Shown here: piece after piece, positions 1 to 64,000 of the stretch
How the letters are laid out: the number at the start of each line of letters is the position of its first letter
Position numbering within the stretch: position 1 is the stretch's first letter
Source of the DNA: Marsupella aquatica
Lineage: Eukaryota; Plantae; Marchantiophyta
DNA: 64,000 nucleotides
Direction of reading: 5' to 3'
Assembly (NCBI GenBank): GCA_973895155.1
Contig: OZ316892.1
Coordinates: 15,554,861-15,618,860 of the forward strand
Program-made: the position numbers and the translations under genes
Notes under the pieces: generated by a model
What the model was told of the DNA's origin: nothing
Seen by the model: the letters and a program-made list of their open reading frames with translations, nothing else
The model's database searches: none

Positions 1-514
1 ATGAAACCTTGCTTCTTCTTAATCCAATGCTTGCTGCCTTGTTACAACGTTTGTCTAGTTGACCACTTCAGTGCCTATTCTTCATTTCCTGTTGTTCCAT
101 TTTTGGAAATTTATGCTTAAGGAACCTGCATTTCCTTCCCTGTCCCCATGCTATCTCCACTGCACCTTCCACTGCTAGCTATGTTGATTCCTTCCATTGC
201 TAGCTCTAGACAATGATGCAGTCCAAATGCTGATCAGTCTCACTGGGGGTGCCGGTGCAGACACAACTCGCACTGTGTGATTGTAGTTTTGCTTTGTCGG
301 GACGAATGTGTTTGGCTAAGATGCTAGATTATGGCTTATCTTCTTGCTTCCATCTCGTGTATATTCAATTAGTAGAAGCTGGGAACGAAGTGAAAATTGA
401 ATTTCCTTATATTAAGCATCCTGACCTAGAAACTCAATACATAAACTCCTGGAGTCCCTCGGGACATAAAATGAGCCAAATTGTTTCAAAATTGGGAACC
501 TGCACCCGCACTAC

Positions 515-856
515 TCAAACAAATGTGTTGGGCTTGGTGGCCTTGTAAGTCGTCTTTAGCTTTCGCGATGGAGGTTGAATCTTGCGGTACGTCAAGGGGA
601 ACTTGATCTTTGAATCATGGAACTGCTTGGTACTTTCTCGCTTGCACAGAGAGACAGGGACTGTCGTAGTCTTGATGATCTGGATGCAAGGGAACCAAAC
701 TCTATGACAAGAAGCCATCTCATCATACATCTGCTCTACAGCGATGTTCAATGTGGTATCACGATATTTCTTGTACATGTTGGGATAACCTGTACGACTC
801 TGATACCTCACCCAAATACCGAAGTTCTTAATTGTGGTGGGCTTCTTTTCGAAGAT
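515..856 (-). pseudogene. RPL18A: 60S ribosomal protein L18a (eL20) last-exon fragment, decayed
   Basis: Reads [23 protein letters not shown]...YRDTTLN...CIQIIK...KFPL...RKLKTTYKA. It is preceded on the - strand by an intron acceptor (ctaccag|ATC). R>C (TGT) and R>W (TGG) changes fit CpG decay. No upstream exons were seen. Confidence 0.85.
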
Positions 857-1864
857 CTGGTAGACACATTATTCAGCATTTGCTAACTTCAAAACTAGAA
901 GGGTAACACATTAAACAACAGAGAAACTCACAACATCCTCCTTTGGTCCTTCAGAGTCTGTACTTTGATTATGAAGTTTGACTGAGTTTCTGTTTACTGA
1001 AAGAATGTGACTGTGTAAGAGTTCCGTTTGGCAGTGGATTGGTTGAAGCACTTCATGCTAGTGTGTTGTCTACAGCTCTTCAACCAGCTTTCGTCTTCCT
1101 TGTCTTTCACCACTTACGATGACATCAATTCAGCTAAGACCATAGAAGGTTCCAAAGCATCTAACTTGTAAAATTGCATTCTGTTACATCAAGGACTAAG
1201 GTGTTGGGTGCCAAAGGAGACAACACAACAAACACGCTGAAAAGACTTCAGGACTGGGTTCAACAAGGTAGTGAAGGTGCTTAGAGCCTAGTAAGTATGC
1301 ATTCTGTATCTTTCTCTGTTGATGTGAGCTTGTGCATAATGGGAGTTGTAGTTGGCAAGAGTTCCAAATATGAATAGATCCAGAAGTATGTGATCATGTA
1401 CTTGCTCTATAAAGTTCTGAAGATATAAGCATTTTCTGTTAGACCAGGCAACTTGGGAGTTGGTAAGTGTCACCTGCATCTGAGGGGCTACACCGGGGGC
1501 ATCAGTGGAGGTTCACTTGCACAACACGACAACCAGTGAATTTTCTCTCTGCTGCAACCTGCAAGGTGAGACTTTCGGTCTTTCTGGATGAAAAAACAGG
1601 ATTTTAATACGATTGATATACATGTCCGTCGAGAATATGGGTTTATCACCAAGCTCTTTGTCTTAGGAAACTCATAAACTCAGAATCAAATATGTACTAT
1701 GCACGTTTCATGCTATGTGTATACTATGACCTGTAGTTGGAACCAAGACAATGAGTGAGAACTGATTAGTTTAGGTGGTTGCTGTTGGCGAGGCAAGTCG
1801 ACCTCCTGCTCACCTTGCTCATCAAAGGACGTGAACAGAGGACATCACAACGAAAGCAACACTT

Positions 1865-2314
1865 ATGGTGAGGACCCGCAACGCTGAACATGTGCGACTT
1901 GCACGCAAGGCAGACATGTTGCACCTTGAGTATGTCAGACTTGGGATCCTTCCAGCCCAGTCTGCATGGTACTTTGAGTACCCTGTTGTTTCCAGGAACA
2001 ACTACAGCCGGCCTCTACCTGCTTCAGTACCCTTCCCGACATCCTTGGTATTTGTGTCTCTTGTACATGACCCGCCACAAATTAGGTGCCAAGGGTGTGT
2101 ACACAGTTGCCAATATGACTGTCCTGTCTGTAGGGCTTCTGGCCCAGAATTGGATGACCGTTCTCTTGGATGCCGATTTTTGCACAGAGCACAATGTATC
2201 ATCTGGAACCACTCGCCATCCTACAGTGTGCCTGGTGATGTCACTTGTCCTGCCCTCCCAGACCCCACCACCGGTGACTTTGGTGTCTACACATGTTTGG
2301 ATCACATGCTCTAG
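1865..2314 (+). CDS. Cys/His-rich hypothetical protein (possible zinc finger), probable CACTA cargo
   Basis: ATG-started 149-aa ORF (MVRTR...) containing CQGC...CQYDCPVC...CRFLHRAQC...TCLDH. Same strand as the CACTA genes. Confidence 0.4.
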   Translation: MVRTRNAEHVRLARKADMLHLEYVRLGILPAQSAWYFEYPVVSRNNYSRPLPASVPFPTSLVFVSLVHDPPQIRCQGCVHSCQYDCPVCRASGPELDDRSLGCRFLHRAQCIIWNHSPSYSVPGDVTCPALPDPTTGDFGVYTCLDHML

Positions 2315-2931
2315 AGGACCACTTGTCACACCGCATGCACAGACCAGATACCATTGACCTATAGCTTAACACTCTGACTTCAACACAGAGGATATTTACT
2401 TAAAATTTTGATGTATGAGCAATTTTGGGTCCAGGGTTTAGGGTCAACAGTACATAACTTATATCCTATTATGCCTGCACTAAGCAAAATATCCTAATTT
2501 AAGAGGCTAGCAAACTCGCATAAAAGTCTCTATTGAAAGACTGCTTTCATGACTGCTTTAACCTGGTGAACATTGCAACGTTCAATGAATTAATGGGCCA
2601 TGTGATAACCTGTAAAATGTGATTTATGCATCACTTATTTATCTCAGCCACTATCATAGCCTATTTAGGATGTATAAATTTCAACCCTTATGACACTGCT
2701 TCATACCAATCCTCTTCGAAGAATGCGCGTTTTACATGTCACGACTATTGTATGTGATTCAAATGCACGAAATGTTGTTGCAGATCTCCTTTGGTGAATC
2801 ATAGCCACAATTAAAATTGAGGTGTTGGTGGAGCAATTGTATTAGGGGATCAGGTTTGTGTGTGGGCTCAACATACCAAAAGTATGTCTGCTCTGCATCC
2901 TTGTGTGGCCATTCCAATTCATTGCAGTAGC

Positions 2932-3075
2932 AAATGCCTTTGTACCTTAAATGCTAAATATATTTTACTTTCTGTGCAGTCTGCTAAATTGTAGAGTCTA
3001 TCTAAATGCCTTTGTACCTTAAATGCTAAATATATATTACTTTCTGTGCAGTCTGCTAAACTGTAGAGTCTATCT
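2932..3075. repeat. 72-bp tandem duplication (2 copies)
   Basis: aaatgcctttgtaccttaaatgctaaatata...gtagagtctatct occurs at 2932 and 3004. Confidence 0.9.
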
Positions 3076-3086
3076 CATGCGCAGGC

Positions 3087-3767
3087 ATGGCACGACCTAA
3101 AATTCAAGCCAAAAAGCGTGTGACAGAGGTGAGAAACACAGGTGTACTTGGGGCAGATGCTACTAACTTCTCTGCAAGTCAGATTTTCCAGAAGGCAGCT
3201 CATTGTTGTGCCATTTGTGACGATGGTGGGGGCCTGGTCATTTGTGAGGGCCCTTGCATGAGGCATTTCCACCTCAACCCGGAGTCTGACCTTGCTGTAG
3301 AAAACAACTGTCCAGGGGTGGGCCTCCCGTCAATACACCAGGGAGACTGGATGTGCACTGATTGTTTGGAGAAGCAAGCTAAGTGTGCACAGTGTGGGAA
3401 GTTGGGGTCCTATGAGGGCTCTGTTGATGCTGCAGCAAATGTTAGGAAATGTCCAGACCGTTTTTGTGTGAGATTTTTCTGTTTTGAGTGTTTGCCTGCT
3501 CATGCCACAGCTTGCCCACTTCATAGGTGCAAGGCATGTGGTGAGCATGATCATGAGTACTAGACTGACATAGTCCACTGTGCTAGGTGTCCCACCATGT
3601 GGCACTATCATTGCCTGAAAGATCGTCAAGCAGAGGGTTATGCTTGTGATAGAGAAATCTATGATCACTCTGCACATGGTGTTGATCGATGGATATTTTA
3701 TTGTCATCGCCATGCCATTGATCCTACCTCGCGCACTCCTGTGAGAGATCACATATCTTGGCTGTGA
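3087..3767 (+). pseudogene. EDM2-like triple PHD-finger protein with one in-frame stop (TAG 3561-3563)
   Basis: CAICDDGGGLVICEGPCMRHFH...WMCTDC...CAQCGKLGS...CPLHRCKAC; past the stop the same frame gives CARCPTMWHYHCL...WIFYCHRHAIDPTSRTPVRDHISWL*. This matches the layout and C-terminal TPVRDH of the EDM2 PHD region as I recall it. Confidence 0.75.
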
Positions 3768-4557
3768 AGCTGAACATTGTACATGCACAGTGCACCTGAT
3801 GTGGATGTACTATTTTTTGAGATTGCAGAGATTCCAATTTTGAAAAGGAGTTGGGTAGGCGAGTTTATATAGGCAGCACTTATCTTGTGCTCTGGCGTCA
3901 GTGGCTGGGTACATGCCTATAAAAACTTATCCTTACAAGCCTTCTTGGAAGTATTTAGGCTGAGTGGTCATTTTCATAAACACTTTCATCAAACTGCTAA
4001 ATTAAAATAGGACTTCTAAGTTGTAAGCGTATAAATTATCAGACATGCGATTAATCAAATTGCCCTATAAGTTTGTCATTGAACGTATCCTCCTTTACAA
4101 CAAAATATGTATGTGCCATGACAAGTTGGTTGCACTTCATTTCACCTTCGATATGGATTTTGTAGTATATATTCAAACAATGTCCTGCATCCGTGCAGGT
4201 GCCTAGTACGTATTGTTCACATATCCCTTGTACCTATCAAAATCGGACCTGAGCACCAGTGGGCCAGATCAACTCAAAAAGCAGGAATTTTGTTGTCCTT
4301 GTATTGTCAGGTGAACCCATTCTTCCAAAATTCACTGTCATCACGTAGGGTGTGTGTACATGGAGCCTGGGAAACGTAGAAAGTGTGACCACCCAGCAGT
4401 GTTTACAGGGGTCAGAGCCATTTTGGTCCATGGCCAGCATGGGTTGACCAAAGTGCATTGGCCAACTGTACAGAAACGATTCTCTGAGCTCCATGGCACT
4501 GTAGTTTAGGACATCACTCCAGAGACTACACATGTTGTTGCAGGGACATGGCTATCA

Positions 4558-5232
4558 GTGATAAAGAAGTGGTCATGGTCCTACATGAATTCTGCAATTA
4601 CTAAGCAAGGCCTAAAAGTAGTTGAGGCCTCTTGGATCACAGATTCCATGGCACATCAGATTGTACAGGATACTGAGCAATATGAGCTGTGGGAGGATGA
4701 AGAAGCTACTGCATCAGCTTGGGCTGAACAAGAAGTCTGGGAAGCAAAGGCACGGCTTGCTGATGTCCAATATGGACCTGTACTCAACAAAGGACAGAGC
4801 TCTAGAAGGCTGAAGAGTATGTTGGCTGAGGAGACGAAGCAACCAACCCCCATTCTGAAAGGGCTAAGCATGGTATTTGTGGAGGCGGGAATTGGAGAGG
4901 TTAAGTGCAAAGTGTACAAGTCCACGGTGCTTGACCTAGGTGGGACAGTTGAGGAGAATATAACAGAGGACACCACTCATGTCATTACTAAGTCATATCC
5001 CAAAGCCTGCCGCAAGTTTGGGAAGGGAGACATTCGCTTTTATGTCATGTCCCATAATGTGTTTGTGGTTTCATATGCTTGGCTTGTGGAATCAGTAGCA
5101 GCTGGGAAGTGTCAAAACCCAATGGACTATGATCTTTTTGAGGCCTGGCCACGGAAGGGTCAGGATCCTTACAGAGAGGACTATGAGACAACAAGTGAGG
5201 AATGGGTCATTAGCGATTCTGAATCAGAGTGA
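4558..5232 (+). CDS. BRCT-domain protein (partial BRCT plus full BRCT resembling plant DNA polymerase lambda N-terminus)
   Basis: LKGLSMVFVEAG...LGGTVEENITEDTTHVI...VVSYAWLVESVAAGK...DYDL, with an upstream BRCT tail VVEASWITDSM...YEL. The 5' end is uncertain. Confidence 0.7.
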   Translation: MIKKWSWSYMNSAITKQGLKVVEASWITDSMAHQIVQDTEQYELWEDEEATASAWAEQEVWEAKARLADVQYGPVLNKGQSSRRLKSMLAEETKQPTPILKGLSMVFVEAGIGEVKCKVYKSTVLDLGGTVEENITEDTTHVITKSYPKACRKFGKGDIRFYVMSHNVFVVSYAWLVESVAAGKCQNPMDYDLFEAWPRKGQDPYREDYETTSEEWVISDSESE

Positions 5233-5764
5233 GGAGTAGTAGCATCAGTTTGGACACAAGTTTTTTTGTATAAATCAGATCATTGAAATAAATGTGATCT
5301 TTGAACTAATGTACCTTGTTATGGTTGGTGGCAGTTGGGCTTATTTTACTGTTGGCGGATTGTTGTTTCCTGCTGCCTGGGGGTGTCACTGTAAACGTAC
5401 TGGGTGGGCTCAAATCTCGGCGGTGAGATATCTGATACCGCTCTCACACCTATGCCTATGACTATACATGATTGGACTCTGATATGGTCATGGGTGTACA
5501 TGCAGAGGCGGTACATTTGAGGACAACTGTGGAGGTGGTGACACCCTCAAACATTGAGGAATTTTGTGTCATTCACTTGACAATAGGTACACTACTCGCA
5601 AACCTGTTTTTTTCTTTTGGGGTGGTTTAGGGTTTGTGAGAATTTATTACACGTTATGTTAACTCTTTTGGCACATACAGTCAGGGATATATGGAACACA
5701 AATACCACCATTAGGCATCCCTGTTCACTGCTGTCCATGACTGCAGAGCTTCCAGCCTGTTACA

Positions 5765-8700
5765 ATGCACCCTGGTCACCACCCTCCCCAAACCCAGCCC
5801 AGGGCACAGGCACTGCCTTTGCATCATCCCACAAGGATATCACGCCATGATAATAAGCTTTGGCAGCGTGAAAGGTTACGAACCAGACTTTCAGGAGCCA
5901 GTAGGATGAGATGTCCTTGTGCAATCTGCCAAGGATCCCGTACTAGGGGTCTGAATGAGGTTTGGCGGCATATCGCGGTTCATGGAAGAGATCCACGACA
6001 TCGAGTTTGGAATGATCCTGCAGAGGAAGATTCTTCTGACGAGGAGTGGAGGTTAGAATTTGATGCTGCCAATGCTGCAAGACGGGCAAGTGAGGTTCTG
6101 CCTGGTGCATTTGAAAATGTTGTAGCTGGTCTCTGTGGGTTGTCAGCTCTCCAACGGGATGGTGCTCAGGCAGCACCACGTGACGAAGGAATTCATGTGG
6201 AAGAGATGGTGAGAGACATCTTCCAAGACTTGGATGCATTTCATGATGGGCTGGACAACGAAGAGGATACGGCTGCAGATGCAAGTGTGCCCCCTGTCGA
6301 AGAGCCTCTTGATGAGTTTGATATAGGGCAGGAAACCCCTGGGCATGATGGGATGTTTGGCTCTCCCCTGCAAATACAGGAAGGCAGGAAGTCTTTGTAC
6401 CCCGGTAGCAAATGTTCTAAACTGGGATTTGTCATCATGTTCCTGAACATTTGCGGCAACCACAATGTCCCCAACGTTTTGGTTTCTGAGTTGTTGGCAT
6501 TCTTGCGAACAACTGTGCTACCAGATGGTAATATTTTGCCCAAGAACATGTACGAGGCAAAAAGATGCATATCTAATCTTGGATTGAACTATGATTTGAT
6601 CCATGCCTGTCCTGATGGGCATGTTCTTTTCAGAAAGGAGTATAAAGAATCGTTGACATGCCCTAAGTGTGGGAAGCACAGGTATCGGAACTCAGGAAAG
6701 TCTATGGTTCCCGCCAAGGTACTTCGTCATTTTCCACTCATTCCCAGACTTCAGCGGATGTTCAGAAGCCGTGCCATCTCGGAGATGATGACTTGGGCAA
6801 CTGACAAGAAAAGTGATGATGGGCTACAACGACATGCTGCAGATTCAAGGCAATGGAAACTCATAGATGAGATGTATCCCGAATTTGCTGCTGAGCCGAG
6901 GAATGTCAGACTTGGGCTGTCATTGGATGGGGTAAACCCATTTGGAGACAAGAACAACAAATTTTCGTGCTGGCCTGTAACTATTTTGAATTATAACCTT
7001 CCTCCTTGGATGACTACAAAGCGATTTTTTGTTCTGATGGTCCTACTGATACCAGGGCCAGACAGTGCTGTATCTGCCAACATAGATGTGTTTCTGGCTC
7101 CCCTAGTGGAGGAATTGAGAAAGCTTTGGGAGGAAGGAGTTCTCACATATGATGTCCTACAGAGGCTTGGGAGGTTAAACCCATTCATCCTTAGAGCCAT
7201 TGTCATTCTGACTATAGCTGACTACCCAGCCCATGGGATGATATTAGGCCAAACAACAAAAGGATATTGTGCTTGTACTATCTGTGGGCGCAATGTCACG
7301 AGTGAGTACTCCAGAGCCCTGCAGAAAGTGATATACATGGGCCATCGTCGTTTTCTGAAGGCAGATCACCCTTACAGAGAAAGACAGGCACTGATTGCAC
7401 ACTTTGGCAATGAGATTGAGCAACGTGGACCCCCGGCACGAGTGACCAAAGAGGAGATCAGGCAGTGGGGAGCACTGAGGGATGACTATATCAAACGAGG
7501 GGGCAGGGAAGATGGAGTGAGTGATCCAATAAAGCGATATGGTGTAAAAAGACTGAGCATATTGGACTTGGAGCTCAAGTACTGGAGGGTAAGCCTCTTG
7601 GAGTTGATGCTAATTGGGATACATGTTTTGGTTCAGAGCATGTGCATTCATTTCGAAGAGAGAGACTAAACTTGAGGCATTTCCTGACGCTTTTGCATTG
7701 CAACGATGCAGGAGTTTAAGCCAAGCAAACATAACATTGATGTTATGCACATTGAAAAGAATATTTGTGAGAGTCTACTCAGATTCTTGTGTGGAGAGAA
7801 AGACACTGGTTCAGTGAGATTGGATCTTGAACAGAGGGGAATGAAACCCCATCTTTGGTTGAGGCCACATGCCCACAGAGCTGATGTGCTCTTGAAGTAC
7901 CAAGCGCCCTATGTTCTGACAGACACAGAGTGGGAACTATTTGTGCAGAGGTTGAGTTCTTTGAAGGTTCCTTCAAACTATGGCAGTGCTTTCAAGAAGC
8001 ATATCATGACTAGAAAGCTTGGTAGTATGAAAAGCCATGACTACCATATGTTGATGCAACAGGTGTTGCCTTTATGCCTGAGGGGCCTGTTGCAGAAGCC
8101 TGTTCGTACTGTGATCATGCGACTCAGTGATGTGTTTCGTCGTATTTGTGTGAAGGTTTGGGATGAAACACACTTCCCACAACTGACAGAAGATGTCGCT
8201 CAGGTGCTGTGTGACCTGGAGATTTATTTTCCTCCCGCATTTTTTGATGTCATGACCCACCTACTTGTCCATGTTGTGGAAGAGCTACACCAATTTGGGC
8301 TTGTGAGTGCTCGTTGGTTGTACCCTTTGGAACGGTACATGAAGCTACTCAAAGGTCACGTGAGAACATATTACAAACCTGAAGCAAGCATGGCTAAAGG
8401 TTACATCAAGGATGAGACTCTAGGATTTCTGACCGAATACATAGCACAATATGAGCATGTGAAGACCAGGGTGTGGAATTCTGATGAGGAGGAAGGGGTG
8501 ATAGGTGAAGTACTGGAAGGGGCTGCAACCACAAAGAACCTGACCATATCTATGAGAGACTTGGCACATGACTTTGTATTGCACAACACTGTGGTGATGG
8601 AACCCTGGATACAGTGAGTGCATACATGTGCTATAATCCAGTTCATGAGCTTAAATGTTGTGTTCGTGTGGTTTTCTCCTTCAGCCTGTTCATGTTTACC

Positions 8701-9496
8701 CAAGCTAATGCTGTGTGGTTGTTCGTTCAGGGAGTATGAGTCATTGAAGGCGGCCCATCCCACTGCAGGAACAACTTTTCCAGGTTTCATGGAGTGGATC
8801 AGAGTGGCAATTAGAGAGCATCACGAGACCCACCCAGACATGGATGCAGATATTTACCTACTGTCTAATGCCCCTAGCCTGAAAGTGAAGACTTACAAAC
8901 GGATGAGAGCATATGGGAATCACTTTCGAGTGAAGGATGGTGACAGTGCCTACAGGGTGATGAATGACTGCGGGCTCATCACTGTATTTGAGCAACAGAG
9001 CCACAATCACGATAGGGCTTGGATGGAGATGGGATATGTGGGAGAATTAGTTGACATATGGGCTCTGGACTATGGGGCGGTGTCCAGTCCTATGATTCTT
9101 ATGAAAGGTTCATGGGTGCGGCAGGATTGGCTTGGTAACAGGGCTACCATGAAGAGAGACAACGACGGTTTCTTGCTGGCCAATTTCAGAGGGAAATTGC
9201 CCGAATGGTCTGAGCCATTTGTGTTTCCTAGTCAGGTGGAGCAAGCTTTCTTCCTGGATGTGGAAGACTCCCCAGGTTGGCGTGTAGTGTGTCATAAACA
9301 GGCCAGGCAACGTCGGATGGAAGGATCACACCTTGAGTTTCATTTACACTCTCATAGTGCCTTTGATCGTCGGCGTTCAGACCAAGTGCCTGTAGTTCAT
9401 GATAGCGGGGACTTCATTCCTGTGACAAGGGTAGATGCATTTGCTGAAGGAGGCGAATTCAGAGATGCAGATGCCAACAGTGTGCCTGTGCCATGA
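5765..9496 (+). CDS. CACTA TnpD-like transposase (Transposase_21/DUF4218/DUF4216 type); exons ~5765-7588, 7712-8613, 8731-9496
   Basis: Motifs CPCAIC...H, IHACPDGHVLF...CPKC, PRNVRLGLSLDGVNPF, SCWPV...YNLPP, ADYPA, DVMHIEKN, MKSHDYH, FPPAFFDVMTHL, WLYPLERYM, EPFVFPSQVEQAFF. GT-AG introns restore the frame. Confidence 0.92.
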
Positions 9497-9651
9497 GTAA
9501 TGTGAATTGTTTGCATGGACATTAGTGAGGGGAAGGATGTGTAATAAAGTAATTCTGAAGCAACACAGATGTATGGATGGATGCCTGGTGATTGTGGTTG
9601 CATTGTGTTATACGGGGTGATCATAGATAACATGTTTTTGTGGTCCAGTAG

Positions 9652-12600
9652 GATGGAACAGAGTGACACAGAGATGTGTGAGTATGAAAGGAAAGCTATG
9701 GAACAACGAGCATACGTGAAAGCCAAAATCGCAGAACTGGATCTGGAAAAGGATGTGGCTGAATTGTAAGGGAACGATTCTCAACTACACCCCTCCGCTG
9801 AGTTTGTGTGACATGAATAGTTCAATGTGGCACTGAAATTGTGACTGTATTCTCATATTGGAATGTCGCAGAGCCACAGCATTTTCAAAGAAACAAAAGG
9901 AGTACGCAAGAAGGTCGTACCTACAATGGCAGAATGTGGAGATGACATTGATGCTGCACAGGTGGGTGCAGACACTAGACAAGAAGATGCAGATGATGAG
10001 TATTTTCCAGAGGAAATGGATGAGGATGGGGGTTATGAAGATGAATACATTGCAGAGCAGCCCCAAAAGAAACAGGTAAGTAGTTTTCCCAACAAGGTTT
10101 TGAGTTAAAAACTCTTGTTTAGAGGTTTCATATGTTCAGTACTACACATATGTACCTTGCTTAGTTCCTGACATTGTAGTTGGTGATGTGATGCAGCGTC
10201 CTACCAGTTCTGTTTTGCCTTCGAAGCCTGTGCATGCACCATACCAGCAGGGGGGCTGACCTCTGATCAAGGTTGGCGAGGTGGTAGTAGTGGTAGATCC
10301 CAGGCTGGTGCCCAATACTATGGCAGGGGGCAAGCTCTAGGTTATGCCCATGGTAGAGGCAGAGCAGGTCCAAACCCACAATCTCGTGGGTATGGACGTC
10401 CACCTCAACCATGGGGATGTGAGTATATATCTATATGCCAGTTCTTTGTGAAGGCATGGCACTCCTGAATTTCAGACTGCATATCAATTTTTGACATTGT
10501 TTGGGATGTATTGGATTCAGACAACATGAAATTCTGTCCACCTGCCATTGCATGCAGATTCTGCCCAACCTGATTGGGCAAATGCTAGTAATGATCAGTT
10601 CCAATGTCCACAAGGACAGACATGGGTTGAACCAGGTTGGGAGGATGGTGGTGGGTCATGGAATGAACAAGGTTGGGAAGGTGGTGAAGGTAATTGGCAG
10701 GGATATCAAAATTCAGTACCTACAAACGCTGGAAGAGGGGCAGGTAATGTCTGATCTTGTCAGCAATGGAAGAACTCATTATATCTGGAGTCCATTCACG
10801 TGGGGGGGACTCTGCACATGTATAATGATAGAAAATGTATGTGTGCAGGTTGGACAGTTGAACCATCGACTCAAGTATTCACTAATGCCCCTATGCAGAT
10901 GCAGCACGGAAGGGGGACAGGTATGTTGGTGAATGTTCAGTTGTTTTCCTACAGTTTGTACTTAGTTTTCAGTACATATGTTTGCACACACATACCTAGA
11001 AAGTGACATCATCCGGCCCCTGTACTAGGCTGGACAGGTGGTCCAGGGTCGCAACAATTTCAGAGTGCAGTCCCTGCACAGGCATCTACAGGCAGAGCTA
11101 CAGGTATGTATGTTTGAAGAATTTTTCTTGAAGTGAAGCATTGAATGTTGCTGTCATCCATTCTGCTATATGTAGTTCTCAAGCATGAATGGCATTGTAT
11201 TTTCCCAGGTGGCTTCAGAACCCCAGGTAGGGTGAATGAAGGGGTGGCCAATACAACGCCCAGTACTACCGAGAGCAGTGCACGAGGGGAGGTGACAAAG
11301 AAAGGGAACGTAAAGTTGAATGAGAGACAATGGGTGGATGCTGAGTGTCCTCGCAAGAACCGATGGCATGCTGATTTGAAAGCTGAAGTATTGCGTTGGT
11401 TAGATGTGAGTGTTATTAATTTTAAAAAACAGCATCCAAAAGATTGGAAGACTGTATGTGAAAATGTTGCTGCCAAATGGAATTATGTGGGCAGTGATGA
11501 TGACGTGGACATAGGTTGCCTAGAGAGTACAGCAGGGAAAATCATCAAGCAAGAGAGGTGGAGAATGCATAAGGCTTGGAAGGAAGGTGGGGAGAAGCCA
11601 GATATGCCTCCACCAGCCAGTTGTGATGATAAAGTGTGGGCAAGGTTAGTAGCTTATTTTGTAACAGATGCTTCAAAAAAGAAGAGTTCACAGATGACCG
11701 AGGCCAGGTTGAGTGTTCAGAACCCTAATCTGACAGGAAGGACCGGCACTGCACCGACAGCTAAACGTTTGGTAAGAATGAATGGCCTAGCTATGTAATT
11801 TATGCTACACTATGTACTGTTTTTTAGTGTAAACCCATACATGTAAACTTTGTTTTTTAGTGTACGTTCCCTGAATATTGATCGATAACTTGTGTTTGCC
11901 ATGCATGTGCAGAAAGCCCAATTGGGGCAAAGCCCTTCAAAAGAAGAGTTGAGGGCTGAAATTGTGAACACCCGGGCTCAAGAGGCTGCATCTGAATCCT
12001 CCAAGCATGTAAGTTATATGAGTTCTGATTGGTAATTGAATGACCTGCGTTGAATTTCAGGTGTACACTGTATATAACATTGATTGTGCATATATTGCCC
12101 AACATTTCATATGGAGTGATTGAACCTATACCCCTGTGTCATGTAGGGAGGTGGATCTTCACTTACAGAGATAAGTGGTCGTTTGAAGGCTGTCGAAACA
12201 TGTCTTCCAGAGATCAATGAACGTTTGAATTCATTGACTGACTTGTTCCATGTGAACTTCAAGACATTAATGGAAGCTGTTGTGTCGGTGAGAGATAAAA
12301 TTGATTCCAATTCTGCAGGAGTTCCACCATCACCATTTGAGGTGGCAAAGTCGATGCACTCTTCTGGCATGCCAACGACATGTAGGCTTGAAGGTAAGGC
12401 CTTTACAACTGTGTGGGATATGATTATTAAATGTATAGTTTGAATTGACATTGTTTGTTGAATGTGTTATTTTCAGTAACATATATTGTGGTTGATGTGT
12501 CCATAGAGAATAAGACAGGTGCTACAGAGAAGAAGTATGAGAACCTGGCAAATACTCGCTGTAATTTAGAGGCAACAAAGTTGCAGTCTGTACAAGCAAC

Positions 12601-13303
12601 TTGTTTGACAGAGGGCAGTCAACCATGTTTGGATGAGGATGACATTGGCAAGGGAGTGGATGATATCAATGTTGGGGCAAATGAGGATATTAGCAAGCAT
12701 GACAATGATACCATTGAGCCAGATTCATGCTATGTAGATCTTGACTCCATTGCAGAGATAAATGATTTGCAGAATGTATCATTCTCAATGACAGGTGTGC
12801 CTCTTGTTGAGATAAATCCAACCAAAGAGTTAGTTGGTATGACACTCCCAGGTGATGAACCTGCTACTGTGACAGTCCTAACAGAGGAACCTATTGAGCC
12901 TAGCTTCACTACTGTGAAGAGAGGAAGCATGCGCACACGAAGCAAGTCTGCTGGTGGGAGCAGAGCCACGTCAAAGGTTTCATACAAACCTCCAAGAACG
13001 GTGCTGGCAGAAAGATCTAAGGTGGAAGTGGGGAAAGCACCTAATGGTGAGGGACAAAGTGGCTTGTTAGCTCTTGATGAGAGTGGAACACGAGTAGGAT
13101 TTGGCCGAGTGCAGGTTGGTTCCACAACGTTCCATGGCAAGAGGATTCCCCCAGGTTATTCAGTAGTGTTAGTCACATTACTAGTGAAACCTAAAGCTGT
13201 CCTTCCCATTCCAAACACAAATGATGATCCTCCTCAAAAGACACTTGGAGATGCTGCAGGTTCTTTGGTATTATGGCCAAGCAAGTTCATAGAGGATCCA
13301 TAA
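9652..13303 (+). CDS. CACTA TnpA-like multi-exon gene (exon structure only partly resolved)
   Basis: Exon 11209-11771 has VWARLVAYF...KKKSSQMTEAR...TGRTG. The terminal exon ends FHGKRIPPGYSVVLV...LPIPN...TLGDAAGSLVLWP, typical of En/Spm ORF2 C-termini. Many GT-AG junctions. Confidence 0.65.
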
Positions 13304-13799
13304 CAATGTCATGTCATTATTTGTTTGTAGTGTGAGTCATGTTATGTAGATTTTAGATGTCAAGAAGCAGTACAAGAATCATGTCCTCTTGGAGATTCAT
13401 AGTATCATGCATGTGCTTTCAGTTATCTCATCCTGCAGTCATCAATTATGAGTTCCTGTTTTGTCTGAATTACATTGATCACATTGTAAACTATTCCATT
13501 GGAATTCAAATGATCTTCATTTTTTAGCAAGATTGTGATTGTGTTTAATTCTTATGAATGTTTTATGTAGGATCTGCTTATATGATGCTTTGTTTCATGT
13601 GGATGTCATTCATGCTATGTTCATTTCTTGTATTGAATGTGTTATATTTCTAAAGTTAGAACATCAGGTTTCTATGTATTGTAATGTCGAGTGCTCTCTC
13701 TCCTTATGAATTGTCCCTCTGTGTTCATTAGTCATGGTTATAACTTGCATGTGAACCTTATTAGTTATAAACATGAGTATATAGAGTCCCAAATGGTTC

Positions 13800-14158
13800 T
13801 GTTGTGTGACGCGGGCCAGGGTCTCCATTGGTCTCTCCTGTGACACTAAATGGTCACACGCTAATCGTTGTTGAATGCGGGTAAGTCATGCATGTGACTT
13901 ACGATGTGACTCGCTGAAGTCATATTGCAGTCACGTCGAAACAAGGCTAGACTCCACAATAAAGTCACAGATCAGTCACAAATGGGTATCAAGCAAGTTG
14001 CAAAGCCCAATATCAATAGTGACTACCATTTTTTGGTCTCAACTTTTGCAACTCCAAGGGTCACAGCGTGGGTCAAGTCACGTTGAGTCACAATGAAGTC
14101 ACATGAGCCAAAATGAGTCACATATTGCGGTCTCAGTTCACCTCGGATTCTTCTAGTG
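13800..14158. repeat. CACTA subterminal repeat array and right TIR
   Basis: More than ten GTCAC(A)/TGTGAC motifs in both orientations, ending in TAGTG. The predicted 3-bp TSD is ATC (14159-14161). Confidence 0.85.
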
Positions 14159-14300
14159 ATCGCATACCACACACTTAGCTATCAACTGCTGGGCATGAGT
14201 GTGCATACCACGCCACCAATACTGTGTCTGCAGCAAGCTATAAGTGCGCTTCACACCAAAGTGACCCAACTCCTCGTGTGCATGTCACACCAAATGTACT
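14159..14300 (-). pseudogene. Integrase HHCC zinc-binding domain, truncated by the CACTA
   Basis: HAHEELGHFGVKRTYSLLQTQYWWRGMHTHAQQLIAKCVVCD followed directly by CACTAG on the - strand. Confidence 0.88.
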
Positions 14301-14482
14301 CGTTGTGATGGTTTTGGTACCACCAACATCCTACCATCATGCAGTACTCTCAAAAGATGGTTTCCCTCCCATCGAAACCTCTTGGCTCTCTGTAGAACCC
14401 TGTCACGTTCCTTGGCATCAACACTGCCAACAATAGAACCATTGCGCAGATATTCCAACACTCTCACATCATTGTGAATATT

Positions 14483-16119
14483 TTATTGTCCAGTAGTTAC
14501 CTCACTAACATCCACATCTGAAGACTCATCATCCACTCCATCCAATGAGGTAGAGTCCACAGATCCATTGTATGTTGGCACCCAACAAAGAAAGGCAGAT
14601 GCATGCCATCCTGGCACCATCTCCTTATCTGACTCATCATGCCATCTGGCTCCAGTCTCATCTTGCTGACTGGTACATGGATTGCGGCTTAATCCATCTG
14701 CATCCAAGTTCACTTTTCCAGGCCTATGCACCACCTGGAAATCATACTCCTGTAACAACAATGCCCATCGTGCAAGCTTCCCTGTAAGCTTGTCAGACTC
14801 CATTAACCACTTAAGAGGCTGATGATCAGTGATCAAGGTGAAGGGGTTACCAAACAAGTAGCAACGAAAGTGTGCAATAGCCCACACTGCTGCCAAACAC
14901 TCTCCCTCATAAGAGCTATACTTAGCCTCTGCTGAATTGTTTGATCTACTGGCATAAGCCACAACAAACTCATTCCCCTCATCATCCTTCTGAGTCAGCA
15001 CTGCTCCAAGTCCTACTCCACTCCAATCAGTGTGTAGCTGAAATGGTCTGCCTGAAATGGGTCTTCTCAAAATAGGGGATGATGCCAACCTTTGCTTCAA
15101 CTCCTGAAAGGCATGCTCCTGGTCATTACCCAAATCCATTCCTGATCCAACTTAGTGAGTATGGTCAAAGGTTTAGCAAGCTGGCTAAATCCTTTAACAT
15201 ACCTCTTGTAGTAGCTCGCCAATCCCAAGAATGCACGAACTCTACTCACATCAGTAGGACAAGGAATCTGTGTAATGGCCTCCACTTTAGTCTGCTGTAC
15301 ACCCAATCCCCCTAGGTATATAGTGTGGCCCAAATACTCAATCTGGTCTTGGAAGAACTTACACTTGCCAGGATGGAGCTTCAACCCATGTGCTCTCAAT
15401 CTCTCCAACACAATAAGCAAGTGCTGTTGATGTTCTTCCACAGTAGAAGAATAGACCAAAATATCATCAATATAACATCTGACAAAATCCAAACCTGCAA
15501 GGATTCGATCCATGACTCTTTGGAACTCAGCTGGTGCATTCTTCAACCCAAATGGTAAGAATAATCACTGATACAAATGATCTTTGCCATAAGAATCAAT
15601 CCCCCAGAATGCTGTCTTGGACCTGTCAGCATGCCTAATTGGAAGCTGATGGTACCCTGCCCTCAGATCCAATGAATTGAAAACCTTTGCATGCCCCACA
15701 GCATCAAAGATCTCCTCAGGTGTGGGCATGGCATATCGATCAGATTTTGTCTGGCGATTAATAGGTCTGTAATCACCATACATGCGCCTATCTGTGTAAT
15801 TGCCATGCACATCCTTCTTGGCTGGCATCACTGTGGCAGATGCATACTCCCCATATGAAATCTCCACCAATCCAGCCTCCAACAAATCTTGAGTTCTGCT
15901 TTGAATCAGAGCTCTCTCCATGTCACTATAACAGTATGGTCTACGGAAGATTGGCGCATCACTAGCCAATTCAATCTGAATACCAGGGCCCTTCAGTGTC
16001 CCCAAATCCTTCATGCTGAATGCAAAACAATTCCAATAACTCTTCAGGAATCGATGCATGCGACGTCTCTCCTCCCCTATTAACTTAGGGCCAAGTTGTG
16101 GTTCCCAAATCTCCACCAA
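14483..16119 (-). pseudogene. Gypsy reverse transcriptase and RNase H (frameshifts/stops)
   Basis: DYRPIN, LDLRAGYHQ, LPFGLKNAPAEFQR, YIDDILV, RAFLGLASYY, LHTDWSGVGLGAVLTQ, VAYASRS, TDHQPLKWL, DADGLSR. Confidence 0.93.
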
Positions 16120-16359
16120 ATCCCTAATATCTCTTTGTAGGGTAGAAGAGATAGCCGATGGTTGCTATTTAGCAGTAGATTTGAGCAGTCCCTTCCTGCT
16201 CAACAATCTGTCCAGCCTTGGCCAATCCTGCCATAGGTCCATGGATTGTCTGCTCGCCCCCAACTGTGGTCAATACTATCTCAGTGGACCGCAAGCTCAC
16301 CAAGGGACAATCAGTAATTCCAGCAGAGCGCATCCGCAACTGTTCAGCTACTCCCAAGC

Positions 16360-17292
16360 TGATAATCCAAGTCAAATAATTCAGGTCCATTGCTTGACCA
16401 AGAACCTGGCGCCGCAAACCCTCTAACACAGAGGCAACTGCAGTGGTGCCAGTCAAAAATCCCATAGCACGCTCTCTCTCATCAGCAGTAGGCTCCACTA
16501 ACTGCTGGAGAGCTGTGTCCCACACAAGTCCAGGGCCACCTCCTCTGAATGCATATGAAGTAGAGTGGCTGACAAGAGTTGGTAATGCACAATGTGGGCG
16601 CCCAACTGCATTGACCACTGCCAATGGAGGTCTATCAGGTTGGGTCACACCCTGTGCACGACGCCCTGGATCCAAAATATCATCCATCACTAAGGCTGGT
16701 GAGCATGGAATGCTGTCAAATGCGCGCTTCAGCACCTCACATGGGATCAAATTGGTCCACCACAAGCGTGGACGATGTGCACGAGAACCCATCCAATAAC
16801 ACAGTAGGTCCAATCCAAGAACTCACCTGGTGAACACTGGCAACAATCCGACTACGATCATCACCTATTAATGGCACATTCTCCAAAATATATGCTGGAG
16901 ACTATGTCTGATGTAGCTGGAGATGACGCAGCACCCGTAACATCTCCTAAAACAGTGTAGAGCGTGGATCATGAAGTCCATGCCCAACGCCAGCTCTAGA
17001 TTGGCCCTGACATGGCCAACCAGCAATCACCAAATCAATTGGGCCAACACGATGCAGATGATCCGCCCCCAGCAATGAAATATCAGTAGGTAGTGCATGC
17101 TGATAACCACGAACAACATCCACTGGTAGCAATTGTGGATATCTATCCACCAACATAGCCACATGCCGCAATGAGACCCTCCGTGCTGTCTCATCTGACT
17201 CCACATACAAATAACGACGCACAGGAATTCTTGTCTGAAGAACAACAGCCAATCCAGTGCTAATCCCACCAAAAAGATCCAACAAACAACAA
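16360..17292 (-). pseudogene. C5-cytosine DNA methyltransferase domain (DNMT3-like) within Gypsy pol
   Basis: Motif I LLDLFGGISTG (17292-17254), II YVE, IV IAGWPCQG (PCQ 17015-17007), DPRSTLF, VI YILENV (16883-16875), VIII AHRPRLWWTN (~16780-16751), IX ERERAMGF (16480-16457), X LGQAMD (16402-16385). Stops at 16947-49 and 16902-04; frameshift near 16790. Confidence 0.9.
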
Positions 17293-17699
17293 CCCTTCGG
17301 TGGATACTGCCAAGCAATAGGAGTGGTATCCAATGGTGAAAGAGTCACAGGTCCATCTGCAAGAGGCTGCTCTGCTCCTAACTGTGGTGTAAAAGCATGA
17401 CGCCATGCATCATGTACCAATCGTGCTGTTGCCTGTGGCAAGGCCTGTGCAATGCCCCACACTAGTGGCACAACACTGCCAATAGATAATCCTCGTATGA
17501 TGTGCTCCTCATGAGACTCCTCCAATGGTGGAACATCGGCTGCATGCACATTACCCTCAATCAAATCATCAGGTCCAGCAATTACACCACTGAATGCTGC
17601 CAAAGACAATGGTGTGGATTTAGGGCCTCCCACAGGTCCACTAAATCTCACTGGCAATTTTCTCAATCGAGCATCTCCTAACTGCCAATCAGGTCTATA

Positions 17700-18050
17700 T
17701 GACACTGATTCCTCCCAAAAATCAAGAATAAATCCCATGGGGTAGAGCACTGTACATCCCACCAACACATCATATGACTCTGCCTTAGTCAGAATAGCTC
17801 GCGCCTCTATCTGTGAGCTATCTGTGGTATGACCTTCCTGAATCCTCAAATCAAGTGGTCTCCTGGTGATATGCTGTGTAGGTGTAGGTCCCCCCAATGA
17901 AGTCTGAATGGGAAAGGGACAATCCTCCAAATCCTCTGGATGCAATCCCAATCCACGTATGGCAGACTTCCCCAACATCAAGGGTTGAGCACCAGTATCC
18001 AATAACACTCTCTCTGGCTGGTATACTGCTCCAGAAGGCCCAACTAATTG
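17700..18050 (-). pseudogene. Retroviral-type aspartic protease
   Basis: ERVLLDTGAQPLMLG (Asp codon 17999-17997) and YDVLVG, in the same ORF (16947-18158) as the DNMT N-terminal half. Confidence 0.85.
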
Positions 18051-18159
18051 GAAGATACCACTCCGATTATCCAATGACACAACACTAGGTTTAAACCTAG
18101 TCCTCTCAAATGCAGGGCATGTGGTAAATCCACCAACCTCACTGCTGCTGCATGCCATG

Positions 18160-20146
18160 TCTCACTAGTAGCAGTAGGTGGTATGGTCTTCACTGCTTCA
18201 ATACTACAAGCTGCTTCTGCATGGGAAGCAACAACTGGAGTGTCCTCACAGAGTGTAGCTGCCAATCTGAACACTTCTACAGGACCAACTCCCAAGTTCA
18301 GCATGTCTGTCGCTGAAAATAATGGGGTGCGTACTATGGCAGTAGCCACCCCCAGCAGGGTACCTGTCATCCCTACTGTATCACTATCGGATTCTGCCAA
18401 CTTATCCACGCCAGGGTTTGTCCGAACCAGGTTCATAGAGGCAGTCTGAACTGTCTCTGACAATGTAAAAGACTGAGGAAGCTTTGTCTGCCGACATGCA
18501 TCGCCCCTCTGTGGATCTAGCTCCACTACTGCTCCTCGGGGCTCAAGAGCTTTGGCTGCCCCACATGTCAAAGCTGCTGATGCATCAATATGTGCAGTGC
18601 CACACATGAATCCCATGGTGGCAAGATCTCCATCAGCTCCATAAGATGTGGAAGGACCATGAGATGTGGAAGATCCATAGGATGTAGATGCCCCATCACC
18701 AGAAGTAGGTCTCACCTGGGAACTAGCCATGGCAGCTAGCTGTTGCTCCAATTGAGCAATCTTAGCATCCTTTGGATCTATGGTTACAGCAGGGGCAGCG
18801 TCATCTCCTTGTCTCCCTGCATGTGGCATGCCATGACCACGTCCACCGCCTCTACCTCCTCCTCCTCTTCCCTGATCATGTGTACGGGATCCTCCTCTCC
18901 GTAACTCATGATGGAGTGAGAAACACCTATCCTTGGTGTGTCCAGGAGCTCCACAGTGATCACACTGTCGTTGATCAGGCGCTGATGCTCCCCCTGATCC
19001 TCTATGATCTGGGCAATATCTCTGTGCATGATCCCCACCACAGGTCCAACATCCAGACTATTGTCCAGCATAAGAGGGCACAGGTCTCTGGCTGGTAGAC
19101 TCTCGTGCAGTAGGCTTCTCCCTCTAGCTCTTCCGTGCAGTAGGCTGTGGTGTGGATGTGGATGCAACCTTTGGTGCTTCCTTGGAAAATCCGGAAGTCA
19201 CCACCTTCTCATTCACCATATTGAGCTCAATGCGCTTAGAAAGTGTAAAAACAACTGCTAATGTGGGATCTGCATCCCTAAGTAGAGTGACATCTCTCAC
19301 TCTACGTCGCAATTCTCTGTCCAGAATTGCATACCAAAACTGGACTGCCTGAGCCTCTGTCACTCCCTTGGTGACAGTGATCAATCTACGCATACGAGTG
19401 TATGCCTCACGTAGACTCTCTCCAGTCTTGCGCTGGAACTCCTGAAGACCCTTCAACTTATCAGTTCTTACACCCTGATAGTTCTGCTTTAGTACCTCAA
19501 AGAATTCCACCATAGGGTTAAATGCTGGTGCAACTCCAGTTCCTGTCACAATCACACCGGCAGGAGTAGCGGTGGATGCTGCTAGAGTGCTGGTGGTGGA
19601 TGGTGTGCCACTCTGGCTAGTGCTGCTAGAAGAGGCAACAGCTGTGGCAATGGGTTGGGCAGCCGCACTAGTGCCATAGGTGATGGACACGTAATTAGGT
19701 GACCAATGCTGCCTCCATGCCTCAATCTCAACCAAATGAGTCTTCCAAAACTCATGGTAGTCATCCATGGGTGGCCCCTCCAAATGCTGAAATAATCTCT
19801 TCCATGCCATGAAAGGGGTAAACAATGTGGCGTTACGCAATATCTGCATATCGCACCACGTATCAAACTCCTGGATGAAGTCATCCAGATCAATCGTGCT
19901 AACTGCACCAGAGTATCGTCGTGGGCCCTTTGTAGCCCCGTACATCTCGTCCATATCCCACAACAAAGGTGCAACCACCTGATGATGAAGAGAACTGGTC
20001 ATTGAGTCCTCATCAGAATCACTGTCTGAAGCTGCACTGCTGACTGCTACCAATGCCGCTGGTCGAAACTGCGCCCCACTCCGAGTGAAACCGGTCCGTC
20101 GTCCATCGGGTAACCCAGCAGCACCAGAAGAATCTGTGGTGACCAA
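18160..20146 (-). pseudogene. Gypsy gag with two zinc knuckles
   Basis: Retrotransposon-gag-like FQRKTGESLREAYTRMRRL; knuckles CWTCGGDHAQRYC and CDHCGAPGHTKDRC; in-frame TAG stops. Confidence 0.8.
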
Positions 20147-20694
20147 CCCTAACCTAATCTATGTGCTAACCCTAAGGGCAATCTGTCCCTATCAGCACCA
20201 CAAGCACTCACCATGGTATGTTGGACATCACTCCAACATCACCAGGAGAGAAATACACAGCACACTAGAATGTCCGGTTGCAAACCCGAATCACTCCTAT
20301 GGAATCAAGCGCCCATACCGAACCAACATGGCGCATAAACAAGAAACAAGTGTGGAGAGGATCCAATCAACAAGAATAGTCAAACACTAACTCTCCACAC
20401 CAAGAGTGATCACACATTGATCAAACAAATATTCATAATATTCAATGAAAGGCCTTCATAATAGGCTTCATGATGTCCCAATGTTATAGATGAGAAACCA
20501 TGCGGAATTGGTTCAATCTGTGTATTTAGATGAACTCAAAGCTATCAAAAACCTCTAAAGAGCCTCTGATTTGGCCCGAAACAAAGCTCTAAGCAAACCG
20601 GAAAGTGTATAAAGCCCCTTGGCGCTTGAATCTAAACAACAAGTTGTCAAAGCTTGCGTGTACACAAGGTGGGATAAGAATTTGCCAGTTAAGC

Positions 20695-21200
20695 GCTCGC
20701 GGCTGGGAATAGCCCCGGGATGGGTGACCTCCTCGCGCTCAACCTCGTGCCTCCCCTCGCGCTCACGGCCCGGAATAGCCCCGGGATGGGTGACCTCGAC
20801 CTCGCGCCTGCCTGCGCTCGCGATGGGTGACTTCGCGCTCGCGGTTGGGAGCACTTTCGGGATGGGTGACCTCGTGCGCCTCACACCTGACCCCAAAAAC
20901 GACTACTTCCTTGATGAAAAGTTCTCGAAAACTATCGATTTCCTTCATGAAAAACGTAGCCCTTCCACAGAATTGGCAGCAGCTTGATTCAACACCTTTG
21001 ACCCTCGTTTCTTTCAAAGAAATGATGATACCGCCGCACAGGGCATTGGCAGCTCTGTTTCTTCAGGAAAAGAGCCATCGCTTCACCTGCGCCTTGCCGA
21101 CATCGTCCAACAATAGCCGGCAATTAGATCTGAAGCCCCACGGTAGCCGATAATCAGATCTGAAGCCTCACAGTAGCCGGCAATCGGATCTGAAGCCTCA
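20695..21200. repeat. Short tandem repeats in the Gypsy A leader
   Basis: ggaatagccccgggatgggtgacctc x2 plus gatgggtgac variants; ~30-bp cggtagccg...gatctgaagcc x3 at 21110-21200. Confidence 0.75.
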
Positions 21201-21586
21201 CGGATCGACTTCCACTGTCCAACATCTACTCAACATTCGTTTTCCTCCACGAATCATCAATCGACCTCCAACTCAAAACCTGTCACCAATCACAGATCTG
21301 TACATTGATCGGGAAGCAGGCCGATCGGACAACAATGATACAGGTCAAGATACCAACGATCTGTTCGATAACAACACACGATCCGAGCTACCATGAACCA
21401 TCGACAACTCAATCAATCGAACTTCTATTTGCACAGTCCGTACAATAGATTTCGAATGTGATCTTTCAATGTAATCTCCATACAATCGGCACAACGATCC
21501 CGGTCAACAATACCCCATCGATCCCGCACCGATCCGATCACACACGTATGTCAAGCCAACGCACCTTGCACTACTCAAGGAATCCA

Positions 21587-21796
21587 TGTTACACAAGCGG
21601 AGCTCACAGCCACCATAGCCACTCAAGCTCCTCTCTCTCCAAGGCTCAACATTGAAAGATGACCTTTCAATGCCTCACAAGTGAGAAGTACCCTCTCACA
21701 CAAACCTGACAGAACCTTATCGGCTCCAATAGCACTCATACCAAACGTACATACTCTAATAGCATGATATACTACACTACTCAGAATGGTGTGACA
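21587..21796 (-). repeat. Putative 5' LTR of Gypsy A (210 bp, TGTCACACC...GTGTAACA), followed by PBS-like TGGATTCCTTGAG (21586-21574)
   Basis: TG...CA ends followed by TGG. Colinear similarity to 25194-25460 (tcatcttt..atgttgagcctt; ttccttgag...gcaaggtgcgtt). Confidence 0.7.
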
Positions 21797-22117
21797 AAGA
21801 CAGCAAAGAGCACCACAAGTGGTCGGGAAACTCACACAATAAAGAAGCTGGAGCCGAAGGTTCTTAACTTTGAAAATGTGTCTGCTGAACGTTTGAACAA
21901 AGGTCCTTTTGAAGGGATTGTTGGGGAGTACTTGGTTTTATTTGGAGTTGACTCAAGCAAGAAGGCTAGAGAGCCACCTCAGATTCCACTATGTCGTTTG
22001 ATGACAATGGAGGCAGTTTGGACTCTCCAACAAAGCTCCATCCTCAAGATGAAGAAGGACTTTGTGAAGAATGGGTATGTGGACAAGTTTTTGGAATTCC
22101 ACATATCAGAGACCAAT

Positions 22118-22488
22118 AGTGGTGGACCTTGCCACCTAGCGCCCTCACCAATCCCAACACTCACACCTAAAGTGGTAGACCTTACCACCCAGCGCCCTCA
22201 CCAATCCCAACACTCACACCTAAAGTGGTAGACCTTACCACCCAGCGCCCTCACCAATCCCAACACTCACACCTAAAGTGGTAGACCTTACCACCCAGCG
22301 CCCTCACCAATCCCAGCACTCACACCTAAAGTGGTAGACCTTACCACCCAGCGCCCTCACCAATCCCAACACTCACACCTAAAGTGGTAGACCTTACCAC
22401 CCAGCGCCCTCACCAATCCCATCACTCACACCTAAAGTGGTAGACCTTACCACCCAGCACCCTCACCAATCCCAGCACTCATGCCTAC
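22118..22488 (+). repeat. 53-bp tandem repeat x7 of the element terminus
   Basis: gtggtagaccttaccacccagcgccctcaccaatcccaacactcacacctaaa at 22119, 22172, 22225, 22278, 22331, 22384 and 22437. Confidence 0.95.
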
Positions 22489-23916
22489 GTGCCCTTGGTG
22501 CCCAAACGCCTCCACGGAATACCTTGAGCAAGCAACCTAGTGCCCCTTTGCACCGCCAACGGCCCCTCCCATACGAAGTCGCACTTGCTCTCTAACACGA
22601 CCGCTACTCAACGGTCCTCCCTATCTGCACAAGTAACCAAGCACCTCGATAAGTAACTCTTCAGGATCTAGAACTCGCCAAGTCTAGCATCCTAACTCAA
22701 GCTCAACAAACGTTGGTAAATAGGTCAGCGATAGGTCCTCCCGATGCCATAAGCCGAAACCAGAACCCACGCCCACTGTTTGTCTAGAACAACTCCTTCC
22801 TTGGGCGCGGCCCGGGTTCCCCCTTGTACCTATCCATCACCAACTGACCGCCCTAACCTTAGGACATGCTCATGGCCCAAGTAGCGTAGCTTGTCCTAAA
22901 GCTTGTCCTAAAGCTTGTCCCAACACGCCGGGACCAGAACGGCCCCGACTCTAGCAGCCGCTCCCGGTTTGCCCCACCGATGGTCTAGGGGCCAAGCACC
23001 CTTGGAACTCATCCTCCACACCTACTCGGCCTTGCCTCCCCAACACAAGTTTCCTTGGGAGACTGAACGCGGCTTGGCTGCTGTTCGGCAGGATTTGGCA
23101 AGCGGGCAAGCTAACACCCGCAAACCACGAGAAGCCATGGCACCCCCGGACCCATCTGAGCTAAGGAGGGCGTAGCCCTCCTCAAGAGCTTTCCAACGCA
23201 CCCAAGAAGTCCTCTAACGGACTTCCCGTTGGGAAGATATCACCATTTCTGTTTGGCGGTTTCCCTTAGTGTCGCGACCGCTGCGGCTCACGACTTCGGC
23301 TCGGCTTTAGCCCCTAGGGAGACACCACTCCCCTCATATATGTTTCTGGAGACCTGCCACCCCCGGACCAACTTTGGTCCCTAAACATTTGGCCCCCAAC
23401 CCGGATCCCATCGCGCATAATGGGCGCGCCACCAACTGGCAACGCCCATAACTTTCTTGATAGGCATCCGCAAACGGAGTGCCTTAGCCCATTGTGACCG
23501 GGCCAACCCAGTGCTCATGCCTAGGCCCTCAGGTCTGATTTCCGCTCGAGGCCCCCAACCAGCCCAACCCGGATCGGGCCACAACTTGCATCCCAAGCGT
23601 CCATTGTCAACGGCGTCAACTCCATTGGCCTTGGGCCCAAGAGGAGCTCACTCCCAAGCCCTCAGAACTCAAAGTCCATCCGAAGGTCCGGATGGCCATC
23701 CTTGAGCCTGGCCCATTTCCCCTTGACCCGACCAGCCATAGGCTAGTCCAAGTCCTTAGTGTGTGCCCCCAGCTTGGCTCCTTGCCTCGCTAGTGCCACG
23801 TCTCATTGCCCACAAGTCTCCCCATGCTAAGTCCTCCCCGGATGGCCTATCCAGGCCTGGACCATAAGGGAGCTCGGAGTCGGAGTCAGTGATGCCGGTA
23901 GTCAAGTTTCGCGAAT
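22118..23916 (+). mobile_element. Solo-LTR-like element, copy 1 (AGT...AAT ends, TSD CCAAT)
   Basis: CCAAT at 22113-22117 and 23917-23921. Homologous over its full length to the inverted copy at 51661-53153. Confidence 0.85.
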
Positions 23917-24336
23917 CCAATGCACATAACGCCACCCACTCCATGTCTGAATTTTCCGCAAATTGGGACCCTCTATGGGAACAAGCTAATGCAAAATTTG
24001 AGATGGAGTGTGATGAGTACAAGGAGTTTTGCGTTTTGAAGGGTAAGATGTTTTGGGTGTTTGATGGAAATCATCGCCTCAATGCATAGAGACAAGTGGC
24101 TGAAGAGTATCCTGTCAAGCAGAAGTACCACCGTTGCGTGAAATCCTCTCTTCTACAGCCTGGAAAACAAGGATTCAAGAAGATTGAGCAGGCAATGCAC
24201 GGCTTGAATGCGTAAGTTTCCGCCCCCTTGGTTTTTGGTTGTTCTTGCATTGGTTGTTCATTTGCACCTAGACAGGCAATGCTATCTCGGAGAGATAGAT
24301 AAATACATACATAGAATGTTTGGCCCTAAAATGCTC

Positions 24337-24795
24337 TCTCAGAGAGCCTCTCCAAGATAGAAAGAACCTTCCCTTCTCAAAGACCCTCTCCGAGATATCC
24401 ATGCCTTCTTGAAGAGCGATGCCTTCTCGGAGAGCCTCTCCAAGATAGAAAGAACCTTCCCTTCTCGAAGACCCTCTCAGAGATATCCATGCCTTCTTGA
24501 AGAGTGATGCCTTCTTGAAGAGCCTCTCCAAGATAGAAAGAACCTTCCCTTCTCGAAGACCCTCTCAGAGATATCCATGCCTTCTTGAAGAGCGATGCCT
24601 TCTTGGAGAGCCTCTCCAAGATAGAAAGAACCTTCCCTTCTTGGAGAGCCTCTCCAAGATATCAATTCCTTCTTGAAGAGCGATGCCTTCTTGGAGAGCC
24701 TCTCCAAGATAGAAAGAACCTTCCCTTCTCGGAGAGCCTCTCCGAGATATCAATGCCTTCTTGAAGAGCGATGCCTTCTCAAAGAGCCTCTCCAA
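24337..24795. repeat. 88-bp minisatellite (~5 copies) in the intron of the ParB-like gene
   Basis: agagcctctccaagatagaaagaacc at 24343, 24431, 24519, 24607 and 24695. Confidence 0.95.
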
Positions 24796-26169
24796 AGAGA
24801 CATGTAATTGCTCGTACATAGCCTTTGACGCTTCTTTTACGTAGGATAAGCGCAAACGTTGTGCAGACATCTTGGTTGACCGATGCAGATAGGGTGAAGA
24901 AGCTGTTGATGACACCTTTGGAGGAGTATCAGACATTGCTTCATCCGGATGGTTATGCTAGATTCTTAGCAGCAACCATAGAGGAGCTTGGCATAAAAGT
25001 TAGCAACGATAGAACTAAGTGTTAAGGTAGTCAATTTCCGTGACTCTTTGCTACACATTCAACAACAACATATTAATATTATTGTTCAAAGCCAAGATAA
25101 CCTACTCCCCTCAAATATGCAAGTACAAGCATCACGTTGAGCCTCTTTTCGAATTTTTTTCTAGCCCCCCCTAAAGGATGAGGATGAGTGGTATGTCACA
25201 CCAGTATGAGTGGTGGTATAGGATATTGGACTATGTAGGTTTGAGGCTTTCATATGTATGTTATCTAAGTGTTTTAGGGTTAATGTATGTTTGTGAGGGA
25301 TAGTTATATATCTCTTTGTGTTGGCTCAAAGGTCTCATCTTTTGATGTTGAGCCTTTTGAGCACAAGCTCTAGCAGTTATGGTATGGCTGTCTAGGTTGT
25401 GTGTATGTAACGTGGGTTCCTTGAGGGGCAAGGTGCGTTTGGCTTCACGTATGTGTGTGATCGCATTGGACAAGATTGTGTGTTTAATTTGGCATCAATT
25501 GTTGTTTGATTGCTCTTGAAGATTACATCAAAAGATCGTCTTCAAACTCTCTTGTGCGAACAATGTAGACAAAGGTTTGATTTCATTTTGGTTTTGTTGT
25601 TGATGATTCATGGTAGCTCGGATCAGGTGTTATTATTGATAGGATTCATTGTTGGTATCTCAATCTCTTGCAAGTTGGTGTGGCGCTTGCGTGGAAGTGA
25701 AGCTTCAAGTTGTTGTTGCTAAGTTGCAATTTTGGAGTTGCGGTCTTCGACGATATGCGTTGCTACATTGTGGAGGATTGATTGTGTGATCGACAAGCGC
25801 ATGTTGCTATTGACAATTTGTGAGAGAGAAACAATGGCATATAATCCTATTTTGTGAAGGGAAAGTAGTTGGATATGCGACTCTTTATGGTTTTGATTTA
25901 GGCGGTTTGATTGGGAGCCCGACAATTGATTGTGTTTATAGTTTTTGTAGGATGCAATTCTGATTTTCATCAAGTTCTTTGTTGATGGATAGTTTGTTTC
26001 TATGAAGGAAACAACATTGAATGTTGGTGAATTTTGTCGTCAACGCGTGACGGGATAAGGCATCGTGGAGAGGCAAGGGCGACTGTGATTTAGGGCATAG
26101 AGGAAACAACAAAGAGTGAATAGTGATTTTGTTTTGTTAAACGTGGCGTGTTTAGCGCATAACTTGAGT

Positions 26170-26420
26170 AAAGAGAGTTTTGGTGGTGAGGCACCCATAG
26201 CCCACGTCTGTGGCCAATTCATCTTGGTTGTGTGGGTTAGCACCCATAGCCCACAGCCTGTGGCCTCTTGCAGTTTGGTTTGCGTGGGTAGACGACACAC
26301 ATAGCCCATAGCCTGTGGCTGATTCATCTTTGTTGTGCGGGTTGACACCCATAGCCCACGACTTGTGACCTCTCGAGGTTTGGTTTGTGTGGGTAGGCAC
26401 CCATAGCCCACGGTCTGTGG
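26170..26420. repeat. Degenerate cacccatagccca repeats (~5) in the Gypsy B leader
   Basis: cccatagccca recurs every ~50-60 bp. Confidence 0.75.
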
Positions 26421-26545
26421 CCTAGGGTTTTGGAATCATAGAGTCTTCCAATAATGCAAAGCGACTTGAACGACGGACCGGTTTCAACTCAAAGTGGAGT
26501 GCAATTTTGGCCAACGATATTGCTAGTAGTTACTAGTGGAGCTTT

Positions 26546-29500
26546 TTTTTATATCTAGAACTTTTTTGGTCCTTTTCAAGTAAAACCCGCAAAAACCCAC
26601 GGGAAGGCGGCCAAAGCAGCCAAAACAACAACCAAAAGGCCAAGCAACCAGGGCCGAGGCCCCATGGTGCAGAGCCGGCAAGGAGCACAAACCACATGAG
26701 TGCTCGTAGGAGTGACAAAACCAAGGCAAAACTGTCTAACATCTGAAGGCCTTGTAAGTCACCAGACCACAAACCGAACCACAGTGGAAGGCCACTACAG
26801 TCTAAAGAGTTGTTGTCAAGAAAGTGAACAGGCAGAATAGAAAAGCGCCAGCTGAATGAACTAGTCTAGAAAGTCAGAGCCTACTTCTAAGCCTAATAGA
26901 ACCACTGCCTTCCCCTAGTAAGTGCCCAGTGAGAAAAACCACTTCACCATGTCGCGAAGGCATCCTTCCTTCCTAGCCACCGCCTTCTCTCACTGAACAA
27001 AGCATCCTTGGCTTGGAGGAGCCTCGCGTGCTTGCGGCAGGGCCATAAGTTTCACACAGCCCATGAATGTTGTCCGCCATTTCAGAGAGGACTAGATTAA
27101 AATTGAAGGAGCGTCTTATTGGGGGATTGAAAAATTGTTCATTTCTAGCATTCCACAAAGTCCACAGGACCTGATAGACCATGAAAGCCACGATTGTGTG
27201 CGTAAAGCGGGGTCCTTTGAAAGAGCCAAGCAGTAGCATAATATCCGTAGGAGGCCAGAGAATGATTCCAGGAAAAGACTGAGACACCAAACTCCAGCAT
27301 TTACGTGCAAATTGACATTTAAAGAAGAGGTGAGGGATGGATTCCAGTTCCGTAGAGCAAATTTGGCACATACCATTGCTCTTCCCGATTCTAAGAGCCC
27401 GCGTGCCTGTGAAAAGTCCTTGTGCCAGTATCCTCCATACAAAGGTGCGGGATTTCAGAGGTAAATCCGAAGTCCATAGTGACAGCCATATATTATTCCA
27501 TTCCGGCTCCGTGAGAATAGTATGCCAGATCCCGTTTAGCCGTCTGTAGTTTGATCCTTTGGGTCGGAGCAACTGGTACATGCGTGCATTAGGTAGTGTA
27601 AAGCGCCTCAGTGCTTCGGGTTTGTCCGACCACCGCCATTGCCCTGCAAAAGCGTGCCCAGACCGCATTTGATCTGTGAAACAGGTGATTTTGCTTAGAA
27701 AGCCCAAGCTCAATTCTTTAGTCCTGTCATCCATGCCTCGCACTTTGGCTAATTTGCTGGAATAAAAAGCAAAGTTGCTTGGAGAAGGCGCTTTCAGATC
27801 TGCTATATCCCGGATCCCGACCCTGCCATAAGTCCTGTTGATGGCACATATTGTGTCTTCCCCAAGATCTTGCAGGCCCTCCATGCATCGGATCACACAC
27901 CTTTTTGCCACTGCAGTGTCCCTAGGAGAAAAAATGAGATGTGTACGCAACGTCTCCCAGGAGTGCCAAAGACTTCTAGTGTAGCTCATTCCACTGAAAG
28001 TCCGAGGGTAACATAGTAAGAGTCGATCCGTGAAGGAATAATTGTTCCGCCTGATTGTTTTGGCATTATGCCATTTGGCCAGACAAAGGTTTGCTGCAAA
28101 CAACCGGGCCCATTCAGAAGATGGCTGATCTAGAGCCTAGTTAAACCATTGGCAGAGTAAGGCATCGGAGTGAGCCTTGAAGTCTTTCAGACCAATACCT
28201 CCATCAATCTTGGGCCGGGAGAGTGTTCTCCAGGCAACGAGGGGCACCTTTCTTCCGCCGTCTGCATTATATCCCCAGAGGAAGTCCCTGCAGAGTGCTA
28301 CTAACTTGGTGACCAAGGTGTTCGAAGAATGCAGAAACATCATGTGGTAAATGGGAATTGCCTGTAAGACATGTTTGACAAGGATGGTGCGTCCAGTGAA
28401 CGAAAGGAACCTGTTGGCCCAAGTTGAGAGCCGAGAACCAATTTTGTCCAGGCAGAAGGTGTGAAGCTGTGTTGAATGTAGACCCCATCCCATCGGAGCA
28501 CCAAGATATCGTTGAATCTCACCCCGCTTACTGATCTTGCAGCCCGTGCTGATGAGCCACTCTGGTATGCTCTCCATAGCCAAAGGGATAATGGTAGACT
28601 TATGGAAATTCAGCTTGGCTCCAGAAGCCAGTTCATAGCACGCAAGCGCCCCTTTAGCGCCATGAAAGTCAGCTTCACAAGCCGGTATGAACATGCCCAT
28701 GTCGTCTGCAAAAAGCCTGTAGCTGATCATGAGAAAATCAGAAATCTTAACCCCCTTAAATCGCCCGATCGAGATTTCAGAATCCAAGTGGTCCATCAGT
28801 GGCTGGGTCGCTAGAACAAAAAGAAGTGGAGATAAAGGACAGCCTTGACGAACTCCTCTCCGCATCTGAATGTCCTTGGAGAAGAGGCCGTTAATATGCA
28901 CCTGAGAGCTGGCACTGCTAATAAGGGAACGGACCAGGCTGATAAAGTGCGAGCCGAGCCCCAGAAGGTGAAGAGTCTCCTAGATATAAGAATGGGAGAC
29001 CCGGTCGAAGGCTTTCTCGAAATCCAGTTGTAAGAAAAGCGATTCCTGTTTCTGCTTAGTTACCCAATCCACCGTCAGCCAGGCTATGGAGATATTTTCT
29101 AGTATGTGTCAGCCTGGTATAAATCCCGTTTGCTGCGAACTGATAAGCTTCCTTAAGAGAGGTTTGAGACGGAGAGCTAAAATCTTTGCAATCAGTTTGT
29201 ATACAGTATTGAGCATTGTCAGCGGCCTCCAATCTTTCAATCTGCGTTTATCTGGCTTCTTTGGGATGAGCTTTATGATGCCTTCTTTAATGTGCGAGGC
29301 CAGAGTTCCTGTCCTCCAAAAGTCCAGAATCATGTGCATCAAATCCTCCTTGATAAAATCCCAGCATGAGCGAAAGACCTCCGCCGTCAGCCCGTCTAGG
29401 CCAGGGGCTTTATCTAAAGGAAGCAACCATAATGTGGCACGAACTTCATCTATAGTTGGAGGCTTTTCCAGCCTGAGAATCTCAGCCGTTGACAGAGCCT

Positions 29501-31399
29501 TGCTAGTATTCTTGAAGAGGACGCGCCTCGCCTCCCTCACCACCGTAGATGCATTGTTAGCCACCTCGTCGCTCGCCTCATAAAGGTCAATGAATTGATG
29601 TTCCACCTCTTCAAGTATCCTGTTTTCCTATAAGGTTATTAGAAGAAATGGCTATTCCTTCCAAGACCAGCTCTTACTCTGTTCACCTCGTTCATTTAGT
29701 GGTCTACCTTACACGACAGGTTTGTGGAAGAGTTGGGAACTGGTTAGGGCTCATCTTTCATTTGAACCTGGACGAATGGGACCGCCAGCGAGGTGGAGCA
29801 TCTCTGACACTCTTAGATGCATGGTTGGCTTCAATTCGCTGCCCAATGCGACAATTACGACTATTGCTACGATTTGTGGCAGACTGGGAATGAGGACTGT
29901 TGGGGATGGATGGTCGACGGAGGACGGATGCTGGAAGGACCTTCCTTTGAGATGGCACAACATTCAAAGTATTTCGGCTGAGCATCGGCTGTTGGCCAGG
30001 TCGTTCTTGGAGCGTCTGTGGAGCACAGATTTCTGTTGTACTGAATACTTCCTGTATGCCAAGCAATGGCGCTGGAGTGACAATGCGGGAGCTGGTCTGA
30101 GGAACTTCAGGATTGAGAACTGTCGAGTATATGATTTTTTGAGACCCAAAACCTCTACTCATGAGAGGCTGAATAGGATCTGGTCTCTCTCCCAACCGGA
30201 GCTGGTTTGGAATGTGGGATGGACCAAGCTATGGAGCTCTGATTTGCCAGTCAGAGGCAAGACCTTTATATGGAGGATTATTGTAGGGGGTCTTTTCTCT
30301 GGAGAGCGTGCGCTCAGAATCGATGTAAGCAATGGAGACTGCAAACTTTGTTGCGGGGTATTGGAGACTATTCCCCATAGTTTTTTCAGATGTACACATG
30401 CAGTTAGAAGCTGGAGCATATGTCAGGCCTTTCTTAGTGGATTGGGTATGCCATTCGGACAAGGTCTGAATGTCTTGTTGGAGGCTGCTTGTGGGAAAGA
30501 TGAGAAACAAGTTGCACAACTTTTTGTTTTGCATCAGATTCTGTGGCGACTTTGGATGGGGTGGAACACACATATGTTCCATTTGCATGGCAGACGCTCA
30601 TTTGATTTGGGCCTGGTTCTTATTGAGGCGGCTGAGAATCTGTATGCGGTTAGTCGCCGTTCTCTTCCGGGTAGGAAATGCACCAGACTTCTTAGGGCCA
30701 AAACCTGGATTGATGAGAGATGTAGGGGTTGGCTCTCTTTTGGCAGCGGCTGCATCGTCACTGGGATGTGACTGGCTGGTTGTTTGTGATGTGACTCGTA
30801 GCCCATGTGATGAGTAGGGGGTAGATGCGGTTCTTTTTCCCTGTGCTTTTTTGTGCTTGTTGATCCTGTGCCCTTGGTCTGCCCCTACACTAGTGGGGAC
30901 TGCCCTATGGCGGGGTCTGTTGTCTGGCCGTTTTGGGCCTTCTTTGTTCGCCCTTCCCGTGGGGTTTTTCGCGGGGGAACATCAAAATTTATAAAATGAT
31001 CTCTCTCTTTCAAGGAAGTATCCTGTTTTCCTGTGTGATGACTGAGCCGTTTTCCAGTAGCAAAGAGGCCATATTTTCTCTACTACATTTGGCTTTGATG
31101 CTGGCAAAATAGAACTTAGACAGCTCATCGCCCTGTCCAAGCCACCTGAGTCTGGAGAGCCGCCGGCCATGCTGTGCCTCTTCATGTTCCGCAAATCTCA
31201 TTTCTTCCTCTGCAGTAGCATAATCTCTGAGGTCCGCGTCTGAGTAGTCACTAATCATAGCTAACTTTAGAGCCCGAAGTTTTTCTCGTAGGCCCCGGGT
31301 CGTAGCTTCTTGCGCTGAAGTAGAACCTTGTAGTTCCAAAAATCTGTTTCGAAGTCTTGTAGTGGCTAGATAGAAGCGCAGATGAGGGTTGTCCTGAGG
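26546..31399 (-). mobile_element. L1-clade LINE 1, 5'-truncated (RT + zf-RVT), 17-bp TSD
   Basis: GTTACTAGTGGAGCTTT at 26529-26545 and 31400-31416; KAPGLDG, WRPLTMLN, RQGCPLSPLLF, LFADD, C..C....ESIPHLFFKC; A-rich tail. Confidence 0.93.
29630..31015 (+). mobile_element. L1-clade LINE 2, 5'-truncated 3' end nested in LINE 1, 17-bp TSD
   Basis: AAGTATCCTGTTTTCCT at 29613-29629 and 31016-31032; ORF 29722-30771 with KTFIWR...CKLC...ETIPHSFFRC. Confidence 0.9.
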
Positions 31400-32203
31400 G
31401 TTACTAGTGGAGCTTTAGATAGTGATTTTGACGATGACTCTATAGCCAATTATCCCCATCATCAGGTAGTTGCACCGTTATTGTGGAATATGGAGAAGAC
31501 GTATGGGTGTACTAAGGGCCCTAAGAGATACTCTGGTGTAGTTGGCATGATTGATTTGGATGATTTCATCCAAAAATTTGATACATGGTGTGATATGGAA
31601 ATAATATGTAACGCCATATTGTTTACACCTTTCATGGCATGGAAAGGGTTGTTTCAGCATTCGGAAGGTCCACCCATGGATGATTACCATGCGTTTTGTA
31701 AGATCTATTGGCTGACATTGAGATAACATTGGTCACCAAACTATGTGTCCATCACTTACAGTACAAGTGCAATTTCTCAACTTGTTGCTTCTTCTAGTAG
31801 CACTAGCCAGAGTGACACTCCACTAGCATCCATCGTTACTCCTATTGGTGCAATTGTGGGTGGGAGTGGAGTTGTGCCAATATTTAACCGTGTGGTGAAG
31901 TTCTTTGATGTGTTGAAGTAGAACTACCAGGGTATGAGAACTGATAAGTTGAAGGGTCTTTAAGATTTTCAGTGCAAAACTAGAGAGAGTCTACGCAAAG
32001 CATACACTTGTATGCAAAGATTGATTAGAGTCACCAAGGGAGTGATAGAGGCCCAAGCAGTTCAATTTTGGTATGCAATTTTGGATAGAGGGTTGCAATA
32101 TAGAGTAAAAGATGCCACTCTATTGAGGTATTTAGATCTCACGTTGGCTGTTGTTTTTGCACTTGTTTAGCTTATTGAGCTCAATATGGTGAATGAGACA
32201 TTC

Positions 32204-35200
32204 TGTGACGCCGTCGGTACAGCGGTTAATGAGTGATTCGGTCTAACTGCGCTCGGCATGCGCGTTAGGAGTGTCTTAGACCGCTATTATTAGCATAACG
32301 ACAGTATTTAGATAATCATTATGGGTAGGATATCATTAGGCAATAAGGGGGAATTCAGGTTCGGACTGGCGGCTGGTCGCTATTCGCACACCCGGGTTAC
32401 GAGCGTGGAGGGGCCCCTCCCTCGGGTCGGTATAACAAACTTAAGAAAGCGGCCACTGACACGCGCTGACTCAGACCGGCGGAGTGGCCGGCACACCACA
32501 AGCGTGAGCGGTTCAGCCTATGGGCATCGAGGAGACGTCGGGGGATCGACAAGCCCTCAAGGTATAAAAGGGGAGCCAACCCTTTGTAGTGCACCAGTCC
32601 ACCAGTCCACGCGCCAGCTTCGACCCCAGCTCTCTCGTTCGCTCTAAGTCGCCACTACTATCTCCTCTGAATATCGCACACGATCCTCTCCAGCTCGGCC
32701 ATTCGATTCTGGACGCAGTTCCTATCTACCGGAAGGCACTTGGCCGACTCATTGAAACACGCCAACCCGCGCCGATACGAAATCAAACGCGAGTACGAGA
32801 GAGCCATCCGCCTAGCAGGACGACACCACTACATCCTTAACTTTGACTACCCGTCTCAGAGCGAGCTTTACCGACCTGTAGAGGTATCCGGGTACTTCTT
32901 CAATGGAGACAAATATATCGGGTTCTGGGAAGCATTGCTTCGGCTTCCGGACGAGGTCTTCAATATCCCGGGTACAATCGACTTGCACCGACATCACTTT
33001 GACCACATCCCTACTCAGGTTTGGGCTATCATCAACAGCGAGTCCAGCACTACCCGTTCGACAAGGTCGTCTGCACTCGCTTCGGAGAACTTCTACCAGC
33101 ACCTACAGAGCTTCATAGGAACTCGGCTAGCAACCAACATGACCAACTCAGTCGTACCCGTACCCATACAACCTCAGGCTCAGCTTCAGCTTTAGCCTCA
33201 GCCGCAGCCTAGCCAAACCCCACCACCGATCGCCCAGCCAGCACAAGTATGCTCCGTCATCAACGCTGTGGATCTTAGCGATGACGACGAGGCTACCATA
33301 CCCTTGACCAGGCGGCCCAGAGGAACAAGCCCTCAGGGGGTCGACACTATATCGTCCCCACCCCCTACTCTGACCCCAGGAGCGGCCCCGGCAGACAACA
33401 TGGTGACCGTGGCTGACCCGGGCCCGTTACTAACGGCAGTAGCACTAGGCCCGATCGGGAGGATGGGGAGGTGTCACCTTCCCCGAGCCAGTCACGGGGG
33501 AAGAAGAGGAAGGAATCCGCCACTGCATCCGGGTTACCGTTGGCCACGGTAGCCGTAGCCAAGGTGACAATGCACCGCATGGGGGAAAATGTTCACAAAA
33601 ACATCCTCCATCCTAAGCATGCGGTGTACCTGAAGACTCAGGGATTCGAGCACCTCGCCTCCCTCCCCTGGAACACTTGCAGGTACTACGGGGAGGACAT
33701 GACAGAGTTCGTCAGGAATTATGACGACGCGCGTCAACATACTCGGCTACGGGGAAGGAGTATCTTCCTCACGGAAGAATGGCTCCGGATGATCTTCGGG
33801 TTACCCGAAGGTGACCATCGAGTCGAATCACGGGCTCCCGGGGGCAAGGGAGCCAAGTACCAATCTTCAAGTTTTCCCTCAGAGGGAGCAGTGGACAACG
33901 GGTTCGTGATGAAGACCTGCCTCATCCCCAAGATAGCTGAGCGACTGGAGTTCCAGAGGTACGCCCTCCACATGATGGAACCCCGGGGGGAGATCTCCGC
34001 CGCCCAGGTTATCCAGGTTGAGAACTATCGACCTAGGAGGTGGGCGTCGTACTTCGCTAAGAAATTCCATGAAGAGATGGAGCGGCGAAGGAAGACGCTG
34101 TACATTGGCGGGAAGGCGTATTTCGCTAGCCACATCGAGATCATTCTTGAGTGGTACGCCCGGTTTGATCGACAAACCCTTCCCCGTGTCAACGTTACAA
34201 AGCTCGTCCCAGCTAGGTGGGTTTTCCCGGCCTTGGAGAGACGGCCCCAACCCGAGGCCCGAAGTCCAGTGGACACGCCAGCTTCACCCACCCCACCTCC
34301 ACAAGTAGCTGTAGTCGTAACCGAGGGGGTACCGGATGGGTCGGGTGTCGCAACCGTTGATGCGACCCAACAGGCCGGGCTAAGTACAGAAGTCAGTACG
34401 GCAGAGGTCTTACCCGAGCCCAGTTCTCCCAAAGACCCACCAGTGGCTATTCCGGAGAACCGGACATTGCTACAGGAGGACGCTCCAGCCCCTTCCAATG
34501 TTACGTCCCCAGGGCTGGACGTCATTGCCCCGGCCCCCGCCCGTGTTGACGTCTGCCCGTGCCCAACTCCGGACAGGCACAACCTGGACCACCCGGAACT
34601 CTTCGTACCGGGTACATTTCTGAACGGGCTTCTGGGAGATTTCTCTCATCAGATTGCCCGGGATACCGGGGAGTTCATGGCCCGGAAGGTAGCCTGTTTC
34701 TTCAATCAGGAGTTGGTTGCCGCAGTAAAGGCAGGACGGGCCCAGTTAGAGGCCCTTCAGAGGATAGAGCGGTACCGGGTGGAGTCCGTGTACCTAAAGA
34801 ACAAAGTTGCGGCTCAAGAGGCTGAGCTTCGGCAACTACGACCCAAGGTTGCAGCCGCCGATGAGTTGTTAGCAAAGGCGCACGCTCTTACCGCCCTAGC
34901 CGAACAGGCCAAAGCTGGGAACGAGGCCGAGATTACCTGGCAGAAAGACCTGGAGGAGGCCGAGGAACGGGCCCAACGGGACACGGCGGAGATAGCCACG
35001 CTGCAGGCCGAGGTGGCGCAGCTCCAAACCGAGACCGAGAAGCAGGACCAGCTGGCGGGTAAACTGACAAGTGACGCCCAGCAGTTGGAGGAGGCTTTCA
35101 GGAGGCAGCAGAAGAGAGGGATGCGGCGAGGCGAGAGAACGAATCTCTGCTGGACCAGGTCCAGCTCCTCAAGGCGGACAATGACAGGCTTCGAAGGCAG

Positions 35201-36147
35201 CGGGATGGCCGCTCCCATTCAGGCGGCTTTGGCAAGCGTGCCAGGCATTAGCGGCGGAGTAGGAATAGATTAGGATTAGGACTAGCTTAGTCAGGTTCTT
35301 GGGACAGGCACCTGCCTTCGGTACAGCATTGCTGCCATGCTGTCCAGCCTGCGTAGATTAGGATCTTCTAATAAGACACAGCCGTTTTCCGGCCTGACTG
35401 TCAGCTTAGTTAAGACCTTAGTCAGTGAATCTTCGGCAAGAGGACACCCCGTCCCTCGGCCCTTAGTATTTAGTGCACCCCTCGGTAGAGGAAGGGGGGG
35501 GTTTTTAGTTGCAGAGTTGGGCGTCCGCGGTAGATGCGGGGAGTCCCGACCTTTGGGAATGAAAGAGGACCAAGGGGAGGGGTAGGACTAAGCTCGTCGG
35601 GCGAGTGCGGAGCCGGGCTCCGTTGTAGTGTGCACCCTCGGCCTTGAACCTATTCATTCCGGGGCTGTCGGGTCAACTAAGTGTACGCATATGTTCCCTT
35701 TGTAGTAAAATCCTTTTCCATCATTTTCCTTCGTGTAAATCGAGATTGTATGCATGTGCGCGTGTATGTGTGTGGGTTTCCCGTATATGGGTGGCAGCGC
35801 CAGGCCGAACGCACTACCTGAGACATGCACAGGGTGCAGCCTGCGGGTAAGTGGTTGCGAGCACGGCTTGAGGACCTGTATCATCGAATCCGGATCGAAG
35901 GCGGATAGCACGAAGGCTTAGAAGCCCTTAAGCCGGGGTCGATCCTGCTATCGACTAAGGTACGTTCCGGCGGTGGACACAAACCATACCTAGGAGGTGT
36001 CCGTATTTAGCAGTATGCGCACTTAGCGCTAGTTTATGAGAGTAAGGTGCATTATGTGCTTCCCTTCCTGCCCAAACCCTCAGATTTACGAGGGATGTGC
36101 CCGTCTAAGCTGAAGTCTGAGTTAAGGCCGCAGCCGATGATGTGACA
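32204..36147 (+). mobile_element. 3.9-kb TG...CA element (solo-LTR-like) with an internal ORF, TSD CATTC
   Basis: CATTC at 32199-32203 and 36148-36152; ends TGTGACG...TGTGACA; TATAAAA near 32563. No gag/pol motifs and no internal terminal direct repeat seen. Confidence 0.8.
32671..35251 (+). pseudogene. Long accessory ORF (Athila-ORF1/Transposase_32-like core, Pro-rich linker, coiled coil) with one stop and frameshifts
   Basis: Tracks 32740-33195, 33268-~33470 and 33471-~35100 chain together. Core GFEHLASLPW...EFVRNYD...RLRGRSIFLT...IFGLP; heptad-rich C-terminus ending GKRARH*. Confidence 0.6.
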
Positions 36148-37418
36148 CATTCACAAAAAGGGATCGACGGCGACGCTTGGCTTTGAGCTGAAGGTGTGCT
36201 CAGGGTACTTAGATTTTGTTCTTGGGGATGGTTGTTCAGATTTGTAGTTGACCTGGAGCTAAGACGTTTTCCTCCTATTTAGGGGGGTGGGACTAATGCG
36301 AACGCAGTTGGAAGGGTTGGAAGGGATGCTTGGAGAAGGAAGATAAGTTGAAAAAGAGGGAATGACTGGAATGGTTTAGGGTCGGAGCCGCTGGAAGACG
36401 CAGCCAGAGGTTCACTTGCGCGTGACTCTTTGTTTTTTTAAGGAGTGATAGTCTTACTTTAAGGGCGGAGTGGCTTTGGGTGACTGATCCGGATTACAGC
36501 TTGTAAAATACCTAAACAATGTTCTTGAAGGACGGTGCACTGTGTTCTCTCAATGGTGGAGAAGGTCTAATGTTGTGCCTGGAAGAAGGGGGATCCAGGA
36601 GCGGTACACGACACTGAGAGAAACAACGGAAGATAAATGAGTTTGCTGATCAAGAGCAATTAGGATTAAGGATTGAGAGATAAGGATTAAGGATTAAGGA
36701 TTGAGAGATCTGATTACGCTATCAAAGTGTAAACCCGGCCGCAGAGAGATTTGGACCTCAACTTCCTAAGCAAGATAGAAGGCGTAGTAAAGATCAGTCA
36801 TGATTGGACTGAAAACTAAGGTTATGGTCAAGAACTGGACGCGGACTGGAAGCTGAGTGGATTAGGGGTAGTGGATATGAGGGATTAGACGGTAATACCG
36901 TTGTCACTGGCACCAGGGTAAGAAGCGCAGAGAAAGGGCAAAACAGGAGATACAACTAGGGCGTATGCAGCGGCGAGCAAGGGCAGCGAGATTAAGGAGT
37001 AAAGAGAAGCAGCATGAACTTGTCAAGGTAACAGTGATAGACTAGGAAGGTAAAACATAAGGGCAGACTGGAAGAATTAAAAAGGGGGAGGTATAGAGGA
37101 AAGTGCAGCGGGCAGGAGCAGCCCACGACTGGGACCTGCTAAGGGTGCGGGGAAGGGAAGACTGAGAGACTCAAGAATTGTCGAGCATGGCGCGGTAATC
37201 CACGGGATTAGGGGCAAAGGGACTTTGTTGGTACCTCGAAGGAAGGCCTGACTGAGAGGTGAGAAGGCAACTTTTTACTCTAATACCCTGCTATTACTGC
37301 TTAAGCCATGGCATTGATAGGCGAGGCTAATGCAAGATTTAGTAGGAAGGACTCTTGAAGCTCGGCTACGCACCAAGGTTGGGGGGGCCAAGATGCTCCT
37401 GAACGTCGACCTTTTTGT

Positions 37419-39260
37419 GTGGCCCAACAACCGTTTGATCTATATGCTAACTCGAACAGGGCACGTAAGCGCCAGTCGGATCTAAAGGAGACACGAGAAA
37501 ATAGAAAGGAGCCTGGGATTGCGGGAGATAGTGAGTTACCTCCAGGCCCGGCAGAGAGCTTGGGTAAGGAGAGCAATTCTGAACCTGCCAGAACCCCCGG
37601 AGTAGAACCTCCTTCTATACAACCTCAATTGGCTGAGCCAAGGGCTCCGGCTGTGCGTGAAACGGCGGGGGACCCGAAAGGACAGGAAGGTGAAGAGGCC
37701 TCGGACAAATGTATAAACATTTTAAAGGAGATTGCTGACAATACAAAAGGAGAATGGAGCTCTAAGCTGTTCACCACGGTGGACTGGAGTCTAGAGGAAG
37801 CGGCGTGTAATATAAAACAATTGTACAACTGTGCAATGTTGTGCTATTTTATTGACTGGACTTCGATGCTACCAACATTCCGGGCATGGGTGGAAGAATG
37901 GATGGTCGAGAGGCAAGATTGGCCGGTGCTGCGGGTGAAATTCGTAGGGAAAAGTTTCTATATGATTGTATTCGAAAAGGCGGAGCATCGGGACTTGGCT
38001 TTAGAGTTAGCACCTTGGTTCCTGGAGCGGAAACTAGTATTCACTTTTCCCTAGGACCCTTCATTCGATATAAGGTCTGCAAAATTTACCAAGCTGCCAG
38101 TGTGGATCGAGCTTCCTTTTCGAGCTCTGGTACTCGAAGGATGCAGGATAAAGATTGCAGAATCATTGGGAAAGCTATTACATTACATCCAAGGGGATGA
38201 TTATAGTTCCTATCCGCACGACAGGGCCTGCATTCTCTGGGATACTGAACGCAAAGTACCTCAAAGTGCATGAGTTAAGATAAGGGAGGATATAATCATT
38301 TGGCAACCCATTCTGTTCAAGAACATTCCTTTTCACTATTTTAAGTGTAACAAGAAAGGGCATCTGGCCCGGGAGTGCAGGGAGGGAAGGGATGTAGTGG
38401 CGGAGGCAGACCGGGATAATAAGGGGGAGGCAGTGGACAACACCCCTGAGGAGTTAGACGAGATAGCAGAAGGTGACCCGGAGGAGGTGTTAAGGAGGCA
38501 ATTAGCTATGAATCTTCGAGTTTGGAATGGAGTAGATATGGCTACTCCCAAGGAGGGCAATACGGTCACTGCAGACATAATTGCGGTGGAATCACTGATG
38601 CGAGAGGAAGTTGCTGCCCTCCCCGCTGCCATTAGCGGATCAGGGAATGACAAATTAAACAATACTGAAGGGGTCGACCGGGGAGAAGGGGACCCGCTAC
38701 TGCTGTCACCTGGTAGAGGTGGGGGGCATCGGAAATGCTTATGCCAGTGACACAACCACCCAGGGTGCTCGATGCTGGGGCACAAAGCTTTGGGCCTGTG
38801 GTGATTGTAGCCTCAGTAATCACCCAACGAGGGGGATGGTGCAGATCCTGAAGCTTATTCATATCATGGTGACACAAATGTTGATATGTCAGAATATGAA
38901 GAGTATGTATCCTGTAAAGGAAAGGAGCATGCCAGGAAGTTGGACAAGAGGACACCTCCAGCAACCAAGAAAGATTGTGCTCCTTAAGAAGCTAAAAAGC
39001 AACGCTCCCTCACTTTCTCACAACCGTTTGTGCCTAACGCAGGGATGGGCAAGCTGAAGGAACCCGGGGTGGAGCGAGATTGATTGACTATGGATATTGC
39101 TACCCCTGTGGGCACTGATGGTGGGGGCGCAATGGAGCTTGCTTCTCCATTAATGACCGTCATTCAGAGAGATGAGATGGGAGAAATTGATCTAGTCACA
39201 CCAAGGAGACGCAGAAGTGGTAGCGTGGGCTCGGGCACTTCATCGGGAGGCCGGATCTGA
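37419..39260 (+). pseudogene. L1 ORF1 (DUF4283-like plus decayed zinc knuckle)
   Basis: KFVGKSFYMIVFEKAEHRDLALELAPWF, LPVWIELP, FKCNKKGHLAREC; stops present. Confidence 0.75.
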
Positions 39261-39299
39261 TTGTAAGCTTGGAGGGATCAGGGGGAGATCGACATCATA

Positions 39300-42200
39300 A
39301 TGGGCAGTATGTTGAGAGCCGCCTCATGGAATGTGTGTGGGCTTTGTGAGCCCAACACAAAGAATGCGGTGAAAAATTGGATTGAATCTCGGAAGGAAAG
39401 GTTGGACATTTTAGCACTGCAAGAAATTAAAGCTGACCAGTTTAGGCTTGATATTGCGTTGAGAGTAATTATGCCTGCGTATCAGTGTGTCACTTCAATC
39501 CCCGAGGAGGGACGTGGAGGCACTTCCCTTCTGATACACCCTGCCATATATTAAAGTGGTAACTTCAGGCACAGTGGATCTCGGGCGAGCAGCATGGGCA
39601 TTAGTAGAGTTGGAAGAATGCAATTTTGGTGTAGTGAGCGTGTATGCTCCTAATTCCCCCATAAGGAGGGTTATTCTTTGGAATGAATTAAAGCTGCTGC
39701 TGCCCCAGGCAAACTGGATTGTTTGTGGGGACTTTAATATGACTGAGAGGCGGGTAGATTCTACTGGGAATTCTCCTTTTATCAGGGGCCGAGAAGCTAA
39801 GTTTTGGCGATTCTTTAAGGTGAGATTTAATTTGGTGGATGCAATACTTTTGAAGGGAGCAGCAAATGGGGCATGTTTCACTTGGCGCAGAAATAGGAAC
39901 GGGAGCATGGTCCAATCCCGGCTGGACAGGTTCTATTTCAGTGATAATGGAGACTGGATCGAACAGCTGCTGGAGCTTGAGCATGACGGTGGTTTGGCCC
40001 TCTCGGATCATGACCCTATTGTGATTTGTGTGCGATTGGTTGATGGTCTGCGGGGGGACTACCCTCGGAAAAGGATTAGACTCTTTAAGGCAAATCCGAC
40101 ACTATTGCTGATTGATGGTATAGTGGAGGCTTTGCAAGCGACATGGTATGAAGGAAAAGGGGACTGCTCTGAACCGATACTGGCTTTTGACAAGGCTAGC
40201 AGGAACTTGAGACGAGTGTACATGGTGAAGCAGGCTTTGCAAGAGGAAGAGATGCTACTATTGCGAAATCAGCTACGGGTGCTGAAGGTGGCGATTATGG
40301 AAGAGAGTTCAGAAAATGAACTGCAGGAGTACATTGAAATGGAAGACCTATTACACGCAGCGGAACTAGAGGAGGCACATAGAGTAAGACGGCTGGCAAG
40401 AATCAAGTGGCTAGGGGAGGGAGAGGAACCCTCTCGATTTTACTTCGCAATGGTAAAGGCAAAGCGGGAACGGGAGGCGATGAAGAACTTAATGTTAGAG
40501 GGAGGGACGGTGATCACAGATGCGGGGATGATAATGAGAGAAGTTGAAAAGGTGTGCATTGAACTGTATGCTCCCACTACTCAAGAGAGGGGAAATACTC
40601 TTAGGGAACGTAACAGACTGCTTGAGCACACTTGGGCTTCTTTATCCACTGTGGAGATTGCAAGGCTGGAGGGGCTGCCAAGTGCTAAGGAAATCCAAGA
40701 GGTGCTTTGGGTACTCCCAAAAGATAAAGCCCCTGGCCCGGATGGACTTTCGGTGGAGGTATACCAGGCATGTTGGGAATTCATGAAAGAGGATCTGGTC
40801 ACCATGGTACAAGAGTTCTGGCTGACTGGGAAGCTGGCAAGTGGGATCAAAGAGGGGACGATTAAGTTCATACCCGAGAAGCTTGATAAGAGAATGTTGA
40901 AGGATTGGAGACCTTTAACTATGCTGAACACCATATACAAGCTGATTGCTAAAATATTGGCACTTCGATTAATCAGGGTTCTGCCACAACTTATCAGCCC
41001 GCAGCAGACAGGCTTTATCCCCGGGAGAAATATTTTGGAAAACATTTTGCTGGCCTGGTTAACCTTTGACTGGCTGAAAAATAGGAAGCATGAGGCACTA
41101 TTTCTTAAGCTAGATTTTGAGAAGGCGTTCGATAGAGTAGATCATGATTACATATGGGAGATGATGCATCTGTTAGGCATAAGCAGCAATTTTATTAAAT
41201 TGGTAGAGGCACTGTTGATGAATTCAACGTCAAGGATTTACCTAAATGGGATGGTATCCACTGAGATTGAACTTAAAAGGGGAGTCAGACAGGGCTATCC
41301 CCTATCACCGCTCCTGTTTGTAATCTCCACGCAGCCGCTAATGGACTTCATGGATGCAGAACTAGCTATGGGTAGACTTGCAGGGATACAGGTTTCAGAG
41401 GCACTTACAATTTGTTATCGTTTCTTTGCGGATGATTTGGGGGTGTTTACGCCTGCCATGAAGAGGAATTTTCAACAGGTTACTGCAGTAATTGAGTGCT
41501 ATGAAGCTGCCACGGGGGCCCGACTCAACTTGAGGAAATCGATAATAATCCCGGTTGTTCTGGGGGACATACCGAGATGGCTCAGGGACACGGGATGTAT
41601 GATCAGTGGAAGGGGGGAGTTACAAAAATACCTTGGGGCTCCATTAGGCGTTGACTTGAAGACTGAGCAGCTGCACAGCTTTGTCTAGGACAAAATTGGA
41701 CAGAGACTATCCTCATGGGCTAACAAGCTTTTGACATTCACAGGACAATCGCTGCTGGTGCAACACATCCTACAGGCTATCCCGGTTTATCACTCCATGT
41801 TCCTCAAAGCATCCTCTGGATTGGCAAGGAAAATGATGGCGCTGTGTAGAGACTTCTTATGGGGATAATGCAGAGGGGGGCCAGTGGGTGCCATTGGTAT
41901 CTTGGGCCAGGCTGTCCCGCCCATAGACTGAGGGGGGGTTGGGGATTAAGGACTTTAGGAGTCACTCGGATGTGCTGCTGGCTAAATGGTTCACTGGATT
42001 GCTTGATCACCCTGAGTCAGAATGGGCTTGTATGTTTGCGGAAAATTTAAATCTGATCGGATGGACAAATTACAAAGTGGTAAGACAAAACAAATACTCT
42101 TTTTGGGACAAGATGTTGCTCTGCAGTCCGGGGGCACTCCATGGATTGGCTTACACGGGAGGACTCTGGAAGGCATGGGATTTGCTGCGGTCAAATCTGA

Positions 42201-43190
42201 TATTCTGTCCAACGAATAGGATACCGGGGAGGTGGTCGGTTGGGGATGTACTCCGGTGCCTGAAGGGCTTTCAGTCTTGGAGCAACGCGGATATGGCTGC
42301 TACCACGGTGAACTGTGGGAGACTGGGTATAAGATGTATACAAGACCTCTGGTCGGAGGACAGACAGGAGTGGCAAAGGATGGAAGGACGATGGGAGCAT
42401 CTAAGGGGACTCACACCTGAGCACCTGACTCTAGGCAGGAATTTTATGGAGGCCTTGTATGAAATTGCACATTGTGAGTGGAGATATGAACCAGGACCCG
42501 ATTGCTGGTGCTGGGCTGATAATTCTGCCCCTTTGAAGTGCTTCAAGCTCCCCAATCGGAGGGCTTACCACCTACTTCGACCTGTGCTGGGGGATGCGCC
42601 CAGTCTGGTACAGGTAAGACTGAGATGGAATGGAATGTGTGCTGGGCAGGTATGTGGGCGGCAAGCATGTCACTGCGGGCCAAGACCTTCATGTGGAGAG
42701 TAATAGCTTCGGGGCTGTTTACTGGGGTGAGGGCGGTTAAGATTGGTCAAGAAAGTGGGGATTGCAAGCTATGCCCGGGAATACTAGAGTCCATTCCGCA
42801 CTTTTTATGGATTGCCCACATGCATAGAAATGTTGGGCACTCTGTGCACAAGGCTTTGGGGGAATCTTTGTTGGATACGCGGGGGGATTGATTGGGCTGG
42901 TGGATTCTGCAATTGGAAGGCGCCACAACAAGACTGTTATGATGGTAGTGCTTTTTCAGATGTTGTGGGCTTTGTGGCTGGGGCGGAATGAGCACATGTT
43001 CCAGGTTGATGGGAGTAGGAAGTTAGACTTCAGATTCATACTGTCGGAAGCAGCGGATCATGTCTCTGCTGTTTTAATTACATTGCCAGTTTGTAACCGA
43101 AAAACTCGATTACTGAGGGCTAAGGAAATGATTAATAGGGAACGGATTGCATGGATGAGGCATAGGGATGTATGGATCACTTCAGGATAG
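39300..43190 (+). pseudogene. L1 ORF2: APE endonuclease, RT, zf-RVT
   Basis: SWNVCGL, LQEIK, VYAPN, GDFN, SRLDRFY, SDHDP, KAPGPDG, KLDFEKAFD, RQGYPLSP, FFADD, CKLC...ESIPH. Confidence 0.93.
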
Positions 43191-46100
43191 GACAATATGA
43201 TCTAGGGGAATTCTGGTGGGAAGATAGGATGACAGCAGTAGCTGCTTGCCTGGCTGTTTGGGGGGGCTGTTTGCATATGTGGCGCTTGTGACCCGCCTTG
43301 GGGTCTGGGCCATCTGGTCTGGGTTACTTTTTGGCTCTTTTTGCTGTTTTGTGCTCGGAATTATCTTTTGGTTCTGTCTGTGTCCTCTGCCACGGGGTTT
43401 TCGTGGCCACCATTTAAAAAAAATATATACAAAATGTTGTAAGGAATATGGTGAATGAGAACCGTGGTGACTTTTGAATTTATCAAGGAAGGCTCACCAA
43501 AGGTTGCATCTACATCCACATTGCAACCTACTACAAGGAAAAGCTAGAGGGAGAAGCCTACAACACAGGAATCTACTAGTCAAAGACCTGTGCCTTCCTA
43601 TGTTGGACAATAGTCAGGATGTTGGACTTGTGGTGGGGATCATGTACAAAGATATTGTTCGGATAATGAGAGGGGAGGTAATCCATTGGGTATCAATCAT
43701 TGATATCAGTGGCCCCTTTTTTTTAAAATCTCAGAGACCTCTCCGAGATGGCGACAATTTTTTTGGGCAACCTTGGTGGTACTTTGTTGGACCTCAAGGT
43801 AGGTACCATCAGTTGCCAATTAAGCATTCTGATAGATCCATGACCGCATTCTGGGGAATTGATTCTTATGGCAAAGATTATTTGTATCAGTGGTTGTTCT
43901 TACCATTTGGGTTGAAGAATGCACCAACTGAATATCAAAGAGTCATGGATCAAATTAATTCTTATAGGTTTGGATTTTGTGAGATGTTACATTGACGACA
44001 TTTTGGTCTATTCTTCTACTGTGGAAGAATATTAGAGGCACTTGCAGATTGTGTCGGAGAGATTGAGAGAACATGGGTTGAAACTCCATCCTGGCAAGTG
44101 TAAGTTCTTCCAAGACAAAATTGAGTATTTGGGCCACACTATCTACCCAGGAGGATTGGGTGCGCAAGAGACTAAGGTGAAGGCCATTACATAGATATCT
44201 TGTCCTATTGATGTGAGTAGAGTTTGTGCATTCTTGGGATTGGCTAGCTATTATAGGCAGTATGTTAAAGGATTTAGCCAGTTTGCTAAACCTTTAACCA
44301 TACTCACTAAGTTGGATCATGAATGGATTTGGGGTGACAACCAAGAACATGCTTTCCAAGAGTTGAAGGAAAGATTGGCGTCAACACCTATGTTGAGAAG
44401 ACTTGTTTTGGGACAACCATTTCAGCTAGACACTAATTGGAGTGGAGTAGGACTTGGAGCAGTGCTGACTCAGAAGGATGATGAGGGGAATGAGCTTGTT
44501 GTGGCATATGCTAGTAGATCAAATAATTCAGTAAAGGCTAAGTATAGCTCTTATGAGGGAGAGTGTTTGGCAGTAGTGTAAGTTGTGGCACACTTCCATT
44601 GCTATTTGTTTGGTAATCCGTTCACCTTGATCATCAGCCCCTCAAGTGGTTAATGGAGTCTAACAAGCTTACATGGAATTAAGCTTTCACGATGGGCATT
44701 GTTGTTACAAGAGTATGATTTTCACGTTGTACATAGGCTTGGTAAAATCAACTTGGATGCGAATGGGTTGAGCCATAATCCATGTACTAGTCAAGAGGAT
44801 GAGATTGGAGCTTGATTGCATGATGAGTCAGATAAGGAGAGTGTGTCAGGATGACAATGCATCTTCCTTTCTTTGTTGGGTTCCAACATGTAGTGCATTT
44901 GTGGACTCTACTTCATTGGATGGGGTAGACCTTGAGTCTTCAGATTTGAACATTTATTGATGAGGTAGTTTTTGGACAGCAAGATATTCACAATGATGAG
45001 AGGGTGTTGGAATATCTGGGTGGTGGCTCCATTGTCGGCAATTGTGATGCTAAGGAGCAAGATAGGGTTCTACAAAGAGCCAAGAATCAGATTCACGATT
45101 GGACCTTCACATTCTTGGTCCTTTGGACCCCTCCTTGTTTTTTTTGTTATGTATTTACCATGTTGCTTCTGTTTCTTTGAGTACGGGACCCCTAGTCAAG
45201 TTCTTTCAGATTACATTTTTTCCCAAAGGAGGTCGGATGTGTTGAATTTGGGCTGGGTAAGGGTTTTTGGGTTTACATGGGGAGCATGTGAATTAATTGA
45301 TTGGGTTGGATAGGGGAACCAAGGGTTGTAGTCACTTTTTGTGTACGTTGTCGAATATACCAGGTTTGTTTTTGGGTGATACATACCTCAATGGGATGGC
45401 AAGCATGTAGTGGATGTGCCCTCTTGCAACTTCCTTCTTCGCGTATACCATTTTGGGGTTTGTTCATGACTTTGTATTTTTTTGTATAATTGAACTATGG
45501 TTGTGGATGCATGCTTAATTTATTTATCTTACTCGGGATCTTACTACTGTAGTACCCTATCACGCCAAAAGTGGTGGGTCATCCTATTACAAAATCACTT
45601 TTGGAGGGAACATTCCATGACCATTGGATTTATAACCTCTTTTATCCCAACCTTTCATTAGTAAAAAAATAATCTCTTAACCCAAAGCATACAAGACAAA
45701 GTATTTTGATATGCACAAAGATTCTCTAAGAGGGGAATGATTGCATAAGCTCTATGTGAGTGCCATGTGTTGCCATTGGAATGGGGCACTTGGGACACCA
45801 TTATGAGGGGATAGGGACTAGGAGACATGGAGTCCAAAGTAGGGAGGGGAATTAATGATGCACCATGATGCCTAGCCAGGAATCACTAGGCCATGTAAAA
45901 TGGCAAAACCGAGTGGTATACACTAAAACCATTAGTATAAGGAGGAAAAACGAGAAAATGTAAACAATTAAGGGTATCCATGGAACCCAAGCCAAGGCCA
46001 AGAGTAATAGGCACAATGGCAACCAAGGGGCACGATTAGGGTTAGGGTACGCTAAGCACCGGTGGCTGCAAGTAATCAACAACCAAGTCAGGCAACGGCA

Positions 46101-46249
46101 AGCCGGAGGGGGGGAAGGAAGGTTCACCAAGGATGACGGCTCATTCGCAAATATTGATCGAGCAGATTGTAGGAGGAGAAGCCAACGACTGTTAGCTGCT
46201 TAGGTGAACACTGTGGGCGGAAGCAGATACCAAGCATCAACACAAGGTG

Positions 46250-49200
46250 GGAATGAGCAACATCAATCAAGCTGCACACATCTGGGGATGCCTGTTCGAA
46301 CGGGCAACTAAGTACATTGGAACATATGAGGACGAGAACGAGGAGAGAGTAGCCCAAGAACAACAAGAGCTTGCTTGGCTATGGGAATTGTAGAAGTTTG
46401 CCTTCCTAGGAGGAGAGCTCATCAAGGCTGAGTTCTTGTGGACACCTACTGCCAATCAACTCGATGATCTTTTGTTTCAAAAGAACAGAATCATTGACAT
46501 TCGAGAGGCCATCAACCACTGCAACAACAAACATTGGGACCTAAAAGGTTGCACGGAGGCATGGACAAAAGCAACAGTACTAGGGGAGTCGGCAAGAGCG
46601 GCCAAAATGAAAAGGAAGATTACCTACAACAAAGAAACCACCCCGGCCAAAAGAACAAGGTCAGAACTAGACTCTTGACTCTAGAATTTTTGGGCAAAGT
46701 GGGACGGCAGACGACATCTACACTGGACGGGCTTGCCGTAGTTGGGCAGTGGAGGTGGTCGGATAAACCTGAAACACTGAGGAAATTCACTTTACCAAAT
46801 GCCCGAACTTACCAGCTGCTCCGACCCAAAGGGTTTGATTACACAAGGCTTAACCGAATATGGCAAACGGCACTCTCGGAGTTGGAATGGAACAAAGTAT
46901 GGCTATCGATGTGGACCTCAGACCTACCATTGAAATCCTGCACATTTGTCTGGAGAGTTTTGGCTCAAGGCCTATTCACCGGTACCCGAGCTCTCAGAAT
47001 TGGGAAGAGTGACGGATTGTGCCTGATCTGCCCCTCAAAAATGGAATCCATCCCGCATTTCTTCTTCAAATGTCAATTTGCACATAGGTGCTGGAATCTA
47101 GTGCTGCAGTCTTTCCCTGGCAGTATAATTTGGCCTCCAGTAGAAGTCCTGCAACTGATTGACCAATTTAAAGGCCCCAGGTTCACACACACTGTGGTAG
47201 CATTTGTAGTATACCAGGTTCTGTGGGCTCTATGGACCGCCAGGAATGAGCATCTTTTTAATCCCCGGTCTAGTAGATCCTTCAATCTGAATCTAGTGCT
47301 TTCAGAAACGGAGGACCAAATACGGGGACTTTGCGAGTCCTTTGGCCCCAACCGCAAGCACTCGCGGCTGCTTCTTGCCAAGGACGCTGTGGCACTGGAG
47401 AGACGGCGGTGGATGGGCCGAAGGGACGCCTATGTAACCTGGCAATAGCATTAGCACTCATTTCCTACTTGTCTCTTAGCATGCCTGCATTATTGCTAGT
47501 AGACTACTGCCTGCCCCTAGTTAGGGTTACCTTTGGGCATGCCTGCCGGTATCTCCGCTCTAGTTATAGGATAATGCTCTTTTAGTCTCATAATTAGAAT
47601 TTTGCTAGATGTACTATGGCATTGTTGAGTGAGGCTGATGGTACTCTTGCTTTTTGGGCCCTTGGCATCTCTTGTACTGGCTGTTTTGGCCTCCCTTCCC
47701 GTGGGGTTTCGCGGGTTATACTGTTAAATTGCCATAAAAAGGTGGAAAAAGAAAAAGAAAAAAGAACAAGGTCAGCGGCATCTAGAAAGTTGGCCAAGCA
47801 AGGAAGACAGAGGCAGGAGGAAGCCAAGGAACTAGAGGTCGACCCAGTCAATGCCATGCCTACCAGAGATGATACATGGAAGGGTTGGGCGACGGTCATA
47901 CTACAGGCAGTGCAGTTACATTTTGCACGGGAGGAGAATGCATGTTTTACAGCCATGCAGTCTAGAAAGTACCAAGGCTTCATGGCCCGATCGGGCTTGG
48001 AGACCTTTGTTAGATTATCGTGGCTGAAACCGGAGGTGTCAAAATCAAACTTGTTGGAATTCGTGGGATCATGGGATCACAAGTTGAATGCAACCAAGGT
48101 CTATGGGAGGGAATTCTATCTCACTCCCAAGGCTTGCCAATAGGCAACAAGACCAAGGTAGACACCCAAAAGAACTTGTCGGACAAGGAGTTTAGATGGT
48201 TCCATCATCAAAGAATGGCTTCTTTCGGAACACTTGCACCAACCCGCACATTGGAGAAATGATTGATTTCTTGCGGGTGACAATGCATTTCAACCTGACA
48301 AGGTCAGAGATTGGCAAGGCATAGGTCTACTTGGCAAAGAGGCCAGACCCAAGCCAGGACTACAATGGGTACCTCCTCACCCAACTGAAGAAAATCTTGA
48401 AAGAGGAACAACAAGTGATAGGCCAGGGGAGCATGTCCCGACTTGGTTATCAAATGCCGTTGTTGTGCCGGTATGCTCGAAGTCAAACCTTTGCACCAGT
48501 ACTCCCCCTGCAGGCAAGGGCACCAAAAGAGGAGTTGGGGCCGAGGCCGGCAGCAAGAAAGCCCAAACCGCCCGGCAACCCCACAATAGCGCAAATCTTT
48601 AGGCCGACGTCGGAACCCATGCCGATGCAGCAACTAGCTATGTAGAGCCTCTTGTAGATGCTGCAGAAGGAGAAGCTTGCAATTGCGGCACATGCATAAG
48701 TACAGGGCATTGTTGGGGAGGGAGACACCACAAGACCGACCAGAGCAGATCCCTTTGACATGGCCGTAGAGAGAAGGAGGCCGAAAAGTGAGTCGGGGAT
48801 GCGGATATACGTGGGAGCCTCGAGTCCAAAACCCAAGGGACAAGGGCCCAAGGTTCCCAGTCATGAGGAGGAGAGGGAAAGGCAGGTGTGGGAGCCGAAG
48901 CAAAGACCAGCACCCATGCACAGTCTTCGGCAGGATGTCGCATTTGCGGCTAGTCCAAGAGAGGACCCATAGGGACTAGTACTCCAGGCCGGAAGGGAGG
49001 GCGTGGAGGAATACAACGATGATGACTTCGACTACGGGTTGGATTGTTCTGTACCAAGGATGCGGACCTGTGGCCACTTCATCCCCATACTTTCAAGAGT
49101 GGTTTGTGAGGACCCAACATAGTAGAGAAGCCTAGAGTCTCCCCCACTAGACGTCCCTCCTCCGAATTATAATGGGAGAAAACAGGCCAACCGAGAGTTG

Positions 49201-51070
49201 CAGGAGCAACTCAGAGATCTGAAGAGGGCAACCTTGACCAAGGAGAAGAATTTACCAGGCGGAGGATGGCCAAAGGACATTCAGCGGCTTGTAGAAGACC
49301 AAGTCGGGGCCCCTACCCACGTTTGACGAGATTCAAAAGGCGCCGTAGGAACAAAGACTGCGTTGGGATATGTCGGTGTCATGATAATTCACTTATTCAT
49401 GATGAAATCACTACCACTAAGTATATTATTAAGTATATAGGTTAGATTTATATTTTGTTACGGGATAACTAAATAGTTTGACTATTACTTATGTGCATGC
49501 AAGGTAAGCAACTATGCAAACCACAAGATGCATGCACAAATTATTTGGATGCATGTGTAAATTGTTTTATTTGCATGCAATAGTTATTTTTGCACATGCA
49601 AGGTAAGCAAATGTGCAAGCCACAAGATGCATGCATGCACAATTATTTTAGATGCATGCATTAGTTATTTTACTTGTATGCATTATTTGTTTTGATTGCA
49701 ATAATATTAGCACACATTTCTACGTTGGATGTGTGCCACTTGGCTTTCATCCAAGCATTTGGGTGTAATCCATGCCCTCTTGGATTCAATATAAATAAAG
49801 TGGTGAGGGACACTCTCTCCGCATTCTCATATTTTGATAATTTCTGCATCAAAGTGATTCTTTTTTCTTTTCTCATCTTTTTTCTATTCTTTGCCTTATG
49901 TACATAGTAGTTGGGCATGATTTGGCTCAGATAACAAAAGAATGAGTGATAGACTTATAGATGGGATCTTAGGGAACAAGGTCTCTTTAAAAACTTAGGG
50001 GTGGGGCATCCTTTGGCTCGAATAGCAAAGGAATAAAAGAGTCATTATGAACCCAGGAGGGAAAGATATCCCTAATCTTCCCCTTCGTAACCCATTTTTG
50101 GTTAGAGTCCATTTTTTAGACAAGCCATCCATGAGACAATATTTAACTTATCACTTTGAAGCTCAATTTACAACTGCTATTATGAGTTCTAATGAGCCAA
50201 TAGTATACCAGGTAATGTCTTACCAAGAGGAGTGAGAGTGCATTATCTTTGTCCTTTATTGAAGTCATGAATCTAAATAGGAGTCCAAATGACATTCCTA
50301 TTTTATTTTTTCTTGGAGATATTAGAATCATATGTCTATACTTGCGGATCATCTTAAAGATGCGGAATCGACACACATAATGATCTGCAATAGGGCCATG
50401 GCAAAGGCGCAAAGGAAGGAGAGGGCACTAAAGGGGGAGCTCAAAGATCTCCGCAAGGCCTTCTAATAGAAGAAGGCCAAATTAGATGAGACCTACATGG
50501 GCATCGATAAGTTGAAGGAGGACCTTGGAACCCTATCGGCCAACTTTCAAGCCGACCTACGTAGGAAGGACAACATGATCAATCAAACCTATGAGAAGAT
50601 GAATAAGATGGAGTTTGATGTCGTCCATGAGCTCAACGCAGAGTTGAGAGCAACCCAGGAGGAGAGGGTGGCCTTATGGAAGGAGTTGGACAAAAACCAG
50701 AAGGAGTTGGAGGAAGCCACGCGCAAACTGGCGAACAACCAAATAGAGCGACTAAAGAAACTAGTCAAGGAGTTAAATCGGTAGGCTAGAACAAGTGGAA
50801 CCCCGGTGGTGGCAACAGGGTACAGGATTGTAGGGCGTGGTACTGGTCAAACGACAAACTGAGGCACCCTTACCGGTGCCAGAAGTAAGTAGCAAGTGGA
50901 AGGCACCAGCTGCCTGGGAAGGGAAAGAGAAGAATAAACGGAAACCTTCCGGATCAGGGAGCAACATGGTTCCTCAGCCTACCGTGACTGTGGTAGAGAG
51001 CATGGCACCGGCCTTATGCAAAATAGTGGCAGTCAAGGTGGCACTCTTGGAGGTAGGCCAAGAAGACTAG
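46250..51070 (+). pseudogene. Decayed accessory ORF homologous to 32671-35251
   Basis: Frame restored across the LINE 4 TSD (...PAKRTRS|AASRK...). Core SGLETFVRLSW...EFVGSWD...TKVYGREFYLT; coiled coil at 50497-50784. Confidence 0.55.
46665..47759 (+). mobile_element. L1-clade LINE 4, 5'-truncated, same family as LINE 1, 16-bp TSD
   Basis: AAAAGAACAAGGTCAG at 46649-46664 and 47760-47775; GQWRWSDKPE.LR.FTLPNAR shared with LINE 1. Confidence 0.92.
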
Positions 51071-51660
51071 CTAGGTACGGTGAGGCCATGACGGGCACTG
51101 ACTCAAGGTTGCCAATCATTGATCGACAGCAACCGCAACGTTGGGGAAGACAAGACAACCCACCTCGTACGACAAGCCTATGAGGAGGACCACTATGGCA
51201 AGGAGGCAGATGTTGGATTGCCAACACCAAGGCCGCAAGAGCAAACCTACCACTATTAGAAGCCGGGGAAGCAGAAGCTGGGGAAGCACAGGCAGAGACA
51301 AGAGTGGGACCCGATCACGTTGAGGACGGGTTGACCCAATCGGGAGCGGGTAACCTATCAGAGGACAAACCTGGGACATTGGCTGCCAAGGAAGGATTGG
51401 GGGCGTCCATTGAGGGCCAACCACTAGTGTCATGATGGTGGAGGAGGGCCATCCCATTTAGGGAGGACGAATGTGGAGGTAGGAGGCGTGAGTGGGCAGA
51501 GCGGGCGCGAACCTCCAAATTTAGGATTAGGGTCAGGGCCAGAGGCGGCCCTGACACTTAGATTAGTGGGATTGCGGATCCACTAGTAAGAGCAACACTT
51601 ATGCTCGTGCCCCGCTGTACATAAGTAGGTTACACTTAGAGGTAGATTTGGCTTACACAA

Positions 51661-53153
51661 AGTCGTGGAACTCGACTACCTTAACACTTAGCTCCGGCGT
51701 CGCTGACTCCGACGCCGAGCTCCCTTATGGTCCAGGCCCGGATAGGCCATCCGGGGAGGACTTAGCATGGGGAGACTTGTGGGCAATGAGATGTGGCTCT
51801 GGCGAGGCAAGGGGCCCAGTCGGGGACACACACTAAGGGCTTGGACTAGCCTATGGCTGGTCGGGTCAAGGGCAAACGAGCCGGACTCAAGGATGGTCGT
51901 CCGGACTATCGGATGGGCTTTGGGTTTTGAGGGCTTGGGAGTGAGCTCCTCTTGGGCCCAAGGCCAATGGAGTTGACGCCATTGGCAACGGACGCTTGGG
52001 GCGCAAGTTGTGGCCCGATCCGGGTTGGGCTGGTCGGGGGCCCTGAGCGGCAATCAGACCTGAGGGCCTAGGCATGAGCACTGGGTCGGCCCGGTCACAA
52101 CAGGCTAAGGCACTCCGCTTGCGGATGCCTATCAAGAAAGTTATGGGCGTTGCCAGTTGGTGGCGCGCCCATTATGCGCGATGGGATCCGGGTTGGGGGC
52201 CAAATGTTTAGGGACCAAAGTTGGTCCGGGGGTGGCAGGTCTCCAGAAGCATATATGAGGGGAGTGGTGTCTCCCTGGGGGCTAAGGCAGAGCCGAAGTC
52301 GTGAGCCGCGGCGGTCGCAACACTAACGGAAACCGCCAAACGGAAATGGCGATATCTTCCCAACGGGAAGTCCGTTGAAGGACTTCTTGGGTGCGTTGGA
52401 AAGCTCTTGAGGAGGGCTTTGCCCTCCTGAGCTCAGATGGGTCCGGGGGTGCCATGGGTTCTTGTGGTTTGCGGGTGTTAGCTGGCCCGCTTGCCAAATC
52501 CTGCCGAACAGCAGCCAAGCCGCGTTCAGCCTCCCAAGGGAGCTTGCATTGGGGAGGCAAGGCCAAGTAGGTATGGAGGCTGAGTCCCAAGGGCGCTCGG
52601 TCCCTAGACCATCAGTGGGGCAAACTGGAAGCAGTTGTTAGAGTCGGGGCCGTTCTGGTCCCGACGTGTTGAGACTAGCTTGGGACAAGCTTTAGGACAA
52701 GCTACGCTACTTGGGCCATGAGCATGTCCTGAGGTTAGGGCGGTCAGTTGGTGATGGATAGGTACAAGGGGGAACCCAGGCCACGCCCAAGGAAGGAGCT
52801 GTCCTGGATGGACAATGGGCGTGGGTTCTGGTTCCGGCTTATGGCATCGGGAGGACCTATTGCTGATCTATTTACCAACGTGTGTTGAGCTTGAGTTAGG
52901 AGGCTAGACTTGGCAAGTTCTAGATCCGGAGGGGTTACTTACCGAGGTGCTTGGTTGCTTGTGCAGACTGTGAGGACCGTTGAGTAGCGGTCGTGTAGGT
53001 GAGCAAGTGCGCTTCGTATGGGAGGGGCCGCAAGTAGTGATAGAGGCACTGGGATGCTTGATCGAGGTATTCCGTGGAGGCGTTCGGGCACTAAGGGCAC
53101 TTAGGCGCAAGTGTTGGGATTGGTGAGGGCGCTGGGTGGCGAGGTCCACCACT
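51661..53153 (-). mobile_element. Solo-LTR-like element, copy 2 (1493 bp, AGT...ACT ends, TSD CACAA)
   Basis: CACAA at 51656-51660 and 53154-53158; imperfect terminal inverted repeat AGTCGTGGAACTCG...CGAGGTCCACCACT. Confidence 0.88.
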
Positions 53154-54289
53154 CACAATAAGGAAATAGGTAGATGTGCTGCCAGGATAAATACCTATGT
53201 AGGGGGGATTTAAGGGCCTTTTTTAAGCAAGTTTTTAGTGTACCGCAAGGCTGGGATCAATTAGTAAGAGAAGCTCACGATTAGTTATACAGTGACTCTT
53301 GTGTATATTCATGTTTCCTCATGCCTAAAAGCTGAATAGAGTTGACCTTCTGGCTTAGTTTGCAGATCTTGTGTATGAGAAGTACTCTTTGTATGATAGT
53401 TGCACAGTATAACTCAGTCAGTAGGAGTCATTTTTCTAATTGTGTGTCGCATCAACTTGTGTGAAGATCGCCCACATCAACTACAAGAGAGAATGGAAGT
53501 AAGAGAAGTAGCAAAAAGCAGTAAGAGTTGGATGTGTCGAGCTGAGAGAAATCTTAGCGGCTACCCAAGCCGATTGGGCATCATTCCGGGGGCGGAATCC
53601 AAACATACCTGAAGGGAGACCAACAAAAGAGAATAAGGAGAGGCCTAGAGTAGGCCGGCTACATATCTCATGAACCGATGAAGGATTTGTCTAGTATATG
53701 TGGGTAAAAAGTTAGTAAAGAGATTTAGCAGTGTCCCATGCCGATAAGCCGCGGAACCGGCCTTGGCAAGAGCGAAACCAGTGGGAATTGGCTTGTTCAG
53801 CACGGGTTCTTGGGTTTAGAGAGCCATAGGACGCACCACATCTACCCATGGGTGAAGGGATAAATAGTATCATACCCTCCATAACTCCACAAGTACAAGA
53901 TAGGGGATGAGGCAGATTGGAGAAAAGGAAGGTGAAAATAAAGAAAATAATAATAAGGCTACAAGAGGGAAAAAGAGGAGAAAATGAACACCCTTGCTTT
54001 TTTTAGGGGAGGGGGCAAGAAGGGAGAGACAGCCCAAGAGAAAGGGGAAGAGGAGGCCATGAGGAAGAGGGGGGCGGGGGGGGAGGGGGGGATGTCACCC
54101 TCCACCTAGGGTTGTGTGAATGTGTGCTTATATTGTTATCAGCTATTTCCCGTGCCACTTTTGCAACAATGTTTTTTGACATGGACATTTATTACGCAAT
54201 GTACAAGTATTGAACACGACCACCACAACTGCATGGTTAGGATCACACATAACATGTCTCAATAATTTACATTGCAAAATCTATATTTT

Positions 54290-54880
54290 CTTGCATGGCT
54301 TTGACATATTTTCTCATTTTAGCATCTTTTTATCACCTTGATATTTTTCTCATATTTTCTCTCATCAACATCTTTTACTAACCTCAACATTGTCTTCTTG
54401 CCTTGACATCGTTTAATCAACTCGACATCTTTTTATCAGCTTCACATTTTTTCTCCCCTCCATATCTTTTCTCCCTTGACTTATTTTGTAGTCCTCAACA
54501 TCATTTTCTCTCCTTGACATTTTTTCTCACCTCAATATTTTATCTTTATATCATCTCACCATCTTTTTCTCACGTTTACATTGTTTATCTCATCTTGCCA
54601 TTTTTTCACATTGACATTTTTATTTCATCACAACATCTTTTTCCCTCCTCTACATCTTTTCCTCACTTTAACATCTTTTTTCATCTTGGCATTTTTTCTC
54701 CCCTCGACATCTTTGTCATCTCGATTTCTTTTATCTCATCTTGACATCTTTTTTTCACCTTGACATCTTTATCTTTTCACAACAGATTTTTCCCTTTGAC
54801 ATATTTTCCTCAATTTAACATCTTTTTTCTCTCTTTGATATTTTTTCTCACCTCTACTTCTTTTCTGCACCTTGACATCT
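54290..54880. repeat. Pyrimidine-rich degenerate repeat (cttgacatcttt-like units)
   Basis: Recurrent ttgacat/acatcttt followed by T/C runs; very few G on the + strand. Confidence 0.7.
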
Positions 54881-54976
54881 TGTGTGTACCACACATGAAT
54901 GCGACTAGTTAAGGTATAATAAGTGATTATAGGGTCTTAGTGCATGAATCTTTTACAAGGGCAAGTGTGGTTTAAG

Positions 54977-55381
54977 GAAACGCACCAAATAGCACATGTA
55001 TGAATCTGGCCCCGTTACGTTAAGAGTGACTTTATTCTCCTCAACAGTTTGCCTCAAGATTCCAGAGATATCTATTCCAAACACCACACATAACTGTAGG
55101 GCACAGCCCACGTTGTGCTCAAAGCGGTGAGGCGGCCGCATCCAGGAAGTCAGCGACTAACTTCTCGCTGTTGAGAAATGCGCACCAAATAGCACATGTT
55201 CATATCTGGCCCCGTTACGTTAAGAGTGACTTTATTCTCCTCAACAGTTTGCCTCAAGATTCCAGAGAAATCTATTCCAAACACCACACATAACTGTAGG
55301 GCACAGCCCACGTTGTGCTCAAAGCGGTGAGGCGGCCGCATCCAGTAAGTCAGCGACTAACTTCTCGCTGTTGAGAAATGC
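54977..55381. repeat. 200-bp near-perfect tandem duplication upstream of the AspAT gene
   Basis: cgcaccaaatagcacatgt...cgctgttgagaaatg at 54981 and 55181. Confidence 0.95.
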
Positions 55382-55532
55382 AATCGGTGTGAAGGTCGAG
55401 TGATCTTTTTCTCTCTTTCATACCGGTGGAGGCCAGTCACTCCATTGGAGTTTGGGAGCAAGTAGTAGAGTCGCTTGGAGAAGTTGGCAGAACCTCGAGA
55501 CATTAGAACCCTAAAGTTTTTTGCCTTGAAAG

Positions 55533-58994
<3,462 letters not shown>

Positions 58995-61473
58995 GTAGCG
59001 ACGCCGTCCTTGCGACATCACTTTTTCTTTCGGTTTTGTCCAGTAACTGTTGAGGTTTCCGTTTGGTTTTGGATCATCACGAGTTGTATTTCTCAGTTTA
59101 CTTGGATAAGGGCCCTTTCTTGCTTAGAAAGTAAATTATACGGCTGTGGCTCAACTCCCGTGACTAACTCAGGACCTTGCAGGTACCGCCTGAGCCTAAA
59201 GTGGACGCACATGGCAGGTATATGCAAACGTGGAATTTTAGTAGTTTTGGCAGTGATTCAATTGAAGAATCTACAGCATTTTGTTGTTTTGTCTTGGAAC
59301 AGTGTTGGTGGGTAATTGACTCCTTGTCGAGGTGCTGCTTTTGCAAACAGTCGTGGTTGTAAATTTTGACAAATATCTGTCACTTTGTTTTTGTCACTTT
59401 GTTTTTGGCAACTAGACCAGGGCCAGCCACCGTGCAACCCCCAGCTCGCCGTCGAGTAAAGTGGAATTAGGGGAATGCCTGATTTGAGATTCTGTGAAAG
59501 TTGACCTCGTTCCAACGCAGTCTCGGCAAGAAAGACCTTCTCATTGAGCTGGTATTTTCTTCCCAAGCAGGAGCTTGGACGTGGGTTTTGACCTACTGTC
59601 TTTGTTATTTTATCAGAGGTTTAGTCACATTTCTTACTTCAATGGCCAAGACGTCTAATGAGACTGGAGTTTTCAGTGGACATTGTACACAGATCGAGCT
59701 TACCGCTAATAGGTGCAATAAACTTGCGTCGCAGGCATTCGCTGCTCAGTGGTGCGATTCCGTGTAGACACAGTCGACTTCCGTGAGTTTGTTGTCAGCA
59801 CTTCTGAAGGATCCAATGGGTTCATGGGTTGCTTCAGTGCGTAGGGCACGTGTACAATAGAGAGAAACCGTATCTTGACCTGAACAATCATCATCCATTG
59901 AAAGTGTCGATCTCACTGGTGGAATTATTTAGAAATCCAATGCGACGGAACGGTCAGCGTAAAGGCATGGGATTCAATTTAACTGCATCATATCAGATTG
60001 CTGTTCTTTGCATGACTTTATTGACATTCGCAGGCCTACTGTAGACCAGCAACAGGCTGCCGTGGAGTCAGTCTGCTACAACTGCCATTGTACTTTTTAT
60101 GCCTCGAAGGTGAGATGTAAGCCACCAATGAGTTGGCATTGAAGGGCACAGTCAATTTCTGCTTGATCTACAAGCAGGGGTCATGACACTGAATCACCGG
60201 TATTATAACAAGGAAATTTAGGAAATTGCTGAGGTTCTTCTAGTTCGGCCAAACTAAAAGGGTTTTGCGCTATGAAGATCGGAAGATGAGACAGATGGCT
60301 GTAATTTTGACTTTCAGGTTACAGACTTCCACAAGATTTTGTGAATCTTGAAAACTGCTGTGCAGTCTATTTGGGCCTGTCACAGCACTGCCCTAAGCAA
60401 GGCCTTAGGGCTGTGACTTTTTGAACTTGTGGCTTTTTGAACTTACCATCCTTATGAGGCATGCATTTTGGTAGCCTGTAGAGTTTGGCCTTAGGGCTGT
60501 GACTTTTTGAACTTACCATCCTTATGGGGCATGTATATTGGTAGCCTGTAGAGTCTTTGTCCTGGTTGGGAAAGCTCTTTGTCTTCAGACGGAACTCAGG
60601 TACCGCGTGCTTTGACACTTGCTTTTAATTGGGGCGAACTGTAACACAACTCGTGGAAGGAAGTTGGCAGAGTGCAAACATACAGTCCCAATTTCAGCAC
60701 ACCGTGCTTCAAATATCACTAATCCGTGGCACAATTTGTCAATGTAATAAAGAAACGTTGAATACACTAATTTATAGTAAAATGCATTCTAATCGCACGT
60801 AGGATATTGGAGGGTGAATGGGTCGCCTATAATGCCTTATGACGAAGATGATTGGGTTCATTGTATTTGTAGCTAGCGTTGACTGAAGCCAGATATATGC
60901 AGATTTAGTAAGACAAGTTGAAATTCCATCAGCAATTGGGACAAAGAGAAGCAATTTTGTAACGTCGAAAGTCTGGAACAGCAGAATGAGGGTGAGAGTA
61001 AAGTCACAGAGAGAAGATCAATTAATGTTGACATTATTGTTGGAGCCATTATTGTCAAAGAAAATGGATGATTCTAGCTTTGGGAGTCTTTCTCCCATTC
61101 TACTAACTGTAACCTTTGAAGATCCTCACAAAGTGTACCAAAAGTTGAAAGGTGCACTGGAATCGCATGATCAATGCAGAGGTGAAGAGTTCAATCTCTC
61201 AGAGTTCTCATCCTTTCTGGCACCCTTTCTCGGTCTCAGCTCGCCCACAGTCATCATTCCAGTCTCATTGTTCTCGTTTTTTCTCGCCTTCTTCCTTCTT
61301 GCTTCTTAGTCTTCATCCCTTCGTCAATGCGTACAAACTTTCGTTCATTCATTGTCCAGAATCTTCATTTATAAACTTGTCTACCTAAACTTCCACACTT
61401 AAGTCATGTTCAAATCTTGTATGGCTAATAATAGTGCAGGCCATATTCCAATATTTTTTCTGAACGCGTGCCA

Positions 61474-61593
61474 CCTTGATGCCAATCTTGCATTCAATCA
61501 ATTCAGGTTCAGCAATTTGTCAAGAACCCCGTTCCTTGATGCCAATCTTGCATTCAATCAATTCAGGTTCAGCAATTTGTCAAGAACCCCGTT
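61474..61593. repeat. 60-bp exact tandem duplication
   Basis: ccttgatgccaatcttgcattcaatc...aagaaccccgtt at 61474 and 61534. Confidence 0.95.
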
Positions 61594-61769
61594 TGTTTCA
61601 AGATTTTATGTAACTAAAATGATAACTAAAATGGTAAATAAGACTGTTATGTCACATAAAGATTATAAGGGTATGATGCTCTCATTTTTACCAAGAACTT
61701 GCCATAAACATGAAATGAATAGTTATTTTTATTTGAAAACAAATATGTTCTTGTTTGCAGTGGGTCTTG

Positions 61770-62150
61770 ATGACATGGCACATTGTTAAGTCACAAATTT
61801 TGGAAGGGACCTCTAATGGGGTCAGTAAAAAATCACCTGAAAAGATTGTATTTAATAAGTCAAATAAAAATAGTTAAAACCTTGTAAATGTAAATTGAAA
61901 ATTGAAAATTGAAAAATAACATTTCAAATAAACAAAGAAAGGGACTAAAAAGAGTTAAAATAACATAACCTTTGGATGGACATGGTTAATATATCAATGT
62001 TTTCTGTAATTGTATGAGTTTTTTTAATTAACAATTTTTGGAATAACTATGAGTAGAAAAACTTTTTCCAGTACATTGTATGAATTTTCTTTACGGACCC
62101 CACTAGAGGTCCCTTCCAAAATTCCTGGCACCACAGCGTGTCACGTCAAC
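61770..62150. mobile_element. MITE-like inverted-repeat element
   Basis: aattttggaagggacctctaatggggtcagtaaa (~61796) is inverted at ~62090-62123 (tttacggaccccactagaggtcccttccaaaatt), with degenerate outward extension and an AT-rich interior. No TSD found. Confidence 0.6.
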
Positions 62151-64000
62151 AACAACCGCAACAAACAAGACTCGTCGGTTTTGCGAATCAAATTTATAGT
62201 TTTCATTAGTGTTTGTGTCAATTTGGGTGTAAATTTTGGGACGTCGTGCCATAAAAAGAAAAGTAAAAACATTGGAAATACAAAGAGCAAGACTGTTAAA
62301 GCTGTCACTATGTAACCGTTTTAGTTACACTTCCAATTTTAAAACTTAAATTCAAAGATTTATAAAAAGTATTTTCATATAATAAATAATGACTAATAAC
62401 TAACTTGATAATTTCCTTGTTAAACCGCAACTCCCGGTATGTAAGGACCTCTCGTATTGTACGCCCATTAATGCTGGGAAGAGCACATAGAAACCCAGGA
62501 TCGGGGAAGAGGAATGGTTGGAATCTTGAAAGTTCATCGAATTTTATACTCAAAACTATTTACTCATTCTCAAAACAAAAATACCCAGTTGTAGATCTCA
62601 TTGAGATCTTTCTTTTGCACCCTAGATTTCCTTCTAACATGGATGAATAAGATTTCTAGAGGCATTACAAAATGGACGGCAAAGATCGTAAAATCAACAA
62701 AATCGACGGCTAGGAAGGCTTGGATTTGTTTAATTTTTCATTTGAAAAATATTAACCCATTTGCAAAATGGACAGAACCCATCCATAGATCTATTTGAGA
62801 TCTTTCTTTTGAGCAAAAGATTGGCCATTATGATGGACGGACGAGATTTCTGGAGATAAGAAATGGAGACGGCTCAGATCGACTCTTCCCCCTGATTTTA
62901 TTAGCCAAGGGGTCCACAAACTAATTTTAATTAATAATTTTTGGAATAACCATGGGTAGAAAGAAACTCTTCAACTATTTTAACATTTATGAAGATAATA
63001 TAAGAAACCATTCAATTACTATGGAAAAAAAACACCAATGAAACATAAGAAACACTTTTAATTATTATGGGTAAAAGAACACCAAAAGAATGTAATAGCA
63101 TTTTGCATGGACTGTGAGTACCAAGGGATCTCCATGAATATTCTACTCATTTTCTTCCCTCTTCTCCATATTCAAACCTATTGCAATGTGCAAATCTTAC
63201 ATAACCTCGAACTAATTCTACAAACAATTTCACTATATGAAAGATATCATTTATCACTTAGTGGTCATTTAGGGATCTTACTTGGTGACTTAAGCATTGT
63301 CACTACATTAAAAATATCATTTACCACTTAGTGTTCATGTAGGGACCTTAGTTGGTGATGTGAGCCTTGTCACTACATAAAAAATATTATTTATTAATTC
63401 TTTTAAGGGAAATCTGTGAAACCCTGCAGAAAGGGAAGAGTCGGCCACAATAGTTCAACCCAAGACCTATCAGTCTCTACTCAAGTGAACTACCACAAAG
63501 TCATGCCTCTCTGGGCAAATTTGATTCTCTTTCAACTTAGTCTTCTTGATTTTCTTGATATTGTAGAAAAGTGGCAGACCTATTATTATAGTTTTTATAT
63601 GAATGTTAGGGTGAAATATTCCCTTGGTCGTTAATTATGATATTTATAATAATTGCTTGATCCTAATTGTTGGTGCGTGCTGGTACAGGTGTTAGTTTTG
63701 ATATTCATGATTACCTTAGCCCATGGGCACGTCGTTCAGTTTCCAGTGTGGCCGACCATTCTCAGGAAAAGTTATCATGCAATCAAAAGTGCAATAACTA
63801 CACATGTCAGGTTGAGAGCCCCCATTAAAATTCTACATTCTACCTTTGAATCTGATTCAGGACTCCTTGAAAGAACGCTTATGCAGCATGTGCCACTGCG
63901 TGAAAAGAAAAAAACTACTATAGTTTAAGTGACATTGATGTGTTGGGGTCACAGAGAAACATTGTCAGTAAGCCAGAGAAATTGATTGCCGTCAGAGTAG

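Follow-up and report, generated by a model that had tools for sequence, protein, structure and literature searches.

A Gypsy-Type Retrotransposon Lineage of Bryophytes with a DNMT3-Type Methyltransferase at the End of Its Gag-Protease Frame, before a Predicted Leaky Stop

The element copy found in the window (the whole 64,000-nucleotide stretch of Marsupella aquatica contig OZ316892.1 that was analysed) is a dead, 3′-truncated member of a multicopy family of Ty3/Gypsy-type retrotransposons, and it carries a C5-cytosine methyltransferase (DNMT) domain that is a conserved component of the element, under purifying selection. In the lineage of the window copy this domain is the last one of the gag-protease frame and not simply a part of pol. 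That the element is of the Gypsy-DNMT3 kind and that the stop codon behind its DNMT is a leaky one, as predicted, we regard, both together, as probable.

The Window Copy and Its Surroundings

The element runs on the minus strand from 21796 to 14159. Its likely 5′ end is the TGTCAC at 21790–21796, where repeat A begins and where similarity to a second leader (from 25194, on the plus strand) sets in; relatives have TGTCATG. A 5′ leader of approximately 1.6 kb follows (20160–21789), supported by sister contigs in four of four public runs, whose coverage is thin at 20473–21206, and by alignment of part of it to the second leader. The gag region (18122–19954), with two Cys/His knuckle-like motifs and a spacer, aligns by tblastn with residues 1–596 of the Marchantia protein P0004 at 50% identity; a Pfam search of the gag frames of this copy gave no match. 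The aspartic protease (17691–18047; DTGA) was identified by tblastn, with a PF13650 match below the cut-off (E = 0.0026), and it is indeed fused in frame to the DNMT, as the preliminary description had stated: protease and the first part of the DNMT share a single open frame, 16947–18161. The DNMT domain occupies 16331–17300 and is followed by the C-terminal tail of the gag-protease-DNMT frame (16168–16330), by the stop junction (16159–16167), by reverse transcriptase (RT; 15226–16158; YIDD; PF00078 and tblastn), by RNase H (14657–15130; PF17917, E = 5e-38), and by the integrase zinc finger (14159–14323; PF17921, E = 5e-14), Pfam giving the order protease, RT, RNase H, integrase. The integrase catalytic core, the PHD finger, and the 3′ repeats are absent because the end of a CACTA element (CACTAG, 14158) abuts at this point; a tblastn search of the rest of the window gave no integrase core, and no LTR pair belonging to the element was found within it.

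The copy had been called dead on account of two stops and one frameshift in the DNMT. These were confirmed (stops at 16949 and 16904, frameshift near 16790), and outside the DNMT the element has a further five stops and three frameshifts: in gag, stops at 19126 and 19060 and a frameshift near 18120; downstream, stops at 15567 (in RT), 14485, and 14287, with frameshifts near 16180 (in the tail) and 15130 (at the start of RNase H). Contigs from the four public runs (42,424 records in the richest) cover 30 of 30 bins of the interval 13500–24500 and are mostly 90–99% alike to the window copy, and the element family is therefore multicopy; the DNMT domain is evenly covered in every run. Among the differences listed, which comprise 40 of 1385 substitutions and 12 of 73 indels, sister contigs depart from the window copy at the stops near 16948 and 19126 and by indels near 18121, 16180, and 15128; the tail indel near 16180 sets the window copy apart from them in all four runs.

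Within the leader, on the plus strand at 20660–20880, lie four tandem units with a common 11-base core (three exact, one mismatched). We take these units to resemble plant 5S rRNA promoter boxes, as in Cassandra elements; they gave no Rfam match and were absent from 80 of 80 metagenome loci (the best 80 of 295). Partial sister copies stand on the plus strand at 25194–25780 (leader), at 31406–32198 (a piece of gag beyond two LINE insertions), and at 43445–45085; the last of these passes from gag straight to RT, lacking protease and DNMT, and has two gag stops in common with the main copy. Cytosine decay between window copies amounts to 0.34 for CG, 0.24 for CHG, and 0.10 for CHH, and no element-specific mark was found in it; host methylation or silencing would give this pattern, and such decay is no test of self-methylation.

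A separate 1.8-kb insertion of very high copy number, with a 53-bp tandem array, lies at 22115–23919, the joint across it being present in four of four runs. It has an inverted twin, 91% identical, at 51694–53153, and it interrupts a reading frame (approximately 21710–24200) that is possibly ParB-like and whose tested part had no Pfam match. The window also holds an 88-bp tandem array (24243–24883), LINE-like elements with endonuclease, RT, and zf-RVT (26561–30771, 37359–42703, and 46498–47741), and, just before the CACTA element, PHD-like and BRCT frames (3060–5232). The CACTA element itself (5590–14158; Transposase_21, DUF4218, Transposase_24) cuts the integrase with its right end; the CACTA motif at 5590 matches neither the end at 14158 nor its flank. 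A host exon for aspartate aminotransferase (56536–56892; 70 residues, paralogues unsorted) matches, at 56680–56889, a Calypogeia fissa protein with 87% identity and the other seven hits with 62–72%, which agrees with a leafy liverwort as host and with the land-plant genome that had been surmised.

The Methyltransferase Domain and Its Relatives

The minus-strand translation of 17300–16331 contains, intronless and in canonical order, LFGG, IAGWPCQ, DPRSTLF, ENV, RPRLWWTN, ERERAMGF, and LGQAMD, so that all the catalytic motifs listed in the preliminary description were recovered; motifs I (FxG), IV (PC), VI (ENV), VIII (RxR), IX, and X are present and unpermuted. When the repaired frame was searched with X at the two stops, its N-terminal half matched PF00145 at 41.4 bits (E = 1.6e-10) against a cut-off of 22. 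The C-terminal half by itself had no Pfam match and, used as a query, matched 64 proteins, the majority of which have PF00145. The description of the enzyme as DNMT3-like agrees with two further comparisons: a profile of 21 family rows run against PDB sequences ranked DNMT3A first (E = 2.8e-23; 3e-23 to 4e-17 for DNMT3A, 3B, and 3C), ahead of DRM (5e-12) and then DNMT2 and M.HhaI (about 1e-7), and the structure predicted for the domain at locus L033, where it is intact (pLDDT 74, pTM 0.79, residues 203–259 poor), had DNMT3A as its best Foldseek match (E = 1.7e-14, TM 0.63). Judged by profile and modelled fold, the methyltransferase of the element has its nearest affinity with DNMT3, ahead of DRM, DNMT2, and bacterial enzymes.

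Between the window copy and 47 moss-type loci, the dN/dS of the DNMT is 0.18 (47 pairs, dS 1.57); the corresponding values are 0.12 for RT, 0.16 for integrase, 0.17 for gag, and 0.30 for the linker, with a near-saturated dS of 1.4–2.2 in these comparisons. It is 0.13 between L033 and L034 (one pair, dS 0.25) and 0.13–0.24 across lineages, where a dS of 1.4–2.8 is near saturation and limits the between-lineage ratios. Inside families of dead copies the values are 0.57 and 0.40, the latter in the GWECQ subfamily described below. The catalytic motifs PC, ENV, and RxR are retained in most relatives, and the DNMT holds an identical position from Klebsormidium-like through moss-type elements. The selection on this domain bears out the earlier view that it is a conserved part of the element and no passenger.

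Named matches to the C-terminal half, among the 64 proteins, come from Calypogeia, Marchantia polymorpha (nine), Sphagnum (two), and Klebsormidium, and a family profile search adds Closterium. The kinship with the Klebsormidium element that had been suggested is supported by the Klebsormidium protein P0062, a relative at 41% identity, and by the DNMT tree. In that tree (46 rows, host DNMT3 left out) the window copy falls in a 14-row clade (100/99) with every named bryophyte row, the Klebsormidium and Closterium rows lying outside; a tree of RT and RNase H (16 rows, family members only) places the window copy, Marchantia, and moss-type sequences together. No named match from a fern, lycophyte, hornwort, or seed plant occurs among the matches listed (64 and 120, most of them nameless), and 57 pattern matches in viral contigs included no relative.

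Several Marchantia gene models annotated as "hypothetical protein" (P0004, P0005, P0007, P0008, P0011–P0013, and P0029) are gag-protease-DNMT products of the element family, and such models could be mistaken for host methyltransferases in counts. A sister subfamily of 29 loci (L045, L047, L049–L055, L057–L059, L061, and others) has GWECQ in motif IV, and ENT, replacing PCQ and ENV; its split repeats, ends, and PHD finger are as in other relatives.

The Stop Codon between DNMT and RT

The preliminary description placed the DNMT between protease and RT, which stands, and directly upstream of RT, which does not: a tail of approximately 55 codons and then a stop, conserved and in frame, lie between it and the RT frame. 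The phrase "integral pol domain" is not borne out in that form either, since the DNMT ends the gag-protease frame and the stop precedes RT, RNase H, and integrase. At the junction in the window, TAG (16167–16165) is followed by CAA CCA, a CAR-YYA context and a predicted readthrough site, and the RT frame starts right behind it, in frame with the stop. The closest proteins, P0001 and P0171, terminate at a lysine that matches this junction, and the named Calypogeia, Marchantia, and Sphagnum proteins terminate 124–126 residues past the late DNMT motif. In 88 of 94 proteins with that motif, many of them fragments, the RT motif is absent downstream.

Forty-seven of the 80 metagenome loci used (the best 80 of 295) are of the moss type, in which the frame ends exactly as in the Sphagnum jensenii protein P0022. 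With a pattern that fixed the flanking codons and left the junction codon free, 40 of the 47 were readable, several of them representing one insertion recovered from more than one assembly (e.g., L048/L056), and the junction codon was TAG in 28, TAA in 11, TAC in 1, and CAG or CAA in none, which makes a stop in 39 of 40; at other codon positions in six domains a stop occurs in at most 39% of moss-type copies. L033 is intact, with a gag-protease-DNMT frame of 1369 aa, the junction TAG CAG TTA as its sole stop, and an RT-RNase H-integrase-PHD frame of 1047 aa, and L034 has the same junction. The moss-type loci read CAA CCC after the stop, which differs from CAR-YYA in the sixth base; two codons downstream of the stop stands an ATG. 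In L033, CAR-YYN stands behind 27 of 2416 codons and CAR-YYA behind 8; because the motif is this rare and synonymous sites are near-saturated, the retention of CAR-YY in three lineages is not a matter of chance. RNA structure 3′ of the stop gave no consistent signal in five copies (z −0.4 to −2.4).

According to the accessible text of the reports concerned, CAR-YYA by itself directs readthrough in plant viruses (PMC2194720), at approximately 10% in TMV (PMC2754532). Since the stop in the window stands in this context, the predicted output of DNMT equals that of capsid, with RT and integrase at a few percent. In TMV, and in SIRE1, Tca2, and MuLV, whose proteins are likewise stop-separated, an in-frame UAG with CAR-YY(A) sets the ratio of upstream to downstream protein (PMC2194720, PMC2754532, as far as their accessible parts go), and the window element is like them in this arrangement; it is unlike them in that the stop comes after protease and DNMT, that the moss-type context ends in C, and that readthrough is here predicted only. 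The arrangement is not general in the family. In the GWECQ subfamily the readthrough motif occurs in none of 22 loci with RT in view, and the passage from DNMT to RT is open in 11 of 18 same-frame loci, so that DNMT, RT, and RNase H have the same open frame there and not in the window lineage; DNMT and RT are also fused in P0064 and P0052. Because these loci and proteins lack the separating stop, Gag-level DNMT is evidently dispensable in some lineages.

Ends, a Proposed Mechanism, and Implications

In seven full-length relatives, repeat A stands before gag and the series B-A-B after the PHD finger, that is, as split direct repeats instead of two identical full terminal LTRs. The outer ends are TGTCATG and CACGACA (TG...CA type), a purine tract lies before the first B repeat, and the inner B-A junction reads CA-NN-TG, a pattern that 16 of 81 sequences matched, two of these poorly. 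At 7 distinct sites there is a perfect 4-bp target duplication in four (for two sites the outer of two candidate 3′ ends was chosen), a mismatched one in one, and none in another, and one further site is unreadable; the window copy contributes only its 5′ TGTCAC end at 21796, its 3′ end being lost. The integrase of L033 has the D,D(35)E arrangement, with rve followed by PHD, and a tyrosine recombinase found no match in either L033 frame; an identity as DIRS or Ngaro was rejected on these grounds. Troyka elements have a Gypsy-like domain order and were rejected as well, being described in the accessible text (PMC12440569) as confined to animals, with CG...CG ends, 3-bp duplications, and ordinary LTRs.

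We propose the following scheme. It is quite likely that most ribosomes would stop after the DNMT, yielding Gag-protease-DNMT, and that a few percent would read on to produce RT-RNase H-integrase-PHD. A DNMT would then enter the assembling particle with each capsid subunit, and so be present there at capsid level; we are inclined to think that the protease releases it inside the particle, and once free it would work on cDNA either there or at the integration step. Whether the DNMT methylates the cDNA before integration could be argued about equally well in either direction; if it does, new copies would therefore arrive marked as host-like heterochromatin. The case is similarly balanced for an integrase that acts on ends rebuilt from the internal CA-NN-TG repeat junction; it would join TG...CA ends with a 4-bp stagger, and the PHD finger would read the chromatin of the target site. 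Only tentatively do we put forward the entire picture, which as a whole leans to the doubtful side: a streptophyte-wide lineage, abundant in liverworts and peat mosses, in which a virus-type leaky stop loads DNMT3 in the number of the capsid, the cDNA is methylated before integration, the ends come from an internal att-att junction and not from two LTRs, and a PHD finger directs targeting.

The stop may be real and RT, RNase H, and integrase nevertheless be expressed through splicing, through a second promoter, or through reinitiation at an ATG close by, which would leave the DNMT on the Gag side. The ATG behind the stop in moss-type loci fits this reading, as do the gene models P0005 and P0036, which skip the stop region, and the finding, in the accessible text of PMC2194720, that in Tca2 the stop context alone is insufficient for readthrough. 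The gene models are machine predictions, however, and the second frame of L033 has its first methionine at residue 117, past the conserved motif IFRRPY (residue 76), while the window copy has it at residue 36; moreover, stop and RT are in frame in three lineages that have kept CAR-YY despite near-saturated synonymous sites. We consider such routes improbable, and readthrough the better account. It seems rather unlikely, too, that an active DNMT is meant for another target, be it host chromatin or copies already integrated, with a damping effect on the family or on its rivals, or that it serves the particle as a DNA-binding component. Output at Gag level would presumably far surpass the need of one cDNA, a benefit to the host is among the options listed in the 2018 paper (PMC5890265, accessible text), and in the GWECQ subfamily selection persists, at the within-family dN/dS of 0.40, with the PC motif altered; on the other side, most relatives retain the catalytic motifs, and fusion to Gag behind a protease suggests action inside the particle.

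There is very little to recommend the idea that the DNMT is a neutral captured fragment or chance insertion and the junction stop ordinary decay. The window copy is dead, decay of CAG or CAA to stops does reach 39% of copies at one site, and the two gag stops common to both window copies point the same way, but the position of the DNMT is constant across relatives, its dN/dS between lineages is low, its coverage by sister contigs is even, and the junction stop is found in nearly every readable moss-type locus and in an otherwise intact copy. As a reading of the DNMT domain, neutral cargo is refuted by dN/dS and by the DNMT tree.

A Gypsy-borne DNMT3 as such has already been published. KnitGypsy-Dnmt3 of Klebsormidium nitens (de Mendoza et al. 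2018, PMC5890265, in its accessible text) has DIRS-like repeats and a DNMT sharing a frame with RT, and it resembles the window element in its intronless, unpermuted Dnmt3 within a Gypsy-type polyprotein, and in purifying selection, and full-length relatives of the window element share its split repeats of the form A ... B A B; the window element differs in belonging to a land plant and in a DNMT that stands last in the gag-protease frame, before the conserved stop. The accessible text of that paper contains no mention that we could find of att-like ends, 4-bp duplications, a CA-NN-TG junction, or a PHD finger, nor of Marchantia, and its supplements, so far as accessible, none of Marchantia, Sphagnum, PHD, a stop codon, or readthrough. 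SymbioDIRS-Dnmt3 of Symbiodinium, for which de novo CG methylation was demonstrated (PMC5890265), is likewise a retroelement with a Dnmt3 and split repeats; it is of the DIRS class, with integration by tyrosine recombinase (PMC12440569), whereas relatives of the window element have a DDE integrase. The EpiLTR and DAM-LTR elements (bioRxiv 10.64898/2026.05.21.726589) also are LTR elements combining DNA methyltransferases with chromatin readers, but the enzymes are DAM and a DNMT4-related one, they occupy other positions, the readers are chromodomains, and the hosts are algae and protists; in the accessible part of that preprint, Gypsy-DNMT3 is regarded as having been captured separately. Work from the de Mendoza group, a 2025 paper (PMC12344493) and a 2026 preprint, refers in its accessible text to Gypsy-DNMT3 in "streptophytes" and does not name land plants there. 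We found no published report of Gypsy-DNMT3 in land plants or bryophytes, or of the junction stop, in the accessible literature; subscription journals, figures, or supplements could list bryophyte copies. New here are a liverwort host, relatives in a model plant, a DNMT on the Gag side before a stop that is predicted to be leaky, and, in relatives, split repeats bearing integrase-type ends.

The proposal of self-methylating cDNA was made in 2018 and stayed open for the Gypsy kind because that kind was known from one alga. Close relatives occur in Marchantia polymorpha, where genetics and methylation mutants are available, and the idea thus becomes testable. Capsid-level DNMT in one lineage and pol-level DNMT in a sister lineage are a predicted natural contrast in dosage. 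The split repeats, together with integrase-type ends, point to an undescribed route of priming and integration, and such repeats may cause ordinary LTR finders to miss elements of this type. If the entire picture is true, land-plant genomes would have in this lineage a mobile source of de novo methylation.
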